Origin: Collinsella sp.
Lineage (GTDB): Bacteria; Actinomycetota; Coriobacteriia; Coriobacteriales; Coriobacteriaceae
Direction of reading: 5' to 3'
Length of the DNA: 64,000 bases
Assembly (NCBI GenBank): GCA_031292915.1
Contig: JAUMSH010000086.1
Span: 16,450-80,449 of the forward strand
Position 1 is the stretch's first letter. Each line of letters begins with the position of its first letter. The translations under genes and the position numbers were made by a program. Under the pieces are notes generated by a model. It was not told where the DNA came from. It saw only the letters and a program-made list of their open reading frames with translations, and searched no databases. Of the stretch, positions 1 through 64,000 are shown piece by piece.

Positions 1-1107
1 CAGGGCAGCCGATTGGGGGCACTCACCCAAAAGATCGCTAAGCCGGCGGTTAGCTTTGGTGGCAAGTTCCGCATTATCGACTTTTCGCTCTCCAACTGCT
101 CCAACTCGGGCATCGACACAGTGGGCGTTCTGACCCAGTATCGCCCCTACCTGCTGCATGCCTACGTGGGCTCCGGCGAGGCTTGGGATCTGGACAGCCG
201 CGATGGCGGCGTATCGATCCTGCCGCCGTACGAAACGCAGACCGGCGGCGCCTGGTATGCGGGCACGGCCGACGCCATTACGCAGAACCTCGACTACATC
301 AAGGCCAACGACCCCAAGTACGTCCTGATTCTTTCGGGCGATCACCTGTATCGCATGGACTACCGCAAGATGCTCAAGACGCACATTGAGAATAACGCCG
401 ACCTCACGGTGAGCGTTATGCCCGTGCCGTGGGAGGAGGCCAGCCGCTTTGGCATCCTGACCACCGACCCCGAGGACGGCCGCATCACCAAGTTCACCGA
501 GAAGCCCGATAAGCCCGATTCGAACCTCGCGTCCATGGGCATCTACATCTTCTCGGCCGACGTGCTGATCGAGGCGCTCGAAGAGGACGCTCTGGACCAG
601 CGCTCGAGCCACGACTTTGGCAAGGACATCATCCCCAAGCTGCTCGGCGAGGGCAAGCGCCTGTACAGCTACGAGTTCCACGGCTTTTGGAAGGACGTCG
701 GCACCATCGCCAGCTTCCACGAGACCTCGATGGACCTGCTGGGCAACAACCCCGAGTTCGATCTGTTCGACAAGCACTTCCCCATCATGTCCAACATCAC
801 CACGCGTCCGCCGCACTACATTGGCCCGGACGGCCGCCTGGACGACTGCCTGGTCTCCAACGGCTGCAAGATCTACGGCACCGCTCGCCACTCGATCATT
901 TCGACCGATGTCATCATCGAGGAGCGCGCCGTGGTCGAGGACTCCGTGCTGCTGCCGGGTGCGCACGTTAAGAGCGGCGCGCACATCTGCCGCGCTATTT
1001 TGGGCGAGAACTCCACGGTCGAAGAGGGCGTGAAGCTCGGCTCTGTCGATACCACCAAGGATACGGCCGTCGTTGGAAATGACGTCGTTATCGGAAAGGG
1101 GGAATGA
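1..1107 (+). CDS. glgC: glucose-1-phosphate adenylyltransferase GlgC (5' end outside window)
   Basis: The frame is open from base 1 ([32 protein letters not shown]), which is the conserved N-terminal nucleotide-binding region. The C-terminus is beta-helix-like. glgD and glgA follow. Confidence 0.93.
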
Positions 1108-1111
1108 TCCG

Positions 1112-2239
1112 ATGATCAATCGCAAGGCCATCGGTTATATCACCGCTAACTACTCTTCGACCTACGGCAGCGTGCTGCTCAAGGACCGCCCTATCGCGTC
1201 CGTTCCGTTTTTGGGCCGCTACCGCCTGATCGACTTCCCGCTGTCCAACATGATGAATGCCGGCATTAAGACCGTTGGCGTCGTCATGCCGGGCAACTAC
1301 CGCTCGCTGATTGACCACGTGGGCTCGGGCAAGGACTGGGGCCTGGACCGCAAGAAGGGCGGTCTGTTCATGGTGCCCGGCAACGCGTATGGCACCACCA
1401 AGGGCGGCATGCGCTTCCTGCTGCGCGATATCATCTCCAACAAGACGCTGTTCCAGCGCTCGGACAAGCCCTACGTCGTGATGATGGGCACCAACATCAT
1501 CTTTAACATGGACCTCAACACCATCATCGACGCGCACGAGAACTCCGGTGCCCAGATGACCGTGGTGTACTGCAAGGCCACGCGCAACGTCGACGACGAG
1601 ACCAAGCTGCAGATCAACGAGAACGGCCGCCTCACGGGCGTGAGCGCCGGCGTCGTGTACGGCGACAACGCGTCCATGGACTGCTGCATCGTCAACCGCG
1701 AGACGCTGCTCGAGATCATCGATCACTACCAGGCCGCCGACTATCTTGACCTGCTCGAGGCACTCCAGGGCGACTTTGGCAACATCGACGTGTGCAGCTA
1801 CGAATACAAGGGCGAGGTCGTGGGCGTGTTTAGCGAGAAGTCGCTGTATCGCCGCAGCATGGACCTGCTCGACCAGACCGTGGCCGACCAGCTCTTCGAT
1901 CCCGAGCGCCCGATCCTGACCAAGGCTCACGACGTGCCGCCTTCGCGCTATGCGACCGGCAGCCACGCGTGCAACTCGATCATCTCGGCCGGTTGCATCA
2001 TCAAGGGCACCGTGCGCAACTCGATCCTGTCGCGCGGCGTCGTGGTCGAGGAAGGCGCTTCGGTGACTAACTCGATCATCAACCAGAGCTGCATCATCAA
2101 GAGCGGCGCACGCGTCGAGAACGCCATTCTGGACAAGAACAACGTGGTTCCCACCAACACCGAGCTTCGCGGTACGCCCGAGAACATCCTGGTGCTGGGC
2201 AAGGCTCCGTTAACTTCCGACACCACCATCGTACGTTAA
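1112..2239 (+). CDS. glgD: glucose-1-phosphate adenylyltransferase regulatory-type subunit GlgD
   Basis: GlgC paralogue (MINRKAIGYITANY.., FLGRYRLIDFPLSNMMNAG) without the GGxGxRL motif. The ATG at 1112 lies just after GGAAAGGGGG and the glgC stop. The track start at 1073 overlaps glgC and is not used. Confidence 0.88.
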   Translation: MINRKAIGYITANYSSTYGSVLLKDRPIASVPFLGRYRLIDFPLSNMMNAGIKTVGVVMPGNYRSLIDHVGSGKDWGLDRKKGGLFMVPGNAYGTTKGGMRFLLRDIISNKTLFQRSDKPYVVMMGTNIIFNMDLNTIIDAHENSGAQMTVVYCKATRNVDDETKLQINENGRLTGVSAGVVYGDNASMDCCIVNRETLLEIIDHYQAADYLDLLEALQGDFGNIDVCSYEYKGEVVGVFSEKSLYRRSMDLLDQTVADQLFDPERPILTKAHDVPPSRYATGSHACNSIISAGCIIKGTVRNSILSRGVVVEEGASVTNSIINQSCIIKSGARVENAILDKNNVVPTNTELRGTPENILVLGKAPLTSDTTIVR

Positions 2240-2329
2240 CGTTGGCACCGCAACATCGCTCGTAACATGTAGAATAGCCGCCCGGTTAGCGCCAGGCGGC
2301 TATTCTCGAATTGCAACATGGGAGACAAT

Positions 2330-4603
2330 ATGGCAGATTCCAGCAAAAAGATGCAGATCGTGTTTGCCTCGGCCGAGTGCGCACCGTTTGTTAAGACCGG
2401 TGGCCTGGGCGACGTGGCGGGCTCGCTGCCTGCGGCGCTTGTGCGAGCCGGCGCCGAGGTTATCGTGATGGTGCCCAAGTACGCCACCATCAAGGACGAG
2501 TACAAGGCGCAGATGGAGCACTTCTCCGACTTTTACGTGAGCCTGGGCTGGCGCAACGAGTACTGCGGTCTCGAGAAGCTCGAGCACGACGGCGTCACCT
2601 ATTTGTTCGTTGACAACGAGCGCTACTTTGCGCGCGACTATCCGTACGGCTTCTTTGACGACGGCGAGCGCTTCGCGTTTTTCTCCAAGGCCATCACAGA
2701 GAGCCTGCAGCACCTGCCGGCCGGTTTTGAGTGCGACATCCTGCACTGCAACGACTGGCAGACCGCGCTGGCGCCCGTGTTCTTGCGCGAGTTCTACCAG
2801 GGCCTGCCGCTGTACGACCGCGTCAAGACCGTGTTCTCGATCCACAACGTAGCGTTCCAGGGCCAGTTTAGCGACACCGTGATGGAGGACATCCTGGGTG
2901 TGGCGCATATTCCCGCGGCCGCCTCGCAGCTGCGTTGCGACGCCTGCAGCATCAACTACATGCTAGGCGCGCTGCGCTATGCCGATGCCATCACCACGGT
3001 GAGCCCCACCTATGCCAACGAGATCCAGACGCCGGAGTTTGGCGAGGGCCTGGACGGCGTGCTGCGCGAGCGCTCCTATGCGCTGCAGGGCATTTTGAAC
3101 GGCATCGACGTGGCGGGCTTTGACCCGGCGACCGACAAGCGCATTGCCGCAAACTACACAGTTGATGACCGTTCCGGCAAGGCCGTGTGTAAGGCCAAGC
3201 TGCAGGAAGAGCTGGGGCTCGAGGTTCGCGACGACCGTCCGCTCATGGTAATGGTCACCCGCCTGACGCGCCAGAAGGGCATGGACCTAGTCATGTACGC
3301 GCTCGACCGCATTTTGGCCGGCGGCGTGCAGGTAGCGGTGCTGGGCACCGGCGACCGCGACTACGAGGACGGCCTGCGCTACTTCCAGGACAAGTACCCC
3401 GGCACCATGGCCGCACGCATCGAGTTCGATCCTGCGCTGTCGCAGCGTATGTATGCCGCTGCCGATATGTTCCTGATGCCTTCGAAGTTTGAGCCCTGTG
3501 GCCTGTCGCAGATCATCGCCATGCGCTACGGCACCCTGCCGATTGTTCGCGAGACCGGTGGTCTGAAGGACACGGTGATCCCGTATAACGAGTTTACCGG
3601 CGAGGGCACGGGCTTCTCGTTTAGCAACTTTAACGGCGACGAGATGGGCGACGCCGTATTCCGCGCGGCACGCCTGTTCTGGGACAACCGCGATGCCTGG
3701 AACCAGCTGGTCACGCAGGCCATGAGCCAGGACTTTAGCTGGACGCGCTCGGCCGACAAGTATCTGGACCTGTACTTCTTTATGCATCCGGAGATCGAGA
3801 GGCCGGCGTCGGTTGTCGACGAGCCTGAGGCTGTTGCTGAGCCGGTGGCCGCTGAGGAGACCAAGCCCGAGGAGAAGCCGGTTAAGGCTGAGCCCGCAAA
3901 GGCCGAGCCTGAGGTGAAGGCTGAGGTTGCTCCTGAGGCAGAGGCCGAGGTCAAGCCCGCTGCAAAGCCCGCAGCTAAGAAGACCACGACGCGCAAGACG
4001 ACGGCCAAGAAGGCTACGACAACCAAGGCTGCCGCAGCAAAGACGACTGCTGCCAAGGCAACGACCACGCGCAAGCGCACGAGCGCCACTGCCAAGAAAG
4101 CCGCCGAAGCCGAGGTCGCTGAGGCCAAGCCTGCGGCAAAGGCACCGGCCAAGACCACTGCCAAGAAGTCGACCACGACCGCCAAGAAGACAACGGCAGC
4201 CAAGAAGACCACGGCAACGAAGTCGACGACCAAGTCAGCCGCAAAGCCGGCAGCCAAGGTCGAGGAGACGCCTGCAGAGTCCAAGGCGGAGGTAACCGTC
4301 GAGACCAAGCCCGCCGCCAAGACCACCACGCGAAAGCGCACGACGACGGCCAAGAAGACCACGGCAAAGACCACGACTCCCAAGGCAGAGACTAAGCCCG
4401 CTGCTGCCAAAGAGGAGCCCAAGGCCGAGGTAAAGACCAAGCCGGCGCCGAAGGCCGCTGAGGTCAAGGCTGCCCCAAAAGCAGAGGCCAAGCCCGAGCC
4501 CGCCAAGGAGACTCCGGTCTCCCCCGCCGCTCCGGCAAAGGAAAAAGCCCCGTCCAAGAAGACGTCCGTCCGCAAGGCCACGGCCACCCGCAAGCGCCGC
4601 TAG
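2330..4603 (+). CDS. glgA: glycogen synthase GlgA with ~270-aa K/A/T/P-rich C-terminal extension
   Basis: MQIVFASAECAPFVKTGGLGDV is the GT5 starch/glycogen synthase N-terminus, and the C-terminal GT-B half carries PSKFEPCGLSQIIAMRYGT. GGAGA lies 7 nt before the ATG at 2330; 2318 and 2351 are alternative starts. The frame stays open through the low-complexity tail to 4603. Confidence 0.9.
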   Translation: MADSSKKMQIVFASAECAPFVKTGGLGDVAGSLPAALVRAGAEVIVMVPKYATIKDEYKAQMEHFSDFYVSLGWRNEYCGLEKLEHDGVTYLFVDNERYFARDYPYGFFDDGERFAFFSKAITESLQHLPAGFECDILHCNDWQTALAPVFLREFYQGLPLYDRVKTVFSIHNVAFQGQFSDTVMEDILGVAHIPAAASQLRCDACSINYMLGALRYADAITTVSPTYANEIQTPEFGEGLDGVLRERSYALQGILNGIDVAGFDPATDKRIAANYTVDDRSGKAVCKAKLQEELGLEVRDDRPLMVMVTRLTRQKGMDLVMYALDRILAGGVQVAVLGTGDRDYEDGLRYFQDKYPGTMAARIEFDPALSQRMYAAADMFLMPSKFEPCGLSQIIAMRYGTLPIVRETGGLKDTVIPYNEFTGEGTGFSFSNFNGDEMGDAVFRAARLFWDNRDAWNQLVTQAMSQDFSWTRSADKYLDLYFFMHPEIERPASVVDEPEAVAEPVAAEETKPEEKPVKAEPAKAEPEVKAEVAPEAEAEVKPAAKPAAKKTTTRKTTAKKATTTKAAAAKTTAAKATTTRKRTSATAKKAAEAEVAEAKPAAKAPAKTTAKKSTTTAKKTTAAKKTTATKSTTKSAAKPAAKVEETPAESKAEVTVETKPAAKTTTRKRTTTAKKTTAKTTTPKAETKPAAAKEEPKAEVKTKPAPKAAEVKAAPKAEAKPEPAKETPVSPAAPAKEKAPSKKTSVRKATATRKRR

Positions 4604-4639
4604 CCCACAGACGATCCAAAACCTAATCAAACCCTATGT

Positions 4640-4670
4640 AAGGGGCGCTCCAACCGGGCGCCCCTTCTCT
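4640..4670 (+). terminator. hairpin terminator after glgA
   Basis: AAGGGGCGC (4640-4648) pairs with GCGCCCCTT (4658-4666), followed by a T-containing tract CTCT. Confidence 0.55.
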
Positions 4671-4680
4671 GTAGGTAGTT

Positions 4681-4695
4681 GGTAAAACGATTTTC
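4681..4695. promoter_or_regulatory. candidate LacI/CcpA-type operator upstream of the GH13::GH77 gene
   Basis: GTAAAACGATTTTC has a central CG and 5 of 7 symmetric positions. It lies ~130 nt upstream of the start at 4822. Motif resemblance only. Confidence 0.25.
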
Positions 4696-4821
4696 TAGGA
4701 CAACCGTTCGCCGATGGTAAACGGATGTTGTTTATACAGCCTGTGTACAACAGATATACTTACTTCCTGTGCGTAAAGCCCATGGCCCGCAGGCCGTGAT
4801 TCTATTGAACTGGACCGTATT

Positions 4822-7800
4822 ATGAGATTGATTCACAACAGTCGTCTGCCGCAGTTTCGCACTCCGTTTGGCGCTGTGACCACTGGAACTTCCGTTTCGC
4901 TCTCGGTGATTTTGGAGGATGCCGACCCCAACCAGGCAACGCTTACGCTGCGCACCTGGGTCGATGAGATCGGTGAGTCTCTGTATCCCATGACGCACGA
5001 GGGCGACGGCATATTTACCGTAGAGCTTGAGTGCACCGAGCCCTGTCTTATCTGGTACAGCTTTATCTGCAATATCGAGGGTCAGCCCGAGGTCCGTTTG
5101 GGCGCACCGCAGGGTCGCACCGGTGGCGAGGGCGTAACTTACAACTACGCCGAGGTCCCGTCGTTCCAGATTACCGTCTACAAGCACCGCGAGAACCGTC
5201 CCACCTGGTACGAGCGCGGTATGGTCTACCAGATCTTCCCCGATCGCTACGCCCGCGACGAAAACTGGCGCGAGCGCACGCAGGCCGAAGTCGATAAGCC
5301 GCGCAAAGGAATCCAGCGCCGCATGGTCGAGGACTGGAACGAACCGCCCGAGTACGAGCGTGCCGAAGACGGCTCCATCAAGACCTGGGATTTTTACGGC
5401 GGTTCGCTCAAGGGTATCCAAAATGACCTGCCTCGCATTGCCGAGCTAGGCTTTACAGCCATCTACCTCAACCCCATCTTTGAGGCCGCGAGCAACCACC
5501 GCTACGACACGGCCGACTACACCAAGATCGACCCGATTCTGGGCACCGAGCAGGACTTTACCGAGCTGTGCGAGGCGGCCGAGAAGCTTGGCATTTCCAT
5601 CATTCTGGACGGTGTGTTCAACCATACGGGCGACGACTCGATCTACTTTAACCGCTACGGCAATTATCCCGGCGTCGGTGCTTGGCAGAGCGAGGACTCG
5701 CCGTGGCGCGATGCATTTTACTTCCATGAGGACGGTTCGTATGACTGCTGGTGGGGCGTGGGCAACATGCCCGCCATCAATGAGAGCTCCGAACTGGTGC
5801 GCGAGCGGCTCCTGGGCAAGGACGGCGTGATCCGTAAATGGCTGCGCGCCGGTGCCCATGGCTGGCGACTCGATGTGGCCGACGAGCTTTCCGACGACTT
5901 CCTGGCCGAGATCAAAAAGGCCGTGCTCGCCGAGAAGCCCGACGCGCTGCTGCTCGGCGAAGTCTGGGAAGACGCCTCCAACAAGATCAGCTATGGCCAC
6001 CTGCGCCGCTATCTGCAGGGCTCGGAGCTCGACTCCGCCATGGACTACCCCTTCCGCGACATGGTCATCGGCTTTTTGATGGGCTACAAGAACGCTTACC
6101 AGGCAGCCGAGGATATCGAAACCCTGCGCGAGAACTACCCGCGCGAGGCACTGGCCTGCGCGCTCAATCTGCTTTCGAGCCACGACCGCCCGCGCATCAT
6201 CTCGGTGCTCGGCGGTGGCCCCGACGAGTCGCAGCTGCCCGAGAGCGAGCGCAGCAAATGGCGCCTGGACGATAACTCGATGGGCCTGGCCAAAAGCCGT
6301 TTTTGGCTGGCGACGCTCATGCAGATGACCTTCCCGGGTGTGCCCTCGATCTATTATGGCGACGAGTACGGCCTGGAGGGCCTCACCGATCCGGGCAACC
6401 GCCGCACCCTGCCGACCAAAGACCAACTCCACGACTTCGACACACTGGCCATCGTTAAGAACGCGTCTGCCGTGCGCCGTGCGCTGCCCTTTATGGTCGA
6501 TGGCGAGATCAAGGCCTTTGCGCTCAACGACGAAGTCTTGGCTTACACCCGCACGGGCAATGACGGCGAGGCCGCGACGGTTATCATCAACCGCAGCCTG
6601 CGCAATTCGCACCGCGTGACGATTCCGGCGCTCGGCGAATGCGCGAGCGACGTGATCAGCGGTCACGAGTGCGAGATCCACAACGGTACCGTCACGCTCG
6701 ACCTGTACCCGCTGGGCTCTTCGATCATCTATCACCATGCCGAGAAGCGTCTGCAGGAGCCGCTCGATCATGGCGCGGGCGTTGTGTGCCACATCACCTC
6801 GGTGCCGACCGATGACGGCAAGCCCGGCACAATCGGTGCGCCCACGCGTCGCTTTATCGACCATCTGGCCGCTATGGGCATGCGCTACTGGCAAGTCCTG
6901 CCCGTCAACCCGACGGACTTCTTCCGCTCCCCTTACGCTGGGCCTTCGGCCTTTGCGGGCAATATTGACCTGCTGCCCGAGAGTCACGAGGAGCTGGCCG
7001 CCGACTTTGCTGCATGGAAGGCTCACGGCGGCGAGGATGCCGACCCGCTGTACACGGCGTTTAAACATCGCAACGCTGATTGGCTCGAAAAGTACTGCGT
7101 CTACATGGCCGTTAAGAAGTACTTTGAGGGCGAGTCGCGCCACGATTGGCCGGCAGATGTAGCGCGCTACAACGAGTATCTGATCGATGACAAGCGCTTC
7201 CACGACGAGGCCGAGCTGCAGGCGTACATGCAGTATCGCTTTGACCTTGCCTGGTGCGAGCTCATGAACTATGCGCACAAGAAGGGCATCGAGGTCATCG
7301 GCGATATCCCGATGTATGTCTCGGACGATTCGGCCGACGCGTGGAGCGAGCCCGAGAACTTCTGGCTGTCCGATACCGGCAAGGCGATTGAGATTTCGGG
7401 CGCGCCGCCCGACAACTTTGCGCCCGAGGGCCAGGTGTGGGGCAACCCCACCTTCCGATGGGATCGCATGAAGGAGAACGGCTATCGCTGGTGGATGGAC
7501 CGCCTGCGTCGTGCGTTTTCGCTCTACGACCGCGTGCGCCTGGACCACTTCCTGGGCTTCCACAGCTACTTTAGCATTCCCGCCGGTAAGGCCTGTGCCG
7601 ACGGCCGCTGGCTGGCAGGCCCGGGCAAGGACCTGTTCCAGACCGCCTATGACGAGCTGGGCCCGCTCAACTTTATCGCCGAGGATCTGGGCTATCTGAC
7701 GCCCGGCGTTCGCGCCATGGCTTCGACCTGCGGCTTCCCCGGCATGGACGTGCTGGAGTTTAGCGACTACGACGTTCGTTGCGGAATTCACCCCACACCG

Positions 7801-8118
7801 GGAAAGATCCTGTACACCTCGACGCACGACACCTCGACACTTGCCGGCTGGTGCACGCGCTCCTTTGCAGGCGGCGATGAGCCGAGCGGTGTTGAGGTGG
7901 CGGCCAAGCTGATGAGCGACGCGCTGGCAAGCGACGCTCCCCTCGTAATGATGCCGCTGCAGGATGTCCTGGGGCTTGGCGACGACGCGCGCATGAACGT
8001 TCCGGGCGTGGCCACGGGCAACTGGACCTGGCAGGCTGACGAGGCGGACATTGTAGCCGCCGAGGGCAAAACCGCGCGGCTCCTGCGCAACAACCATAGA
8101 TTCTGGAGCGAAGCGTGA
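4822..8118 (+). CDS. single-chain GH13 alpha-amylase-family hydrolase (neopullulanase-like) fused to GH77 4-alpha-glucanotransferase (MalQ-like)
   Basis: N-terminal half: YQIFPDRYA, DGVFNHTG, GWRLDVADE, LLLGEVWED, LLSSHDRPR. C-terminal half: YWQVLPVNPT, GDIPMYVSDDSADAW, VRLDHFLGF, IAEDLGYLTPGV, YTSTHDTSTLAGW. It is one uninterrupted 1098-codon ORF. Confidence 0.88.
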   Translation: MRLIHNSRLPQFRTPFGAVTTGTSVSLSVILEDADPNQATLTLRTWVDEIGESLYPMTHEGDGIFTVELECTEPCLIWYSFICNIEGQPEVRLGAPQGRTGGEGVTYNYAEVPSFQITVYKHRENRPTWYERGMVYQIFPDRYARDENWRERTQAEVDKPRKGIQRRMVEDWNEPPEYERAEDGSIKTWDFYGGSLKGIQNDLPRIAELGFTAIYLNPIFEAASNHRYDTADYTKIDPILGTEQDFTELCEAAEKLGISIILDGVFNHTGDDSIYFNRYGNYPGVGAWQSEDSPWRDAFYFHEDGSYDCWWGVGNMPAINESSELVRERLLGKDGVIRKWLRAGAHGWRLDVADELSDDFLAEIKKAVLAEKPDALLLGEVWEDASNKISYGHLRRYLQGSELDSAMDYPFRDMVIGFLMGYKNAYQAAEDIETLRENYPREALACALNLLSSHDRPRIISVLGGGPDESQLPESERSKWRLDDNSMGLAKSRFWLATLMQMTFPGVPSIYYGDEYGLEGLTDPGNRRTLPTKDQLHDFDTLAIVKNASAVRRALPFMVDGEIKAFALNDEVLAYTRTGNDGEAATVIINRSLRNSHRVTIPALGECASDVISGHECEIHNGTVTLDLYPLGSSIIYHHAEKRLQEPLDHGAGVVCHITSVPTDDGKPGTIGAPTRRFIDHLAAMGMRYWQVLPVNPTDFFRSPYAGPSAFAGNIDLLPESHEELAADFAAWKAHGGEDADPLYTAFKHRNADWLEKYCVYMAVKKYFEGESRHDWPADVARYNEYLIDDKRFHDEAELQAYMQYRFDLAWCELMNYAHKKGIEVIGDIPMYVSDDSADAWSEPENFWLSDTGKAIEISGAPPDNFAPEGQVWGNPTFRWDRMKENGYRWWMDRLRRAFSLYDRVRLDHFLGFHSYFSIPAGKACADGRWLAGPGKDLFQTAYDELGPLNFIAEDLGYLTPGVRAMASTCGFPGMDVLEFSDYDVRCGIHPTPGKILYTSTHDTSTLAGWCTRSFAGGDEPSGVEVAAKLMSDALASDAPLVMMPLQDVLGLGDDARMNVPGVATGNWTWQADEADIVAAEGKTARLLRNNHRFWSEA

Positions 8119-8162
8119 TAAAACCCTCGATATAGGGTACAGTTACAGACGTTTGAATTTTT

Positions 8163-8188
8163 GCGGGCAGAGTAATCTGCCCGCTTTG
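8163..8188 (+). terminator. rho-independent terminator after GH13::GH77 gene
   Basis: GCGGGCAG (8163-8170) pairs with CTGCCCGC (8177-8184), followed by TTTG. Confidence 0.65.
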
Positions 8189-8206
8189 TGCTGAAAAGGA
8201 AGTATT

Positions 8207-8443
8207 ATGGCGCGCTACGATTACAAGTGCTCGAGCTGCGGCAATGTGTTTGAGGTTGAGCATCCCATGTCCGAGACTCCCGAGGTCGTGTGCCCGAGCT
8301 GCGGTGCCCCGGCGGCCAAGACGTTCTCGGCCAGCGGCATTAAATTTGAGGGTAGCGGTTTCTACAACACCGACCAGCGAAGCGGCGGCTCCAGCACCAG
8401 CGCCACAAGCGGCTGCTGTGCCAACTGCCCACACAACCACTAG
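8207..8443 (+). CDS. FmdB-family zinc-ribbon protein
   Basis: MARYDYKCSSCGNVFEVEHPMSE..VVCPSCG carries two CxxC pairs typical of the FmdB/CxxC_CxxC_SSSS family. GGAAG precedes the ATG. Confidence 0.8.
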   Translation: MARYDYKCSSCGNVFEVEHPMSETPEVVCPSCGAPAAKTFSASGIKFEGSGFYNTDQRSGGSSTSATSGCCANCPHNH

Positions 8444-8477
8444 AGACAAGCGGTCCCGACACCCAGGTTTCCTGATG

Positions 8478-8544
8478 AGTTGCGGTGAAATAGTTCCTGA
8501 ATCAGCCCATCCAACGGCCAAACAGGAACTATTTCACCGCAACT
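8478..8544. repeat. 68-bp-class palindromic intergenic repeat, copy 1
   Basis: AGTTGCGGTGAAATAGTTCCTG, a 23-nt loop, then CAGGAACTATTTCACCGCAACT. The arm consensus AAGTTGCGGTGAAATAGGGAC is shared with five other loci. Confidence 0.9.
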
Positions 8545-8819
8545 TTTCTTTAGATCGGATTTCGAGCTGATGCTAAGTTTGTAACATTTCAAAACTCTGC
8601 CGGATTACGGGGCTGAATTGACAACCTCTATCCATTCCGGTAATTTGCAAATTTCAACAAGCCATCTACCTGCGATTTTGTTTAGGCCATTTTTGCTGTG
8701 GTCGGGCATCACCAATCTAGCCCCGTAATCCGCCCTACTTTTGATAACAGCAAGCATGAAACGGGGCTATTTTTCCCACTCTTTACCGCTATTGCGATCT
8801 CCACTCGCACGACCTTCTG

Positions 8820-8887
8820 AATTGCGGTGAAATAAGGACTATTTGGCGGCTAGAAGCCGCTATTCAATCCCTATTTCACCGCAACTT
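8820..8887. repeat. 68-bp-class palindromic intergenic repeat, copy 2
   Basis: AATTGCGGTGAAATAAGGACT ... ATCCCTATTTCACCGCAACTT. It ends 6 nt from the rsmB stop codon. Confidence 0.9.
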
Positions 8888-8892
8888 AGTAG

Positions 8893-10293
8893 TTACTTGT
8901 GGATCAGGCGGGCGCAGAAGTGGCCGTCGTAGGAGTCGGCGTTTATGGGGACGCTCTGGAAAAGCCCGCGGTCGTTTTGGCGCACGGAGACAAGCTTCTT
9001 GGCCTGCGCGAAATCGGGAAGCTGAAGAATCTGGGCTTCGGAGAGCGGCGCCACGGTAAAGCCGGCGCCCTCGGGAGAGGCCAGGAAGGCATCCACGACC
9101 TGCGTGTTCTCCTCATCAAAAACCGAGCAGGTGGCATAGATAAGCTCACCGCCGGCAGCCACGCGCGCAGCTGCCTCCTTGAGCATCGTCAGCTGCAGGC
9201 GGGGCAGCTCAGTTGTAACGTCCTTCTCGGTCAGACGCCACGGAATCTCAGGGTGGCGGCGCATGGTGCCGGTTCCAGAGCACGGCGCATCGATAAACAC
9301 GGTGTCGAATAGAGCGGACTCACCGAGCATGGCATCAAACGACGTGAGCACCTCATTGAGCTCGCAGGCATCGCCCGATACCGTACGAACACCTGAGATA
9401 CCCGCCTTATGCAGACGCGCGAGATTCTGATCACATTTACGATCATGCAGGTCGAGCGCGGTATGCTGACGCTCGTACCCAGCGCGCTTGGCCTGGCACA
9501 TCATCACATAGGTCTTGGTGCCGCGGCCGGCACCAATCTCCAGGCAACGACCGGGACGTGTAGCGGCAGTAGCGATAAGCTGAGCATTGAGGTCCGAGGC
9601 AACCGCGGCAGCACGCTCAAACACGCCCGACGCAACCGTGACCTGCGCATCAACCGGAGCATGGCAACCCGGGAACACGGGTGCCACAAGCTGCGAAATA
9701 TACGGGTCGGGTTTGGACGCAAACGCATTCTCGTGCAGAGCAAGCGGCGCAGGAGCCAGATTGCCGGCAAAGTTGAGCGCGCCCTCGGGCGTATCAAACG
9801 AGGCCATAATACGAGCGCACAGCCAGCGAGGAAGACCCATCAAACGCGAAAGGCGAACCAGGCGGCGCTCGGACTCATCAACGTCGGATGCCGTGGCAAA
9901 GTCCTCAACGTTGTCCGCAACCTTGTGCAACACCGCGTTAGCCAGGCCCGCGGCAGACTTAGCACCGCTGCGCACCAGCTCAACACCCTGACTTACGGCA
10001 ACGCGGCCCGGCGTATGCAGGTAGAGCATCTCGAAGGCCGAGATGCGAAGCGCCATGCGAACGCGCGGCGCGACCTTTTTAGGCTTATCCAAAAATTGAT
10101 CGAGCAACTCATCCAAAATGCCCTGCGTGGCGGCAACACCGAGCGCCAAACGCGCGGCAAAAGCGGAATCGCGCTGGTCAATGGCCTTGGCGGAAGCACG
10201 GGAAGACAACACGTCGCGTGCGTACATACCGCGGCGATCGGCCTCCATCAACACATCGAGCGCAAGCTTGCGCGCGGGAGACAACTTGCTCAT
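8893..10293 (-). CDS. rsmB: 16S rRNA (cytosine967-C5)-methyltransferase RsmB/Sun
   Basis: NusB-like N-domain plus FDTVFIDAPCSGTGTMRRHPE and IYATCS methyltransferase motifs. The ATG at 10293 overlaps the fmt TGA (ATGA). Confidence 0.9.
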   Translation of the reverse strand: MSKLSPARKLALDVLMEADRRGMYARDVLSSRASAKAIDQRDSAFAARLALGVAATQGILDELLDQFLDKPKKVAPRVRMALRISAFEMLYLHTPGRVAVSQGVELVRSGAKSAAGLANAVLHKVADNVEDFATASDVDESERRLVRLSRLMGLPRWLCARIMASFDTPEGALNFAGNLAPAPLALHENAFASKPDPYISQLVAPVFPGCHAPVDAQVTVASGVFERAAAVASDLNAQLIATAATRPGRCLEIGAGRGTKTYVMMCQAKRAGYERQHTALDLHDRKCDQNLARLHKAGISGVRTVSGDACELNEVLTSFDAMLGESALFDTVFIDAPCSGTGTMRRHPEIPWRLTEKDVTTELPRLQLTMLKEAAARVAAGGELIYATCSVFDEENTQVVDAFLASPEGAGFTVAPLSEAQILQLPDFAQAKKLVSVRQNDRGLFQSVPINADSYDGHFCARLIHK

Positions 10294-11210
10294 GACAGTA
10301 CACCCCACGTAAGGTCGACACCCTGCAGGCCGGCAGCCCAGGCAGAAGCAGCCATGGCACGCTTGCCATCAGGCTTAACCTCGAGCAGTTCAACCGCGCC
10401 ATCGGGAAGGCCCAAATAAACACGCTTGCTCTTGACGGCAACAGCGCCCTCGCCAAGCGACATATCGGCCGGCGCAGCATCGAGCACGCGAACCGACTTA
10501 CCGGCAATCACGCAACGGGCGGGAGCGGTGTCGGACGAGGCAAGCACATGGCGCACGCAATCGAGCGCCGCCATCTGCGGATCCAAACGCATCTCCTGCT
10601 TGGAAATCTTGGCAGCATGCGTGACGAGGGACTCATCCTGCTCGGTCCAAACAGCCGAGCCATCGGCAAGCGAGGGAAGCGTATCAGCAAGCAACCTACC
10701 GCCAAGCTCACCAAGCTCCATCGTGAGCGCCTCGGCATGCTTACCGGCAACCGACGTAGAGGCCTGCGCACAATAAGCGCCCGTATCCACGCCATGCCCA
10801 ATGCGCATAATGGAAACGCCAGCAACCTCATCACCAGCAAGAATGGCACGCTGAATGGGAGCAGCGCCACGCCAACGAGGCAGCAGCGAAGCATGAACAT
10901 TCACAATACCAAGCGGCGCCATATGCAGCACCTCATCAGGCAAAATGCAGCCATAGGCAGCCACACAGAAAATATCAGCCTGAGCAGCCTGGAGCGCCTC
11001 AACAACCTCAGGCGTCATACGATTGGCCTCAACAACGGACAACCCCAGCTCGAGCGCCTTGGCCTTAACAGGAGAAGGCTCAAGCTTCTTACCACGCCCA
11101 CGTACAGCATCAGGACGAGTAATAACAAGCGCAATCTCATTGCCAGCCGCAACAAGCGAAGTCAGCGAAGGCACAGCAAAATCAGGCGTACCCATAAACA
11201 CAATACGCAT
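10290..11210 (-). CDS. fmt: methionyl-tRNA formyltransferase
   Basis: MRIVFMGTPDFAVPSL and HASLLPRWRGAAPIQRAI are present, within the def-fmt-rsmB synteny. Confidence 0.95.
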   Translation of the reverse strand: MRIVFMGTPDFAVPSLTSLVAAGNEIALVITRPDAVRGRGKKLEPSPVKAKALELGLSVVEANRMTPEVVEALQAAQADIFCVAAYGCILPDEVLHMAPLGIVNVHASLLPRWRGAAPIQRAILAGDEVAGVSIMRIGHGVDTGAYCAQASTSVAGKHAEALTMELGELGGRLLADTLPSLADGSAVWTEQDESLVTHAAKISKQEMRLDPQMAALDCVRHVLASSDTAPARCVIAGKSVRVLDAAPADMSLGEGAVAVKSKRVYLGLPDGAVELLEVKPDGKRAMAASAWAAGLQGVDLTWGVLS

Positions 11211-11427
11211 AAAGAACGTCTCCCCTCAACCAAAGCCGAGACGGCTACAAATAACAGCGGAAAGCAAAGTACCCAGCCCATCCGCAATAACAATTCAACA
11301 AGAACAAATATACCCAAAACCAAAGAAAGAGCCGCAATAAAAGCAGCTCTTCCAACAAAGCATTTATCAGTGAAGACGCCCCTCCCTGGCCAGACGGCAC
11401 CCGGGCGAGACAAGCAGCGTCAACGTA

Positions 11428-11523
11428 GTCCCCGGGGCGCCCGCCTATATCGTCCCGCGCGCAGTTTCGCAGCGCAGCGAGAATGTTTGAGCACGGGATG
11501 ATATAGGCGGGCGCCCCGGGGAC
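11428..11523. repeat. 30-bp-stem inverted repeat immediately 3' of def
   Basis: GTCCCCGGGGCGCCCGCCTATATCGTCCCG (11428-11457) pairs with CGGGATGATATAGGCGGGCGCCCCGGGGAC (11494-11523) with one mismatch. The loop is 36 nt. Confidence 0.85.
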
Positions 11524-11531
11524 GGTGGGAC

Positions 11532-12068
11532 CTACTCCGTCTCGCCCGGTCGAGCGCCGCGGGCCAGGGCGTCCTGGTACTCCTTGACGGCCTTGATACG
11601 CTGCATCGGCTTGAGTCGCTCGAACATGGTATTGCCGTGCAGGTGATCTATCTCGTGCTGCAGGCACACGCAGAACAGATCGCCTGTGGCCTCGTAGCGA
11701 ATCAGGTTGGCATCCAGGTCGTACGCCTCGACAACAACATGATCGGGACGCTCGATCTCGCAGCTTATGCCAGGGATGGAAAGGCAGCCCTCGCTAAACG
11801 GCACCAGATGGTCGCTCTGCTCAACAATGACAGGGTTGATGAGCACGTACGGGTCATAGTCGTTCTTGTCGGTGTAATCGCAGTCGATGGTAACGAGCTG
11901 AATGAGCTCACCGATCTGCGGAGCGGCCAGGCCGCAACCGCCGTTGTCGAACATCATCTTCTTCATCTTCTCGGCAAGCGCCTCGATCGCCGGGGTGATC
12001 TCCTCGATGACGGCGCACTCCTGGCGCAGACGAGGGTCGGGCGACAGTACGATTCCGTTGGCTTCCAT
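11532..12068 (-). CDS. def: peptide deformylase
   Basis: GCGLAAPQIG, EGCLSIPG and QHEIDHLHG motifs. The ATG at 12068 has GAAAGGA at a workable spacing; 12074 is an alternative start. Confidence 0.94.
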   Translation of the reverse strand: MEANGIVLSPDPRLRQECAVIEEITPAIEALAEKMKKMMFDNGGCGLAAPQIGELIQLVTIDCDYTDKNDYDPYVLINPVIVEQSDHLVPFSEGCLSIPGISCEIERPDHVVVEAYDLDANLIRYEATGDLFCVCLQHEIDHLHGNTMFERLKPMQRIKAVKEYQDALARGARPGETE

Positions 12069-12086
12069 GGCCATCCTTTCGGGTTG

Positions 12087-14540
12087 TTACATCAAATCAT
12101 AGGCGTCGACGTCAACACTCACGCTCACGCCGCGCACGGAGCCCACCTCTTTGAGGCAGGCGTCGATATCATCAGAGACATGGTACCCTACCGGCGACTT
12201 TACAAGCAGATGGAAGCGGTATCGGTCCTTGGCTCTCTCGATTACACACGAAGCCGGACCAAGCACCTGGGGCACGGCGCTCCCCGCCCGCAAAAAGTCG
12301 GGCGCGGCGGCATGCCAGCGACGCTTGAGGAGCTTCGCGATGCGACCGATATAGTCCCGCGCGTCATCCGCGTTCGTCGACCATACCAAGATGTTGGCCA
12401 GGCGCACGAACGGCGGATACAGGGCGTCGCGGCGCTGGTCCAGGTCGTAGTCGGTAAAGATCGAACGGTCGTGCTCGGCGACGGCGCGGATGACCGGGTC
12501 CTCGGGCAGATAGGTCTGGATGATGACCTCGCCGGGGCGATCGCCGCGACCGGCGCGGCCCGCAACCTGCTCCAGCAGATCGTAGGCGCGCTCCCCTGCT
12601 CTAAAATCGGGAAGCTTGAGCGCAAAGTCGGCATTGACCACGCCCACGAGCGTGACCTCTGGAAAGTCGAGGCCCTTGGCGATCATCTGGGTGCCCAGCA
12701 ACACCGCGCAATCGGCGGCATCGAACTGTTCGAGCAGCTTTTTATGCGCGTCCTTGCCGCGCGTGGAATCGGCGTCCATGCGAATGATGGCGACGTCGTC
12801 GGGCAGCATCTGGTGCAGTGCGTCCTCGATCTGCTGCGTACCCAGGCCCATTTTTGCCAAGTAGCGGCTGCCGCACTTAGGACAACGACTCGTGGGCGCC
12901 GGATAGGGCTGCACGCGCCAGGACGATCCGCAGGTGTGACACTGCAGCGTGTGAGTGCGCTCGTGGTACGTGAGCGCGGTGGAGCAGTGATTGCAGGTGG
13001 GCACGCAGCCGCACTCGCGGCACATAAGGAACGGCGCAAAGCCGCGGCGGTTGTGCAGCAACACGGCCTTCTCGCGGCGCTCGACTACGCGCTCCAGGCC
13101 TTCCATCAGCGGTTTAGAGAACATGGAGCGGCTGCCGTGTGCGAACTCGCGGCGCAGGTCGGCAATGCGAACCGTAGGCAACACGGCGTGCCCCGGGCGC
13201 TCGGGCATCTCGACACGCGTCCAGGTGGCGCCGCCGTACGTGCCGCGGCGGCAGCGGTCGAGGGCCTCGGCCGAGGGCGTGGCGGAGCCCAACACGAGCG
13301 GGCACCGATAGCGACGCGCCATCTCGGCCGCCACCTCGCGCGCATGGTAGCGCGGACTGGAGCCCTGCTTGTAGCTGGTCTCGTGCTCCTCGTCGATGAT
13401 GATGAGACCCAAGTCGTTGAGCGGGCAAAAGAGCGCCGAGCGGGCGCCGACGACCACGCGGGCCGCACCGCTGGCGACCATATCCCACTGGTCCAGGCGC
13501 TCGCCGGCCGAAAGGCGCGAATGGAACACAGCGACCGTCTCGCCAAAGCGCGAGCGGAAGCGGCCAACAGTCTGGGCCGTCAGCGAGATCTCGGGCACCA
13601 GCACGCACGCTGAGCGGCCGGCCGCGAGCACGCGCTCGATGGCAGAGAGGTAGACCTCGGTTTTGCCGGAACCGGTGACGCCGTCCACGAGCACCACGTC
13701 GCCGTGAGCATCCAGGCGAGCGCGCTCAATCTGCGCGAGCGCCTGCTGCTGTCCGTTGGTGAGTGCCACCGGGGCCTTGCCGCTCGCCGAGGACAGTGTG
13801 GTCTGCTCGCTGCATCCACGCCAGGCGCGGCGCTCCTCCACCACCACGACGCCGCGTTTTTCGAGCGCCTTGATGGTCGCCGACATACTGTTGTAGAGCA
13901 GGTTAAGGTCACGCGTCGTGACCGGGCCACATTGGAGTGCCTCGATGAGCTGACGCTGACGGACCGCGGTCTTGGGCGGCGTGTAGTCAAAACCCTCGGG
14001 AGTGAGCATGACCCAGCGGTTTTGGATGGGTTTAACGGCGGGGCGCTCAACGGTCCACACGCCGTCCTCGCCCTTGACCACGCGCGGGCTTCCACCCGGG
14101 GGCAAGAAAAGGCGCAGGCACTCGGAAAGCGTTGCGACGTACTCGCGGCTCATCCAGCGCGCAATACGAGCGGCCTCGGCGGTAAAGAGCGGCTTGCTGA
14201 GGATAGCCTCGATAGGCTTGATGCGCACGGAATCGAGAGCGTCGCTGCCTTGCAAGTCGGCCAGCTCGGGCGCGATGTCGACAATGTAGCCCGCGGCCGC
14301 ACGGTTGCCAAAGCGGATCAGGACCGTCGATCCGACCTGCGCCTCGTTGGCAAGGGGCTGCGGAATGCCGTAGGCAAACGGCTCGGACAGCGCACGGGTC
14401 GGGATGTCGAGGACTACGCTCGCATAGGCGGCGACGGGCTCGGGTGCGGGCTCGGGCTGAGCCGGGGCGGCGGCAGGGGCCGCGGACTTCGGAGCTTCCT
14501 CCGGTTCCGGCGAACCAAACAGCGACAGTTGCTCGGCCAT
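12087..14540 (-). CDS. priA: primosomal protein N' (replication restart helicase PriA)
   Basis: Walker A GVTGSGKTEVY, IIIDEEHE, and the Cys-rich zinc region CRECGCVPTCNHCSTALTYH..CHTCG. Confidence 0.94.
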   Translation of the reverse strand: MAEQLSLFGSPEPEEAPKSAAPAAAPAQPEPAPEPVAAYASVVLDIPTRALSEPFAYGIPQPLANEAQVGSTVLIRFGNRAAAGYIVDIAPELADLQGSDALDSVRIKPIEAILSKPLFTAEAARIARWMSREYVATLSECLRLFLPPGGSPRVVKGEDGVWTVERPAVKPIQNRWVMLTPEGFDYTPPKTAVRQRQLIEALQCGPVTTRDLNLLYNSMSATIKALEKRGVVVVEERRAWRGCSEQTTLSSASGKAPVALTNGQQQALAQIERARLDAHGDVVLVDGVTGSGKTEVYLSAIERVLAAGRSACVLVPEISLTAQTVGRFRSRFGETVAVFHSRLSAGERLDQWDMVASGAARVVVGARSALFCPLNDLGLIIIDEEHETSYKQGSSPRYHAREVAAEMARRYRCPLVLGSATPSAEALDRCRRGTYGGATWTRVEMPERPGHAVLPTVRIADLRREFAHGSRSMFSKPLMEGLERVVERREKAVLLHNRRGFAPFLMCRECGCVPTCNHCSTALTYHERTHTLQCHTCGSSWRVQPYPAPTSRCPKCGSRYLAKMGLGTQQIEDALHQMLPDDVAIIRMDADSTRGKDAHKKLLEQFDAADCAVLLGTQMIAKGLDFPEVTLVGVVNADFALKLPDFRAGERAYDLLEQVAGRAGRGDRPGEVIIQTYLPEDPVIRAVAEHDRSIFTDYDLDQRRDALYPPFVRLANILVWSTNADDARDYIGRIAKLLKRRWHAAAPDFLRAGSAVPQVLGPASCVIERAKDRYRFHLLVKSPVGYHVSDDIDACLKEVGSVRGVSVSVDVDAYDLM

Positions 14541-14628
14541 GGCCCCAGCACCTCCTATCCCATACGTCTACAGAAACAAGAGCCCCGCTCGGGTGAACGG
14601 GGCTCGGATACATGCGTTTGCGCAGCTG

Positions 14629-16104
14629 CTACAGCGCCATCGCGCGGGCGCGGTCGATGCGCGCCAGGCAGTCGTCGCGACCGACGAGCGCCATGGTCTC
14701 GCCCAGCGGGGGGCTCACCATGTTGCCGCAGACGGCGACGCGCACGGCCTGGAACACCACGCGCTTCTTGAGGTCCATCTGCTCGGGCAGCGGCTCAAGC
14801 GCGGCGTCGATGTTGGCAGCCGTCCACTCTTCCACGCCCTCGAGCGCGGCCTTGGCGGCATCCAGAATGGCGCCCATGCCTTCCTTGGCCAGGCCCTTGT
14901 TGACAGACTTCTCGTCATACTCGAGCGTCTCGGCCGTAGCAAAGATGGGAGCGGCGACGGTCACGGCATCGGCCGGCATCTTGGTGCGCGGCTTGACGAT
15001 GGCGGCAAGCGCATCGATCCAATCCTCGCCGTACTCGACATTACCCTCGATGAGACCCGCCTCATGCAGCTCGGGGACCATGATCTCGTCGGCAAACTGA
15101 GCATCGGACATGCCGTTGATGTATTCGGCATTGACCCAGTCGAGCTTCTTGGGGTCGAAGGTCGCCGGGTTCTTGGAGATGCGGTCGAGCGAGAACTTGC
15201 TGGCCAGGACGTCGCGCGGGATGATCGTAGTCTCGCCGTCGAGCGACCAGCCGAGCAGCGCCAGATAGTTGACGAAGGCGTCGGACAGATAACCGGCGTC
15301 GCGGTACTCCTCCACCGAGGTGGCGCCGTGGCGCTTGGAGAGCTTTTTGCCGTCGGCACCCAAGATCATGGAGATGTGGGCGAACGTAGGCACGGGCGCG
15401 CCGAGGGCCTCGTAGACCATGACCTGGCGCGGGGTGTTGGACAGATGGTCGTCGCCGCGGATGACGTGGGTGATCTTCATCATGGCGTCGTCGACGACGG
15501 TCGCGAAGTTGTACGTGGGCGTGCCGTCGGAGCGGAAGATGACGAAGTCGTCGAGCTCCTTGGCATCGAAGGTCACCTCGCCGTGGACGGCGTCGTGGAT
15601 GACGACGTCGCCGCGGTCCTCGGGCACCTTGATACGCAGAACGTAGGGCTCGCCGGCCTCGATGCGACGACGGGCCTCCTCAGGATCAAGATCGCGGCAG
15701 CGGCGCTGATAGCCCTGGAAGGGATCCTTGCGCTCCTGGGCGGCCTTACGATCGGCGTCAAGCTGCTCCTTGGTGCAGAAGCAGGGATAGGCCTTGCCCT
15801 CGTCCCAGAGCTTCTGGGCGGCCTGCTTGTACAGGTCCAGACGCTCGGTCTGTGCGTAGGGGCCATAGTCGCCGCCCACCTCGGGACCCTCGTCCCAGTC
15901 CAGGCCCAGCCAACGCATGGCGCGCAGAATGATCTGCGTGTTCTCGTCGGTGGAACGGGTGGGGTCGGTGTCGTCGATGCGCAGGATGAACGTGCCGCCG
16001 TTTGCGCGGGCGAAAGCCCAGTTATAGATAGCGGTGCGGGCGCCGCCGATGTGCAGCTTGCCCGTCGGTGAGGGTGCAAAGCGGACGCGAACGTCTGATG
16101 CCAT
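14629..16104 (-). CDS. gltX: glutamate--tRNA ligase
   Basis: PSPTGKLHIGGARTA (HIGH) and KLSKRHG (KMSKS). GAGGAG lies 7 nt before the ATG at 16104. The track start at 16194 adds 30 implausible codons. Confidence 0.94.
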   Translation of the reverse strand: MASDVRVRFAPSPTGKLHIGGARTAIYNWAFARANGGTFILRIDDTDPTRSTDENTQIILRAMRWLGLDWDEGPEVGGDYGPYAQTERLDLYKQAAQKLWDEGKAYPCFCTKEQLDADRKAAQERKDPFQGYQRRCRDLDPEEARRRIEAGEPYVLRIKVPEDRGDVVIHDAVHGEVTFDAKELDDFVIFRSDGTPTYNFATVVDDAMMKITHVIRGDDHLSNTPRQVMVYEALGAPVPTFAHISMILGADGKKLSKRHGATSVEEYRDAGYLSDAFVNYLALLGWSLDGETTIIPRDVLASKFSLDRISKNPATFDPKKLDWVNAEYINGMSDAQFADEIMVPELHEAGLIEGNVEYGEDWIDALAAIVKPRTKMPADAVTVAAPIFATAETLEYDEKSVNKGLAKEGMGAILDAAKAALEGVEEWTAANIDAALEPLPEQMDLKKRVVFQAVRVAVCGNMVSPPLGETMALVGRDDCLARIDRARAMAL

Positions 16105-16188
16105 GGAAATCTCCTCGATTGCAGGATGGATGTCTAACCGCATCAGTATAAAGCAACAAAGCGACCTCCGCACAAAGGGCACCGACCC

Positions 16189-16327
16189 ACTCATTGGGGA
16201 CAGACTTAAATGCCAGTCATTGGGGACGTTCTTAAACGACTAGTCGTTGGGGGCGCTCTTCGAAGTTGTCTGAAGGGTGTCCCAAGTGCCGCCTAAGGCT
16301 GGTCATTTAAGTATGTCCCCAATGAGT
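16189..16327. repeat. three copies of a 22-nt motif (two direct, one inverted) in the gltX/metK divergent region
   Basis: TCATTGGGGACAGACTTAAATG (16191-16212), TCATTGGGGACGTTCTTAAACG (16217-16238), and the reverse complement of 16304-16325 = TCATTGGGGACATACTTAAATG. Confidence 0.85.
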
Positions 16328-16436
16328 AGGTGCGGAAAGGGTGTGAATGTTGGATTTACGCGATATGATGTGCCCTTGCATATAGAGCTCGGCGGAATGG
16401 TAACGGTCGCCGGGACACGTTTTTGAAAGGACAATC

Positions 16437-17717
16437 ATGTCAGAAGAACTTCGTTCCATCCCGCCCCAACACGGGTCCTTTGTATTTACGTCGGAGTCGG
16501 TGACCGAAGGTCATCCCGATAAGATCGCTGACCAGATCAGCGACGCCGTCCTCGACGCAATCCTCGCTAAAGAAATAGAGCTGCAGGAGCAGGGCTACAT
16601 TGCACCCAACGGCGTACCCGCCAACGTTGAGAACGTCCGCTGCGCCTGCGAGACCCTCGTGACCACCGGCACCGTCATCGTTGCCGGCGAGATCCGCACC
16701 CAGGCCTACGTCGACGTGCAGGAGATTGCCCGTGGCGTTATCCGCCGCATAGGCTACAACCGCGCAAAGTTCGGTTTTGACTGCGATACCTGCGGCGTTA
16801 TGAGCCTCATCCACGAGCAGTCGCCCGATATCGCCCAGGGCGTCGATGAGTCCTTCGAGACCCAGACCGGCGCCACCACCGACCCGATCGACCTGATCGG
16901 CGCCGGCGACCAGGGCATGATGTTTGGCTATGCCTCCAACGAGACCAAGACCCTCATGCCCATGCCGCACTACCTGGCGAGCCGCCTGGCCGAGCGCCTG
17001 GCCGCCGTGCGCCACGACGGCACCCTGTCCTACCTGCGCCCCGACGGCAAGACCCAGGTCACGGTGCGCTACGAGGACGGCAAGCCCGTCGAGGTCACGA
17101 CCATCGTCATCTCCACGCAGCACGCCGCCGAGATCGAGGACATGGGCAAGATCAAGGACAACCTCATCGAGCACGTAATCACCCCCGTCATGGCTGCCGA
17201 GAACATGCCGTGGGACAACGCCGACATCTATGTGAACCCCACCGGTCGCTTTGTCGTGGGCGGCCCCATGGGCGACACGGGCCTCACCGGCCGTAAGATC
17301 ATCGTCGACACCTACGGCGGTTACGGCCGTCACGGCGGCGGCGCCTTTAGCGGCAAGGACTGCACCAAGGTCGACCGTTCCGCCGCGTATGCCGCGCGCT
17401 GGGTCGCCAAGAACGTGGTGGCCGCCGGCCTAGCCGACCGCTGCGAGGTCGAGCTGGCCTACGCTATCGGCGTGTCCAAGCCGCTGTCGATTATGGTCGA
17501 CACCTTCGGTACCGCGCATGTTGCCGAGGACAAGATCGTCGAGGCCGTCGAGAAGACCTTCGACCTGCGCCCGGGCGCGATCATCCGCGACCTGGACCTG
17601 CGTCGACCGATCTACGAGAAGACGGCAGCCTACGGCCACTTCGGCCGCGAAGACGCCGACTTCACCTGGGAGAAGACCGACCGAGTCAAAGAACTCAAAG
17701 CAGCCTGCGGCCTGTAA
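16437..17717 (+). CDS. metK: S-adenosylmethionine synthase
   Basis: [12 protein letters not shown] and [12 protein letters not shown] motifs. GAAAGGA precedes the ATG. Confidence 0.96.
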
Positions 17718-17761
17718 GCTAACAATAAAAGCCACAGCCAAATAAAAACGCACCAATAAGA

Positions 17762-17789
17762 GGTACCGGAACAACCGGTACTTCTTTTT
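17762..17789 (+). terminator. rho-independent terminator after metK
   Basis: GGTACCGG (17762-17769) pairs with CCGGTAC (17775-17781), followed by TTCTTTTT. Confidence 0.8.
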
Positions 17790-17884
17790 AATTTAAAGGC
17801 GGTTAAGATGAGCCTACCTGGGACATGGAATAAATCACAGGCCGATAAATTTTGCAGCAGAGCGACTCCAACCATGTATCCTAA

Positions 17885-18005
17885 GTTCCGAGGGCTTTAG
17901 TATTTGGTCGATCGCGAGTTCCGCACGAGCCGGAGGCCACTTAATGTGGCCTCCGTGCGAGCAGGACTGCCCGAGCAGGCGACCAAATACTAAAGCCCTC
18001 GGAAC
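17885..18005 (+). other. structured element A: perfect 26-bp outer inverted repeat enclosing a 69-nt conserved core (second copy at 57252-57405)
   Basis: The outer arms are 17885-17910 and 17980-18005, which are exact reverse complements. The core (17911-17979) is ATCGCGAGTTCCGCACGAGCC-[GGAGGCCAC TTAAT GTGGCCTCC]-GTGCGAGCAGGACTGCCCGAGCAGG. Confidence 0.85.
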
Positions 18006-18059
18006 GGCGGGAAGAGTATGCCCCGCCAATCGGGACGACGGGATAGAACAGGAGCGCAT

Positions 18060-19667
18060 ATGGCAGGCAAGCCGCAAACACTAGCTACGACCTCGGCATT
18101 CGAGATCTTGGGCCCCGTCATGGTCGGCCCCAGTTCATCGCACACCGCCGGCGCCCTGCGCTGCGCCCAAGTTGCCGCCAGCCTGCTGGAAGGCCGCATC
18201 ACCAAAGTCACCTTTGGCCTGTGGAACTCCTTCGCCCACACCTACCGCGGCCACGGCACCGACCGTGCGCTCGTCGCGGGCATCCTGGGTCTCGACACCG
18301 ATGACGAGAACATCAAGCAGGCCTTCAACCTCGCAAGCGAGCAGGGCCTCGAATATCACTTTAACATCAAGGGCGACGACGCCTCCATCCACCCCAATAC
18401 CGTCGACATCGACATGGTCGACGACACGGGCGCCACGGCACAGGTTCGCGGCGAGAGCCTGGGCGGCGGCAAGATGCGCATCAGCCGCATTAACGGCGTC
18501 GGCGTCGACATATCGGGCATGTATTCCACGCTCTTCGTGGCGCACAAGGACGTCCCCGGTGTACTCGCCGCGCTCACCAACCTGCTCGCCTACGCCCACG
18601 TAAACATCGCCTTCTGCCGCACCTACCGCACCGAAGTGGGCGGCCAGGCCTACTCCGTCTTTGAGACCGACGGCGCGCCCGACGACACCGTCGTCCCTAT
18701 GCTGCGCAAGCTCGACAATGTCGATTACGCAACGTTTATCGAGCTCCCCGGTTCTGCCTCGTCGCTCTCCCCCGGCGTCTCGGCCAAGGAAATCTTCGAC
18801 GACGGCGAGCAGCTGCTCGATGCGTGCGAGGAACTGGGGCTTAGCATCGGCGCCGTCATGGCCGTTCGCGAGGCGCGTCTGACCGGCGAGGCCCACGCCG
18901 TCGCCGCCATGCGCCGCGTGCTCGACGTCATGCGCGAGGAGACCACGGCCCCCATCGCCAATCCGCAGCGCTCGCTCGGTGGACTAATCGGCGGCGAGGC
19001 CAAACTCGTCGATGCCACCAGCCGCAACGATTTGAGTGCAAGCCTGATGGGCGCCGTCCAGACCGATGCCGTGGCCCGCGCCATGGCCGTGCTCGAGCGC
19101 TCCGCCACCATGGGCGTGATCGTCGCAGCTCCGACGGCAGGCTCCGCGGGTGTTGTACCCGGCTGCGTGCTGGCGCTCGCCGATCGCCTGCAGCTCGACG
19201 ACGAGCAGGTCATGGACGCGCTCTACTGCGCAGCCGCCATCGGCCTCAACCTCACCACAAGCGCCTGTGTTGCCGGCGCCGAGGGCGGCTGCCAAGCCGA
19301 GGTGGGAAGCGCCGCTGCCATGGCAGCCGCCGCGTTGGTGCAGATGCTCGGCGGCACGCCCGAGCAGGCGCTCGACGCCAGTTCCATCGCGCTGAGTAAC
19401 CTGCTGGGCCTCGTTTGCGACCCCGTCGGTGGCCTCGTGGAGGTGCCCTGCCAAAACCGCAACGCCATCGGCGTGGCAGCGGCCTTTAGCTCGGCACAAC
19501 TCGCCCTCGCAGGCATTAAGAGCTTGGTGCCGTTTGACCAGATGGCACACGTCATGCTTTCGGTGGGCCACGCGTTGCCGGCCACGCTGCGCGAGACGGC
19601 AAAGGGTGGCATCGCGCAGGCTCCGGCCGCACTTTCGGCCTGTGCAAAATGCGGTGTGTGCGGATAG
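18060..19667 (+). CDS. sdaA: L-serine dehydratase, iron-sulfur type, fused beta-alpha chain
   Basis: N-terminal beta-type FEILGPVMVGPSSSHTAG plus an ACT-like region. The C-terminal alpha-type region has TAGSAGVVPG, GGCQAEVGSA and CDPVGGLVEVPCQNRNA. AGGAG lies 5 nt before the ATG at 18060. Confidence 0.9.
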   Translation: MAGKPQTLATTSAFEILGPVMVGPSSSHTAGALRCAQVAASLLEGRITKVTFGLWNSFAHTYRGHGTDRALVAGILGLDTDDENIKQAFNLASEQGLEYHFNIKGDDASIHPNTVDIDMVDDTGATAQVRGESLGGGKMRISRINGVGVDISGMYSTLFVAHKDVPGVLAALTNLLAYAHVNIAFCRTYRTEVGGQAYSVFETDGAPDDTVVPMLRKLDNVDYATFIELPGSASSLSPGVSAKEIFDDGEQLLDACEELGLSIGAVMAVREARLTGEAHAVAAMRRVLDVMREETTAPIANPQRSLGGLIGGEAKLVDATSRNDLSASLMGAVQTDAVARAMAVLERSATMGVIVAAPTAGSAGVVPGCVLALADRLQLDDEQVMDALYCAAAIGLNLTTSACVAGAEGGCQAEVGSAAAMAAAALVQMLGGTPEQALDASSIALSNLLGLVCDPVGGLVEVPCQNRNAIGVAAAFSSAQLALAGIKSLVPFDQMAHVMLSVGHALPATLRETAKGGIAQAPAALSACAKCGVCG

Positions 19668-19685
19668 CGGCAAAGAATGACTCAA

Positions 19686-19712
19686 AGGTTGGACAAATGT
19701 CCCACCTCTTTT
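19686..19712 (+). terminator. terminator after sdaA
   Basis: AGGTTGGAC pairs with GTCCCACCT (one mismatch), followed by CTTTTG. Confidence 0.5.
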
Positions 19713-19816
19713 GAATGCCACCGTTTCCGTACCACAAACAGCAGGGCAATCGCTATAATGCAAGCCCAGTAAAAACACGATGAACCGCAAGGCGAAAATC
19801 GAAGGATATGCATACG

Positions 19817-21550
19817 ATGTCGCAAAACGATCGAACTCAACTGATTCCCGATCCGCAGCAGCCGAGCAGGCACACCGGCGGCGTTCAGTCGCCGCGTCCT
19901 ATCGCGCCGAGCCACGGTCAGCAGCGTGGTGCGGCAAACGCTTCTCAACGCCCGAACCAACAGCGACAGCAGCGTCAACAACGTCAGCAGCGCCAGGCAA
20001 ACGGCAATGCGCCCAAGCAGCCCCCCACGCACGCTCGAGGCGATCGCGGCCCCGCGCGCAAGCCCGCCGAGAACAATAAGTCGGGCAAAAAGACAACGCT
20101 CTTTGTCGTCCTTGGTCTAATCGTCATTGTCTATATCGTAGGCGTCGTAGCGTTTTCCCAGCTAGCCTACCCCAACACCACCATCGCCGGCGTCGACGTC
20201 TCGTTCTCCAACGCTTCGTCTGCCGCTACCAAGGTGAACTTGGCATGGAAGCACTATAAGCTCACCGTGACAGGCGATGACTTTAGCTGGAACTATCAGC
20301 CCGAGTCCGATGAGCCCATCGTCGACGGCGAAGCTGCCGCAAAAGAAATCATCAGCCACAACGAAGCCTTTGTATGGCCGGTCCGCCTTGTGGAATCCTT
20401 AAGCGGCAAGACCAAAACAACCGCCACCTCCAACGAAGTCGATCTTGATCAAGACGTCGACCTGTCCATGCTCTCCGACACCTTTGACCAAAAGCAGTTT
20501 GAGGAGGACCTGGGCGCCGCCATCGACGAGTTTAACGAGGGCCGTTCGGGCACGTTCGAGGCCAATAGCTCCTATGACGAGCAGGCCGGCAAGTTTACCG
20601 TCGAGAAGGCGCGCTCCAACGAAAAAATCAACCGCGAGCATGTCATTAAGTATGCCGAGCTCGAGCTTGCCTCGCTGGCCGAGACCGTAGATCTTTCCAA
20701 GCTCGGCAACGATGCCTATGAACCGCTCAATGGAACGCTGACCGATGATCAGATTCAGGCCGCATGCGATGCCGCCAACAACTTCCTGGGCGTCAACGTG
20801 ACCCTCAAGCTCAACGGCGAGGATGCCGGCAAAGTTGATGGCAGCTCCGTATTGCAGTGGATCAGCTTTGCCGATCCGGCCAACCCCACGCTCGATACGT
20901 CGCAGATCAGCAGCTGGGCAGCCGAGCTCGCCAACGGCTTTAATACCGTGGGCTCCACTCGCTGGTGGACGCGCGCCGATGGCAAGCAGTGCGCCGTCGA
21001 AGGCGGTGACTTTGGTTGGTCCATCGACAGCAGCTCGCTCGCCAAGCAGGTCGAGGACGCCATTAACAACAAGCAGACCGGCGAAATCGAGATCAAGTAC
21101 TCCCAGAAGGCCGACACCTTTACCGCAAAGGGAGAGCCCGACTGGAAGGCATACATCGATGTCGATCTGTCCGAGCAGCACGCGCGCTACTACGACGAGA
21201 ACGGCAATATCGTGTGGGAGGCCAACTTTATTTCCGGCAAACCGGGCGAAGACGCCACCCCCGAGGGCGTGTGGCAGATCAACAGCAACGACGGCGGCAG
21301 CACCCTGATCGGAGCCAAGGACCCCGAGACCGGTAAGCCCAAATACGAGAGCCCGGTGAGCTACTGGATGCCTTTTGAGGGCAACATGATCGGCTTCCAC
21401 GATGCCACCTGGCAAAACGACAAGAGCTTCGATAATGCCGAGTCGTACAAGTGGTGCGGAAGCCACGGTTGCATCAACCTGCGCCTGGCAGACGCCAAGG
21501 CACTTCACGACTGCATCAAAGTCGGCCTGTGCGTGGTTGTCCACTCGTAG
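19817..21550 (+). CDS. L,D-transpeptidase (YkuD domain) with Q/R-rich N-terminus and one TM segment
   Basis: The C-terminal region ..MPFEGNMIGFHDATWQ..GSHGCINL is the YkuD catalytic His/Cys motif. The N-terminus has QQRQQRQQRQQRQ followed by the hydrophobic segment TLFVVLGLIVIVYIVGVVAF. 19808 is an alternative start. Confidence 0.88.
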   Translation: MSQNDRTQLIPDPQQPSRHTGGVQSPRPIAPSHGQQRGAANASQRPNQQRQQRQQRQQRQANGNAPKQPPTHARGDRGPARKPAENNKSGKKTTLFVVLGLIVIVYIVGVVAFSQLAYPNTTIAGVDVSFSNASSAATKVNLAWKHYKLTVTGDDFSWNYQPESDEPIVDGEAAAKEIISHNEAFVWPVRLVESLSGKTKTTATSNEVDLDQDVDLSMLSDTFDQKQFEEDLGAAIDEFNEGRSGTFEANSSYDEQAGKFTVEKARSNEKINREHVIKYAELELASLAETVDLSKLGNDAYEPLNGTLTDDQIQAACDAANNFLGVNVTLKLNGEDAGKVDGSSVLQWISFADPANPTLDTSQISSWAAELANGFNTVGSTRWWTRADGKQCAVEGGDFGWSIDSSSLAKQVEDAINNKQTGEIEIKYSQKADTFTAKGEPDWKAYIDVDLSEQHARYYDENGNIVWEANFISGKPGEDATPEGVWQINSNDGGSTLIGAKDPETGKPKYESPVSYWMPFEGNMIGFHDATWQNDKSFDNAESYKWCGSHGCINLRLADAKALHDCIKVGLCVVVHS

Positions 21551-21682
21551 TGCAACGCGCACATTCCTACAACATGGAGCTGCTGCGACCAATCTAACAG
21601 TTCCGAAAGAAACCGTCCCATGCGCCCGCCCCAACCGGTGGGCGCATATACTTATCGAGGTACTTTCTATAAAGGAGACGCT

Positions 21683-23122
21683 ATGCCGAATGTCCCCACG
21701 ACCACCCCGGGCCCGGATGATACCGAGCACACGCCCGAAGATGTCACCGAAACGATTCCTCTGATTACAAACGTACACACCGACAAGCAGAGCGGACGCG
21801 CGAACGATGCGACCGAGATTTCCGATGAAGAGGCATATGCCAAGCTCAAGGCAAAACGTGCCGAACGTCGACGCAAAAAGCTCATCCGACGCGGCATTGC
21901 GGCCGGCGTCGTGGCCGCCATTGTGCTCATCGCCGTTGTCGTGACCTTAGCCATCAACGCACGGCCCGCAGGCAACAACGGGCCGGTGACCGACATGGTG
22001 ACCGAGGGCACGTTTACCACAACGGTCGAGGCGAAAGGCCGGCTCAAACCCATTTCGTCCTCAGTGGTCTCCCCTTCTGTCGACGGCACGGTCGATTCGA
22101 TCAACGTGCAGGCAGGCCAATCCGTCAACGAGGGCGACGTGCTTATGACCATTAAAAACGACGAGCTCGATCGCAACGTTGCCGAGGCGCAGCGTGCAGT
22201 TGCAGCCGCTCAGGAAGACCTCGCCAACGCACAGAAAGCCGCAGCCGCCGCGCAGGCCACCCCAACGACGGACGTCGATGGAGCTTCCGCAGCGGCGGCA
22301 GGCGCCCCCGCTGCGTCCGGCGACACGAACGCCGTATCTGCCGCGCAGCGCAGCCTCGCATCGGCCCAGGCAAACCTCGACCAGGCGAACGCCAAGGCAT
22401 CCAGTCGCACGGTCACGGCCCCGAGCTCGGGTAGCATCGTGGAGCTCAATGCCAAAGTGGGCGCCACGGTTACAGGCGGCATGATCATGGGCGAAAGCGA
22501 TACGAGCGGCGGCAAGCAGTGCATGCAGATCGCCGACCTGTCCAAGATGAAGGTGACCGTGCAGGTGGGCGAAAAGGACATCGCCAAGATCGCCGTTGGG
22601 CAGAGCGCCAACGTCACGTATCCCGCGTTTCCCGATATCGTGAGCCAGGGCACCGTCACGGCTATCGCGTCGGTGGCAAACTCCGACGCCGCCAACAGTG
22701 GCGGCGGCAGCGTAACCTTTAACGTCGACATTCTCATCGAGGCGCCCGACGCGCGCCTGAAGCCGGGCATGACGGCCGAGGTATCGGTGGTGACCGAGCA
22801 GCTCGACGACGTGGTGATGGTGCCGACGATGGCGCTCATGACCGAAGACGGCGAACACTATTACGTCAACGTGGCGACTGATGACGAGGGCAAGCAAACC
22901 CGTCGCGTGAAGGTGACCGTCGTGACGCAAAACGACAACGAAGCCGTAGTCGGTAAGACACAGGTCAAGCGCGACGACCAGGGCAACGAGATCAACCCCA
23001 ACGTGCCGGTTACCAAGCTGCGCGATGGCGACACCCTCGTCATGGACACCGGAGCGGACGCAACAGCTGACGGCGGTTACAGCGCGGATTCGGGCAGCAT
23101 GTCTGCCGACGAGGGAATGTAA
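21683..23122 (+). CDS. efflux periplasmic adaptor (HlyD/MacA-like) protein
   Basis: N-terminal TM segment, lipoyl-like VDGTVDSINVQAGQSVNEGDVLMTIKND, an Ala/Gln coiled-coil and a beta-barrel C-terminus. AGGAG lies 6 nt before the ATG at 21683. The gene is translationally coupled to the ABC ATPase. Confidence 0.8.
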   Translation: MPNVPTTTPGPDDTEHTPEDVTETIPLITNVHTDKQSGRANDATEISDEEAYAKLKAKRAERRRKKLIRRGIAAGVVAAIVLIAVVVTLAINARPAGNNGPVTDMVTEGTFTTTVEAKGRLKPISSSVVSPSVDGTVDSINVQAGQSVNEGDVLMTIKNDELDRNVAEAQRAVAAAQEDLANAQKAAAAAQATPTTDVDGASAAAAGAPAASGDTNAVSAAQRSLASAQANLDQANAKASSRTVTAPSSGSIVELNAKVGATVTGGMIMGESDTSGGKQCMQIADLSKMKVTVQVGEKDIAKIAVGQSANVTYPAFPDIVSQGTVTAIASVANSDAANSGGGSVTFNVDILIEAPDARLKPGMTAEVSVVTEQLDDVVMVPTMALMTEDGEHYYVNVATDDEGKQTRRVKVTVVTQNDNEAVVGKTQVKRDDQGNEINPNVPVTKLRDGDTLVMDTGADATADGGYSADSGSMSADEGM

Positions 23123-23895
23123 TGCGTCCCGTCATCGACATTCGCAACGTGCACCGCATCTTTGAGAGCGAGGCCGGCTGCGCCCATATCCTGCACAACG
23201 TGAGCCTTGCGGTGATGAGCGGCGAATTCGTCGCTATCACCGGCCCCTCGGGCTCGGGCAAGTCAACGCTCATGAACATCCTGGGCTGCCTGGACAAACC
23301 GACGGCGGGGGACTACTACCTGCAAGGGCTCAACGTGGCCGAGCTTGACGATGACGAGCTCACCGAAGTTCGCGCCCTGAGCATTGGCTTTGTCTTTCAG
23401 AGTTTCAACCTGCTGCCGCGCCTGTCGGTTATCGAAAACGTCATGTTGCCGCTGGCCTACACCAATGTGCCCCGTAGCCAGCGCGAAATGCGCGCCGTGC
23501 ACGCGCTGCAGGCTGTCACGCTGCCCGTCGACCACTGGGACCACCGCATATCCGAGCTCTCGGGCGGCCAGATGCAGCGTGTCGCCATCGCGCGCGCCCT
23601 CGTCAATGACCCGCCCATCATTCTGGCCGACGAGCCGACGGGAAACCTGGACTCAGCTACCGGAGCGCTTGTGATGGAGACCTTCCATAAGCTCCAGAAG
23701 CGCGGCAAGACCATCGTGCTTATCACACACGACCCCGGCATCGCCGCCGAGGCCGACCGTGCCGTGACCATCCGCGACGGTCGCATTCACGACGGCGCGT
23801 ATATTCCACATGCACCGCGGACCCTGCGCAGCGCCGTAGATAGCCTGCCCATGATTTCCGCCTCCGCCAACCCGCCGAAAGGAGTGGTGGCATGA
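23122..23895 (+). CDS. ABC transporter ATP-binding protein (MacB/LolD-type)
   Basis: GPSGSGKST, LSGGQMQRVAIARAL and ILADEPTGNLD. The start overlaps the upstream stop (TAATG). Confidence 0.92.
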   Translation: MRPVIDIRNVHRIFESEAGCAHILHNVSLAVMSGEFVAITGPSGSGKSTLMNILGCLDKPTAGDYYLQGLNVAELDDDELTEVRALSIGFVFQSFNLLPRLSVIENVMLPLAYTNVPRSQREMRAVHALQAVTLPVDHWDHRISELSGGQMQRVAIARALVNDPPIILADEPTGNLDSATGALVMETFHKLQKRGKTIVLITHDPGIAAEADRAVTIRDGRIHDGAYIPHAPRTLRSAVDSLPMISASANPPKGVVA

Positions 23896-25106
23896 GCGCC
23901 CGCGATCTCATCCAGGAAGCCCTTCACTCGCTCGAAGCCAACAAGGGGCGCAGCCTGCTCACCATCCTGGACATTGTCATCGGCATCGCCTCGGTAATCG
24001 CCATGACTTCGCTCATCGGCGGCATCCAAAACAGCCTGGTCAACAGTCTGGGCCTCAATGCGGCACGTATGGTTCAGATCTATTCGTCCCAAGAACTCAC
24101 CGAGTCGGACATCGAGAAACTTCAAAAACTGGTGCCGCAGATAGAGCAGATCGGCATTGTCGACAGCGCGTACACCGAGTACAAGACCGGCGATAAAAGC
24201 TATACCGTCATGGCGCAGGGCGTCGATAGCGACATGCTCGACGCGGTGGGGGCCGGCAAGCTCGTTGCGGGGCGTACCTATTCCCAGGCCGAGTCTCAAT
24301 CAGGCTCGCGCGTGGCGCTCATCAGCCGCGGCGGCGCCGATCAGCTGTACGGCAACGAACAGGATGCGCTGGGGAAAACCATCAAGGTGTCCAACGGCGA
24401 AGTGCAGATTGTAGGCGTGATAGATGGTGGCAGCGACTCCATGGGCTCGCTCACGCTGTATATGCCACGCGAAACCATCTCCGGCCTGTTTGGCGACGAA
24501 AATCCTTCATTCCCCAGCGTGACGGCTCTTGCCGCCGAGGGCACAGACATGGACGAGCTTTGTAAGACCATCGAGTCCAAGGTGCGCGCAATGAAGGGCA
24601 TCGCGGAGGATGATGAGTACGACAGTGTATCGGCGACCTCCATGAAAAGCGCCATCGATGCACTCAACTCCTTTATGGGCGCGTTCTCGCTCATCATGGG
24701 CGCTGTCGCCAGCATCTCGCTGCTTGTCGGCGGTATCGGCATTATGAATATGATGCTCACCAACGTGACTGAGCGCATCCGTGAGATCGGCATTCGCCGT
24801 GCCCTGGGCGCAAGTCGTCGCGATATCACCGCGCAGTTTTTGGCCGAGTCCTCGGCGCTGTGCGTCACCGGCGGACTGTTGGGTGTCCTGATTGGCTATC
24901 TGCTGGCATGGGGACTCACGTTCTTTGCCGCAAGCTCGGGCATCATGAGCGAGTTTGGAGCTACCGGGACGATCACGCCAAGCTTCTCCATTACAACAGT
25001 GTTGATCGCGTTTGCCGTATCGGTCGGCATCGGCGTAATCTTTGGCTTCTACCCCGCTCGCCGTGCAGCAAAGCTCGACCCGGTGGAATGCCTACGCTAC
25101 CAGTAA
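23892..25106 (+). CDS. ABC transporter permease (MacB periplasmic-core + FtsX domains)
   Basis: One N-terminal TM segment, a ~230-aa extracytoplasmic domain and three C-terminal TM segments with REIGIRRALGASRRDI. ATGA overlap with the ATPase gene. Confidence 0.9.
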   Translation: MSARDLIQEALHSLEANKGRSLLTILDIVIGIASVIAMTSLIGGIQNSLVNSLGLNAARMVQIYSSQELTESDIEKLQKLVPQIEQIGIVDSAYTEYKTGDKSYTVMAQGVDSDMLDAVGAGKLVAGRTYSQAESQSGSRVALISRGGADQLYGNEQDALGKTIKVSNGEVQIVGVIDGGSDSMGSLTLYMPRETISGLFGDENPSFPSVTALAAEGTDMDELCKTIESKVRAMKGIAEDDEYDSVSATSMKSAIDALNSFMGAFSLIMGAVASISLLVGGIGIMNMMLTNVTERIREIGIRRALGASRRDITAQFLAESSALCVTGGLLGVLIGYLLAWGLTFFAASSGIMSEFGATGTITPSFSITTVLIAFAVSVGIGVIFGFYPARRAAKLDPVECLRYQ

Positions 25107-25118
25107 GCCACCACCAAC

Positions 25119-25186
25119 AAGTTGCGGTGAATTAGGGACTGAATATGCTATTTAGCAGCAAAAACAGACGCTATTTCACCGCAACT
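25119..25186. repeat. 68-bp-class palindromic intergenic repeat, copy 3
   Basis: AAGTTGCGGTGAATTAGGGACTG ... CGCTATTTCACCGCAACT. It starts 13 nt after the permease stop. Confidence 0.88.
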
Positions 25187-25317
25187 CATTGAAGGGCTGT
25201 TTACGCCAGTTCCGGGCGTCGTCCTCGAGCTATTGGTGGATGACGGGCTTGTACGGGTCGAGCTTGCTCGGGGCGCTCCTCCTCGCGGGCGAGATGGCGC
25301 GTAGGCGCGGCGAGCGC

Positions 25318-26091
25318 CTAGCGCGCGAACTCCCGTAAGAGCGCGTCTTCCACTTCCCGAAGCGAAAGGGCCCCGCCTCCCTCGGCGGGACGGGTGACCA
25401 CGATGCAGCGCGCTCCCGCGTCACGCGCGGCGGCGAGCTTCTCGGCCGTGCCGCCTACGGTTCCCGAGTCCTTGGTCACAAGCCACTGGGCGCCCACCTG
25501 CCGAAGCATCGCCTCGTTGAGCTCGCGGGTGAAGGGCCCCTGCATGCCGATGACGTGCGACGGCGAAAACCCCGCGTCGATGCACTTCGTTATAGCACCG
25601 GGCAGCGGGAGCACACGCACGAAGAAGCGCTCCGCGAAATCGGCGACGCGCGTGTAGGGAGCAAGCTCCTTGCTCCCCGTCGTGAGAAGCGCGCGACCCG
25701 GGTTCTCGGAGAGAAAGCGCGCCGCGCAGGCGATCGACGCGACCGACACGACGCCTTTGGGCAGCGACTCGGCCGGGCGCGCAAGGCGCAGGCATCGTGC
25801 ACCCACGGCGAGCGAAGCGGCCCGGATGTTGCCGCTTGCGAGCGTAGCGAAGGGGTGCGTGGCGTCGACGACGATGCGCGCGCCGGAAAGCTCGCGCTCC
25901 ATGTCGGCCTCGTCGAGCCTGCCCGCATGCACCTCGATGCCCGGAAGCTCGCCCAAAAGCTCGCCTCCGTACTCGGTTGCCGCGTAGGCACGGGCGGGGA
26001 TTCCCGCCCCGCTCGCCCATTCGCACAGAAGGCGGCCCTCGGTGGTGCCGGCGAAGATGCGCAGCGCCGGCGCGGATGCGGGGGCCGTCAC
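25318..26091 (-). CDS. cbiJ: cobalt-precorrin-6A reductase
   Basis: LRIFAGTTEGR.., VDATHPFA and HVIGMQGPF. The GTG at 26091 overlaps the cbiC TGA (GTGA). The longer track ORF is an upstream artefact. Confidence 0.85.
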   Translation of the reverse strand: MTAPASAPALRIFAGTTEGRLLCEWASGAGIPARAYAATEYGGELLGELPGIEVHAGRLDEADMERELSGARIVVDATHPFATLASGNIRAASLAVGARCLRLARPAESLPKGVVSVASIACAARFLSENPGRALLTTGSKELAPYTRVADFAERFFVRVLPLPGAITKCIDAGFSPSHVIGMQGPFTRELNEAMLRQVGAQWLVTKDSGTVGGTAEKLAAARDAGARCIVVTRPAEGGGALSLREVEDALLREFAR

Positions 26092-26729
26092 TTCGGGCCG
26101 CCTGGGCGCGTGATCTGGTAGAGCAGCGCGTTCATAATGGCGGCCGCCACGGTCGAGCCGCCCTTGCGACCCCTCGCGACGATGGCCGGCACGCGTCGCG
26201 CGAGTAGCTCCTCTTTCGCCTCGACCACGTTCACAAACCCAACGGGCACCCCAACGACGAGCGCGGGCGCGATCTTCCCCGCGTCCATGAGCTCGGCGAG
26301 GCGCAGAAGTGCTGTGGGAGCGTTGCCGACGGCCACGATGAGCGGACCCTCGATGCCGCAAGCTTTGTCCATGCTCGCAACGGCGCGAGTCGTGCCCGCG
26401 GCGCGCGCCGTTGCGGCGACATCAGGGTCGGCCATATAGCACACGGCCTGGCAGCCGATCTTCGCGAGCGCGGGCTTGCTTATGCCTGCGAGCGCCATGT
26501 TCGTGTCGGTGAGCACCGTGGCCCCTGCGCGCAGTGCGTCGAGCGCACAGTGCGCGGCGTCATGGGTGAACACGAGGGAATCGGCGTACGAGAAGTCAGC
26601 AGTGGTGTGGATGACGCGCTTCACGACGGGCTCTTCGAGCGGCGGGAACGTGCGGCCGTCAAGCTCTTCGGTGATGATCTCGAAGCTGCGCCGCTCGATG
26701 TCGCCGGGCGCCATCTCCTTGGAATCCAT
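26088..26729 (-). CDS. cbiC: cobalt-precorrin-8 methylmutase
   Basis: RSFEIITEEL, VIHTTADF and IVAVGNAPTALLRL motifs. Confidence 0.9.
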   Translation of the reverse strand: MDSKEMAPGDIERRSFEIITEELDGRTFPPLEEPVVKRVIHTTADFSYADSLVFTHDAAHCALDALRAGATVLTDTNMALAGISKPALAKIGCQAVCYMADPDVAATARAAGTTRAVASMDKACGIEGPLIVAVGNAPTALLRLAELMDAGKIAPALVVGVPVGFVNVVEAKEELLARRVPAIVARGRKGGSTVAAAIMNALLYQITRPGGPK

Positions 26730-27245
26730 CTAGTACTCCACTCCTTCCCTTGCACATATCCCCTGCTCGTAGGGGTGTTTCTCGCACCGCATCTCGGTTA
26801 TGTAGTCGGCCTTCTCCACGATCTTGCGGGAAGGCGCGCGCCCGGTGAGCGCTACTTCGACGCCGCGCGCGGACATATCGAGCGCGCGGTCCACGAGCGT
26901 CTCGTCGACAAGCCCCTTCGAAAGCGCGTCGAGCGCCTCGTCGAGCACGAGGAGCCCCTCCTGCGCGCCCTCGAGCTCGGCGAGCGCGGAAGCGAGGTTC
27001 CCATCATGCAGCTCGCACGTCGCGGCAAGTTCTTCCGACGTCATCGACCAGGTAAACTTGTCCGACACCTTCCCCGCGAACACGGGCACGCCGAAATGCT
27101 CGGCGAGCAGGCGCGCCTCCCCGCTTTCGCCGTCTTTCAGGAACTGCACGACGACGACGCGGCGGCCTGCGGCGAGCATGCGAAGGGCGAGGCCCATCGC
27201 CGCCGTGGTCTTGCCTTTGCCGTCGCCATGATACACGTGGATCAT
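26730..27245 (-). CDS. cobO: cob(I)yrinic acid a,c-diamide adenosyltransferase
   Basis: MIHVYHGDGKGKTTAAMGLALR (P-loop) and LLVLDE. GAGGAGGG precedes the ATG at 27245, which overlaps the cobQ TGA. Confidence 0.9.
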   Translation of the reverse strand: MIHVYHGDGKGKTTAAMGLALRMLAAGRRVVVVQFLKDGESGEARLLAEHFGVPVFAGKVSDKFTWSMTSEELAATCELHDGNLASALAELEGAQEGLLVLDEALDALSKGLVDETLVDRALDMSARGVEVALTGRAPSRKIVEKADYITEMRCEKHPYEQGICAREGVEY

Positions 27246-28741
27246 ACGCCCTCCTCGATAATACGGTAGACATACTCCATGTCGAGCGCCCCGCGCACGA
27301 CGTCGGCCAGGCGGTCGAACTCGCGCGCACGGTGATCGGCCGCGGACGCCGCGCCCGCGGCACCCACGACGCTCTCGGGCAGGCCGCGCATGCGCGCGAG
27401 CGAGCGCGCGAGGGCGAGCGCCACCCCCGGTTCGTCGAACAGGCCGTGGAGATAGGTTCCGAACACGTTTCCGCAGGCCGCGCCTTCTGGTTTGCCGCCA
27501 ATCGTGCCCGCAGGGGCGCAGGAGACGGTCGTTTCGCCGTCGTGAATCTCGTACCCGCACGCCGTCATGCCGTTCCACACCGAGAACGCGCCTTGGGCGC
27601 CCGTGATGCGCAGTTCCGACTGGGCGAGGCGCTTTTCCTCCTTGAACACCGTACTTGCAGGGATGAGCCCAAGCCCGCGCGCGGTGCCAGCGCCTTCCCT
27701 GCCGTGCGGGTCGGAAAGCTCGTCTCCCAAAAGCTGGTAGCCTCCGCATATGCCGAGCACCGGCGTGCCCGCGCCCGAAAGCGCGCGTACACAGGCTCCG
27801 ATGCCGCTAGCCGCAAGCCAGCGCGCGTCGTCGAGCGTGGTCTTCGAGCCGGGGAGCACCACCAGGTCGGGTCGGCCCAGATCAGTCGTCGAGGAAACGT
27901 AGCGCACGCCCACGCCGGGCACGCGCGAAAGCGGGTCGAAGTCGGTGAAGTTCGACAGATGCGGAAGGCGCACGACGGCGACGTCGATGACGCCGCGCGC
28001 TTCGCGGGCAGATAGGCGCGGCGCGAGCGAGTCCTCATCGTCCAGGTCGAGCGTAAGATACGGCACGACCCCCACGACGGGGACCCCGCACATCTTCTCG
28101 AGCGGGGCCAAACCCGGGCGAAGGATTTCCACATCGCCGCGGAACTTGTTCACCACAAGCCCCCGCAAAAGCGCGCGATCCTCGGGCGCAAGGAGCGCGA
28201 CCGTGCCGTAGAGCTGGGCAAACACCCCGCCTGGGTCGATGTCGCCCGCGAGCAGCACGGGGGAGGACACGGCGCGCGCGAGCCCCATGTTGACGATGTC
28301 GTTTTCGGCAAGGTTGATTTCGACGGGGCTGCCGGCGCCCTCGATGACGATGACGTCGTTTTCCTCCGCGAGCGAATCGAACGCCTCCAAAATCTGCGGC
28401 ATGAGCGCCTTCTTTCGCGCGAAGTAGTCCCTCGCAGCGAAGGCTCCCTGCGCCTTGCCGCCCACGATGAGCTGGCTTCGGTGGTCGCTTTCGGGCTTGA
28501 GAAGGATGGGGTTCATGCGCACGTCGGGCGCAATGCCGCACGCCTCGGCCTGCATGATCTGGGCGCGCCCCATCTCGAGCCCGTCGGCCGTGACACCGCT
28601 GTTGAGCGCCATGTTCTGGCTCTTGAAGGGAGTCACGCGCAGGCCGTCCTGCGAAAGCACACGGCACAGCCCCGCCGCAAGCAGGCTCTTCCCCGCATTC
28701 GACATGGTGCCCTGGATCATAATGGGCTTCGCCCTACCCAC
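27242..28741 (-). CDS. cobQ: cobyric acid synthase
   Basis: IMIQGTMSNAGKS and the GATase motif GICGGYQLLG. The GTG at 28741 lies 9 nt after AAGGAGG and overlaps the cobD stop. Confidence 0.9.
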   Translation of the reverse strand: MGRAKPIMIQGTMSNAGKSLLAAGLCRVLSQDGLRVTPFKSQNMALNSGVTADGLEMGRAQIMQAEACGIAPDVRMNPILLKPESDHRSQLIVGGKAQGAFAARDYFARKKALMPQILEAFDSLAEENDVIVIEGAGSPVEINLAENDIVNMGLARAVSSPVLLAGDIDPGGVFAQLYGTVALLAPEDRALLRGLVVNKFRGDVEILRPGLAPLEKMCGVPVVGVVPYLTLDLDDEDSLAPRLSAREARGVIDVAVVRLPHLSNFTDFDPLSRVPGVGVRYVSSTTDLGRPDLVVLPGSKTTLDDARWLAASGIGACVRALSGAGTPVLGICGGYQLLGDELSDPHGREGAGTARGLGLIPASTVFKEEKRLAQSELRITGAQGAFSVWNGMTACGYEIHDGETTVSCAPAGTIGGKPEGAACGNVFGTYLHGLFDEPGVALALARSLARMRGLPESVVGAAGAASAADHRAREFDRLADVVRGALDMEYVYRIIEEGV

Positions 28742-29957
28742 GGGTATCGACCTCCTTCGCCGAGCCTCGGCCATCCGCGCCCGCCATAGCGCCGCTGCAA
28801 GAAGCGCCGCCCCGTTCGTCAGGTTCGCCTTCGCCCGATGCACCTTCCGCCCGAAGCGCGCGGCTGAACGCCATCGCAAGCCGGGCATTCTCCTTGCGCG
28901 TGCGCACCGCGACACGGCACCAGAAACGGGACAGTACCGAAAACGAGTCGCACGTGCGGACCAAAACTCCCTGTTTATAAAGGCGCTCGGGGATGTCTTT
29001 CGCCGGCGTGCGGACTAAAAGGAAGTTCGCATCCGACGGCACGACGGAAAGCCCGAGCGAGGAGAGCTCGTGGGAAAGCCACGCTCGCTCGCCCGCCAAT
29101 ACATCGCGCGTGCGCGAGACGTATTCAACGTCTTCCAGGGCGGCGATGCCCGCGGCCTCGGCGACCGAGGAGACGGGCCACGCCTGCCCCGCCCGGCGAA
29201 TCCCCTCAATGAGTTGGGTGTTTCCGCTGATCAGATATCCCAACCGCAACCCCGCCATTCCGTAGAGCTTGGTGAACGCGGAGAGCACGGCCACATGGCG
29301 CGAACACGCGGCGCGTGCGGCCACGCTCCTTTCGCGGTCGTCGGGCGCAAATCCGAGGAAGCACTCGTCCACGACGAGCAGCGCGCCCACCTGCTCGCAG
29401 CGGCAAGCCGCGGCATCGATCACGCTGGGGTCGACGAGGCGCCCCGTCGGGTTGTTCGGATTGCAGAGGTACGCCACGTCTCCCGGCCCCTCGATCGCGC
29501 GGGCGAAGGAGGCGGGCACGTCGAAGTCGTCCGCTTCAGAGAGCGGGAACTCCTGCACGCATGCGCCGTAGTACGATGCCGCCTCCGCATATTCAGAGAA
29601 CGTCGGCGCGCACACGACGATGCGTTTCGGGCGCACCGTCGCAGCGAGCCGCCAGATGATGTCGGACGCGCCCGCGCCGCAGACGATAGTATCTTCGGGA
29701 ATGCCCTGGGCGCGCGATAGGGCGCGAACAAGGGCGAGGCTTTCCCTATCGGGGTAGGCGTCGATTCGAGAAAGCGCCTTGCAGGCTGCGGCGACAGCGC
29801 GCGGCGAGGGGCCTGCCGGATTCACGTTCACCGAGAAATCGATGAAGTCGGAGGCGCTCCCTTCGCAAGCGATGCCGAGCGATTGCGCACTGCCCCCATG
29901 CGTACGGGCGCGCAGGATTCCCCCGGCAGCCCGGGACGCAGCGTGGTCTTCCCTCAT
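28734..29957 (-). CDS. cobD: threonine-phosphate decarboxylase (class I/II aminotransferase fold)
   Basis: FSVNVNPAGPSP, LCNPNNPTG and the PLP-lysine motif SAFTKLYGMAGLRLGY. The ATG at 29957 overlaps the cbiB TGA. Confidence 0.85.
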   Translation of the reverse strand: MREDHAASRAAGGILRARTHGGSAQSLGIACEGSASDFIDFSVNVNPAGPSPRAVAAACKALSRIDAYPDRESLALVRALSRAQGIPEDTIVCGAGASDIIWRLAATVRPKRIVVCAPTFSEYAEAASYYGACVQEFPLSEADDFDVPASFARAIEGPGDVAYLCNPNNPTGRLVDPSVIDAAACRCEQVGALLVVDECFLGFAPDDRERSVAARAACSRHVAVLSAFTKLYGMAGLRLGYLISGNTQLIEGIRRAGQAWPVSSVAEAAGIAALEDVEYVSRTRDVLAGERAWLSHELSSLGLSVVPSDANFLLVRTPAKDIPERLYKQGVLVRTCDSFSVLSRFWCRVAVRTRKENARLAMAFSRALRAEGASGEGEPDERGGASCSGAMAGADGRGSAKEVDTRG

Positions 29958-30928
29958 GACATCGCCCCCACGGCGAGCACGACCGCCGCGCGCGCGGCGC
30001 CGAAGACGACGAGCGCGCATACGGACGCGGCGAGCATGAGCCTTGTCGCCCGGGCGATGTCGCCCCACTCGATTTCGCGGGATGCGTCGCCTATCGTCGG
30101 TTTCTCAACGAGCTTGCCGAAATACACCGCGGGTCCTGCCAGGCGCAGCCCGAGCGCGCCCGCACACGCTGACTCGGTCTGCGCCGCGTTCGGGCTCGCA
30201 TGGCGACGCCTGTCGCGGCGCCAGATGCGCGCCGCCCCACGCGCATCGAGCCCGACAATCGGGCACACGGCGATCATGAGCAGGGCCGATAAGCGCGAGG
30301 GAATCCAATTCACCGCATCGTCGAGGCGCGCCGAGACGCAGCCGAAGTCGATGTAGCGCTCGTTTTTGTAGCCCACCATGCTGTCGAGCGTATTCACCGC
30401 CTTGTACGCCATGCCCAAGGGCGCACCCCCGATCATAAGGTAGAAAAGCGGCGCGATGACGCCGTCGCTCGCGTTCTCCGCCACCGTTTCCACGGCGGCG
30501 CGCGCGACGCCCTGCTCGTTGAGAACAGACGTGTCGCGTCCCACGATGAGCCCGACGGCTTCGCGCGCCGCGACAAGGCCGCCCTTCGAGAACGCGCGGG
30601 CCACGGCCAGGCTCTGACGGCGCAGCTCGCATGTCGCGAGAATCTGATAGCTCGCCCATGCCTCGGCCACGAAGCGCAAGCCGGGGTGAACCATGCCGCA
30701 AAGATGTAGGATACCCCAGGTCAAAAGCCCACACGCAAGCGGAAGCGCCACGGCGAGCACAAGCCCTGCGGCACGCGTGCCCGCGGACGTTTGCGGGAAT
30801 GCGCCCCGCAGGCGGCCTTCGGCCCATGTGATCGCGTGCCCCATGGCGACGACGGGATGGGGAAGCCAGCGCGGGTCGCCGAAGGCAAGGTCGGCCGCGA
30901 ACCCGGCGGCGACGGCAAGAATCGTCAT
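29954..30928 (-). CDS. cbiB: adenosylcobinamide-phosphate synthase
   Basis: Membrane protein with FGDPRWLPHPVVAMG.. and NLDSMVGYKN-like DSMVGYKNERY. The ATG at 30928 overlaps the upstream stop. Confidence 0.9.
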   Translation of the reverse strand: MTILAVAAGFAADLAFGDPRWLPHPVVAMGHAITWAEGRLRGAFPQTSAGTRAAGLVLAVALPLACGLLTWGILHLCGMVHPGLRFVAEAWASYQILATCELRRQSLAVARAFSKGGLVAAREAVGLIVGRDTSVLNEQGVARAAVETVAENASDGVIAPLFYLMIGGAPLGMAYKAVNTLDSMVGYKNERYIDFGCVSARLDDAVNWIPSRLSALLMIAVCPIVGLDARGAARIWRRDRRRHASPNAAQTESACAGALGLRLAGPAVYFGKLVEKPTIGDASREIEWGDIARATRLMLAASVCALVVFGAARAAVVLAVGAMS

Positions 30929-31929
30929 CACCGGGCATCGCCCCCCGAAGCGGGGCGAACGTCGTGAAGGCAGCGCCCATCCCAGGTGGCGGCCCATGCG
31001 CCGCCCGGCTCGGTATGCACGTCGAAGTATCCCATTTTCGGGACAGCTAGCTCGGAGAGCAGCGCTTTCACGGTACCCGCGTGAACGACGAAGACGGCGC
31101 GCCCACTCCCCTGGGCGCGCTCCGAATCGCACGCCTCCCGAAACGCCGCGACGACGCGGCGGGTGAAATCGCTCTTGCCCTCGCCATGCGGGCAGCGCGT
31201 CTCACACCAGGAGTCTACCCAGGCGCGGTAACGCGCATCCTCTTTAAGTTCGGCGGCGCTTCGCCCCTCGAAGTCGCCGAAATCCATCTCGCGCAGACCG
31301 GGGCACGCCATAAGCTCCGCGTTCGGGAAGAGAATGCGTGCCGTCTGGTCGGTGCGGGCCATGCCGCTCGTGATAACACGGAACACGTCACGATCGCACG
31401 CGAGGTCGCGCAAAGCGCGCTCGCCCGCGCACGACAGGGGCTCGTCGGTGCCCGCCCCGCTGTAGCGATGGTCTTCCGTGCCCGCCGTGGCACCATGGCG
31501 CACAAAGATGACTTCCAAAGGCGCGCCCGCGCCCAGCGTCCCTCGAGGCGCATCGGCAAGGTTTCCTTTGATGACCTGAGGAATCCCGCACGTCATGCGC
31601 ACGACGACGTCGGCGCGCGCAGCGAGCGCGCATCCCAGGCGCCCCGCGCGCTCGCGCCATTGGGCGTCTTCCGCACGCATGGGGACGACCCCCGAGCCGA
31701 CCAAGGACAGAATCACTGCGTCGAAGCCGATCAGCCGCTCGAGCGCCCGGTCAGCGTCGAGCGCGCGTACGAGTTCCTCAGCACGGTACGCGACGCGGCC
31801 GGCAAAAGCCGCGGGCACGCCGCCCTCCGCAAGCTGCGCCGCGTCGACGAAATCGTCCGCCGCAAACCCGAACCTTTCGCGCACGAAGGTCCTCTTCCCC
31901 GAACGCGCGCCACCTACCACGAGCATCAT
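30928..31929 (-). CDS. cobC: fusion: shortened CobU-like P-loop domain + histidine-phosphatase (alpha-ribazole phosphatase CobC-like)
   Basis: N-terminus MMLVVGGARSGKRTF ... VGSGVVPMRAED..RAGRLGCALAARADVVVRMTCGIPQVIKG is CobU-like. C-terminus VIFVRHGATAG..., VVHAGTVKAL is the RHG phosphatase fold. ATGA overlap with cobS. Confidence 0.75.
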   Translation of the reverse strand: MMLVVGGARSGKRTFVRERFGFAADDFVDAAQLAEGGVPAAFAGRVAYRAEELVRALDADRALERLIGFDAVILSLVGSGVVPMRAEDAQWRERAGRLGCALAARADVVVRMTCGIPQVIKGNLADAPRGTLGAGAPLEVIFVRHGATAGTEDHRYSGAGTDEPLSCAGERALRDLACDRDVFRVITSGMARTDQTARILFPNAELMACPGLREMDFGDFEGRSAAELKEDARYRAWVDSWCETRCPHGEGKSDFTRRVVAAFREACDSERAQGSGRAVFVVHAGTVKALLSELAVPKMGYFDVHTEPGGAWAATWDGRCLHDVRPASGGDAR

Positions 31930-32693
31930 AGGAGCATGCCCCCCGCCACCAGCATGGCAAGCATCGCGAGCTCGGCCCATTGCAGAAACCATCCGGCCAA
32001 ATCCCCCGTCACCCCGCCGAAGCGGGACAGGGCAACATGGCGGTACCACGCGAGCACCAAAAGCCCCGCCACCGCCATAAGGGCGCCGACGGCCTGAGCG
32101 CACGCGACCATCCCTGCAGCCGAAGCCGCAGCGAAAGCGCAAAGCGGCACGACGATCGCCGCGCGCTTCTTCGCAGGCGAGAGTCCCGCGGCCATGCCGT
32201 CCGCCCGCGCGGCAGGCCAGCATTCAACGGCGAGTCCCGAAAGCGCGCGGGAGAACACGAGCGAGCACAGAAGCGCGAGGAACGCCCCCGCCGTAAGCGG
32301 CAGCGCGGTGAACAGGGAAAACTGCAGAATAAGGTACACAACAACACCGATGACCCCGAAGGCGCCCGCCCGCGGGTCGTGCATGATCTCGAGCTTTCGC
32401 TCGCGCGGGGCCCAACTTGCAAGCGCATCGGAGGTGTCGCAGAGCCCGTCTAGGTGGATGCCTCCCGTCACCGCCACAGGCAGCGCCACGAGCACGGCCG
32501 CGACGATGGTCGCGGGCACGCCGAGCAGGTTCGCCACGTGCCCCCACGCCGTCATGAGGAAGCCTTCCGCAAGGCCCACCAGGGGAAACGCGGCAAGCGC
32601 ATGGGTTGACCCGAAATCGGTCCAGACCGATTTCGGGACGGGGATGCGCGAGAACGTTCCGAACGCCGCGCCGATTGCCTCTGCTATCTTCAC
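31926..32693 (-). CDS. cobS: adenosylcobinamide-GDP ribazoletransferase (cobalamin synthase)
   Basis: Polytopic membrane protein with FGTFSRIPVP and HLDGLCDTSDAL. The GTG at 32693 overlaps the cobU TGA. Confidence 0.88.
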   Translation of the reverse strand: MKIAEAIGAAFGTFSRIPVPKSVWTDFGSTHALAAFPLVGLAEGFLMTAWGHVANLLGVPATIVAAVLVALPVAVTGGIHLDGLCDTSDALASWAPRERKLEIMHDPRAGAFGVIGVVVYLILQFSLFTALPLTAGAFLALLCSLVFSRALSGLAVECWPAARADGMAAGLSPAKKRAAIVVPLCAFAAASAAGMVACAQAVGALMAVAGLLVLAWYRHVALSRFGGVTGDLAGWFLQWAELAMLAMLVAGGMLL

Positions 32694-33238
32694 CTTGTAG
32701 GTCCTTCGCCTTTCATCCACACGGGAATCCCGCATACCACTTCGACTGCGCGGTCGGCCAGCGCCGCCACGCCCGCGTTCACGCGCGCGAGCGCGCGCCT
32801 CCATGCCTCGGTCCCCTCATCGTAGCGCATCCCATCGGCGAACACGTCGACGGTGACCACCACCGTATACGCAGCGGCCTGAGCGAGCCGTTCGATGCCT
32901 CCGAGCACCTCGCGCGCCGCAGCGTCGGGGTCACGTGGGGACAAGTCGCCTTCCGCGAAGAGCTCGTTCGCAACCAGGTTGCCCACGTCCTCCAAAAGAA
33001 GTGTGCAGCCGCGCGGAAGCCCGGGCACTGCGGCGCCCACGTCACGCGTGCGCTCGAGGGTGGAAAACCCCTTGCCCTCGCGCAGCGCCCGATGGCGCGC
33101 GATGCGGCGGGCGCCCTCTTCCCCGAAGGGCTCCATCGTTGCCAGGTACACGCGGGGGCCGTCGTGTCCGAGGCACAGGGACTCGGCGTAGGCGCTCTTG
33201 CCGCTCGCGGCGGCGCCGATGACAAGCGTCACCGTCAT
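32690..33238 (-). CDS. cobU: adenosylcobinamide kinase / adenosylcobinamide-phosphate guanylyltransferase
   Basis: MTVTLVIGAAASGKSAYAE and a full-length ~182-aa CobU-like layout. The ATG at 33238 overlaps the cobT TGA. Confidence 0.88.
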   Translation of the reverse strand: MTVTLVIGAAASGKSAYAESLCLGHDGPRVYLATMEPFGEEGARRIARHRALREGKGFSTLERTRDVGAAVPGLPRGCTLLLEDVGNLVANELFAEGDLSPRDPDAAAREVLGGIERLAQAAAYTVVVTVDVFADGMRYDEGTEAWRRALARVNAGVAALADRAVEVVCGIPVWMKGEGPTR

Positions 33239-34377
33239 TTCCCAGCCTCGAAATGCTTGTAAGCAGCCATGCCAGTCGCCGTGAACGTCTTCCCATCCCG
33301 GTACACGCACAGCGCCGAATCCAGAAGGGGCAGATACGCCAAGGCGCCCGCGCCCTCGCCCAAGTGCATGCCTGCGTCGAGGGGTGCCTTTATGCCGAGC
33401 TCGCGAAGGAGCTCCTGGCTTGCGGGTTCGCTTGATGCGTGGGTGCCCACGAGGTAGCCCAAGGCGTTGGGGCACAGGCGCGCCGCGCACAGGGCCGCCG
33501 TGCAGGATATGACCCCGTCGAGGAGCGCCGGCGCCTTCGAGACCGCGGCCCCCAGGTAGAAGCCGCACATCGCCGCGATGTCGAAGCCGCCCACCTTCGA
33601 GAGCACGTCGATCGGGTCGGCGGGATCGGGCGAGTTCGCGTCAATAGCGCGCTCGACCACGTCGCGCTTGCGCGCGAGCGAGGCGTCCGAGAGCCCCGCG
33701 CCGCGCCCGACGAGGCTCCGCGCGTCCACCCGGATGAGCACTGCGGCCACCGCCGCCGAGGTGGTCGTGTTGCCGATGCCCATCTCGCCCGCGGCGAGAA
33801 GGCGTACGCCGGCGCGGGCAAGCCCGCACGCGACGGCGATTCCGACCTCGATCGCGCGCACGGCCCCATCGCGAGACATAGCGGACCCGTGCGCGATGTT
33901 GCCGCTCCCCCGCCGCACGTTCGCGCGCACCATGCGCGCGTCTTCTATGCCCCGGGCCATACCCACGTCGACGGGCACGACCTCGGCACCCGCGAACGCC
34001 GCCATGCGGCAGGCGCTCGTGGCCCCCTCGCACATGTTGCGCGCGACGGCTCGCGTCACGTCTTGCCCGCTTTGCGACACGCCTTCGGCAACGACCCCGT
34101 TGTCGGAGAAGAATACTGCGAGCGCACGGGGAAACTCGGCCACCTCGGCGCTCCCCTGAGCTGCGGCGATACGCGCGACGGCGTCTTCAAAGTCGCCCAA
34201 TCCCCCCAAGGGGTGCGCGATGGAGTCCCACGCGGCGTACGCGGCGGCGCGGGCACACTCGTCTGCGGGCGCGATCCGGGAGAGCGCGGCTTCGAGCACG
34301 GCGCCCGGCGCCGACGAGAACGCTCGCTCGACTTCCTCGCGGATGCAGGCAAGCGCGGTTTCGGTTGCTTCAGCCAT
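33235..34377 (-). CDS. cobT: nicotinate-nucleotide--dimethylbenzimidazole phosphoribosyltransferase
   Basis: GEMGIGNTTTSAA and LGEGAGA motifs. AGGAGA precedes the ATG at 34377, with an 8-nt overlap with cbiA. Confidence 0.9.
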   Translation of the reverse strand: MAEATETALACIREEVERAFSSAPGAVLEAALSRIAPADECARAAAYAAWDSIAHPLGGLGDFEDAVARIAAAQGSAEVAEFPRALAVFFSDNGVVAEGVSQSGQDVTRAVARNMCEGATSACRMAAFAGAEVVPVDVGMARGIEDARMVRANVRRGSGNIAHGSAMSRDGAVRAIEVGIAVACGLARAGVRLLAAGEMGIGNTTTSAAVAAVLIRVDARSLVGRGAGLSDASLARKRDVVERAIDANSPDPADPIDVLSKVGGFDIAAMCGFYLGAAVSKAPALLDGVISCTAALCAARLCPNALGYLVGTHASSEPASQELLRELGIKAPLDAGMHLGEGAGALAYLPLLDSALCVYRDGKTFTATGMAAYKHFEAGK

Positions 34378-35752
34378 GCCGTCTCCTCTCTGCGAACGAC
34401 GCTGCGGCAGACGCGAACGCGCGCGCAACGTCGGGGTTCGCAGGATAGTACACATGCGGGAAGCCCGCAACCAGGGACGGGGTGGTCGTCATGCACGGCC
34501 AGCCCTTGTCGCGCCGGGGCTTTTGCGCCCAGAAGTCGCCGCCCGGGCAGGTGGACTGCCAGTAGTGGAACTCGTGCGCGCGGATGCGTGTGCCGCGCGG
34601 CCCGTAGAGCCCGTCGCGTTGGGAAGTGAGCTCCACGTACCCGAAATGGGACAGCCTTCCCCCGTTCTCGCTTGCGCCCTCAAGGGCGCCCGCAACAGGC
34701 CAGCGCCGCCCCTCGCTATCGGCGATTTCGCGCTGCAGGTACAGAAACCCACCGCATTCGGCGACCGTCGGCATGCCGGATTCCACCGCATGCCGCACCG
34801 CCTCGCGCATCGGCGCGTTCTCGGAGAGCTGCCGCGCATGGAGCTCCGGGTAGCCGCCTCCCAGATAGAGGGCGCTTGTCCCCCGGGGCAACTCGCTATC
34901 ACACAGGGGGCTGAAAAAGGCCAACTCGCAACCCAGGTCCTCGAGCGCGCGCAGGTTCTCCTCGTAGTAGAACGAGAACGCCTCGTCACGCGCGACGGCG
35001 ACGATGGGCCGCGCTCCCGCGATCGGCTCCAACCGGTAAGGATCCTCGCGGATATCGGGTGCCGTCGCCGCTATTTCGAGCAAGCGGTCGACATCGACGC
35101 TCTTTTCCACCAGCACGGCCATCTTGTCGATGCGCGCGGAGAGCTGCTCGACCTCGTCGGCGGTCACAAGCCCCAGATGCCGGCTTTCGAGCGAGAACGC
35201 CTCGTCGGCGGGGATATTCCCCAAAACCGCGACGCCCGTGTGCTTCTCGATCGCAGGCTTCGCGTAGGCGCAGGCAGCGGCGCTCGTCTTGTTGAGCACG
35301 ACGCCGCGCACGTTGGCACAAGGCAGGAACTCGGCGATGCCGCTGATTACGGCGGCGAGCGATAAAGACGCCCCGCGCCCGTTCACCACTAAAACGACCG
35401 GCGTTTCCGTGTCGCGCGCAACCTGATAGCTGCTCGCGTCGGCCACGCCGGGCGCCATGCCGTCGTAGAAGCCCATGACCCCCTCGAGCACCGCGACATC
35501 CGCGCCCGCAGCGCCGCGTGCGAGCAGGGCGCGCAGCGTCGGGGCGTCGGTGAAGAAGCCGTCTAAGTTGCCCGAGCGCGCACCCACGACGCGGCGATGA
35601 AAGAGCGGGTCAATGTAGTCGGGGCCGCATTTGAAGGCCGCGCATGCAAGGCCGCAGCGCGCGAGCGTGCGCAGGAGCGCGCACGTTACGACCGTCTTGC
35701 CGCTCCCGCTCGAGGGCGCAGCGACCATGAAGCGCGGGATGGTCGTGCTCAC
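34370..35752 (-). CDS. cbiA: cobyrinate a,c-diamide synthase
   Basis: VAAPSSGSGKTVVTCALL and the GATase motif AECGGFLYL. The GTG at 35752 overlaps the cbiET TGA. Confidence 0.9.
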   Translation of the reverse strand: MSTTIPRFMVAAPSSGSGKTVVTCALLRTLARCGLACAAFKCGPDYIDPLFHRRVVGARSGNLDGFFTDAPTLRALLARGAAGADVAVLEGVMGFYDGMAPGVADASSYQVARDTETPVVLVVNGRGASLSLAAVISGIAEFLPCANVRGVVLNKTSAAACAYAKPAIEKHTGVAVLGNIPADEAFSLESRHLGLVTADEVEQLSARIDKMAVLVEKSVDVDRLLEIAATAPDIREDPYRLEPIAGARPIVAVARDEAFSFYYEENLRALEDLGCELAFFSPLCDSELPRGTSALYLGGGYPELHARQLSENAPMREAVRHAVESGMPTVAECGGFLYLQREIADSEGRRWPVAGALEGASENGGRLSHFGYVELTSQRDGLYGPRGTRIRAHEFHYWQSTCPGGDFWAQKPRRDKGWPCMTTTPSLVAGFPHVYYPANPDVARAFASAAASFAERRRHG

Positions 35753-37029
35753 CGGGCGCCGCCTTCCCCACCTGCACCACGCGCGCTGACGAGGAACACG
35801 GGGTTTTGCGCCTTCATAAGATGGTGCGAGCCTACAGCCTCGGCGCGGGCGGCCGACACCTGGCACGCCTCGAACCCCTTAAAGCGCGAACCCGAGAGGA
35901 GCGCGCACGCCTCGGTGAGCGTCTCAACGGTGACGCATGGCACGCACAGGCGAACCTGCGAGTTCTTCTCGAGCGCCGCCTCCACGATAGAGGGAAGCTC
36001 GCCCGCGCTCCCGCCGACGAACACGGCGTCGGGGACGGGCAGTTTCGCGAGCGCTTCGGGGGCGACACCGGGGACCGCATGCACGTTGCCGCACCCGAAT
36101 GCATCCGCGTTCTCTCGGATGAGCCGCACGCCGGCCGCGTTGCGCTCGACCGCCCATACCGACCCCGCTCGCGCGACGAGCGCCGCCTCGATCGATACGC
36201 TCCCCGTGCCGGCGCCGATGTCCCACACGGTGTCGGTCGCGGTAAGGCGCAGCTTCGCGAGCGCGACGGCGCGCACCTCCTGCTTGGTCATGGGAACGTC
36301 GCCGCGGATGAAGAGCTCGTCGGGAATGCCCGAGGAAGCGTACGGCCAGCGGGAGCTCGCGGCGCGAGATGCGTTAGAGCCCACAGGCGACCCGGCGCCG
36401 CCTGCGAACTCGATAAGCATCACGTTCAAGTCATCGAACGTCTGACCTGCTATTTCACTTGCGGTCGCACAGGTGATGCGCTCGTCGGGGTACGACAGGC
36501 GCTCGGCCACCGTCACGCGCGCGTCCCCGAAGCCCGCCTGCACAAGCTCGCCCGAAAGCCGCGAGGGGTCTTCCCCGCCCGACGTGGCGAGGAAAAGCTC
36601 ACCTGCGCGCTCGGCCTCGGCCACGATGTCGCACGCCACGCCGTGAGCGCTCGCGAAGCGCCAATTCTGCCATGGACGCGCGAGGCGCGCGGCGAGATAC
36701 GATGCTGAGCTTATGCCGGGAATGACGCGCACGGCCACCTGCGCGTCGCCGGAGAGCGCCTCCACCAGGCGGCGCGCGCCGCTGAACAGCCCAACATCGC
36801 CCGTCATCACGACCACGGCGCGCTGCCACGACGCCGCATCGGTGAGCGCGGCGACGATGTCCGCCGTCTTCACGAGCTCGCATCTCACCACGTCGGGCGG
36901 CACGTCGATGCCGACAAGCGCGCGATGAGCGCCGATGACCACGTCGGCGATGTCGATCGCGTCGAGCGCCGCGCGCGAGAGCAAGTCGGGGTTTCCGGGC
37001 CCCGCCCCGATGATCGTTACCTTTCGCAT
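35749..37029 (-). CDS. cbiET: bifunctional cobalt-precorrin-7 (C5)-methyltransferase / cobalt-precorrin-6B (C15)-methyltransferase, decarboxylating (CbiE-CbiT fusion)
   Basis: N-terminal tetrapyrrole methylase motif IIGAGPGNPDLLS. C-terminal class I methyltransferase motif VWDIGAGTGSVSIEAA. The ATG at 37029 overlaps the cbiH end by 13 nt. Confidence 0.88.
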   Translation of the reverse strand: MRKVTIIGAGPGNPDLLSRAALDAIDIADVVIGAHRALVGIDVPPDVVRCELVKTADIVAALTDAASWQRAVVVMTGDVGLFSGARRLVEALSGDAQVAVRVIPGISSASYLAARLARPWQNWRFASAHGVACDIVAEAERAGELFLATSGGEDPSRLSGELVQAGFGDARVTVAERLSYPDERITCATASEIAGQTFDDLNVMLIEFAGGAGSPVGSNASRAASSRWPYASSGIPDELFIRGDVPMTKQEVRAVALAKLRLTATDTVWDIGAGTGSVSIEAALVARAGSVWAVERNAAGVRLIRENADAFGCGNVHAVPGVAPEALAKLPVPDAVFVGGSAGELPSIVEAALEKNSQVRLCVPCVTVETLTEACALLSGSRFKGFEACQVSAARAEAVGSHHLMKAQNPVFLVSARGAGGEGGAR

Positions 37030-37760
37030 GGAATCTCCCGATACCCGCGCGGCGTAACCATACGGCCGCCCACGAGCTTCGTGTCCGCGTTGCCGACGAA
37101 CACGGTGGTGAACATGTCGGCGTCGATCTCTTCCAGCTCGGAGAGCCTGCACATGCCCGACTGCTGCCCCTCGCGCCCGATGTTGCGTACCCAGCCGCAG
37201 AGCGTGTCGGGGGCCTTCCATTCGAGCATAATCTTCGCCGCGCGTGAGAGCCTGTCGGCGCGCTTTCTGCTGTGCGGGTTGTACAAACAGATGCAGAAGT
37301 CGGCGCTCGCCACGGCGGCGAGCCTGCGCTCGATGACCTCCCACGGTGTGAGCAGGTCGGAGAGCGACACGACCGCGAAGTCGTGGGCAAGCGGGGCGCC
37401 GAGCACCGCCGACCCGCTCTGAGCCGCGGTGGCCCCGGCGATAACTTCCACGTCTACATCGGGGTAGTCCTCCGCAAGCTCCAGCACGGGGCTCGCCATG
37501 CCGTACACGCCCGCGTCACCGCTGCACACGAGCGCCACGGCTTCTCCGCTCTGCGCGCGCGAAAGCGCCAGGCGGCACCGTTCGACCTCGTGCATCATCG
37601 GCGTCGCGAGATGCGCCGCGTCGGGCACGGCGGCGAGCGCGAGCTCCACGTATTTCGTGTACCCCACAACGATGTCGGCCGCCTCGAGCGCGCGCCGGGC
37701 CGCAATCGTCATGCCATCGGGGCCGCCCGGGCCGATCCCCACCACGAAGAGCTTTCCCAT
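37017..37760 (-). CDS. cbiH: cobalt-factor III / precorrin-3B C17-methyltransferase
   Basis: GKLFVVGIGPGGPDGMT and a tetrapyrrole methylase fold. The ATG at 37760 overlaps the cbiG TGA. Confidence 0.9.
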   Translation of the reverse strand: MGKLFVVGIGPGGPDGMTIAARRALEAADIVVGYTKYVELALAAVPDAAHLATPMMHEVERCRLALSRAQSGEAVALVCSGDAGVYGMASPVLELAEDYPDVDVEVIAGATAAQSGSAVLGAPLAHDFAVVSLSDLLTPWEVIERRLAAVASADFCICLYNPHSRKRADRLSRAAKIMLEWKAPDTLCGWVRNIGREGQQSGMCRLSELEEIDADMFTTVFVGNADTKLVGGRMVTPRGYREIPCER

Positions 37761-38893
37761 CACCGCTCCTTAAACGAAAGTTCGATAGTTACCTTGGAAA
37801 ACGCGACGGTCACGCCGCCGTGAGCGAGCTTCGGGAAGATAAGTTTGCCCCCGTCCGCGAGTGCCGCGCGCTCGCACACGTTGTCGACCCCAACCGTCGC
37901 GCGCACGAAATCAGATGGCGAAACGCTGCCTTCGACCTGCGACAACTCCTCTGCGGAATACGTCGCAAGCGGGATATTGCGCGCGCGGCAGAAGGCGAGC
38001 AGACCCTCCTCGTGCGCCTTCACGTCGATCGTCGCCGCCTCGCGCACGGCCAAAGGCGAGATACCCGCCTGCCCGCACGCGAGAAGAAACGCCTCCTCGA
38101 TCGCTTCGGCGCACGCACCGCGACGGCACCCTATGCCCGCAACGATGCAGGGCACGACAAGGCGAAGCGGCTCGGGCGCAGGCGCCTGCGCCCGCACGCC
38201 GGCCGGCTTCCCCGTCTCACCGACGGGCACGACCTCGCCTGTTGTCTCCGCCGCGCGAACGGACGCACCTGCATTCGCGCCAGCGAACGGCGACACGACG
38301 ATATCGGCCAGAGCGCGGTCGGACGCAATGTCAACCCCCTCAGGCAGCTGTCCCGAAATCGGCATGTCGGAATAGAGCGTCACGCGCCCGCCCGAAAGCA
38401 GCCGCGCCGACACTCGCTTGATGGCCTCGGGATTCGAAACGGCGAGCCCCGCACAGCGCGCCCACGTATCCACCGCCCACACGCCGCGGACGTCGGTCGC
38501 CGTGGTGATGACGGGGATGGCCCCTGCCGCGCGTGCCACAGTTTGCGCAAGGTCGTTCGCACCGCCCAAATGCCCCGACAAAAGCGGGACGGCAAAGCGC
38601 CCCGCCTCGTCGATCACCACAACCGCAGAATCGGTTGCCTTCGAGGCGACATGCGGCGCGATCGCCCGCACGGCGATGCCCGCCGCGCCCACGAACAGAA
38701 GCGCGTCCGACGCTTCCCACGCGAGCGCCGTCCATGTGCGCAGGTCGGCCTTCCCCTCGCCGAACCCGCGCGAAACGGAAACGTCCCAGCCAGGGTCATC
38801 TTCACCTGTCTGCGCGCAATCGGAAAGCGCGCGTGCGGTGCGCTGCGCCAACGCATACCCCCTCTCAGTGAACGCTATGCAGGAAATCCTCAT
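37760..38893 (-). CDS. cbiG: cobalt-precorrin-5A hydrolase
   Basis: CbiG-type N and C domains (MRISCIAFTERG.., ..ISPLAVREAATIDVKAHEEGLL). The start abuts the stop of the upstream cbiL remnant (TAGATG). Confidence 0.85.
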   Translation of the reverse strand: MRISCIAFTERGYALAQRTARALSDCAQTGEDDPGWDVSVSRGFGEGKADLRTWTALAWEASDALLFVGAAGIAVRAIAPHVASKATDSAVVVIDEAGRFAVPLLSGHLGGANDLAQTVARAAGAIPVITTATDVRGVWAVDTWARCAGLAVSNPEAIKRVSARLLSGGRVTLYSDMPISGQLPEGVDIASDRALADIVVSPFAGANAGASVRAAETTGEVVPVGETGKPAGVRAQAPAPEPLRLVVPCIVAGIGCRRGACAEAIEEAFLLACGQAGISPLAVREAATIDVKAHEEGLLAFCRARNIPLATYSAEELSQVEGSVSPSDFVRATVGVDNVCERAALADGGKLIFPKLAHGGVTVAFSKVTIELSFKER

Positions 38894-39127
38894 CTAGCGC
38901 ACCACCATCGTTGAGAAGTAGCTGCCCCGATCGGGCACATCGTCGAGCAAGCGGTACATGCGCTCGCCCGGAAGCCCACAGTCCTCTACGAGCTCGGCAC
39001 CGTCGAAGGTGCCCTCCTCGCGAAGGATGCGCTTCGTGTCCGCAAGCGAGTGGCGCGCCTTCATAGCCACCTTCGTCCCTGGCCAGCCGATTGCGCGGCC
39101 CACCCCATACAGCGCGCCTTTACTCAT
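38894..39127 (-). pseudogene. cbiL: cbiL (cobalt-factor II C20-methyltransferase) in-frame internal-deletion remnant, 77 codons
   Basis: It retains the CbiL N-terminus MSKGALYGVG and the CbiL C-terminus (KVAMKARHSLADTKRILREEG..ELVEDCGLPGERMYRLLDDVPDRGSYFSTMVV). About 150 central residues of the methylase fold are missing. The ATG at 39127 overlaps the cbiD end by 8 nt. Confidence 0.6.
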
Positions 39128-40304
39128 ACGTCGCCCCCAATTCCCCGATAACTGCATCGGCGCCCGACGTGCGGAAAAGCTCGCGGCGCTCGGCGTCGAA
39201 CACGACCGCGGCGATGTCGCATGCGCCCGCCGCGCGGCGGCGCAACCTGTCCTCGATTGCCGCAGCGAGCGAGGCGCGCGCAGCGTCCCCCACGCCGGCG
39301 GCCTCGATTACCTCGAGCGCCACCGTGGTCGTGACGGACGTCATGATCTCGCGCACGGTCTTCGCACCCGCGCCGGCCATGGCCGCGTGGGCGGCCAGAA
39401 TCTCCGCGCGGCAGTCGGCGGTACGCGAATGGGTGTCCATGATGCCGCCCGCGACCTTCACCAACTTGCCGATGTGTCCCACAAGAAGGACATTGGTGAA
39501 TCCCTCGCGAACGCAGCAATCAATCGCATCGCCCACAAAGTTGGAGATGAAGACCACCGGCGCACCGTTTAGGTGGAAATGCCCCGAGATGAACTGCCCG
39601 CCGTAGTTGCCGGGCGTGAGCACGACTCCGCGCCGCCCCATAGCCGCATGCTGCCGGATCTCGAGCTCGATGCTGTCGCGCAAGGCAGCGAGACTGCGAG
39701 GCTCGACGATGCCCGTCGTGCCCAGGATGGAGATGCCGCCCTCTATCCCCAGGTGCGGGTTGAAGGTCTTTTCGGCAAGGGAAACGCCCTCGGGTACCGA
39801 AATCGTCACAGCAATATTTCCAGAAAAGCCGTGCGCGGCGCACACCTCGCGCACCGCCGAAGTGATCATCGCGCGCGGCGTCGCGTTGATGGCGGCCGCC
39901 CCCACCGGCTGCTCGAGCCCGGGCAACGTCACGCGCCCCACGCCCACGCCGCCATCGACGGAAACTTCCGATTCGTGCGCGGGCACGCCCTTGCTGCCCG
40001 CAGCACCCGTGCCCGACCCCGAATGTTCCACGCGCGCGTACACGAGCACGCCGTCGGTCACATCGGCATCGTCGCCTGCGTCCTTACGCACGGCGCACTG
40101 GGCGCACCCCTCGCCGATGCATGCGTCGACCACGTCCGTCTCGACGGGCAGCCCGCCGGGGGTGACGATCGACACGAGGCCGACGGGCTTTCGTGACAAG
40201 AGCATCTCGCAGGCTGCCTTCGCCGCGAGCGCGGCGCAGCTCCCCGTGGTGTAGCCGCAGCGCAGGCGGGTCGTCCCGGTATATATGTAGTGCTCGAAGG
40301 CCAC
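39120..40304 (-). CDS. cbiD: cobalt-precorrin-5B (C1)-methyltransferase
   Basis: LRCGYTTGSCAALAAKAA, and GGISILGTTGIVEP. The GTG at 40304 lies 1 nt after the cbiF stop. Confidence 0.88.
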   Translation of the reverse strand: MAFEHYIYTGTTRLRCGYTTGSCAALAAKAACEMLLSRKPVGLVSIVTPGGLPVETDVVDACIGEGCAQCAVRKDAGDDADVTDGVLVYARVEHSGSGTGAAGSKGVPAHESEVSVDGGVGVGRVTLPGLEQPVGAAAINATPRAMITSAVREVCAAHGFSGNIAVTISVPEGVSLAEKTFNPHLGIEGGISILGTTGIVEPRSLAALRDSIELEIRQHAAMGRRGVVLTPGNYGGQFISGHFHLNGAPVVFISNFVGDAIDCCVREGFTNVLLVGHIGKLVKVAGGIMDTHSRTADCRAEILAAHAAMAGAGAKTVREIMTSVTTTVALEVIEAAGVGDAARASLAAAIEDRLRRRAAGACDIAAVVFDAERRELFRTSGADAVIGELGATYE

Positions 40305-40305
40305 G

Positions 40306-41097
40306 CTAGCTGCTCGCCTTCCGATACCCCGTGGCAAACGAAGGGTCGTAAAGCTTGCTGCGCTCGTACGACTCCGCTTGCGCGCCGTCGTGCGCAAGCC
40401 CGCCGCGAGCTCCGAGCACGCGGCCCACCACCACGAGCGCCGTGCGGTCGATGCCCTCTCGCGCGCCCGCATCGGCGAGCGTGCCCACTGTGCATCGCAC
40501 CACGCGCTCCTCAGGCCAGGTCGCCTTGTACACGAGCGCCGCCGGCTCGTCGGAGCTGCGGCCCGCGGCCAAAAGCTCGGCGGAAAGCTCGGCGAGCATA
40601 CCCGAGCTCAGGAAGATGACCATAGTCGAACCACTTTCCGCCATGGTGCGCATGCCCTCGCCCGCGGGCATGGGGGTACGTCCGGAAAGCCGCGTGATCA
40701 CGACCGACTGGCTGATTCCCGGCAGCGTGTATTCCTGGCGAAGCGCCGCCGCGGCACCGCAAAAGCTCGACACGCCGGGCACCACCTCGTAGTCCACGCC
40801 GCGCGCGTCGAGTGCGTCCATCTGCTCCTGGATGGCGCCGTACAGGGACGGGTCGCCTGTGTGCAGGCGCACCACTTCCTCGCCCCGCGCATCCGCCGCG
40901 CACATCACGTCGAGCACTTCCTCCAAGGTCATGTGCGCGCTGTCGTAGACGATGCAGGATTCCTTGCACTCAGCGAGCAGCTCAGGGTTCACAAGGCTTC
41001 CCGCCCAAACGACCACGTCGGCTGCGCGCAGAAGGCGCGCCCCGCGCAGCGTGATAAGGTCGGCGGCGCCCGAGCCTGCGCCAACGATATGAATCAT
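40306..41097 (-). CDS. cbiF: cobalt-precorrin-4 C11-methyltransferase
   Basis: MIHIVGAGSGAADLITLRG and VVRLHTGDPSLYGAI. GGGAAGGGAAGG precedes the ATG at 41097. This is the first gene of the operon. Confidence 0.9.
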   Translation of the reverse strand: MIHIVGAGSGAADLITLRGARLLRAADVVVWAGSLVNPELLAECKESCIVYDSAHMTLEEVLDVMCAADARGEEVVRLHTGDPSLYGAIQEQMDALDARGVDYEVVPGVSSFCGAAAALRQEYTLPGISQSVVITRLSGRTPMPAGEGMRTMAESGSTMVIFLSSGMLAELSAELLAAGRSSDEPAALVYKATWPEERVVRCTVGTLADAGAREGIDRTALVVVGRVLGARGGLAHDGAQAESYERSKLYDPSFATGYRKASS

Positions 41098-41228
41098 CCG
41101 AGCCTTCCCTTCCCGTTTCCCATCGCAACCGTTTACGCCGCCATTCGCGCAGCGGGCAAAACACGGCGCCTGCGGCGGCAATCGGCGCAAATACGCAGGC
41201 AGGAGGCGCAATGCCGCCCGCCCTGGCT

Positions 41229-41257
41229 TTGACACGTTCACAAGTGCCCACTATCAT
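41229..41257 (+). promoter_or_regulatory. sigma70-type promoter for the riboswitch-controlled cbiK/transport operon
   Basis: TTGACA (41229-41234), exactly 17 nt, then TATCAT (41252-41257). Confidence 0.65.
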
Positions 41258-41297
41258 AGTAAAAGATTCGGCAACGAGCATATGACAATCGGATAAA

Positions 41298-41440
41298 AGG
41301 AAATGACCGGCGCGGCGCCCGCACAGCCCGCGCTGGCTTGCGGAGGGAACCAGGTGGGAATCCTGGGCAAGGGACATTACTGTATAGGACGCGCGGGCGA
41401 ACCGCCTCGCGCCCCAAGCCAGACTGCTTCGCCTTTTCCT
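41298..41440 (+). promoter_or_regulatory. cobalamin-riboswitch-like aptamer (followed by terminator-like platform to ~41497)
   Basis: The closing helix is AGGAAA/TTTCCT. GGAGGGAACCAGGTGGGAATCCTGGGC (from 41342) and ACTGTA (41379-41384) match the conserved core blocks. AAGCCAGACTGCTTCGCC (41416-41433) sits at the B12-box position but is atypically short. A hairpin (41441-41455) and the run CTTTTCTTT (41488-41496) lie downstream. Confidence 0.6.
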
Positions 41441-41555
41441 CACGGCATCGCCGTGGCGTTAGCTCCTTGTGAGCCCCGAGGGGTGCGCTTTTCTTTCGCT
41501 TGTGCCGACAAGCAACTGTCGCCGGGGGACCGGCAAACCGAGGAAAGGAAAAACC

Positions 41556-42482
41556 ATGTCCGACCAGATGTCACGCCGCGGCTTCATGGGCGCCGCAGCA
41601 ACCGGAGCCGTCGCGCTCGCCGGAGTCGCACTCGCGGGCTGCTCCAACACCTCCGCGAGTTCCGAGAAATCGAGCGAAAAGGAGAAGGCCGTGAAGCCGG
41701 TCATCCTCGTCACGAGCTTCGGCACGAGCTACAACGACTCGCGCCACATCACCATCGGCGCCATCGAAGACGCTATCCGCGAGAAGTACTGGCAGGACTA
41801 CGACATCCGCCGCGCCTTCACCGCGCAGATCATCATCGATAAGCTGAAGAAGCGCGACGGCATCACGATCGACAACATGACCGAGGCGCTCGACCGCTGC
41901 GTGGAAGACGGCGTGAAGGAAATCGTCGTGCAGCCGACGCATCTCATGGGTGGCCTGGAATACACCGACGTGAAAGACGAGCTCGACAAGTACGCCGACA
42001 AGTTCGACAAAATCTCGCTCGGCGACCCGCTGCTCACCTCCGACGACGACTACAAGAAGGTGGCCGCAGCCATTAAGGAGAACATGGCGTCCTTCGACGA
42101 CGGCAAGACGGCGCTGTGCCTCATGGGCCACGGCACCGAAGCCGATTCCAACGCCGACTATGCCAAGATGCAGGAAGTGTTTAAGAACGAGGGCTTGACG
42201 CAGTTCTTCGTCGGCACCGTCGAGGCTGAACCGACCTGCGAGGATGTTATCGCCGCCGCGAGCGCCGCAGGCTACAAGAAGGCCGTGCTCGCGCCGTTCA
42301 TGGTGGTCGCGGGCGACCACGCGAATAACGACATGGCAGACGAGACCGACCCCGACAGCTGGGCTGCGAAGTTCGTGGCCGCCGGCTTCGAAGTGACGTG
42401 CCTGCTCCAGGGTCTGGGACAGAACGTCGCGGTCGACGACATCTACGTCTCGCACGTGGACGACGCCATCGCCAAGCTGTAA
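41556..42482 (+). CDS. cbiK: CbiK-family (sirohydrochlorin cobaltochelatase fold) protein with twin-arginine/lipoprotein signal peptide
   Basis: MSDQMSRRGFMGAAATGAVALAGVALAGC has an RR motif and a lipobox Cys. The mature part has ILVTSFGTSY, VVQPTHLMGG and CLMGHGT (both metal-ligand His contexts). GAGGAAAGGA precedes the ATG. Confidence 0.85.
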   Translation: MSDQMSRRGFMGAAATGAVALAGVALAGCSNTSASSEKSSEKEKAVKPVILVTSFGTSYNDSRHITIGAIEDAIREKYWQDYDIRRAFTAQIIIDKLKKRDGITIDNMTEALDRCVEDGVKEIVVQPTHLMGGLEYTDVKDELDKYADKFDKISLGDPLLTSDDDYKKVAAAIKENMASFDDGKTALCLMGHGTEADSNADYAKMQEVFKNEGLTQFFVGTVEAEPTCEDVIAAASAAGYKKAVLAPFMVVAGDHANNDMADETDPDSWAAKFVAAGFEVTCLLQGLGQNVAVDDIYVSHVDDAIAKL

Positions 42483-42627
42483 ACTCGCCGCGCACGGGGG
42501 CGCCGGTCGCGTCCCCGTGCAACGGGCATGCGCCTTCCCCGACTGACGGCGCATGCCCGTTGCATTCGCATCCCGCCCGCCCACCGCACGGCGCGGGCGG
42601 TCGAAGCGATTGAAAGGAACCCCCTCC

Positions 42628-43161
42628 ATGTTGAAGAAAACCCTCGCCTTCGCCCTGTCAGCGGCGCTTTTCGCGTTCTCGCTCGCCGGCTGCGGCGGAA
42701 ATTCAATCGACAGCGCAAAGGCAAGCGATGCCGATTCCCAGGAAAAGACCGAACAGGCGGCCGATGCGCCCGAGGGCGCAAGCGCTGCCCCCATCACCGC
42801 CGACAAGGTGGCCGACGGCACCTATCCGATCACCGTAGATTCCAGCTCGAACATGTTCAGGATTGTGGACGCCCAGCTCATCGTGGAAAACGGCTCCATG
42901 CACTGCGTGATGACGCTTTCCGGCACGGGCTACGGCAAGCTCTTCATGGGCACGGGCGACGAGGCTGCCGCCGCGAGCGAGGCCGACTTCATCCCCTATG
43001 TGGAAAACGCGGAAGGCAAGTACACCTACGACGTGCCCGTTGAAGCGCTCGACGAGGACACCGCCTGCGCCGCGTGGAGTATTAGAAAAGAGCGGTGGTA
43101 CGACCGCACGCTCGTGTTCGAATCCGCCGGCGTCGATCTGCGCGCCGACGCACTGAAGTAA
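42628..43161 (+). CDS. lipoprotein of unknown function with a beta-rich domain paralogous to the N-domain of the next gene
   Basis: MLKKTLAFALSAALFAFSLAGC is a lipobox. The domain is GTYPITVDSSSNMFRIVDAQLIVENGSMHCVMTLSGTGYGKLFMG. GAAAGGAAC precedes the ATG at 42628. Confidence 0.75.
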   Translation: MLKKTLAFALSAALFAFSLAGCGGNSIDSAKASDADSQEKTEQAADAPEGASAAPITADKVADGTYPITVDSSSNMFRIVDAQLIVENGSMHCVMTLSGTGYGKLFMGTGDEAAAASEADFIPYVENAEGKYTYDVPVEALDEDTACAAWSIRKERWYDRTLVFESAGVDLRADALK

Positions 43162-43165
43162 CGCC

Positions 43166-44737
43166 ATGCGGTCGATTCTTCCCAAGGGGGAAAGCAGAAA
43201 GCGCCGCAGCATCGCGGTGCGCGTGATCGCCTGCATTCTCGTCGCCCTGCTCGCGCTTCCCTTCGCGGGGTGCAGTGCGAGCCCGAACGCGACCGGTGGC
43301 ACGGCGGGCTCTCAGGAATACACTGTGAGCGTCTCGCTTGCCGGCGGGTCAGGGCGCGCAAGCATCGCCTCACCCACCACAATTGTGAAGGATGGCGACA
43401 CCTACACCGCGACCATCACCTGGTCGAGTTCGAACTACGACAAGATGACCGTCGACGGCGTAGACTACGCGCCCGTAAACGACGGCGGCAACTCCACGTT
43501 CGAGATACCCGTCACGCTCGACGAGGACATCGCCGTGTCGGCCGAGACCGTCGCCATGTCGACGCCGCACACCATCGACTACACGCTCTACTTCGACTCA
43601 TCCACCATGAAGAAGAAAACGGGCGACGATGCAAGCGGCGACTCCCCTGCGGGAACGGCTTCAAGCGCCGCGGCCGACTTCCACAACGCAGATTTGGGCT
43701 GCGGCTGGGAGCCGACGGGGACGCTTCAGCTAGAATACGCCAAGCACTTCACTGTCGACGAGTTCGAAGGCGGCTTGCGGCTTATCTGCGTTTCGAACGG
43801 GGAGCGCTTCCTCGTGGCGCCGCAGGATGCGAAGGTACCTGATGGGTTGAGCTCCGACATCGCGGTCATAAGGCGCCCCGCCGACAAGGTGTACCTTGTG
43901 TCGTCGGCGACGATGTGCCTGGTCGACGCACTCGATGCGAACGACAACATCCTCATGTCGGGCACGAAGGCCGACGATTGCTCGGTCGCGGGCTTCAAAA
44001 GCGCGCTCGAAAGTGGGGCGATCGCCTACGGCGGCAAGTACAGCGCGCCCGACTACGAGCGAATATCGGCCTCGGGCTGCACGCTCGCCATCGAGAACAC
44101 CATGATCAACCACACGCCCGATGTGAAGGAAAAGCTGCAGAAGCTCGGGCTCGTCGTGCTCACCGAACAGTCGTCGAGCGAGACCGAAGCACTCGGGCGC
44201 CTCGAGTGGATTAAGCTTTTCGGCGTCCTGTTCGACAAGGAAGACGAGGCCGCGCACCTGTTCAACGAGCAGAAGGCCCGCGTCGAGCAAACGTCGGGGC
44301 TCGCGTCGTCAGGTAAAACCGTAGCGTATTTCTACATTAACTCGAACGGGGCCGCCGTCACGCGGCGGGCGGGCGACTACGTGGCGCAGATGATCGAGCT
44401 TGCAGGCGGCAGCTACGCACTCGATGATGCGCAGACGGCGTCGACGTCAGGTTCGTCAGTAACGCTCGAAATGGAGCGCTTCTACGCAACGGCGAAGGAT
44501 GCCGACATCATCGTCTACAACGGCACCATCGACGAATCGGTTGCCACCTTGAAAGACTTCGTAGGCAAAAACGCGCTATTGTCGCAGTTCAAAGCTGTAA
44601 AGAACGGCAACGTCTGGGTCACAAGCGCCGACATGTACCAGCAGATGACTTCTACCGCCGACATTATCGACGAGCTGCACGGGGCGTTCACCGGCGATGA
44701 CGCGAGCGACTTCCATTATCTGAGGAAGCTCGGCTAG
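43166..44737 (+). CDS. ABC substrate-binding lipoprotein (BtuF/FecB-type, cluster A) with extra N-terminal beta-rich domain
   Basis: Lipobox LALPFAGC. The N-domain is YTVSVSLAGGSGRASIASPTTIVKDGDTYTATITWSSSNYDKMTVDG. The Peripla_BP_2-like body has KVYLVSSATMCLVDAL.., APDYERI, and WIKLFGVLFDKE. Confidence 0.85.
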   Translation: MRSILPKGESRKRRSIAVRVIACILVALLALPFAGCSASPNATGGTAGSQEYTVSVSLAGGSGRASIASPTTIVKDGDTYTATITWSSSNYDKMTVDGVDYAPVNDGGNSTFEIPVTLDEDIAVSAETVAMSTPHTIDYTLYFDSSTMKKKTGDDASGDSPAGTASSAAADFHNADLGCGWEPTGTLQLEYAKHFTVDEFEGGLRLICVSNGERFLVAPQDAKVPDGLSSDIAVIRRPADKVYLVSSATMCLVDALDANDNILMSGTKADDCSVAGFKSALESGAIAYGGKYSAPDYERISASGCTLAIENTMINHTPDVKEKLQKLGLVVLTEQSSSETEALGRLEWIKLFGVLFDKEDEAAHLFNEQKARVEQTSGLASSGKTVAYFYINSNGAAVTRRAGDYVAQMIELAGGSYALDDAQTASTSGSSVTLEMERFYATAKDADIIVYNGTIDESVATLKDFVGKNALLSQFKAVKNGNVWVTSADMYQQMTSTADIIDELHGAFTGDDASDFHYLRKLG

Positions 44738-44741
44738 CGTC

Positions 44742-45782
44742 ATGAGAAGCCGGCTTTCCATGACATACGAAGAATCGGGGCGCGCCGCGCGGTGTCGCGT
44801 CGTGACGGCGCTGCTCGCTGTTGTCCTCATCGTGCTCGTCGGGGCCAACCTGTGCATCGGGAGCGTGCTCGTGCCCGCAGACCACATCCCCGGCATCCTT
44901 TCAGGCGGCGCGGCCAATTCCATGGAAAGCCAAGTCATCTGGGAGATTCGCCTGCCGCGCGTGCTTTCAGCCGTGCTTCTCGGCGGGGCACTTTCGCTCT
45001 CCGGATTCCTGCTGCAGACTTTTTTCAACAACCCCATCGCCGACCCGTTCATCTTGGGCGTCTCCTCGGGCGCAAAGTTCGTCGTCGCGCTTACGATGAT
45101 CGTGCTTCTGGGCACGAACCAGGCCATGTCCTCGCCGGCCATGGTGGCCGCAGCGTTTCTGGGATCGCTTATCACCATCGGCTTCGTGCTCCTCATCGCA
45201 CGGCGCATAAGTTCCATGGCCATGCTCATCGTGGCGGGCGTCATGGTGGGATACATCTGCTCGGCGGCGACGAACTTTCTCATCGCCTTCGCCGACGACC
45301 AGTCCATCGTGAACCTGCACAACTGGTCTTTGGGTAGCTTCTCGGGTTCGAGCTGGGACGACATCGCGGTCATCGCGGTCGTGGTGATCACCGTGAGCGC
45401 ATGCGTATTCGCGATATCGAAGCCCCTTTCCGCCTTCCAGCTGGGAGAAGCCTACGCGAAAAGCGTCGGCGTGAACGTCGCACGCTTCCGCGTGGTGCTC
45501 GTCCTTCTAGCGAGCATGCTCTCCGCCTGCGTGACCGCGTTCGCTGGTCCGGTGTCGTTCGTAGGCATCGCGGTTCCGCATCTCGTGAAGTCGGCGCTGA
45601 AGTCGTCGAAGCCCATCCGCGTGATTCCTGCGTGCTTCTTGGGAGGCGCCATCTTCTGCGCGGGCTGCGATTTGATCGCGCGCACGCTGTTCTCCCCCGT
45701 CGAGCTTTCCATCAGCGCCGTCACCGCCATCTTCGGCGCGCCGGTGGTTATCGCGCTCATGCTGAAGAAGCGGGTGAGGTAG
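44742..45782 (+). CDS. FecCD/BtuC-family ABC permease
   Basis: About ten hydrophobic segments, with IRLPRVLSAVLLGGALSLSG and VSFVGIAVPH motifs typical of FecCD. Confidence 0.92.
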   Translation: MRSRLSMTYEESGRAARCRVVTALLAVVLIVLVGANLCIGSVLVPADHIPGILSGGAANSMESQVIWEIRLPRVLSAVLLGGALSLSGFLLQTFFNNPIADPFILGVSSGAKFVVALTMIVLLGTNQAMSSPAMVAAAFLGSLITIGFVLLIARRISSMAMLIVAGVMVGYICSAATNFLIAFADDQSIVNLHNWSLGSFSGSSWDDIAVIAVVVITVSACVFAISKPLSAFQLGEAYAKSVGVNVARFRVVLVLLASMLSACVTAFAGPVSFVGIAVPHLVKSALKSSKPIRVIPACFLGGAIFCAGCDLIARTLFSPVELSISAVTAIFGAPVVIALMLKKRVR

Positions 45783-46997
45783 ATGGAGAAATTCGTGCCG
45801 CGGCCCAAAACGCTCAGAGGGGAGTCGAACCTCGAAACCCCGGTCGAAACGCAGGCTGACGGAGCGCCGCTTTTCCGCATAAGCGACCTGTCGGCGGGCT
45901 ACGACAAGAAGGTCGTAGTCGAAGGCGTCGATCTGGAGGTTCGCGCGGGCGACGTCGTGGCGCTCATCGGGCCGAACGGCTCGGGCAAGTCGACCATCTT
46001 GAAAACCATCACACGCCATCTGGCACCGCTTGCCGGCGCGGTCGAGCTCGACGGGCGAGAGATTTCCCGATGGAAGACGGCGGAGTTCGCAAGGAACCTT
46101 GCCGTTATGCTGACAGATCGCCCCCGGACCGAGCTCCTCACCTGCCGCGATATCGTAGAGGCGGGAAGGCATCCCTACACCGGGCGAATGGGCACACTCA
46201 CGCCCGATGACCATAATCGGGTCGACGAGGCCATGAAAACCGCACATGTGGAAGGGCTCGCCGAGCGCGACTTCATGCAGATAAGCGACGGGCAACGCCA
46301 GCGCGTCATGCTCGCACGCGCCATCGCGCAGGATCCGCGTGTGCTCGTGCTCGATGAGCCCACGTCGTATCTCGATATCCGCTACCAGATCGACCTGCTG
46401 CGAATACTTCGCCACCTTGCGAAATCGCGGAATGTTGCTGTCATCATGTCCATCCACGAACTCGAGCTCGCGCAGAAAAGCGCCGACAAGGTGATTTGCG
46501 TGAAGGACGGCCGGGTCTTCCGCGCCGGCGCACCCGAGGACATATTCACGCGCGAGACGATTGGCGAGCTCTACGGCCTTCAACATGGCACCTTCAACGA
46601 GCGCTTCGGCAGCGTGGAAATTGGGCGCCCACACGGCGATGCACACACATTCGTCATCGCCGGCGCAGGTACGGGGTCGGCTGTGTTTCGCCAGCTCATC
46701 CGGCAGGGCAAGGCGTTCTACGCGGGCGTTCTGCACGAAGGGGACATCGACTGCGAGCTCGCGCGCGACCTGGCGACGGAATGCGTGGCCGAGCGCGCCT
46801 TCGAGCCGATCGGGGATAAAACCATAGCCCGCGCCAAAGAGCTCCTCGTCCACTGCGCGAGCCTTATCGTGTGCCCCGCCGCCTTCGGCACCATAAACGC
46901 CCGCAACGCAGAGCTCGTCGAGTTTGCACGATCGCATGGTATCGAGGTCATGCAAGCGTGCGAAGGCGCATCGGAGGATTCCAATGGATACGCCTAG
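45783..46997 (+). CDS. ABC ATP-binding protein (FecE/BtuD-type) with ~135-aa C-terminal extension
   Basis: GPNGSGKST, ISDGQRQRVMLARA and VLVLDEPTSYLD, followed by the extra domain HTFVIAGAGTGSAVFRQLIRQG... Confidence 0.9.
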   Translation: MEKFVPRPKTLRGESNLETPVETQADGAPLFRISDLSAGYDKKVVVEGVDLEVRAGDVVALIGPNGSGKSTILKTITRHLAPLAGAVELDGREISRWKTAEFARNLAVMLTDRPRTELLTCRDIVEAGRHPYTGRMGTLTPDDHNRVDEAMKTAHVEGLAERDFMQISDGQRQRVMLARAIAQDPRVLVLDEPTSYLDIRYQIDLLRILRHLAKSRNVAVIMSIHELELAQKSADKVICVKDGRVFRAGAPEDIFTRETIGELYGLQHGTFNERFGSVEIGRPHGDAHTFVIAGAGTGSAVFRQLIRQGKAFYAGVLHEGDIDCELARDLATECVAERAFEPIGDKTIARAKELLVHCASLIVCPAAFGTINARNAELVEFARSHGIEVMQACEGASEDSNGYA

Positions 46998-47034
46998 GCG
47001 CGATCCAAGAAATCGTCCGCATCCCCATCTGACA

Positions 47035-47051
47035 CTATTTCACCGCAACTT
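47035..47051. repeat. half copy (right arm only) of the 68-bp-class repeat
   Basis: CTATTTCACCGCAACTT. No matching left arm is visible upstream. Confidence 0.7.
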
Positions 47052-47081
47052 AGAGAGCGTCCGCTATAACGCTTCACCCCA

Positions 47082-47126
47082 AATCAAATTGATTCGTTGA
47101 ATAGACACATTGCAAATCTTTATACT
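47082..47126 (+). promoter_or_regulatory. candidate operator palindrome plus promoter upstream of the radical-SAM gene
   Basis: AATCAA-A-TTGATT (47082-47094) is directly followed by TTGAAT (47097-47102), 18 nt, then TATACT (47121-47126). Confidence 0.35.
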
Positions 47127-47184
47127 TCGTTTAATCCACAAGTGGGTATTATCACACACAAGGCACACGTGAAAGGATATGCCC

Positions 47185-48618
47185 ATGTCGCTTACACAGT
47201 CAGCAGAGCGTGCAGCGCTCAACAAGCTCATCGATTATCTCGACGACAACCCGCAAGAAAACATCGACAAAATCATGGACCTCGTGAACAAGCTGGTCCC
47301 CAATCGCGTATTTCCTGTACAGCGAGAGGCATTCACCAATGTCATCAAGAGCCGCGGCAATTGGTATGACCTGATCATGCGTGTGTTCAGCCTTAATCCC
47401 CAGATGCGAACCAAGCTGCTTAAGACCCTCATTGTCGACGCCAACCTGCTTGCTTGGCCAGAGCAGGAAAAGAACCGCGAAAAGTACCAGTGCAACGTTC
47501 CGTGGGCCATCCTGCTCGATCCCACGAGCGCCTGCAACCTGCATTGCACGGGCTGCTGGGCCGCTGAGTACGGCTACAAGCAGAATCTCTCGTTCGAAGA
47601 CATCGACTCTATCGTTACGCAGGGCAAAGAGCTCGGTACGCATATCTACATCTATACCGGCGGCGAGCCGCTCGTCCGCAAGCAGGACCTAATCAGAATT
47701 TGCGAAAAACATCAGGACTGCGCGTTTCTCTGCTTTACCAACTCCACGCTGATCGACGAGGCCTTCTGCGACGACATGATTCGCGTAGGTAATTTTGTCC
47801 CCGCCATCAGCGCCGAGGGCAATGAGCACACAACCGACGCCCGTCGCGGCGAAGGTACCTACGCAAAGATCGAGCACGCCATGAAACTCCTGCGCGAGCG
47901 CGACTTACCGTTTGGTATCTCCACCTGTTGGACAAGCGCCAATGCCGATACGGTTGCTACCGAGGAGAACATGGACTGGATGATCGGCGAGGGAGCACTC
48001 TTCTGCTGGTACTTCCACTTTATGCCGGTTGGCCGCAACGCAACCCCCGAGCTCATGCCCACGCCCGAGCAGCGCGAGCACATGTATCACTTTATCCGCA
48101 AAATGCGCGAGAAGAAGCCGCTGTTTACGCTCGACTTTCAAAACGACGGCGAGTTTGTAGGCGGGTGTATCGCCGGAGGTCGCCGCTACCTGCACATCAA
48201 CGCCGCCGGAGACGTGGAGCCGTGCGTGTTCATCCACTACTCAAACGCCAACATCCACGATGTGAGCTTACTCGACGCGCTGCGCTCTCCCCTCTTTATG
48301 AAGTACTACGAAAACATGCCGTTCAACGACAACTACCTCAAACCATGCCCCATGCTCGAGAATCCAGACGTGCTGCCCAAAATGGTTGCCGAGAGTGGCG
48401 CAATGAGCACCGATCTTATCGAGAAGGAGTCACTCGAGCAGCTGCGCGAAAAGACCCAGGCTGCCGCCGAGGCATGGTCACCTGTCGCCGACCGCATCTG
48501 GAACGACTCCGACGAGCCGCTATACGCCAAGCGTCACGAGGATAAGTCACAGGGTATGGCCGATAGCGACATGCACAAGTTCGAAAAGCAGGGCCGCACG
48601 CTCAAAAACGGCGATTAA
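47185..48618 (+). CDS. radical SAM protein of unknown function
   Basis: TSACNLHCTGCWAAEY carries the CX3CX2C motif, with YTGGEPL. The C-terminal Cys-containing region is GGCIAGGRRYLHINAAGDVEPCVF..KPCPMLENP. GAAAGGA lies 7 nt before the ATG at 47185; 47179 is an alternative start. Confidence 0.85.
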   Translation: MSLTQSAERAALNKLIDYLDDNPQENIDKIMDLVNKLVPNRVFPVQREAFTNVIKSRGNWYDLIMRVFSLNPQMRTKLLKTLIVDANLLAWPEQEKNREKYQCNVPWAILLDPTSACNLHCTGCWAAEYGYKQNLSFEDIDSIVTQGKELGTHIYIYTGGEPLVRKQDLIRICEKHQDCAFLCFTNSTLIDEAFCDDMIRVGNFVPAISAEGNEHTTDARRGEGTYAKIEHAMKLLRERDLPFGISTCWTSANADTVATEENMDWMIGEGALFCWYFHFMPVGRNATPELMPTPEQREHMYHFIRKMREKKPLFTLDFQNDGEFVGGCIAGGRRYLHINAAGDVEPCVFIHYSNANIHDVSLLDALRSPLFMKYYENMPFNDNYLKPCPMLENPDVLPKMVAESGAMSTDLIEKESLEQLREKTQAAAEAWSPVADRIWNDSDEPLYAKRHEDKSQGMADSDMHKFEKQGRTLKNGD

Positions 48619-48651
48619 TGCTGTTCTACACGGCAAACGCTCAGAAATGAA

Positions 48652-48690
48652 GCGGAGCAGTCTCGAGGCTCATCTTCGAGGCTGCTCCGC
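48652..48690 (+). terminator. hairpin after radical-SAM gene
   Basis: GCGGAGCAG pairs with CTGCTCCGC around a 21-nt loop. There is no clear T-run. Confidence 0.4.
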
Positions 48691-48713
48691 CTTACCATCA
48701 AAACAGTTTTACT

Positions 48714-48782
48714 AAGTTGCGGTGAAATAGGGACCAGAACGGCCTTCCAATAACCAAAACAATCCCTATTCCACCGCAACTT
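48714..48782. repeat. 68-bp-class palindromic intergenic repeat, copy 5
   Basis: AAGTTGCGGTGAAATAGGGACC ... TCCCTATTCCACCGCAACTT, between the convergent radical-SAM and tetR genes. Confidence 0.9.
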
Positions 48783-48806
48783 CTATAAGTTATTGAATTA
48801 TCGATG

Positions 48807-49418
48807 CTATTCGAAGCGAGATTCCAGACTCGACAGACCGTTGAGAGTCAGGTCGTTGGCGACCTCAGAGACGCGCTCGATAGGAACCGAGCCGTCAGAC
48901 AGCGCCCACGTGCGATAGATACCGATAATACCCGACAGCAAAAACGCCAGATAGTAGTCGAACATCTCGTCCTTGAGACCTTGGGGCAGCAGATCGCGTT
49001 CGGCAATCTCGTGCTCGAGCGGCGCACGAAGACGAGCCATAAAATCATCGAGCGGAATGTTCTCGATCAGCTGACGATTGAGCACCAAGTTGTTGCACAG
49101 TGCCTCGTTAACGGTTTTAAAGAAGGTCGCCGCCGCGCCAAGAGCGCGCTCGTTGGTGTCGCCGTCCATTGAAGCAAGCGTTTTCTCGACCGAGTCGACA
49201 ATCATCTCCACCACATCGACGGCAATGGCATCGAGCAGGCCATCAACCGTACCAAAGTGAACGTAAAAGGTCTTGCGGTCGACATTGGCCTCGCGCGCGA
49301 TAGCACTCACCGTAATGTCTGCCAGCGGCTTTTCCATGAGCAGGCGCTCGAAAGCGGAAAGGATGGCATTACGGCTGCGAACGATGCGACGATCAAAACG
49401 CGGTTTGTTGGTTGCCAT
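48807..49418 (-). CDS. TetR/AcrR-family transcriptional regulator
   Basis: The N-terminal HTH is RNAILSAFERLLMEKPLADITVSAIAREANVDRKTFYVHF. The ATG at 49418 follows AAGGGA; 49445 is an alternative start. Confidence 0.9.
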   Translation of the reverse strand: MATNKPRFDRRIVRSRNAILSAFERLLMEKPLADITVSAIAREANVDRKTFYVHFGTVDGLLDAIAVDVVEMIVDSVEKTLASMDGDTNERALGAAATFFKTVNEALCNNLVLNRQLIENIPLDDFMARLRAPLEHEIAERDLLPQGLKDEMFDYYLAFLLSGIIGIYRTWALSDGSVPIERVSEVANDLTLNGLSSLESRFE

Positions 49419-49534
49419 GGGCGTGTCCCTTCGATATGCGAGCATTCATCAACAGATGAGAGATAATCTACGTAAGAGGATTATCCCCCATACAGCACAA
49501 ATATGACCCGCATCATGAAGAACGCACGACTGCC

Positions 49535-50842
49535 CTACTGCGACTTAGGATGCTTCTTCTTATTGAGTGCCGACGGAGATACGCGAATACCATCGCCTGT
49601 CTGGCGCACATAGGCTTTATGAGCCGGCTTAGCGGTCCCAGAAGCCTTCTGAGCCTGCTTCTTGGGATCAACGGTAACAGCATTCGTGGGGTGGGGCTTT
49701 GTGGGCGCAGAGGGCGTTTGAGGCGTGCGACCGAGCTTGCGCATCACGCGATCCCAGCGCGCATGGATGCTCTCGTTGTGGGCACTCTTAAGGCCCAGCA
49801 GGGGCGCAGCCAAAATGGTCGGCGCAATAAACGTAATGAGGCGCCACAGCAGATAGCCGGCGGTCGAAGCCGACCCAAAGAAATGACCCAAGAACAATGC
49901 AAAGCCGCCCTCAGCGCCACCAGTTCCACCGGGCAGGGGGACCGCAGAGCTCAACAGCTGTACAAAGGCGCTCGCGGCCATGACCGAGAAAAAGTCGACC
50001 TCGTGGTGGCCAAAGGCAAGCATCAGGAAATACGGCACGAGGTAGAAAAACGCGAGCTGTAGCATGGTGATGACCACAGTGAGCAGCATGGACGAAAAGT
50101 GGCCAGCCGAAAGCTTGAACTTCTCGGAGAACGAGTAGATCTCGCCATCGACAAACGTGCGCCATCCCTCGATCTTAGTGGACGAGACGCCTATGCGCTC
50201 GAGCCAATTAATGATGCAATGGGCGACGCGCGTGACGGTCTTAGGCATGAGCGCGACGGCGAAGATGCCAAGCAAGATGCAGCAGTGCCCACCAAAGCTA
50301 AAGACACACAGCAGCGTCATGTCGCCATAGCGCTCGGCAAAAAACGGCATGCGAGCAAGCAGGAGGATAGCGCCCCAGGCAACGAGGCCAAACTGGTACA
50401 CGATAAAGCGCGTGAACTGCGTGGCTCCGGCCTCGCCGACATTTTGGCCCGCTTTGGTCAGGCGGTAGATCTGGGCGGGAGTCGAGCCCATCATCATAGG
50501 CGTCAAGTTGCCAAAGAAGATGCCACTCGCCTCGACCGAAATGAGGTCGCGAATACCGACGGGCGAATATGGGTCGAGCCAGACGGCGATCGCATAGGCC
50601 ACAATGCCAAAGAACAGATACATGAACATGCAAAGACACGCGACAACGAGCCATGGCGCCTGGACGCTCGACATAGCGGCCCAGAACTGCCCCATCTGCC
50701 CGGTAACCACCAGATAGACGATATAACCCACCAGCACGACGCCGATAAAGATGGCGCCACGGCGTGCGCTCTTATTGTCATCGCCGCCCGAGGCCTCAAC
50801 CTCGACCTGGGGCTTAGACGTATGCTGAGAGGACTCCGTCAT
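49535..50842 (-). CDS. LPG-synthase-TM / flippase-like (UPF0104, MprF N-domain-like) membrane protein
   Basis: Eight or more TM segments and the PLPGGTGGAEGGF motif. The C-terminal tail is basic. The ATG at 50842 follows AAGGAG; the track start is a TTG. Confidence 0.8.
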   Translation of the reverse strand: MTESSQHTSKPQVEVEASGGDDNKSARRGAIFIGVVLVGYIVYLVVTGQMGQFWAAMSSVQAPWLVVACLCMFMYLFFGIVAYAIAVWLDPYSPVGIRDLISVEASGIFFGNLTPMMMGSTPAQIYRLTKAGQNVGEAGATQFTRFIVYQFGLVAWGAILLLARMPFFAERYGDMTLLCVFSFGGHCCILLGIFAVALMPKTVTRVAHCIINWLERIGVSSTKIEGWRTFVDGEIYSFSEKFKLSAGHFSSMLLTVVITMLQLAFFYLVPYFLMLAFGHHEVDFFSVMAASAFVQLLSSAVPLPGGTGGAEGGFALFLGHFFGSASTAGYLLWRLITFIAPTILAAPLLGLKSAHNESIHARWDRVMRKLGRTPQTPSAPTKPHPTNAVTVDPKKQAQKASGTAKPAHKAYVRQTGDGIRVSPSALNKKKHPKSQ

Positions 50843-50950
50843 GAGACTCCTTCTAACAGTCAAAATATTTTGGATATTGTACCCGTAAGGGCCATAGGCA
50901 GAACGAAAAGCTCTGGTTCAAACGGGAATTGCAGACGGTTGTTTGATAAT

Positions 50951-50981
50951 AAAAAACCCGGCCTTCCATGGGAAGTCCGGG
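50951..50981 (-). terminator. rho-independent terminator after the tRNA-Glu pair
   Basis: The minus strand reads CCCGGACTTCC-CAT-GGAAGGCCGGG followed by TTTTTT. Confidence 0.8.
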
Positions 50982-50992
50982 TATCAGATGCG

Positions 50993-51069
50993 TGGTAGCC
51001 CGTACCAGATTCGAACTGGTGATCTCCGCCTTGAGAGGGCGGCGTCCTAAACCGCTAGACGAACGGGCC
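50993..51069 (-). tRNA. tRNA-Glu (anticodon CUC), CCA encoded
   Basis: The minus strand reads GGCCCGT TC GTCT AGCGGTTTA GGAC G CCGCC CTCTCAA GGCGG AGATC ACCAG TTCGAAT CTGGT ACGGGCT A CCA. This folds as a full cloverleaf with anticodon CTC. Confidence 0.92.
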
Positions 51070-51091
51070 ATAAGCCTCAGCAAAAAAGAAG

Positions 51092-51168
51092 TGGTAGCCC
51101 GTACCAGATTCGAACTGGTGATCTCCGCCTTGAGAGGGCGGCGTCCTAAACCGCTAGACGAACGGGCC
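51092..51168 (-). tRNA. tRNA-Glu (anticodon CUC), identical second copy
   Basis: Its 77 nt are identical to 50993-51069, with a 22-nt spacer between the copies. Confidence 0.92.
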
Positions 51169-51202
51169 ACATGACATCTGCACTGCCGTGCTGCGAGGAA
51201 AT

Positions 51203-51231
51203 ATATTACGGGACAAAAAACGTCAGCGCAA
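51203..51231 (-). promoter_or_regulatory. sigma70-type promoter for the tRNA-Glu pair
   Basis: The minus strand reads TTGCGC (51231-51226), 17 nt, then TAATAT (51208-51203), ~30 nt upstream of the first tRNA. Confidence 0.6.
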
Positions 51232-51295
51232 GAAGAAATTCCAAATTGCCGAAAAATTGTCGGCAGGTTATGGAACACGCAGGTAAACTGGGTAG

Positions 51296-52690
51296 CTAAT
51301 TCAAGTTGAGATGGACCAAAAGAGCTTCGCGATCGTTGGGAATGTTGTCTTCGATCACGGCGTCGAGGGCGGCGTTGAGAAGCTGACCCAGTTCCGGCCC
51401 GGGCTTGACTCCGGCACGGATCAGGTCGCCGCCGTTGATGGCGAGCATCTTGAGCATATAGGGCTCCCCTGCCTTCAGCAGCTCGTGCGCCATCGCGCGC
51501 ATCTCCTCAATCGTCTCAACGTAATAGAAGCACGACGGGGCCTTGCCGAGCGTGTCAGCACGCTTAAGGTCCATGAGCTCGTCAATCAGACGGGCCGTGT
51601 CGACGCCCTCGCCAGAAAGCGCACACATCATATTGAGCAGGCAGGATCGCTCGGGACGCAGCGGTTTGTCGTGATATTTGATGAGCAGGCACACGTCGCG
51701 CACCAGGTCGTGCGAGAGAGCCAGGCGATCCATAATGACGCGCGCTTTCTTGGCGCCGAGCTCGGGATGACCGTAGAAGTGTCCGCTGCCGGCGTGATCG
51801 ACCGTAAAGCACTCGGGCTTGGAGACATCGTGCAAAAACGCCGCCCACATAAGGCTCGACGATGGCGCGACGCCGTCGCACAGCGCCAGCTCCCCTGCCA
51901 CTGTCAGCACACGGGCGATATGCTCGTAGACGTTAAACGCATGGTAGACACTTCGCTGATCAAACCCGCGACCCGCTGCCAACTCGGGCACAGCGGCACA
52001 GATGAGCTCGGGATAGCGAAGCATCGCGTCTCCCCCATGACCGGTCGAAAGAATGCCCTCGAGCTCAATACCCACACGCTCGCGCGCCACGGCATCGAGC
52101 AGCGGCGCGCACTCGGCAAGCGCACGCTTAGTCTCGGGCTCAATCATAAAGTCCAGGCGGCAGGCAAAGCGCACCGCGCGCAGCATGCGCAGGGCGTCCT
52201 CGTTAAAGCGACGCTTGGGATCGCCGACAGCGCGAATCAGCTTGCGCCCCAAGTCACCCTGGCCGTCGTAGCGGTCGACAAGCCCGCGCTCGGGATGCCA
52301 GGCCATGGCGTTGACGGTAAAGTCGCGGCGCGCCAGATCGTCCTCGAGCGAGGCGGCACGCTCCACACTCTGGGGATGGCGCCCATCGGTATAGAAGCCA
52401 TCCAGACGGTACGTGGTGACCTCGATACGCTCGCCATCGGAAATAGCCGTGATTCCGCCAAATTTAATGCCCGACTCCACGACCGCGATATCAGCGGCCT
52501 CGAGCGCCGCCTTGGACTCCTGCCACAGGCCACTACAGCACATATCAACATCGTGGCTGGGGCACCCCATCAGGGCGTCGCGCACCCAACCGCCCACGTA
52601 CCAAGCCTCAAGACCAGCCGCCTCAAGCGCGCGCAGGACGCGTAGGGACGCATCGGACGGTTGCGTACCGTTGAGCGAAACATTGCACAT
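51296..52690 (-). CDS. cca: CCA-adding tRNA nucleotidyltransferase (PolyA_pol head + HD domain)
   Basis: WYVGGWVRDALMG..HDVDM, RRDFTVNAMA, EDALRMLRAVRF and the HD region FLHDVSKP. AGGAGG lies 8 nt before the ATG at 52690. Confidence 0.9.
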   Translation of the reverse strand: MCNVSLNGTQPSDASLRVLRALEAAGLEAWYVGGWVRDALMGCPSHDVDMCCSGLWQESKAALEAADIAVVESGIKFGGITAISDGERIEVTTYRLDGFYTDGRHPQSVERAASLEDDLARRDFTVNAMAWHPERGLVDRYDGQGDLGRKLIRAVGDPKRRFNEDALRMLRAVRFACRLDFMIEPETKRALAECAPLLDAVARERVGIELEGILSTGHGGDAMLRYPELICAAVPELAAGRGFDQRSVYHAFNVYEHIARVLTVAGELALCDGVAPSSSLMWAAFLHDVSKPECFTVDHAGSGHFYGHPELGAKKARVIMDRLALSHDLVRDVCLLIKYHDKPLRPERSCLLNMMCALSGEGVDTARLIDELMDLKRADTLGKAPSCFYYVETIEEMRAMAHELLKAGEPYMLKMLAINGGDLIRAGVKPGPELGQLLNAALDAVIEDNIPNDREALLVHLNLN

Positions 52691-52825
52691 GCCTATGGCC
52701 TCCTGCACTTGTGAGCGTTAATCGATGGTTCTCAAGAAGTCTAACAAGAAACGAGAAAGCGCGCACACGCAATCGCGTCGTTGATTAGATAAAACGAGAC
52801 AGCAGACACCACATATGTTCAGCGC

Positions 52826-52863
52826 GCAAAAAACACCCGCCTTGGTAATCCAAAGCGGGTGTT
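52826..52863 (-). terminator. rho-independent terminator after pfkB copy 1
   Basis: The minus strand reads AACACCCGC, a 14-nt loop, then GCGGGTGTT followed by TTTTTG. Confidence 0.8.
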
Positions 52864-52885
52864 CGACAACGATGTATCGATGCGG

Positions 52886-53818
52886 CTAGCAGACCTGGCG
52901 AACCTCGATGTGCTTCTTATATTCGTCCACCTTGGCAAAATCGCCCAAACCGGGGCACTCGACCACGTTGGCGCCGGTGGCCATCGACAGGCGCAGGGCG
53001 TCCTCGACGCGCTCGGGGGCGTCGTGCCACACGGACAAGAAGGCAGCGAGCGAGGAATCGCCGGCGCACACCGTCGACAGCAGCTTGACGTCGAAGGTGC
53101 GGTTGGCAAACCAGATATGCTCGCCGTTGGAGAAGTACGCGCCGTCGCCACCGAGGGTCAGCAGCACGTTCTTGGCGCCCTTGGCGTGCAGCTCGGCCAT
53201 CGCGCCCTTGACGGACTCGTCGTCGCCACCGCTCACCTTGATGCCAAAGATGTCGAGCAGCTCGTCATCATTGGGCTTGATCAGCAGCGGCTCCATGGCA
53301 ATGAGGTCTGCCAGCTGATGGCTCGAGATGTCGAGGACAAACTCGGCCCCCTTGGCCTTGACACGGCGCAGGACCTCGGCCAGGAAGCCCTCGGAAGTGT
53401 TGGGAGGCAGCGAGCCGCTGATGACCAGGCAGGTCATGTCATCGAGCGAATCGATGAGCTCAAACATCTCCTGCTCGTTGGCCTCGTTGATGGCGGCACC
53501 GGCGTTGACCATGTTGTACTCGGTGTCGGGGCCGGCATTGAGGAACACGTTGACGCGCGTGATGCCGTCGGTCCACACGGGCTTGACGGGCACGCCCAGG
53601 GCCTCGGCGCCCTTGACGATAAACTCGCCCGAGAAGCCAGCGAAGAAGCCCAGGATCGTGGTGTCGACACCGTAGTGGTCAAGCGTAAACGAGACGTTGA
53701 GGCCCTTGCCGTTGGGCGTATAGACGGCGTTGCGAGTACGCGTGACGGTGTTGGCAGCAAGGCCGTCGCAGGCGATGTTGTAGTCAATGGCGGGATTTGC
53801 AGTGAGCGTGTAAATCAT
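52886..53818 (-). CDS. 1-phosphofructokinase-family sugar kinase (PfkB/FruK/LacC-like), copy 1
   Basis: MIYTLTANPAIDY, PNGKGLNVS, and the C-terminal VCAGDSSLAAF and ATGAN motifs. GAAAGGAAC precedes the ATG at 53818. Confidence 0.88.
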   Translation of the reverse strand: MIYTLTANPAIDYNIACDGLAANTVTRTRNAVYTPNGKGLNVSFTLDHYGVDTTILGFFAGFSGEFIVKGAEALGVPVKPVWTDGITRVNVFLNAGPDTEYNMVNAGAAINEANEQEMFELIDSLDDMTCLVISGSLPPNTSEGFLAEVLRRVKAKGAEFVLDISSHQLADLIAMEPLLIKPNDDELLDIFGIKVSGGDDESVKGAMAELHAKGAKNVLLTLGGDGAYFSNGEHIWFANRTFDVKLLSTVCAGDSSLAAFLSVWHDAPERVEDALRLSMATGANVVECPGLGDFAKVDEYKKHIEVRQVC

Positions 53819-53946
53819 GAATGTTCCTTTCACGAAGCAACGTGTTAATGAAAGTATATTCCACGCATCGGTAAAAGGCTAGGACAACTCGGTGAACGGT
53901 GTGGAAGCGATGAAGTACGGCAGGACATCTCTCCCCTATGACGGAA

Positions 53947-53978
53947 CAAAAAGGCGCCCTGGCCGAAACCGGGGCGCC
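53947..53978 (-). terminator. rho-independent terminator after pfkB copy 2
   Basis: The minus strand reads GGCGCCCC, a loop, then GGGCGCC followed by TTTTTG. Confidence 0.75.
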
Positions 53979-54006
53979 GCATGCGCACGAATATGTCGCG
54001 TTTCGA

Positions 54007-54939
54007 TTACTGACGATCGAGCTTGCGGACAGCAACGCGCTTGCTGTACTCGTCGACGTGACCAAAGTCGCCAATACCGACGGACTCGGCGACGTTGGCG
54101 CCGGTGGCCATAGCGAGCTTCATGGCCTCCTCGACGTTGTCGCGATCCCTGTACCACTTGTGCAGGAACGCAGCGAGGGTGCAATCGCCGGCGCAGACGG
54201 AAGAAACCAGCTTGATGTTGAACTCACGCTTGGCGTACCAGATGTCCTCGCCGTTGGAGAAGTAAGCGTCGCCGCGGCTACCGCGGGTGAGCAGCACGTT
54301 CTGAACGCCAGCGTCGTGAGCCATCTTCATGGCAACGCGAACCTCGTCGTCGGTATCGACCGGCACGCCGAAGATGGCCTTCATCTCGTGATGGTTCGGC
54401 TTGATGAGCAGCGGCTTCTTGTGAGCGAGCTCCTTGAGCTTGTCGGAGGACAGGTCCAAGACGACGTCGGCGCCACGAGCCTGAGCGTGCTCCATGACCT
54501 GAGCCAGGAAGTCAGGCGTAGCTTTGGGAGGCACGGAGCCGGAAACGATCAGGCACTCGAGATCGCCCGCGGTGTCCAGGATGTTGTAGAGCTCCTCCTG
54601 GTGCTGCGGCGTGATCGGAGCACCCGGGTTCAGGATGCCGTACTCGTGCTGGCCATCGTTGACGTAGGTGTTAATGCGCGTGATACCGTCGGTCCAGACC
54701 GGGCGGCAGAGGCAACCCAGGTTCATGACCTCCTCGACGATGAACTTGCCCGTGAAGCCGGCGAAGAAGCCGAGCGCGACGGTGTCGACGCCCATCTTCT
54801 TAAAGGCGAAGGACACGTCGAGGCCCTTGCCGTTAGCCGTGTAGCTGGCCGAGCCGGTGCGGACGTTCTCGTCGGGCTCGAGCGGAGAGCTCGAAACCGT
54901 CATGTCGACAGCCGGGTTAGCGGTTAGCGTGTAGAACAT
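54007..54939 (-). CDS. 1-phosphofructokinase-family sugar kinase (PfkB/FruK/LacC-like), copy 2
   Basis: MFYTLTANPAVDM, ANGKGLDVS, VCAGDCTLAAF and ATGAN. It is a paralogue of the neighbouring gene. Confidence 0.88.
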   Translation of the reverse strand: MFYTLTANPAVDMTVSSSPLEPDENVRTGSASYTANGKGLDVSFAFKKMGVDTVALGFFAGFTGKFIVEEVMNLGCLCRPVWTDGITRINTYVNDGQHEYGILNPGAPITPQHQEELYNILDTAGDLECLIVSGSVPPKATPDFLAQVMEHAQARGADVVLDLSSDKLKELAHKKPLLIKPNHHEMKAIFGVPVDTDDEVRVAMKMAHDAGVQNVLLTRGSRGDAYFSNGEDIWYAKREFNIKLVSSVCAGDCTLAAFLHKWYRDRDNVEEAMKLAMATGANVAESVGIGDFGHVDEYSKRVAVRKLDRQ

Positions 54940-55013
54940 TTACAGTACCCCCTGTATATGTGAGGGCCGCTTGGCCGGCCCATTCCAACCACGCGGATAC
55001 CTCTGATACCAAA

Positions 55014-56717
55014 TTAGCGAGCTGCGGACTCGAGCAGTGCCTTGACCTCGGCAGCGGTGTTGCAGGCGAGCGCCTTCTCGGCGAGCTCGTCGCACTCGGC
55101 CTTGGTCCACTGGCTGATGGTCTTGCGGGCGCGCAGGATGGACGGAGCACTCATCGAGAACTCCTCCAGGCCCCAGCTGATCAGCAGCGGCTCGAGCAGC
55201 GGATCGGCAGCGGCCTCGCCGCACATACCGACCATGATGCCGGCCTTGACGCCGCTCTCGATGATGTTCTTGAGCGAGCGGAGCACGGCGGGATAGTACA
55301 CCTGGTACAGGTTAGAGATGGTGTCGTTGCCACGATCGGCGCACATGGTGTAGCCGATGAGGTCGTTGGTGCCGATGGAGAAGAAGTCGGCGACCTCGGC
55401 CAGACGGTCTGCGAGCAGCGAAGCGGCGGGCGTCTCGACCATGATGCCGACCTCGATGTTCTCGTTGAACTTGCGACCCTCTTCGGTCAGCTCGGCCTTG
55501 CACTGCTCGACGAGCTCCTTGACAGCCAAAACCTCCTCGACGCAGGTGACGAGCGGGATCATGATCTTGACGTCACCGAAGGCGCTAGCGCGCAGCAGAG
55601 CGCGGAGCTGGACCTTGTACTGGTCGGGATTGGCCAGGCAGTAACGCACGGCGCGGAAGCCCATGAAGGGGTTATCTTCCTTGACCATGTGCAGATACGG
55701 AATCTCCTTGTCGCCACCCACATCGAGCGTGCGGATGATGACCGGAGCACCCTTGAGCGCGCTGGCGACCTTACGGTAGGCGTTGAACTGCTCCTCCTCG
55801 GAAGGAAGCTCAGCAGAGTCCATGAACAGGAACTCGGAGCGGAACAGACCGATGGCCTCGGCGTCGTGATCGAGCGCGTTGGGCACGTCATCGGGGTTAC
55901 CGATGTTGCAGGCGATGATCTTCTTGATGCCATCGGCAGTCACGGACGGCTTGCCACGGAAGGCCTCGAGGGCTGCCTTCTCGGCAGCGAAGGCCTCGGC
56001 CTTGGCGGTGTAGGCGGCGAGCGTCTCCTCGTCGGGATCGGCCTCAACGATACCCTTGCCACCGTCGACGACAACGGTCATACCGTTGCGCAGCGCGGTG
56101 CAGCTGTTGGAAACCGAAAGGACAGCCGGGATCTCGAGGGCGCGCGCAATAATCGCGGAGTGCGACGTGCGGCCACCGGTCTCGGTGACGATACCGGCAA
56201 CGTGGGCCTTATCGATCGTGGCGGTCATGGACGGCGTGAGGTCGTGCACGACAACGACGGTGTTCTCGGGCAGGACGGAGAGGTCGACGACCTCCTTGCC
56301 CAGCAGCTCGGCCAGAATACCGGTGCGGATGTCGGCGATGTCGGCCGCGCGCAGACGGAACATCTCGTCGTCCATGGACAGGAACATGTTCTCGAACATG
56401 GTCGAGGTGTCCATGAGCGCCTGCTCGGCGCAGGTACCGCCGTCAATGGCGGCGTTGATGGCGTCGGTCATGCCCGGGTCCTGAGCCAGGACAATGTGTC
56501 CGCTCATGATCTCGGCCTCGGCCTCGCCCACCGTCTCCTTCATGTGGTCGGCCTGAGCCTGGGTCTTCTCGCAGAAGACCGAAAGAGCGGACTGATAGCG
56601 CTCCTTCTCTGCTGCCGAATCAGCAACCTCGTGCGGCTCAAACGTCAAGTCGGGATCGACGGCGACCATGACGGTGCCGATACCGATGCCCTCGGAAGCG
56701 TTGACTCCCTGATACAT
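55014..56717 (-). CDS. ptsI: phosphoenolpyruvate--protein phosphotransferase (PTS Enzyme I)
   Basis: GVNASEGIGIG, TETGGRTSHSAIIARALEIPAV (active-site His), FFSIGTNDL, and CGEAAADP. The ATG at 56717 lies 7 nt after GAGAGG. Confidence 0.95.
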   Translation of the reverse strand: MYQGVNASEGIGIGTVMVAVDPDLTFEPHEVADSAAEKERYQSALSVFCEKTQAQADHMKETVGEAEAEIMSGHIVLAQDPGMTDAINAAIDGGTCAEQALMDTSTMFENMFLSMDDEMFRLRAADIADIRTGILAELLGKEVVDLSVLPENTVVVVHDLTPSMTATIDKAHVAGIVTETGGRTSHSAIIARALEIPAVLSVSNSCTALRNGMTVVVDGGKGIVEADPDEETLAAYTAKAEAFAAEKAALEAFRGKPSVTADGIKKIIACNIGNPDDVPNALDHDAEAIGLFRSEFLFMDSAELPSEEEQFNAYRKVASALKGAPVIIRTLDVGGDKEIPYLHMVKEDNPFMGFRAVRYCLANPDQYKVQLRALLRASAFGDVKIMIPLVTCVEEVLAVKELVEQCKAELTEEGRKFNENIEVGIMVETPAASLLADRLAEVADFFSIGTNDLIGYTMCADRGNDTISNLYQVYYPAVLRSLKNIIESGVKAGIMVGMCGEAAADPLLEPLLISWGLEEFSMSAPSILRARKTISQWTKAECDELAEKALACNTAAEVKALLESAAR

Positions 56718-56768
56718 TCCCATTCCTCTCTCCGTGTCATGTGATAAAGCGTTTTGCCATATCCATGA

Positions 56769-56807
56769 CAAAAGAGCGCAGCTACCTTACAACAGGTCAC
56801 TGCGCCC
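56769..56807 (-). terminator. partial terminator/attenuator-like hairpin between ptsH and ptsI
   Basis: The minus strand reads GGGCGCAG, an 18-nt loop, then CTGCGCTC followed by TTTTG. Confidence 0.45.
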
Positions 56808-56850
56808 CCAAATATGAACTTAGTTGTTCAACATGCGACCCGTTTGAGTT

Positions 56851-57114
56851 CTACTCGCCAAGACCGCTCTTGATGAGCTCGATGGCAGCAGCCAGAGCCT
56901 CGGCCTCGTCAGCGCCGTCGCACTTGACCTCGACCTCGGTGCCGCAGGGGATACCAGCAGCCATGAGGGCCATCGGGGACTTGCCGTTGACCTCCTTCTC
57001 GGGGGTAACGACCGTCACGTCACAGGCGTACTTGCCCATGGTGGAGGCGAAGAGGCCGGCCGGACGCATGTGAAGACCCTGCGGATTGACGAGGGTAGCC
57101 TTCTCAGAAACCAT
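56851..57114 (-). CDS. ptsH: phosphocarrier protein HPr
   Basis: MVSEKATLVNPQGLHMRPAG has the His-15 context, and GKSPMALMAAG has the Ser-46 context. Confidence 0.95.
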   Translation of the reverse strand: MVSEKATLVNPQGLHMRPAGLFASTMGKYACDVTVVTPEKEVNGKSPMALMAAGIPCGTEVEVKCDGADEAEALAAAIELIKSGLGE

Positions 57115-57251
57115 AATTGACTCCTTTTTTGTGTTTAACCCCTGTCATGCATGCGGCAGGAGTCAGATTCACGACGTTGTTTATATTAACTCACATCAAA
57201 CTGTTTTTCATTATGTTTCGCACGAATTGTTGGACAGATGTGTTTGTCGTC

Positions 57252-57405
57252 CGCTTGCTCGCCCCCAGGGGGCCGGGCGTGGCCAGTGAGATTTCCTGCT
57301 CTACAGTCCTGCTCGCCCGAAGAGCACATTGAGTGCTCTTCGGCTCGTGCGGAACTCGCGATAAATCTCGCAGGCCGCGCCCGGCCCCCTGTGGGCGAGC
57401 AAGCT
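57252..57405 (-). other. structured element B: ~43-bp imperfect outer inverted repeat enclosing the same conserved 68-nt core as element A
   Basis: The outer arms are 57252-57294 and 57363-57405. On the minus strand the core (57295-57362) reads ATCGCGAGTTCCGCACGAGCC-[GAAGAGCAC TCAAT GTGCTCTTC]-GGGCGAGCAGGACTGTAGAGCAGG. Confidence 0.85.
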
Positions 57406-57509
57406 GCGGAAACTCAGTCGGTCCAGAGCAATATCGTGCGAACGGAATTCTGGCTGATTTTTGTTCGCCTGGTTGAACTAGTTGAAGGGGCCTATCTGTA
57501 CCCTTTTGT

Positions 57510-57578
57510 AAGTTGTGGTGAAATAGGGACTGAATTTGGGGTTGAATCGTTTACACAGTCCCTATTTCACCGCAACTT
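57510..57578. repeat. 68-bp-class palindromic intergenic repeat, copy 6
   Basis: AAGTTGTGGTGAAATAGGGACTG ... CAGTCCCTATTTCACCGCAACTT. Confidence 0.9.
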
Positions 57579-57589
57579 ATTTGGGGATG

Positions 57590-57623
57590 AAAAAGGCGGA
57601 GGCCCTGGAGAGGGTCTCCGCCT
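57590..57623 (-). terminator. rho-independent terminator after the fructose-type EII gene
   Basis: The minus strand reads GGCGGAGACCC..GGGCCTCCGCC followed by TTTTT. Confidence 0.8.
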
Positions 57624-57660
57624 TTGTTACAAGGGGCGATGTTATTCGCGTACCGTGGAA

Positions 57661-59664
57661 TTAGACCAGGCGGGCGTTGATCGTCTTGGCGATCTCGGCG
57701 GCGTCGGTGGAACCCTTGACGGTGGCACGGAAGTCCTCGTCCATGAGCGCCTCGGCGACCTTGGACAGGATCTTGAGGTGCGTGGTGCCAGCCTGAGCGC
57801 CCGGGATGAGCAGGGCAATGGCAACGTTGACGGGAGCGCCGTCCATGGTGTCCCAACCGGTCACGCCAGAGTCGTCCTTGACGACGATGACGGCAGCCTC
57901 GGTGATGGCGTCGGACTTGGCATGCGGAATAGCGAAGCCCTCCATCATGCCCGTGGTGCCCTCGGCCTCGCGGGCCAGGAAGGCGTTCATAACGGCGTCG
58001 GCGTCGCCGGCGATACCGGCCTTGACGGCCTGGTTGGAAACAAAGCTCAAGGCCTCGTCACGAGAAGCGAAGTCCTCGGCGACAAAGACGTTCTCGACCT
58101 TCACGAAGTCGGAAGCCTCGGCCTTGGGGGCCTCGACGGCAGCGGCCTTGGGGGCCTCAACCGGCTTGGCTGCAGGAGCGGCCTTATGGTTCTTCTCGAA
58201 GTCGTACTTCTTGAAGGCCACGAACAGGATGCCACCGATCACGGCGCCGATGAGGATAGCGAGGACCCACAGCGGACCGTTCTCGACAACGGGCAGGACC
58301 AGGAAGCCACCGTGGGGCGCCGGATCATGAACGTTGAACATGATGGTCAGGATCGAAGCGATGGAGGAACCGAGCATCATGATGGGCATGACGGGCCAGA
58401 TGTTCTTGGTCATGAACGGAATGGCGCCCTCGGTGATGTGGGTGCAACCAAGGATGAGGTTGACGACACCGGCGTCGTGATCCTCCTGGCTGAAGTACTT
58501 CTTGCCGACAACGACGGCGAAGGTGGTGATCAGCGGCGGAACGATGCAGGCGGCGGAGACGGCAGCCATGAAGTTGGTGCCGAAGTTGTAGGTGTCGGTA
58601 CCGACACCGGCGGCCAGAGCCTCGGTGAGCATAGCGGTACCGGTGACGTAAGCAGCCTTGTTGACCGGGCCACCCATGTCAAAGGCGCACATGCAGCCGA
58701 TGGCAAGACCCAGGACAACGGCGCCAGAGGCGGACAGGCCCTTGAGGAAGTCCATCATGGCGGTGTTGATGGCAGCCATGGGGCCGGAGATGCCGAGCAT
58801 GACCAGACCGACGATGGCGGTCGAGAACAGCGGGTACAGGAAGATAGCCTTGAGGCCGTCCAGGTTCTTGGGCAGACCGGCAAAAACCTTCTCGAGCAGC
58901 AGGATGACATAGCCAGCGAGGAAGCCGCCGACGATGCCGCCCAGGAAGCCAAAGCCCACACCTGCGCCACCGGCGTCGATCATACCGGTATCGGCGTTAA
59001 CAGGCAGACCCTGGATGGCGATCATACCGGCGACGAAACCGGGAACGAGCGCCGGACGCTTGCCGATGGATTCGGCGATGTAGGCGGAAAGCACCGGAAC
59101 CATGAGGTTCATGGCGATGCCGCCGATGATCTTGAGCATCGCAGCAAAACTGTTGTAGTCAGACGCCGTCGAATCGAAGGACGTAATGCCCCACAGGAAC
59201 GAGACAGCGGTCAGAACACCACCGGCAACAACGAAGACCAGCATGTGGCTGACGCCGTTCATGAGGTGCTTGTAGATGATGTGGCCGATGGACTCCTTCT
59301 CCTCGACATCGTCCTCGACATCGGCGGCAGCTGCAACCGTGTCGTCACCCTTGGCGGCGAGCGCGCGATCAATCAGCTTACCGGCGGCCTCAACGGACAG
59401 GGCCTTGGAAACACCAACGGAAACCATGGGCTTGCCGGCGAAACGCTCAGCCTGGACATCCTTGTCGGCTGCGACGACGACGGCCTTGGCGCCAGCGATC
59501 TCACTCTTGGTGAGCTCGTTCTCGACACCGACCTGGCCATGAGTCTCGACCTTAATGGTCAGACCGCGCTCGGCAGCTGCCTTCTCCAGCGCCTCCTTCG
59601 CCATGAAGGTGTGCGCAATGCCGGTCGGGCAACCGGTCGCGGCGATGATGTCAAACTTAGCCAT
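57661..59664 (-). CDS. PTS fructose-family transporter, domain order EIIB-EIIC-EIIA
   Basis: N-terminal IIB motif AATGCPTGIAHTFMA, a polytopic IIC, an Ala/Pro/Lys linker, and a C-terminal EIIA(Fru/Mtl/Ntr) motif GFAIPHAKS. AAGGAGG precedes the ATG at 59664. Confidence 0.9.
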   Translation of the reverse strand: MAKFDIIAATGCPTGIAHTFMAKEALEKAAAERGLTIKVETHGQVGVENELTKSEIAGAKAVVVAADKDVQAERFAGKPMVSVGVSKALSVEAAGKLIDRALAAKGDDTVAAAADVEDDVEEKESIGHIIYKHLMNGVSHMLVFVVAGGVLTAVSFLWGITSFDSTASDYNSFAAMLKIIGGIAMNLMVPVLSAYIAESIGKRPALVPGFVAGMIAIQGLPVNADTGMIDAGGAGVGFGFLGGIVGGFLAGYVILLLEKVFAGLPKNLDGLKAIFLYPLFSTAIVGLVMLGISGPMAAINTAMMDFLKGLSASGAVVLGLAIGCMCAFDMGGPVNKAAYVTGTAMLTEALAAGVGTDTYNFGTNFMAAVSAACIVPPLITTFAVVVGKKYFSQEDHDAGVVNLILGCTHITEGAIPFMTKNIWPVMPIMMLGSSIASILTIMFNVHDPAPHGGFLVLPVVENGPLWVLAILIGAVIGGILFVAFKKYDFEKNHKAAPAAKPVEAPKAAAVEAPKAEASDFVKVENVFVAEDFASRDEALSFVSNQAVKAGIAGDADAVMNAFLAREAEGTTGMMEGFAIPHAKSDAITEAAVIVVKDDSGVTGWDTMDGAPVNVAIALLIPGAQAGTTHLKILSKVAEALMDEDFRATVKGSTDAAEIAKTINARLV

Positions 59665-59936
59665 GTGTCCCTCCTTCTTGAGTACAGCGCCCGCGGGCGC
59701 TCCCCTACACGCGCTTCGATGCGCGTTTTTCCACAACTGAAAGATACCAACCTACCGTCCGCGTGAGAAGAGACAAGGTGCAATTCTCCGGTGAAAGGTT
59801 CTTTCATAACCGTAAACGGTAAGTGAAAGTTTACCATCAACACTTGAAACGGCAAGGTGTATCTTGTAATTGAAAATGCCCGTATACTATGGCATTGCGA
59901 ATCAAATTAGATTTTCATGCCAACCAGGAGCCATCC

Positions 59937-60794
59937 ATGACCGATAGTAGCAAGAGCGCACTTTCCCTCATTAGTACCCACCAGGGATACAGCGAGTCCG
60001 AGCAGCGCATTGTCGACTATATATTGGAGCACCAGTCCGAGGCTCCACGCCTCACGGCGGCTCAGCTCTCACGCGCCGCTGCCACGTCCGAGGCGACCGT
60101 TTCGCGCTTCTGCCGCAAGCTTGGGTTTGGCAGCTTCCGCAGCTTTCAGTTTTCGTTGGCGAGGGATTTGGAAAGCCAGCGCAACGAGGGCCTGACCGAC
60201 GAGGTCTCGCTCGACAATATGGAGCAGAGCCTCAAGAACATCCTGGCTGCCAAGGTGAGCGAGCTTAATGCGACCATCGACGGAATCGACCACGATACGC
60301 TGGCGGCTGTTGTGCATGCCCTTAAGCATGCAGGGGTTATTGAGTTTGCGGCTGTGGGCAATACGAACGCGGTCGCGCTCGATGCGACGTTTAAGTTTTC
60401 GCAGCTGGGCCTGCGCTGCATGGCGAGCACCATTAGCGAGACATCAATCGGCTTTGCGCTCACGTTACGCCCGGGTGACGTCATCGTGCTTATCTCAAAC
60501 TCCGGCAAATCGCGCCGACTGAATCGCATGGCAAAAGCGGCTCGCAACTGCGGCGCAACCGTAGTCGTCATCAGCAGCGACAGCAAATCCCCGCTCGCGC
60601 GTCTGGCAGACTACACCTTTAATACCGTCAACCACGAAGCGCTGCTGACGACGGGCGACTTTGCGTTCTCTAAGATCAGCGCCACGATGATCATCGAAGT
60701 CATCTACAACTTCCTGCTGCCCGAGATTGAAGACGCGCGTGAGCATATCAGCTACTACGAGGAGCTCATCCAGCCGGATAAGGTCGTTGAGTAG
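59937..60794 (+). CDS. MurR/RpiR-family transcriptional regulator (HTH_6 + SIS)
   Basis: The HTH is LTAAQLSRAAATSEATVSRFCRKLGFGSFRSFQ. The SIS region has VIVLISNSGKS. AGGAG precedes the ATG at 59937. Confidence 0.9.
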   Translation: MTDSSKSALSLISTHQGYSESEQRIVDYILEHQSEAPRLTAAQLSRAAATSEATVSRFCRKLGFGSFRSFQFSLARDLESQRNEGLTDEVSLDNMEQSLKNILAAKVSELNATIDGIDHDTLAAVVHALKHAGVIEFAAVGNTNAVALDATFKFSQLGLRCMASTISETSIGFALTLRPGDVIVLISNSGKSRRLNRMAKAARNCGATVVVISSDSKSPLARLADYTFNTVNHEALLTTGDFAFSKISATMIIEVIYNFLLPEIEDAREHISYYEELIQPDKVVE

Positions 60795-60886
60795 GTAAAT
60801 TGGGGAGCCGATAGACGCCCCTCGCCACGAAATCCGCCCATCTACTACGTTTTAACCTCAAGCGCCAACCATACACCCAAAATAGA

Positions 60887-60922
60887 GAAAACCGCAGGCG
60901 TTCTACCTGCGGTTTTCTTTTT
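60887..60922. terminator. bidirectional rho-independent terminator between convergent rpiR and recN
   Basis: GAAAACCGCAGG pairs with CCTGCGGTTTTC. TTTTT follows on the plus strand, and an A-run precedes it (a T-run on the minus strand). Confidence 0.8.
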
Positions 60923-61015
60923 GCAATTCTTGGCGTGGTTGCCGATGCCCTGCCAAACGTAGTAGATGGACCCGTTTCGTGGCGGCCGGATTGGACATAC
61001 ATGTGGCGGCTCGGC

Positions 61016-62644
61016 CTAGGCACGCGCCTCCGCAAGCATCTGTTTGGCGTGCGCCAGGCTTGCCTCGGACTGATCGCCGCTCAACATGCGGGCGATCTCG
61101 GCGGTACGCGCTTCGCCGGTTACCTCGTCCAAATGCGTCTGGGGAACATCGCCTGGTTCCTTGCTGACAACATAATGCTTGTCGGCCATGACGGCGACCT
61201 GCGCCAAGTGGGTTACGACAATCACCTGATGCGTAGAGGCGAGATCTGCGAGCACGCCCGCGAGTGCACGCGCCGTGGAGCCACCGACACCAGCATCGAC
61301 CTCGTCAAACACCAGCGTATCGACACCGTCCGCGTTACCGAGGACAACCTTACTTGCCAGCATGACGCGGCTGAGCTCGCCGCCCGACGCAATGCGGCGC
61401 AGGGGACGTGGCGTCAAGCCGGCACCGCTGCGGTATAGCAGCTCGTAGCTCGAAGGACCAACGGGCGTCCACTCAGCACGGGGAAGATCGCGCGACTCCC
61501 AGACGAGCTCGGCACTACCCATCTCCAAGCGCGCCATCTGGCGGCCAACCTCGTGGCAGAAGCGCGGGGCCGCCGTATTGCGAGCGCGCTTAAGTGCCTT
61601 GGCAGCGGCAAACAACTCGCGCTCGGCGCTCCCGAGTGCCTCACGCGCCTTTTTGATCTGCTCATCGCCATCATCGACCAGGGACAGCAGTTCTTGCGAG
61701 CGATCGCGCATGGCAAAAACATCGTCCATAGTGGGACCCCACTGACGCAACAGACCCTTGAGGTCGGAATACCGCTCACGCATGCGAGCGAGCTCGCGCG
61801 GGTCGAAGGCGACGCCATCGCGATAGGAACGAAGCTCGTTCGCGCAATCCTCAAGGGAGATACAGGCATCCGAAAGCGCATCGGCAATGTCGCCCAGCTT
61901 GCGATCGACGGCAGCCATACGGGAAAGCTCTGCCACGGCACTGTTCACGGCATCGAGCGCTCCCCCTTCGGCAGCAAGCGATGCATGGGCATCATTGGCC
62001 GTGGCAACCAGTACCTCGGCATGTTCGGAGCGCGGCAGCAGTTCCTCGAGTTCCTCATACTCGCCCGGTTTGGGGTCGACCTCGCCGATGCGCTCGAGCG
62101 CAAAGCGCGCCTCCTCGACGCGGCTCCCCTGCGCACGCGAGGCCTCTTCAACACGTCGAACCTCCTTGGCGGCGGCACGCGATGCCTTAAAGCAGGCGCG
62201 GTACGCATCCAGCGCCTCGAGCGCAGAGCGTCCCGCCCACGCATCAACCATCGCAACGTGATGCGCCGGATCGAGCAAGCGTTGGTGCTCGTGCTGGCCG
62301 CACAAATCCATCATCACGCCAACGCGCTCCGAAAGCTCGCGCACGCTGGCGATGCGGCCGTCAATCTTGACGCGGCTGCGACCCTCGGCAGAAAGGCTGC
62401 GCTGCACGGTAAAGCCCTCCGCGTCGTGTGGGCCGTCAAACAGGCGCGCCTCGACGCTCGCCAGCGCCTCGCCCTCACGCACCGTCGACGAATCCGCGCG
62501 CTCGCCCAAAATAAGCTTGAGCGCCGAGAGCAGCGCAGTCTTGCCGGCGCCGGTCTCACCGGTCAGGACAGTCAGGCCGGCACTCGGCACCAGCGTCGCC
62601 TCGCGAATGAGTGCAATGTTAGAAACCTGCAGCTCATCGATCAT
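61016..62644 (-). CDS. recN: DNA repair protein RecN
   Basis: N-terminal LTVLTGETGAGKTALL, a long coiled-coil, and C-terminal ASGGELSRVMLA and LVFDEVDAGVGG. Confidence 0.94.
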   Translation of the reverse strand: MIDELQVSNIALIREATLVPSAGLTVLTGETGAGKTALLSALKLILGERADSSTVREGEALASVEARLFDGPHDAEGFTVQRSLSAEGRSRVKIDGRIASVRELSERVGVMMDLCGQHEHQRLLDPAHHVAMVDAWAGRSALEALDAYRACFKASRAAAKEVRRVEEASRAQGSRVEEARFALERIGEVDPKPGEYEELEELLPRSEHAEVLVATANDAHASLAAEGGALDAVNSAVAELSRMAAVDRKLGDIADALSDACISLEDCANELRSYRDGVAFDPRELARMRERYSDLKGLLRQWGPTMDDVFAMRDRSQELLSLVDDGDEQIKKAREALGSAERELFAAAKALKRARNTAAPRFCHEVGRQMARLEMGSAELVWESRDLPRAEWTPVGPSSYELLYRSGAGLTPRPLRRIASGGELSRVMLASKVVLGNADGVDTLVFDEVDAGVGGSTARALAGVLADLASTHQVIVVTHLAQVAVMADKHYVVSKEPGDVPQTHLDEVTGEARTAEIARMLSGDQSEASLAHAKQMLAEARA

Positions 62645-63494
62645 GACGGACTCCGTAGAATACGCGGCTCACCGAGTTATAGAAGCTCTCGGGGCCGTAA
62701 TCCAGCAGCAGCACATCGCCGGGCCCACGACGCACCGCCACGCTCTCAACGGTGCCATCACAGGTAATAAACTGCCCATCGATAGCGATCGCCGGAACGC
62801 TCGGACGGTCATCAGACATAAAGATTTCGACGACATCACTCGGCGAAGTCAAGAAGGCACGGGCCTGAATGGTGTGCGGCGCAATGGGTACGCAGACCAT
62901 GCCCGTATAGTCGGGGCTCACGATGGGGCCACCGGCACTGAGCGCGTAACCCGTAGAACCAGTCGCCGTGGACACGACCACGCCGTCGCCACGCAGTCGA
63001 TCGATATGGTGGCCCGACACCGTGATGTCGAACTCAACCATATCGGACAGGGGGCCGCGCGTGAGCGCCATGTCGTTCAGGGCGAAAGTGCGCACGACAT
63101 CCTTCGTACCGTCTTCGCGCACGGACACGATATCCGCGGCGATGGTAGCGCGACGGCTCACGTGCAGCTCACCGGACAGGGCGTCGCTCACGACCTGCAG
63201 AATGTCGCGCTCCTCGGGACTCGCAGCAGTTAAAAAGCCCAGGTGACCATAGGAAAGACCGAGGATAGGAATCTCACGATGGTTGAGGATGCGGGCAGCG
63301 CGCAGCAACGTGCCGTCGCCGCCGAGCGTAATGACCAGATCGGAGCCGTCAATATCAGGCGTGCTCTGAATCTTGGATCGCTGGTCGGCAGCCCATGCGA
63401 CCTCATAGCCCTGACGAGTGAGCCAAAGCTCGAGCATCAGGCCGCTCTCGACCGCCTCTTGCTTGTAGTAATTGGGAACCAGAAAGACCTTCAT
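62634..63494 (-). CDS. nadK: NAD+ kinase
   Basis: ITLGGDGTLLRAAR and TGSTGYALSAGGPIV motifs. Confidence 0.93.
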   Translation of the reverse strand: MKVFLVPNYYKQEAVESGLMLELWLTRQGYEVAWAADQRSKIQSTPDIDGSDLVITLGGDGTLLRAARILNHREIPILGLSYGHLGFLTAASPEERDILQVVSDALSGELHVSRRATIAADIVSVREDGTKDVVRTFALNDMALTRGPLSDMVEFDITVSGHHIDRLRGDGVVVSTATGSTGYALSAGGPIVSPDYTGMVCVPIAPHTIQARAFLTSPSDVVEIFMSDDRPSVPAIAIDGQFITCDGTVESVAVRRGPGDVLLLDYGPESFYNSVSRVFYGVRHDR

Positions 63495-64000
63495 AGCGTT
63501 GCAGCTTTCTCGCTCATAACCGATACCTGGGATTGCAGCTCGTCTTGCGAGCGGTCGCCAGATTCAAATCTAGTACCGTACAGGAAAAACTCAACGTTGC
63601 CCTTGGCACCATGAATGGGTGACACGCACACATCGACCGGGAACAGGCCCTTGGCGGCAAAGAGTTCAACCGCCGCCACGAGTGTATCGCGGCGCACGGC
63701 GGGATCGGTCACAATACCGCCCTCGCCCACCAGCGCCGCCGGAGCCTCAAACTGCGGCTTTACGAGCGTGCAGAATGCACCCGTAGGAGCCAGGCAGGCC
63801 AGTACCGCATCGATAATGTTCGCGATGCTGGTAAACGAGACATCACACACAGCCAGGTCGATGGTGCCGGCATAGCCAAGCTCAGGCAGCTGCGTCACGT
63901 TTGTGCGCTCATGCAGCGTCACGCGATCGTCCTGACGCAATGACCAATCGAACTGGGCGCGACCCACGTCCACCGAGACAACGGTCGCAGCGCCGCGCTT
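63491..64000 (-). CDS. tlyA: TlyA-family rRNA 2'-O-methyltransferase (N-terminus outside window)
   Basis: DVSFTSI, LVKPQFEA and GAKGNVEFF motifs. The frame is open to base 64000, with an ATGA overlap with nadK. Confidence 0.85.
   Translation of the reverse strand, partial: KRGAATVVSVDVGRAQFDWSLRQDDRVTLHERTNVTQLPELGYAGTIDLAVCDVSFTSIANIIDAVLACLAPTGAFCTLVKPQFEAPAALVGEGGIVTDPAVRRDTLVAAVELFAAKGLFPVDVCVSPIHGAKGNVEFFLYGTRFESGDRSQDELQSQVSVMSEKAATL

Follow-up and report, generated by a model that had tools for sequence, protein, structure and literature searches.

A multi-copy repeat family of Coriobacteriia folding into nested hairpins with a conserved tip and locus-specific stems

Introduction

REP/BIME elements and REPINs, known from Enterobacteria and Pseudomonas, are short palindromic intergenic repeats that number tens to hundreds of copies, are found mostly behind stop codons or within operons and are transcribed in 3′ UTRs; in E. 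coli, the REP elements act as barriers or processing sites for mRNA 3′ ends. The element described here is closest in kind to the REP and MITE repeats, but it fails the defining features of both, since it is the interior that is conserved, not the stem or the termini. Its hosts are mainly members of Collinsella, an abundant human gut genus that has been linked to disease.

A preliminary description of the window—this term being used throughout for the whole 64-kb stretch of DNA analysed—recognised two copies of the element, designated A and B, and offered two readings of them, i.e. an undescribed structured non-coding RNA or 5′-leader element, or a small non-autonomous element inserting into the centre of pre-existing palindromes. 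The core common to A and B represents the conserved tip of the nested hairpins that make up a multi-copy repeat family of Coriobacteriia; the element is a genomic repeat and not a leader of sdaA or ptsH, most copies being located between a stop codon and the real terminator.

Results

Copies of the element in the window

The features of the two copies recognised originally, of a third copy (C) and of the terminator preceding copy A are as follows:

17885-18005, plus strand: copy A as a whole, the core within inverted arms
17885..17910, plus strand: 5′ (left) basal-stem arm of copy A, locus-specific, 26 nt, 100% complementary to 17980-18005
17911..17979, plus strand: conserved 69-nt core of copy A (covariance model R1: 110.2 bits, E = 1.5e-26)
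17917-17921 and 17964-17968, plus strand: invariant helix of copy A, AGTTC paired with GGACT
17931-17940 and 17946-17955, plus strand: apical stem of copy A, closed by the loop TTAAT at 17941-17945
17980..18005, plus strand: 3′ (right) arm of copy A
18017..18036, plus strand: displaced right-arm remnant of another sdaA-locus allele, tatgccccgccaatcgggac, seen in the alignment of ten sdaA loci
17758..17786, plus strand: canonical intrinsic terminator of metK (context only), a 12-bp stem followed by TTTAATTT
57253-57404, minus strand: copy B as a whole
57363..57404, minus strand: 5′ (left) arm of copy B, 42 nt, 90% complementary to 57253-57294
57295..57362, minus strand: conserved 68-nt core of copy B (R1: 97.1 bits, E = 4.5e-23)
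57253..57294, minus strand: 3′ (right) arm of copy B
11428..11523, plus strand: copy C, a short variant (R1: 25.6 bits, E = 4e-4, filters off)

The organisation proposed originally, a core of 68–69 nt shared by A and B inside unrelated long inverted repeats, was recovered for both arms and core. The 21-mer ATCGCGAGTTCCGCACGAGCC from the 5′ end of the core is present in two exact copies in the window against 0.02 expected, none of 100 shuffles containing two or more, and GCGAGCAGGACTG is identical in both copies. In copy A, the internal loop is formed by ATCGCG on its 5′ side and TG-CCC-GAGCAGG on its 3′ side, and an AC bulge together with a tandem GA/GA separates the invariant helix from the apical stem. 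The latter is formed by GGAGGCCAC/GTGGCCTCC in A and by GAAGAGCAC/GTGCTCTTC in B, the respective loops being TTAAT and TCAAT; the three compensatory changes reported for its 9 bp are real, each being present on both strands with the pairing kept. The outer repeats, described as having no sequence in common, indeed differ between A and B; across the family, however, the inner 10–15 nt follow a loose consensus, cATAAGGTYG, adjoining the core, and the distal parts of the arms are all GC-rich. On folding, copy A yielded -83.8 kcal/mol (z = -9.9) and copy B -116.9 kcal/mol (z = -12.1), no shuffle folding as well in either case.

The neighbours, named by Pfam, follow the order metK, terminator, A and sdaA for the first copy, and PTS EIIB/EIIA gene, B, ptsH and ptsI for the second one. 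The distances to the downstream genes given previously also agree with the present positions, the ATG of sdaA at 18060 being 54–55 nt past A and that of ptsH at 57114 being 138 nt past B. As shown by the metK terminator at 17758-17786, copy A is located behind the own terminator of the upstream gene and, lying between that terminator and the start of sdaA, it is probably within a 5′ UTR; copy B is situated in the spacer upstream of an AT-rich region read as the likely ptsH promoter. Both represent minority-context copies within the family.

Copy C consists of 30-nt arms with one G-T mismatch and of a 36-nt core, cgcgcagtttcgcagcgcagcgagaatgtttgagca, without the apical stem. It is located 8 nt past the stop codon of def (11532-12074, minus strand) and is antisense to that gene; beyond it, there is a canonical minus-strand terminator at 11353-11325, so the order reads def stop codon (11532), 8 nt, copy C, 73 nt, terminator (11353-11325) and fmt, both def and fmt having been named by Pfam.

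As far as alleles at the same loci are concerned, the remnant at 18017-18036 downstream of copy A corresponds to a sequence, ttatgccccgcccctcgggac, that is the actual right arm in three other sdaA loci (L007, L039 and L122). The arms of copy A themselves recur at two orthologous sdaA loci (L092 and L097); in further Collinsella genomes, this locus has other arm alleles. The outermost 11 bp of the copy B arms (gcttgctcgcc / ggcgagcaagc) are common to all ptsH-locus alleles.

Size, taxonomic spread and novelty of the family

The search for further copies of the core block, recommended in the preliminary description, revealed many of them, in Collinsella as well as in other Coriobacteriia. A scan with an exact 18-mer from the core, using one genome per species, gave at least 120 loci, and among the matches listed nearly all were from Collinsella, four being from Eggerthellaceae or Rubneribacter. 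The nhmmer profile and covariance model R1 identified 146 copies in ~1 Mb of collected loci, including those with a divergent 18-mer. From the loci listed, 109 complete copies were extracted, the arms of which measure 19–42 bp, have mostly 0–2 mismatches and can be divided into ~26 types, each type representing one genomic locus that is orthologous across many Collinsella species. In a single 900-kb record of C. aerofaciens (NZ_OY725717.1) the element is present at 11 places, and at 3 in the window.

The statement that the core resembles no known RNA family was borne out by Rfam 15, which gave no match at the gathering threshold around A or B, the only ones in the whole window being two tRNAs; membership in the Collinsella-1 motif, riboswitches and known ribozymes contained in Rfam 15 was thus not indicated. 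With E up to 10, the regions around A and B matched only snaR-A (20 bits vs. a gathering score of 98) and ivy-DE (17 vs. 41), both regarded as long-hairpin artefacts. No matching repeat family was found in the searchable literature, and this hairpin repeat of gut Coriobacteriia has apparently been undescribed so far. A phage or plasmid origin was rejected: the phage collection gave no match, and the sole 'plasmid' match was the chromosomal-looking 900-kb C. aerofaciens record. The 16-mer matches in viral sequences were ascribed to chance; two viral contigs do contain a true copy, which in their case stands beside a prophage end.

Fold of the element and covariation of its helices

Each copy forms a single irregular hairpin of about 95–155 nt. 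From the base upwards, it comprises a locus-specific, almost perfectly paired basal stem of 19–44 bp; an asymmetric internal loop made up of (A)UCGCG (5′) and UG-YYY-GAGCAGG (3′); an invariant 5-bp helix AGUUC/GGACU with one U.G pair; a C/A mismatch, a 2-bp helix and the AC bulge with the tandem GA/GA, the latter replaced by Watson–Crick pairs in some variants; and, at the tip, a covarying 12-bp apical stem with one bulged base and the UUAAU loop. The bulged base is usually T, but A was found in L030, G in B and C in L055, and the occurrence of all four bases fits an unpaired position.

Covariation was measured on 44 locus-distinct copies, with 500 shuffles and a 3′ partner slid by 1–3 columns as controls. 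Standard pairs occupy 91.7% of the cells compared with 73.1% in the shuffles, and the covariation score is 0.458 compared with 0.149, neither of the two values having been reached by any of the 500 shuffles; in the slid controls, 34–45% of the cells are paired. Two-sided changes were observed for 14 of 15 pairs in the arms and for 5 of 9 in the apical stem, and the 5-bp helix does not vary among the 44 copies. Two variants found without the 18-mer, GCACGAACA..GUCGUGAGC and GCACGCAAA..GUCUUGCGC, still have the lower apical stem paired, the second one additionally converting GA/GA to G-C/C-G; since these were recovered independently of the 18-mer, the worry about ascertainment is removed. The helices thus covary beyond both the shuffled and the slid controls, as would those of a structured RNA or single-stranded DNA element. 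The covariance model and the covariation analysis, both proposed as checks earlier, therefore back the core as a conserved structured element, its helices being supported by many independent compensatory changes.

Three resemblances were considered and set aside. A kink-turn is unlikely, because the AC bulge has 2 nt instead of 3 and variant 3 has Watson–Crick pairs in place of GA/GA. The complement strand has a 9-mer, ACAGUCCUG, in common with the hairpin-ribozyme substrate, which was treated as chance, since the 9-mer stretch is in a helix and the Rfam model gave no match. As to a small ORF starting from an AUG in the loop, the Eggerthellaceae copies have other loops, without AUG.

Constraint on the core and evolution of the arms

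Among 20 closely related ptsH-locus alleles, all with identical HPr, nucleotide diversity (π) was lowest in the core (0.003), reaching 0.10 in each arm and 0.073 in the flank downstream. In the same alleles, polymorphism was seen at 24 of the 42 pair positions of the arms, at least two Watson–Crick states being present at 19 of these, and 816 arm cells are Watson–Crick paired vs. 24 that are not. In the tip, it is the sequence that is constrained, and in the stem the pairing alone: the arms are about 97% paired, differ by locus and change together on both sides. Complementary swapping of mid-arm blocks on both sides was seen at several loci, e.g. between the sdaA alleles L007 and L051, between L043 and L087, and in L146 at ptsH.

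A few core variants recur at different loci, namely the apical stems GGAGAGCAC, GAAGAGCAC, GGAGGCCAC and GGAAAGCAC, the loop variants UCC, CCC and UA, as well as GAGC, GAGCC and GAGUC, which suggests an exchange between copies. The inner arm common to non-orthologous copies does not exceed 12–15 nt, and there is no sign of recent transposition of a long-armed unit. On the element strand, the arm mismatches are 24 of the G.U type and 20 of the A.C type, i.e. without a strand-specific excess of wobble pairs, so that the arms fit a hairpin at the DNA level just as well as selection on an RNA of one strand.

Position and orientation relative to genes

Genes were called with a GC3-filtered ORF caller that had been checked on the window, and 42 locus types were classified. 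In 24 of them, corresponding to ~16 independent loci, the 3′ arm of the element is found 7–46 nt from the stop codon of a convergent gene; here the element is always antisense to the gene, the reverse arrangement being present in no locus. The mRNA of such a gene would therefore carry the complement of the strand described originally. For manA and the UvrD-type helicase gene, this antisense post-stop rule was confirmed by the RefSeq annotation of C. aerofaciens. Where two genes converge, two copies often stand head to head, 120–250 nt apart, each one being antisense to the gene that it follows. The genes next to the element show no relation to each other, encoding Def, the UvrD-type helicase, ManA, PNPase, a DUF711 protein, an SDR, a PLP enzyme, peptidase S58, a GT2 member, FecCD and a PcsB/CHAP hydrolase.

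Neither side of the elements is followed by a T-run, i.e. they lack the U-tract of an intrinsic terminator. A canonical hairpin with a T-run, pointing leftward (in the reverse-complement direction), occurs within 250 nt beyond the 5′ side of the element at 21 of 39 loci, and at the loci of the 3′-UTR class the canonical terminator follows 30–120 nt beyond the element. A role of the element itself as promoter or terminator was rejected, as neither a sigma-70-like promoter nor a U-tract was found; replication strand was likewise rejected as the cause of the orientation, both orientations being present in the window and the head-to-head pairs being only 120–250 nt apart.

In ~8 loci, including A and B, the element is placed behind the terminator of the upstream gene in the same orientation as both neighbours, either before a promoter-like region or directly before a start codon (sdaA and L030/L096). 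The shared orientation with the downstream gene noticed in the preliminary description is thus correct for A and B but does not extend to the family, in view of the antisense post-stop loci. The reading as a 5′ leader or gene-specific non-coding RNA is not supported either, the element accompanying unrelated housekeeping genes at over 40 locus types, with ~16 loci having the copy 7–46 nt behind a stop codon in the opposite orientation and never the reverse.

Filled and empty sites, deletions and cassettes

The comparison of filled and empty sites suggested earlier did reveal short GC-rich palindromes at the empty ones, in L060 and in two alleles of the ptsH locus (L152 and L159). In L060, the palindrome CGCCCGCCCG-C-CGGGCGGGCG alone stands at the site that is occupied by a copy in L120; the sequences on either side give a clean alignment, and the stem of this empty site agrees with the outermost bases of the arms in L120. 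At ptsH, the 11-bp outer palindrome, gc(t)tgctcgcc..ggcgagca(a)gc, encloses two quite dissimilar kinds of element, type I resembling B and type II combining other arms with the variant-3 core; in L152 and L159 there is just a bare palindrome, of 19 and 23 nt, respectively. Both of these empty alleles agree exactly with the product expected if slippage took place across the direct repeats, GGGCG or GGCGGG, that the two arms contain, and five further alleles (L150, L196, L198, L206 and L209) are clear microhomology deletions. From these sequences, the empty palindromes would be explained equally well as slippage deletions; with the ptsH empties matching the slippage product and five plain deletions at the locus, the direction of change can be read either way. 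Since the junctions are inside palindromic GC repeats, a target-site duplication is indistinguishable from the homology used in slippage. The second of the original readings, an element in pre-existing palindromes, consequently stands in part: the core is centred in locus-specific palindromes and the empty sites are short GC-rich palindromes, but the inner 10–15 nt of the arms belong to the repeat itself and slippage explains the empties equally. The possibility raised at the same time that the outer repeats are simply terminators was not supported, the outer palindromes lacking the T-run of an intrinsic terminator.

At sdaA, the element is absent from relatives with an 87% identical SdaA, whereas a relative at 86% has one with unrelated 40-bp arms. 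In L126 and L135, which are without the element, a ~95-nt promoter-like spacer is missing as well, so that the boundaries of an empty site are not readable there. The interval between manA and the helicase gene contains, in L044 and L218, a 2.1-kb cassette of two ORFs together with an additional copy of the element in inverted orientation, the ORFs of the L044 cassette having no Pfam match. No transposase adjoins any copy examined, and tblastn with one IS200-type TnpA sequence as query found no homologue in the 1.27 Mb of collected DNA. Among the 80 metagenome loci of ptsH, 18 are too short upstream to reach past the element, the match in many of these starting 177–314 nt from the locus start.

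Discussion

Proposed role and rival explanations

Based on the above results, the interpretation given about an even chance of being correct is that of a REP/MITE-like nested palindromic repeat transcribed in 3′ UTRs, the apex of which is read by a trans-acting factor. Once transcribed, the element would form a very stable 3′-UTR stem-loop, acting at the 3′ ends of mRNAs as a barrier or as a site of processing; such a role cannot apply to the ~8 loci behind a terminator, A and B included. The sequence-constrained apex may be the recognition module for that factor, be it a host RNA- or DNA-binding protein or an enzyme spreading the repeat; no candidate partner protein was identified. At the level of DNA, core variants would be exchanged between copies, the two arms may change in concert through either selection for pairing or hairpin-templated correction, and frequent slippage deletions would shape the family. 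Against this interpretation it can be held that the low diversity of the core could stem from gene conversion among copies and not from selection for function.

Several observations would also be expected from a selfish non-autonomous mobile element that has been inserted into the apex of pre-existing GC-rich hairpins behind genes, a serious rival, though one judged rather unlikely. The mobile unit would be the core with ~12 nt of inner arm on each side, probably inserted as a single-stranded hairpin, and the outer, locus-specific parts of the arms would derive from the hairpin that had served as the target. This agrees with the pair L120/L060, in which the flanks are clean and the outer arm bases match the empty stem; with the unrelated types I and II in one outer palindrome at ptsH beside the bare palindromes of L152 and L159; with the outermost 8–10 bp that are common to alleles with different mid-arms at several orthologous loci; with the limit of 12–15 nt to the inner arm that non-orthologous copies share; with the extra inverted copy accompanying the two-gene cassette in L044 and L218; and with the near-identical cores in two bacterial families. 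However, the ptsH empties are just the deletions expected between direct repeats of the arms, with five further unambiguous deletions at the locus, and most loci are stably orthologous across many Collinsella species. No two loci have long identical arms and hence there is no sign of recent transposition; neither a target-site duplication nor a terminal inverted repeat of the core is evident; the outer hairpins are without terminator T-runs; and no transposase was seen beside any copy, the search of the 1.27 Mb with one IS200-type TnpA query having been negative. The arms without strand-specific wobble bias and their near-perfect pairing over up to 42 bp—more typical of DNA palindromes than of RNA stems—would also fit an element acting in DNA rather than as RNA, the hairpin or cruciform being bound by a chromosomal protein (e.g. 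a topoisomerase, a nucleoid protein or a site-specific recombinase) and perhaps also receiving cassettes or prophages. The inverted copies bracketing the accessory two-gene cassette, the copy next to a prophage end and the copies in untranscribed-looking spacers between terminators and promoters are in line with it. It is nevertheless held to be decidedly improbable, because the strict gene-relative orientation, which is opposite in the head-to-head pairs 120–250 nt apart, points to transcription and not to chromosome architecture, features typical of RNA are seen in the invariant U.G of the 5-bp helix and in the tandem GA motif, and there is only one case each of a cassette and a prophage.

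The least probable of all, and very hard to defend, is a gene-specific cis-regulatory 5′ leader—a riboswitch or an attenuator—of sdaA and ptsH. It is true that copy A ends 54 nt before the start of sdaA and that the conserved TTGCAG..TATCCT directly precedes its left arm, so that the mRNA could begin with the hairpin, and the copy of L030/L096 abuts the ribosome-binding site of the downstream gene (start MIKITVP…). A start codon is, however, abutted in only 2 of ~42 locus types; the relatives with 87% identical SdaA do without the element, having the metK terminator directly before the ribosome-binding site; copy B is upstream of the AT-rich likely promoter of ptsH; the neighbouring genes are functionally unrelated; and a consensus scan finds no promoter at these sites. 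Going beyond the preferred repeat transcribed in 3′ UTRs, it is also conceivable, albeit doubtful, that the family represents either a structure-targeting element placed at hairpin apices or the RNA platform of a ribonucleoprotein system acting in 3′ UTRs. The former would, speculatively, be a ~95-nt module with the tip read by an enzyme, an orientation defined by transcription and re-templated arms; the latter, put forward with equal reserve, would be an undescribed system general to Coriobacteriia.

Significance

A repeat with tens of copies per genome probably shapes the 3′ UTRs of Collinsella and breaks metagenome assemblies, many ptsH contigs ending within a few hundred nucleotides upstream of ptsH, about at the position of the element. 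It marks sites of deletion, allele replacement and cassette insertion, and offers a natural test of how the pairing of long palindromes is kept up, by selection or by hairpin-templated correction. Through the core, the putative factor recognising the tip may be sought, the covariance model could be used to annotate the family, and the strict orientation rule is a simple prediction for transcript mapping.

Comparison with known systems

With the REP elements and REPINs, the family shares the short, palindromic, multi-copy and extragenic character and the location mostly at gene 3′ ends, as well as a hairpin kept by compensatory changes and orthologous positions across strains. It differs in that their stem is conserved and recognised, whereas here the tip is conserved and the stem is locus-specific, non-orthologous copies having at most 12–15 nt near the core in common. 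The gene-relative orientation is strict in the present family. REPs and REPINs are associated with a gene for a RAYT (Y1/HUH) transposase, which typically has repeats on both sides; in the 1.27 Mb searched here with one IS200 TnpA sequence, no match was obtained near the copies. Its likeness to the MITEs (Correia/NEMIS, ERIC, RUP, BOX) consists in being non-coding, multi-copy, intergenic, hairpin-forming, often transcribed and assembly-breaking. MITEs, however, conserve terminal inverted repeats and carry target-site duplications, whereas in this family the interior is conserved and the ends vary; the ends of the hairpin differ by locus and the core itself has no terminal inverted repeats. Presence/absence of the MITE kind was seen at L120 vs. 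L060 and at ptsH, with the junctions within palindromic GC repeats.

A position at the apex of a palindrome, with short palindromes as the empty alleles, is also known from IS1397/ISKpn1, from IS110/IS1111 members in REP or attC sites and from class C group II introns, which insert behind terminators; these elements encode a protein or a ribozyme and are ~1 kb or more in length, in contrast to the 95-nt non-coding unit described here. A retron, in which the inverted repeats a1/a2 enclose msr-msd and the gene for the reverse transcriptase comes next, is not indicated either, the downstream genes being sdaA, ptsH and others and most copies being at the 3′ end of convergent genes; the sole reverse transcriptase seen (L219) is ~2.8 kb away, inside a prophage. 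The correction of quasi-palindromes by template switch or arm conversion resembles the behaviour of the arms, which change together, are ~97% paired despite their fast divergence and have blocks swapped complementarily; as a mutational process, it could explain the arms but not the conserved tip.

The attC sites of integrons are similar in being imperfect hairpins directly behind an ORF, in fixed orientation, recognised by structure and having conserved extra-helical bases with a sequence that is variable between sites. In attC, it is the base that is conserved (the R and L boxes) and the tip that varies, the reverse of the present arrangement; the RYYYAAC / GTTRRRY (R''/R') boxes of attC stand at its base, which is variable here, no GTTRRRY core site was seen on reading the sequences, and the copies are scattered behind housekeeping genes without a cassette array. 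The design of the family inverts that of REPs, MITEs and attC sites, the tip being invariant and the stem hypervariable yet perfectly paired.

Copies of the repeat within the window

The nested-hairpin repeat of Coriobacteriia, a conserved core on locus-specific paired arms, has a third and shorter member in the window, copy C, and the copy preceding sdaA (copy A) adjoins a pair of conserved motifs.

Window 11428-11523, plus strand: copy C, between def and fmt
Window 17850-17884 and the orthologous sdaA loci: conserved motifs TTTTGCAG and CCATGTATCCT, identified by alignment

Copy C consists of a 36-nt core lacking the apical stem and flanked by 30-nt arms; it is placed 8 nt past the stop codon of def, antisense to the operon, and a canonical terminator is found 73 nt beyond it. 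The two motifs at sdaA are located directly 5' of the left arm of copy A and are kept across the orthologous loci, the 19 nt separating them being variable in the sdaA-locus alignment. The pair looks like a -35/-10 pair, with which the sdaA mRNA would begin at the foot of the hairpin; a simple consensus promoter scan made no call at this pair.

It should also be mentioned that the window contains two tRNA genes on the minus strand (50996-51069 and 51095-51168), separated by 25 nt and having an identical Rfam score of 62.3 bits; they are unrelated to the repeat.

Arrangement of the copies in other genomes and metagenomes

The ptsH loci from metagenomes form a set of 80 (L138-L217), in 18 of which the sequence upstream of ptsH is too short to extend beyond the element; many of the matches begin just 177-314 nt from the locus start. 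In several contigs (L140, L143, L173, L174, L178, L185 and L192) the ptsH right arm is fused with a left arm from a different locus, and two further contigs (L151 and L202) carry an inverted core. Both arrangements could be assembly chimeras formed at the repeat, or could reflect real recombination between copies.

Some repeat loci are adjoined by two to three degenerate direct repeats, each about 48 nt long, and one locus has copies in tandem.

L060, about 2640-2810; L120, about 7080-7260 (reverse strand); L009, upstream of the copy: direct repeats of about 48 nt
L124, 1330-1566: two repeat copies oriented alike, with about 55 nt between them

The direct repeats follow the pattern gggaaac.g.gtccc....gag......attctggga....ctttccg, their units being about 73% alike by eye, and were not reported by Tandem Repeats Finder. 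The tandem copies of L124, a match among genome contigs that we assign to Eggerthellaceae/Rubneribacter on the basis of its divergent core, lie within a stretch of about 2 kb without a confident gene call.

Viral contigs and a bracketed cassette

L219, 8379-13294 (IMG/VR UViG 3300045988_169285), and L220: viral contigs with a repeat copy
L044, 341-2693; L218, 22690-25030 (about 812.7-815.0 kb of NZ_OY725717.1, a 900-kb C. aerofaciens record): two-ORF cassette of 2.1 kb

In both viral contigs, the copy is positioned about 0.8 kb past an endolysin-like gene; it appears to lie in the host flank at a prophage end. In L219, an ORF of 524 aa that encodes a reverse-transcriptase domain is found about 2.8 kb from the copy. 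The cassette, situated between manA and a gene for a UvrD-type helicase, has a copy of the repeat on either side, the two in inverted orientation, and L042 and L091 have a single copy and no cassette. Neither of its ORFs matched Pfam; by eye, one resembles a nucleotidyltransferase toxin and the other its partner.

Follow-up and report, generated by a model that had tools for sequence, protein, structure and literature searches.

The closest relatives of the Collinsella operon described here are the ihtABCDE operon of Porphyromonas gingivalis and the CbiK(P) operon of Desulfovibrio, both of which are linked to B12 riboswitches. The P. gingivalis ihtABCDE operon has been shown experimentally to possess an AdoCbl-responsive riboswitch (PMC3422912, PMC3764172), and IhtB/FetB is a CbiK-like surface lipoprotein and the best CbiK homologue in that organism (PMC13065792). 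In vitro, FetB inserts cobalt and manganese into porphyrins, and formation of Mn-PPIX in vivo depends on the fetB gene; no dechelatase activity was observed (PMC13065792). P. gingivalis is also without precorrin-2 synthesis, as cited in PMC6461909. In Desulfovibrio, a single B12 element governs cbiK-cbiL together with btuCDF, and known cobalt transporters are missing from the delta-proteobacteria that have CbiK (PMC545781). Haem binding has been ascribed to both IhtB and CbiK(P) (PMC12094164; Lobo et al. 2008 as cited in PMC13065792).

Here, we analyzed a 64,000-nucleotide stretch of Collinsella DNA (the window, to which all coordinates refer) and identified an operon that we consider, with a probability of roughly 85%, to be a cobalamin-riboswitch-repressed surface capture and import line for B12-pathway tetrapyrroles in monoderm C. 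aerofaciens. This species is an actinobacterium common in the human gut. C. aerofaciens, C. tanakaei, and Collinsella sp. 4_8_47FAA are without hemA/L/B/C/D and precorrin-2 synthase and appear in a list of 'precorrin-2' salvagers (PMC6461909, Supplementary Table 10), and C. aerofaciens cultures require B12 in spite of the genes the species carries (PMC6593275). P. gingivalis, from another phylum, repeats this pattern of no precorrin-2 synthesis, a surface CbiK homologue, and a B12 riboswitch. The first-pass annotation of this DNA knew of no equivalent system in Gram-positive-type cells; we regard the operon as a new, monoderm form of a kind of system already known, and ihtABCDE and the Desulfovibrio cbiK-cbiL/btuCDF genes are closer precedents than was realized.

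Results

All five cistrons expected at 41556-46997 were found on the + strand. The first (41556..42482) encodes a predicted exported CbiK-family chelatase lipoprotein of 308 aa (PF06180, 265 bits), with a Tat-type SRRGFM motif, an LAGC lipobox containing Cys29, a Ser-rich linker, and a CbiK domain at residues 47-306. The second (42628..43161, + strand) encodes a 177-aa lipoprotein in which an LAGC lipobox and a low-complexity linker precede a beta-sandwich domain (approximately residues 60-165), and the third (43166..44737, + strand) a 523-aa substrate-binding lipoprotein (Peripla_BP_2, 112 bits, residues 245-488). The latter is composed of an FAGC lipobox, a NEAT-like domain (approximately residues 46-150), a linker, a small beta sub-domain, and a class III binding-protein core (245-488); the N-domain of about 100 aa noted previously is a discrete unit, but the whole N-terminal extension spans about 200 aa. 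The core is about equally similar to CeuE, HtsA, haem binding proteins, and BtuF, and weak similarity to IsdE was also found. A FecCD/BtuC-type permease of 340 aa (44760..45782, + strand; PF01032, 273 bits), or 346 aa from an alternative start at 44742, and a 404-aa ABC ATPase (45783..46997, + strand; ABC_tran and PF27219) complete the operon. The C-terminal add-on reported for the ATPase is present as an MJ0874-like domain (PF27219, approximately residues 275-404), and the length of this terminus differs among strains. The best NCBIfam models were BtuC for the permease (211 bits; cut-off of 334 not reached) and the archaeal corrinoid ATPase PRK09536 for the ATPase (251 bits; cut-off of 537 not reached). 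The dN/dS of the permease is 0.12.

A putative sigma-70-type promoter of the operon (TTGACA-17 nt-TATCAT; 41229..41257, + strand) matches 11 of 12 consensus positions, where shuffled sequence is expected to yield 0.1 such sites, and its within-species divergence is 0.012 per site versus 0.022-0.024 in the flanking spacer. No riboswitch was found in the leader at the Rfam gathering score, and a permissive Rfam search returned RF00174 with 16 bits (E 0.087). Despite this score, comparative sequence evidence leads us to conclude that the leader is a genuine, divergent cobalamin riboswitch that is kept, with compensatory changes, in five other lineages. The aptamer (41295..41441, + strand) comprises helices P1, P3, P4, P5, and P6, with a short P6 extension, the core GGGAACCAGGUGGGAAUCCUGGGC, and the B12 box AAGCCAGACUGC at 41416-41427. 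In the alignment 88% of cells are paired, versus 40-63% in controls with slid 3' partners, and 12 pairs show compensatory change versus at most 5 in those controls. RNAalifold recovers P1, P3, and P4 independently, and within-species divergence across the aptamer is 0.0054 per site versus 0.022-0.024 in its flanks. This covariation and low divergence bear out the cobalamin-riboswitch-like leader of the first-pass annotation. The equivalent element scores 27.6 bits on RF00174 at locus L089, 28.9 at L093, 29.3 at L097, 33 at L098, and 60.7 at L095. The expression platform (41442..41497, + strand), a terminator-like site, consists of a conserved hairpin (41441-41456), a P13-like hairpin (41462-41484), and then GCGCUUUUCUUU. 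The loop of the P13-like hairpin, UGAGCCC, is complementary to L5 (GGGACA), and four of the seven P13 pairs have undergone double changes. The GGG in L5 and the CCC in L13 are constant across all 6 sequences, so that covariation does not bear on their pairing, and we regard the L5-L13 kissing loop as putative. Among 40 distantly related metagenome loci scanned, 35 have a threshold-passing RF00174 (35-121 bits) upstream on the same strand and in the same position, which shows the riboswitch to be general.

A Pfam search with the 177-aa lipoprotein gave no match. Its AlphaFold2 model has a pLDDT of 94-98 across the domain, and the top Foldseek matches are all NEAT domains, with IsdX1 first (E 4.7e-5, TM 0.64) and Hbp2, IsdA/C/H/B, and Shp among the others. 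The binding lipoprotein was also modelled with AlphaFold2, and hhalign detects homology between its N-domain and the 177-aa lipoprotein (probability 97.7%, E 1.8e-12); both domains are NEAT-like. NEAT domains are the classic tetrapyrrole hand-off domains of Gram-positive surfaces, and the best-conserved motifs here, an invariant SSS-MF lip and an invariant WYDR in the last strand, correspond to their ligand-contacting elements. Both domains are members of an undescribed family of 1,372 clusters that is nearly always linked to B12 riboswitches, with some members scoring 31.0-31.7 bits on PF05031 (cut-off 32.8). The relay through lipoprotein 2 and the N-domain suggested earlier gains support from this homology and the predicted NEAT fold.

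The twin arginines (R7, R8) and lipobox Cys29 of CbiK are invariant in 12 orthologues of 65-88% identity, while the Ser/Thr linker behind Cys29 is freely variable, supporting the Tat/lipobox signal read from the sequence previously. CbiK reaches 16.2 bits on the TIGR01409 Tat model (cut-off 16.7), and all 45 complete CbiK genes adjoining NEAT-like genes encode signal peptides; a lipobox is present in 44. The metal ligands H192 (MGHGT), E223, and H255 (AGDHA), equivalent to H145/E175/H207 of Salmonella CbiK, are all conserved; of the two ligand histidines originally proposed, that of MGHGT is correct, whereas that of QPTHL is not a ligand, and E223 and H255 complete the site. Compared with solved structures, the protein is closest to Salmonella CbiK (1qgo, 154 bits), followed by FetB (9b86, 132 bits) and CbiK(P) (2xvx, 117 bits), and the haem-ligating His96 of CbiK(P) corresponds to a threonine in Collinsella CbiK. 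The dN/dS of cbiK, 0.10, is the lowest of the region, and the gene is intact in 88 of 88 loci. This intact, strongly constrained catalytic site suggests that CbiK is a working enzyme rather than a mere reused binder. It is also the sole chelatase homologue, as had been claimed, among CbiK-like sequences in the window (tblastn) and annotated ORFs between 25.3 and 52 kb.

Divergent from the operon, on the - strand, is a cbi/cob cluster (25318..41097) whose ORF annotation reads CbiF, CbiD, a cbiL relic, CbiG, CbiH, CbiET, CbiA, CobT, CobU, CobS, CobC, CbiB, CobD, CbiP, CobA, CbiC, and CbiJ. No chelatase, cobalt transporter, or recognisable riboswitch of its own was found among its annotated genes, and none of the genes of the locus is haem-degrading or haem-using. 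In C. aerofaciens cbiL is a 77-aa relic and in locus L092 it is absent, yet the operon is perfectly conserved regardless; the ring genes are under purifying selection (dN/dS 0.13-0.25). Corrin-ring genes adjoin the module in every Collinsella-type locus with sufficient flank. Ring operons read CbiK(lipoprotein)-NEAT-CbiD-CbiL-CbiF at L107 and CbiK-NEAT-CbiD-CbiF at L157, while the importer is followed by CbiL at L097 and the ATPase is fused to CbiD at L098. Of 59 related loci, 45 have an exported CbiK directly upstream, a partnership spanning three phyla, and the other 14 read riboswitch-NEAT-like-binding protein-permease with no CbiK adjoining.

Discussion

Taken together, the leader, export signals, and domains support the view that a riboswitch controls an operon in which an exported CbiK and further lipoproteins precede a BtuCD-type importer, and the evidence links this system to B12 rather than to haem or iron. 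It may carry finished corrinoids or early ring precursors given cobalt outside the cell. We tentatively put forward a mechanism in which cobalt is inserted at the surface and the product is relayed and imported to feed the cbi enzymes. Scarcity of intracellular cobamide would cause the leader to permit transcription, and the Tat-exported, lipid-anchored CbiK would act as a true surface chelatase, inserting Co2+ into a scavenged, metal-free intermediate at the level of sirohydrochlorin or precorrin-2. The cobalt-tetrapyrrole would pass from the free NEAT-like lipoprotein to the NEAT-like N-domain of the binding lipoprotein and into its cleft, from which the BtuCD-like ABC importer would carry it inward to the adjacent chelatase-less cbi enzymes and afterwards to the nucleotide-loop enzymes. 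Ready-made corrinoids would probably also be taken up via the NEAT-like/binding-protein/importer line. Surface chelation is favoured by the invariant H192/E223/H255 site, the proximity to biosynthetic Salmonella CbiK, the dN/dS of cbiK, and the metal insertion by the homologous FetB, as well as by the position of the module in ring operons and the lack of a chelatase or cobalt transporter in the cbi cluster of the window. Precorrin-2 auxotrophy, the B12 requirement, and continuing selection on the ring genes together argue for a need for such a system.

A second possibility, somewhat doubtful in our view, is that of the first-pass annotation, in which the operon serves solely for B12/cobinamide uptake. 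The NEAT-like domains and CbiK would then be passive high-affinity binders, analogues of Bacteroides BtuG/BtuH/BtuJ, that deliver finished or incomplete corrinoids to the BtuF-like protein and BtuCD, with the chelatase site merely holding the cobalt ring. This would fit the riboswitch control, the Btu models of the permease and ATPase, and the nucleotide-loop and late amidation genes alongside. The 14 CbiK-less loci suggest that the relay can function without a neighbouring chelatase gene, as expected for ready-made corrinoids, and strict conservation of the operon although cbiL, the cobalt-sirohydrochlorin user, has been lost also disfavours surface chelation. In the gut, corrinoids are far commoner than sirohydrochlorin likely is, and Desulfovibrio, owner of a related operon, synthesizes its own precursors. 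A B12-requiring organism such as C. aerofaciens (PMC6593275) also needs a corrinoid importer, for which this operon is the only candidate seen here. Left unexplained, however, would be the pairing, at 45 of 59 loci, with a chelatase that has an invariant His/Glu/His site and is nearest to biosynthetic CbiK, the position of the module inside ring-synthesis operons with no other chelatase, and selection on ring genes where precursor supply is missing. In addition, the structure of Salmonella CbiK reveals a cleft suited to an eight-carboxylate ring, not to amidated corrinoids.

It is improbable that the system instead stands in for CbiMNQO, with surface CbiK capturing scarce Co2+, possibly by inserting it into whichever tetrapyrrole is at hand as a carrier, and the importer delivering cobalt. 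The cbi cluster does lack a cobalt transporter, and a transporter lies beside cbiK, as cbiMNQO does in classical operons such as the Salmonella cbi operon. Known cobalt transporters are likewise missing from CbiK-bearing delta-proteobacteria (PMC545781), and cobalt importers are typically B12-regulated (PMC7689651). However, free cobalt would be useless to a precorrin-2 auxotroph unless the ring were also obtained, NEAT-like domains indicate a macrocycle rather than an ion, and the CbiK-less loci also speak against this proposal.

An Isd- or Iht-type system for acquiring haem or iron, with haem bound by NEAT-like receptors, its metal extracted or exchanged by CbiK, and haem or iron brought in by the importer, is very unlikely: the NEAT fold, the weak IsdE similarity, and the descriptions of IhtB and CbiK(P) as haem binders in the sources cited above point to it, but a cobalamin riboswitch rather than iron control is found at 35 of 40 related loci and the Collinsella locus, haem-degrading and haem-using genes are missing from the locus, the His96 position is Thr, no dechelatase activity was seen for FetB (PMC13065792), and the genomic partners are cbi genes. 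Just as hard to credit is a mis-annotated start, with the lipoprotein part being leader sequence and the true product a cytoplasmic CbiK beginning at the GTG of V47 (41694): an AAGGAG precedes this codon by 6 nt and the N-terminus it would give, MKPVILVTSFGTS, resembles classical CbiK, but the codon is not kept (orthologues have Ala, Thr, Pro, or Arg there) while the RR, hydrophobic core, and lipobox Cys are invariant, signal peptides are encoded by 45 of 45 related genes, and the upstream ATG has its own ribosome-binding site, GGAAAGGA. In this species the internal GTG could nonetheless yield a minor cytoplasmic isoform.

As a surface capture and import line for tetrapyrroles of the B12 pathway, the operon is a strong candidate for the means by which bacteria of this kind scavenge B12 or precursors of its ring.

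Results

The five tightly packed ORFs at window positions 41556-46997 (+) encode a CbiK homologue, a 177-aa lipoprotein, a 523-aa binding lipoprotein, a FecCD permease, and an ATPase. The window CbiK is 99-100% identical to its counterparts in many Collinsella genomes, among them that of C. aerofaciens ATCC 25986, and by this identity the source organism is Collinsella aerofaciens or a very close relative. With 8,726 blocks of public assemblies containing this CbiK, the organism is very abundant. A divergent cbi/cob cluster runs from 41097 down to approximately 25318 (-) in the order CbiF, CbiD, a 77-aa ORF, CbiG, CbiH, CbiET, CbiA, CobT, CobU, CobS, CobC, CbiB, CobD, CbiP, CobA, CbiC, and CbiJ. 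No chelatase, and no cbiMNQO or other cobalt transporter, was found in this 16-kb cluster, and a CbiK-like sequence occurs once in the 64 kb, in agreement with the first-pass annotation, which had called it the only chelatase homologue in the window. No riboswitch is recognisable on the strand of the divergent cbi operon; in the comparison locus L099, two cobalamin riboswitches lie back to back, one per divergent operon (108 and 60 bits). A radical SAM/SPASM gene downstream of the ATPase gene (47179-48618 (+); 15484-16646 in L001) was rejected as an operon member because several strains either lack it or have an insertion sequence in between; only some strains have it, and in one an insertion sequence (HTH_Tnp_1 and rve) lies between the two genes. 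Two identical tRNA genes (50996-51069 and 51095-51168 (-); 62.3 bits each) lie 26 nt apart.

Upstream of the operon lie a strong predicted promoter (TTGACA-17-TATCAT; 41229-41257 (+)) and a leader that had been described as cobalamin-riboswitch-like, in which the aptamer spans 41295-41441 (+) and the expression platform 41442-41497 (+). At its gathering score of 31.5 bits, RF00174 (clan CL00101) had no match in the window, while a permissive search returned it at 16 bits (E 0.087) over 41302-41412, in an alignment that ends before the true B12 box. Taken alone, this 16-bit match would mean that the riboswitch claim fails, and single-sequence folding of the leader was uninformative (z = -0.61); the matter was settled only through comparison with other loci. 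We compared the window leader with its counterparts upstream of the orthologous operons in five other lineages, L089 (C. tanakaei), L091, L092, L093, and L094. This revealed that the leaders have in common a core (GGGAAyCAGGUGnnAAUCCUGrGC), a B12 box (AAGCCAGrCUGC), and a downstream hairpin with the loop UGARCCC. In the window, the core GGGAACCAGGTGGGAATCCTGGGC lies at 41345-41368 (+) and the B12 box AAGCCAGACTGC at 41416-41427 (+), just past the end of the Rfam alignment, and both are invariant or nearly so across the six lineages.

RNAalifold recovered helices P1, P3, and P4 and the downstream hairpin. A structure written from the Rfam architecture was then scored on the six sequences, with slid 3' partners and 500 shuffles as controls: 88% of cells were paired versus 40-63% in the slid controls, and double changes fell on 12 pairs versus at most 5, with 0/500 shuffles reaching the observed values, although compensatory changes from six sequences are moderate evidence when taken alone. 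Helix P6 entered the pair count one column out of register; read by eye, its change from CUG/CAG to CCG/CGG in L093 supports this helix. RF00174 scored the same element at 27.6 bits in L089, 28.9 in L093, 29.3 in L097, 33 in L098, and 60.7 in L095, and across 86 loci of the C. aerofaciens complex the aptamer diverges by 0.0054 per site versus 0.022-0.024 in the adjacent spacer. The low score in the window is probably due to the shortness of the P6 extension, combined with a G-rich L5 (GGGACA) that would pair with a distal loop rich in C; in the consensus, L5 is C-rich. Both sides of this kissing loop are invariant, which makes it a putative one. Having the core, the B12 box, and covarying P1, P3, P4, and P13, the operon leader is a predicted cobalamin riboswitch. 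The original description thus stands on the comparative core, the helices, and the threshold-passing homologues, although the window element itself does not reach the Rfam gathering score. A hairpin with a U-run at 41462-41497 (+) forms the downstream frame of the riboswitch. The distal leader (41498-41555 (+)), between this terminator-like hairpin and the start codon, is even more conserved within the species than the aptamer, at 0.003 per site, and may hold a second regulatory element, for example one that sequesters the ribosome-binding site or acts as an antiterminator.

CbiK (308 aa) matches PF06180 at 265 bits versus a cut-off of 26.2, while its 225 bits against the equivalog model NF047852 fall under the cut-off of 400, so that the equivalog level is not reached. 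Its N-terminus, MSDQMSRRGFMGAAATGAVALAGVALAGC, contains a Tat-type motif and a lipobox, with the Tat model TIGR01409 scoring 16.2 bits versus a cut-off of 16.7. In 12 orthologues (65-88% identity) the RR and Cys residues are invariant and the Ser/Thr linker that follows the Cys varies freely in length and sequence, which is the signature of a real lipoprotein signal and bears out the twin-arginine/lipobox assignment of the first-pass annotation. The better downstream start that would have undone this assignment has a candidate in an internal GTG (V47), which has a good Shine-Dalgarno sequence and could yield a classical cytoplasmic N-terminus; as the GTG codon is not conserved in the 12 orthologues, we rejected a cytoplasmic CbiK as the main product and consider a mis-called start highly improbable. 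Complete CbiK genes located beside genes for the 177-aa lipoprotein family encode a signal peptide in 45/45 cases and a lipobox in 44, and with all of these relatives exported and its own Tat/lipobox signal conserved, the window CbiK does not classify as a cytoplasmic enzyme.

By sequence, the window CbiK is closest to the biosynthetic CbiK of Salmonella (1qgo; 154 bits), followed by FetB of P. gingivalis (9b86; 132 bits) and CbiK(P) of D. vulgaris (2xvx; 117 bits). The metal-site residues H145, E175, and H207 of the Salmonella enzyme align to H192, E223, and H255, which are invariant in the 12 orthologues, while His96, the haem ligand of CbiK(P), is a Thr in the window protein. CbiK is predicted, at the family level, to be a sirohydrochlorin cobaltochelatase with an intact catalytic site. 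In low-GC lineages the CbiK lipoproteins (L095 6177-7409; L097 6704-7882) have an extra helical segment of ~100 aa, which includes AKEAWDALTDAQKALVE, between the lipobox and the CbiK domain that is absent in Collinsella. Two further relatives, P0012 and P0095, have two tandem CbiK domains and an acidic linker; matches of these tandem proteins to PF25290, caspase, and other models were all sub-threshold noise.

The 177-aa lipoprotein has no Pfam match, including to NEAT (PF05031) at gathering score, and an NCBIfam PplA match (22 bits versus a cut-off of 325) was disregarded because it spans only the signal peptide and linker. Its 214 word-indexed relatives are all unnamed, and their alignment has the invariant motifs SSS-MF, TLSG-GY, and WYDR. 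An AlphaFold2 model with pLDDT values of 94-98 over residues 60-165 was searched against the PDB using Foldseek. This revealed that ranks 1-35 were all NEAT domains or Shp, the best being IsdX1 (E 4.7e-5, target TM 0.64), with further matches to Hbp2, IsdA, IsdC, IsdH, IsdB, Hal, and Shp, suggesting that the protein takes the eight-stranded beta-sandwich NEAT fold. Conservation peaks in two motifs, SSS-MF between strands 2 and 3 and, with Y158 invariant, WYDR in the last strand. The haem pocket of NEAT domains consists of a lip (3-10 helix) and a YxxxY motif on the last strand, and the second Tyr of that motif is a Leu here. Residues 46-153 of the binding lipoprotein are homologous to the 177-aa protein (profile-profile probability 97.7%, E 1.8e-12), and Y139, M131, and H135 of this N-domain are invariant. 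An exhaustive profile search expanded this NEAT-like family to 1,372 clusters at 50% identity, 890 of them at E <= 1e-10, with many members being giant proteins of up to 10 tandem copies and many fused in front of Peripla_BP_2. Three of the ten members scanned touch PF05031, at 31.0, 31.7, and 23.2 bits versus a cut-off of 32.8. The NEAT-like domains are a genuinely new protein family without a Pfam model, and a full-text search of the literature on NEAT domains together with cobalamin riboswitch, cobamide, corrinoid, or cobalamin binding returned no paper linking NEAT-like domains to B12 uptake.

In the 523-aa binding lipoprotein, the Peripla_BP_2 core begins only at residue 245. No BtuF model of NCBIfam matched the protein, and a fold search with the whole protein matched siderophore, haem, and B12 binding proteins alike and thus says nothing on the ligand. 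The best NCBIfam model for the FecCD permease is BtuC (NF003001; 211 bits versus a cut-off of 334), and that for the ATPase is an archaeal corrinoid ATPase (NF007082; 251 bits versus a cut-off of 537). The C-terminus of the ATPase is an MJ0874-like domain (PF27219), for which a PDB sequence search found no solved relative. This C-terminus (46600-46997 (+) in the window; L001-L008) differs among strains, giving proteins of 404-438 aa, and in the comparison loci 10 copies of the ATPase gene are frameshifted and 27 are only partly alignable. The order of a NEAT-like protein, a NEAT-like domain on the binding protein, and then permease and ATPase gives the operon an Isd-type relay architecture, with an exported chelatase added.

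A profile search of genome contigs with the CbiK alignment returned 80 loci, all from Collinsella 'species' at 98-100% identity, which were useless for divergence and were used for a population dN/dS test. Collinsella-type loci retain CbiK and both NEAT-like proteins, the lipoprotein and the binding protein, usually along with the permease and ATPase. Every such locus with enough flank adjoins cbi genes, divergently in L089, L091, and L092, while in L090 the module follows CbiJ in tandem. In more distant lineages the arrangement behind the riboswitch is CbiK (lipoprotein), NEAT-like protein, binding protein, FecCD, and ATPase in L095; NEAT-like protein, CbiK (lipoprotein), binding protein, FecCD, ATPase, and a CbiL-like methylase in L097; and cytoplasmic CbiK, NEAT-like binding protein, FecCD, an ATPase::CbiD fusion, and ring genes in L098. 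The fusion in L098 (10596-12653) is one 685-aa ORF, made up of CbiD and an importer ATPase that has no MJ0874-like domain; the CbiK of this locus has 276 aa and no signal peptide, and a free NEAT-like protein is absent.

A metagenome scan seeded with distant NEAT-like lipoproteins returned a further set of 80 loci at 39-64% identity. A CbiK gene lies directly upstream on the same strand in 45 of the 59 loci having at least 1.1 kb of upstream sequence, and a binding protein lies downstream in 52 of the 58 with enough downstream sequence, 51 of these 52 with a visible NEAT-like N-domain; the exceptions to the downstream binding protein have the importer upstream or ring genes downstream. In L107 the order is binding protein-FecCD-ATPase-CbiK-NEAT-CbiD-CbiL-CbiF, and in L157 CbiK-NEAT-CbiD-CbiF. 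Cobalamin riboswitches at the Rfam gathering score (35-121 bits) were found upstream on the same strand in 35 of the 40 metagenome loci scanned, a count that takes in a 14-locus class with multi-NEAT proteins and importer and no adjacent CbiK. This makes haem or iron control very unlikely and suggests that the family is B12-regulated; the regulatory context argues for a B12-pathway ligand of the NEAT-like domains rather than haem. L155, L156, L160, L164-L167, and L171-L177 have a cobalamin riboswitch, large multi-NEAT-like proteins, a binding protein, and a permease, and no CbiK within 3.5 kb upstream.

Shelton et al. counted three Collinsella, C. aerofaciens ATCC 25986 and C. tanakaei among them, as 'tetrapyrrole precursor salvagers' that are without hemA/L/B/C/D or precorrin-2 synthase, with a predicted requirement of 'precorrin-2' (PMC6461909, Table S10), and found that ~180 species, Collinsella included, keep the full corrin-ring pathway without making the precursor (PMC6461909). 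C. aerofaciens also needs B12 in culture despite its biosynthetic genes, as reported by Rodionov et al. (PMC6593275). The 77-aa ORF between cbiD and cbiG (38894-39127 (-)) is what an in-frame deletion has left of cbiL, with the N-terminal GVG motif fused to the final ~64 residues. In the 232-aa C. tanakaei protein its alignment covers residues 168-231 (E 2e-17), and no other CbiL was found in the window. The gene is kept at 232-233 aa in C. tanakaei (L089) and L091, and is wholly lost in the L092 species. Across 88 loci of the C. aerofaciens complex (L001-L088), CbiK is intact in 88/88 and has the lowest dN/dS of the region (0.10), followed by FecCD (0.12), CbiET (0.13), CbiF (0.15), CbiH (0.18), the NEAT-like lipoprotein and CbiD (0.22 each), CbiA (0.25), the ATPase (0.27), the binding protein (0.28), and CbiG, which is relaxed (0.42). 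Despite the loss of cbiL, the ring genes are thus under purifying selection (0.13-0.25, with CbiG the exception), so that the ring pathway is not in simple decay, and no gene is more constrained than the chelatase. The C20 unit methylated by CbiL is also the site at which CbiG acts, and the relaxation of CbiG and the loss of cbiL may be connected.

Discussion

In the window, a single operon behind a riboswitch encodes an exported CbiK homologue together with a binding protein, permease, and ATPase. The module is a monoderm counterpart of IhtABCDE of P. gingivalis and of the Desulfovibrio CbiK(P)-btuCDF-cbiL operon (PMC545781). Iht likewise combines a surface CbiK-family lipoprotein (IhtB = FetB, PG0669/PGN_0705), to which the Collinsella CbiK is less close than to the Salmonella enzyme, with a class III binding protein, a FecCD permease, and an ATPase, behind a cobalamin riboswitch responsive to coenzyme B12 (PMC3422912, PMC3764172). 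FetB has cobalt chelatase activity (PMC13065792), and P. gingivalis is without precorrin-2 synthesis and keeps the downstream pathway (PMC6461909). Iht differs in belonging to a diderm, in having the TonB-dependent receptor IhtA, which neither the window operon nor any other Collinsella-type locus has, and in having no NEAT-like proteins, which in the monoderm Collinsella hold the outer position. The D. vulgaris operon (PDB 2xvx) shares an exported CbiK with intact catalytic residues, but CbiK(P) is periplasmic and soluble and binds haem via His96, and its operon has no NEAT-like partners. Desulfovibrio makes its own precursors. One B12 element governs its CbiK(P), a btuCDF-type transporter, and cbiL (PMC545781), an arrangement matched by L097, which ends in a CbiL-like methylase, and D. 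vulgaris has a second, cytoplasmic CbiK (Lobo et al. 2008, as cited in PMC13065792).

By analogy, the module would work like the Isd NEAT relay of Firmicutes, and in its logic like the BtuG/H/J relay of Bacteroides, and is a member of neither. The Isd systems (IsdX1, IsdA/B/C/H, Hbp2, Shp; IsdEF) place surface NEAT-fold domains, single or in tandem, before a class III binding lipoprotein and FecCD-type importer, and the same hand-to-hand transfer of a tetrapyrrole may apply here. However, similarity of the NEAT-like to the Isd NEAT sequences is at or under the Pfam threshold, YxxxY retains only its first Tyr, a lipobox or C-terminal helix takes the place of sortase anchoring, and regulation is by a cobalamin riboswitch rather than by iron; the window operon also has no haem oxygenase, and its NEAT-like domain is fused straight to the binding protein. 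Bacteroides BtuG, BtuH, BtuJ, and BtuK are surface lipoproteins under riboswitch control, which capture cobamides and deliver these to the transporter (PMC13616437). They share this ecological logic with the window operon, but their folds are unrelated (beta-propeller; DUF4465 jelly-roll) with no Pfam match to them in the window proteins, and they sit on the outer membrane with no chelatase involved. Classical BtuFCD likewise comprises a class III binding protein, FecCD permease, and ATPase under a cobalamin riboswitch; in contrast, all three window proteins fall short of the NCBIfam Btu equivalog cut-offs, the binding protein is extended by 200 aa at its N-terminus, and the ATPase carries an additional C-domain known otherwise from the archaeal corrinoid ATPase model.

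Taken together, we consider it about 85% probable that the operon is a B12-repressed surface system that captures and imports a tetrapyrrole of the B12 pathway. As to the cargo, we lean tentatively toward a salvaged early ring precursor into which cobalt would be inserted at the surface. We do so because the catalytic site of the chelatase is intact and strongly constrained, the exported CbiK is the only chelatase tied to ring operons in several lineages, hosts without precursor supply keep their ring genes under selection, and no cobalt transporter is present, and because the homologue FetB is an active surface cobalt chelatase from a host with the same gap, encoded in an operon that has an AdoCbl-responsive riboswitch (PMC13065792, PMC3422912, PMC3764172, PMC6461909). 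Plain corrinoid capture is an only slightly less likely alternative: cbiL is lost in this very species, versions of the module without CbiK exist, the gut is rich in corrinoids, and an organism that requires B12 needs a corrinoid importer. Precursor salvage and corrinoid capture may also coexist. Cobalt acquisition as the function of the operon is unlikely, and haem or iron uptake, as which Iht and CbiK(P) are mainly discussed in the literature (PMC12094164), is very improbable for a riboswitch-controlled family; these readings, like a mis-called CbiK start, are less likely than precursor salvage or corrinoid capture.

Cobalt insertion is a committed step of anaerobic B12 synthesis. In a rather speculative extension of precursor salvage, this step would take place outside the cell in gut bacteria without precorrin-2 (Collinsella, many Clostridia, P. 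gingivalis): surface CbiK would metalate scavenged sirohydrochlorin-level rings, NEAT-like domains of a previously unrecognised B12-regulon branch would relay the cobalt-ring to the ABC importer, and the importer would feed a cytoplasmic pathway without a chelatase. We know of no uptake route for tetrapyrrole precursor salvagers, and the corrin pathway of P. gingivalis was reportedly called an 'enigma' by Roper in 2000. If true, this scheme would identify the missing route and resolve the enigma. The exported chelatase, relay, and importer, B12-regulated and embedded in ring operons, are the first specific candidate for such a route. A 2026 review describes extracellular cobamide capture in Gram-positive bacteria as 'entirely uncharacterized' (PMC13616437), and the operon of one of the most abundant human gut actinobacteria offers a concrete, testable apparatus for it. 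A NEAT branch of ~1,370 clusters that sits in the B12 regulon, not the iron regulon, would widen the presumed cargo of NEAT domains. Re-examination of Iht and CbiK(P), long discussed as haem/iron systems, as B12-pathway systems is thus suggested, and the module gives a testable answer to an old question.
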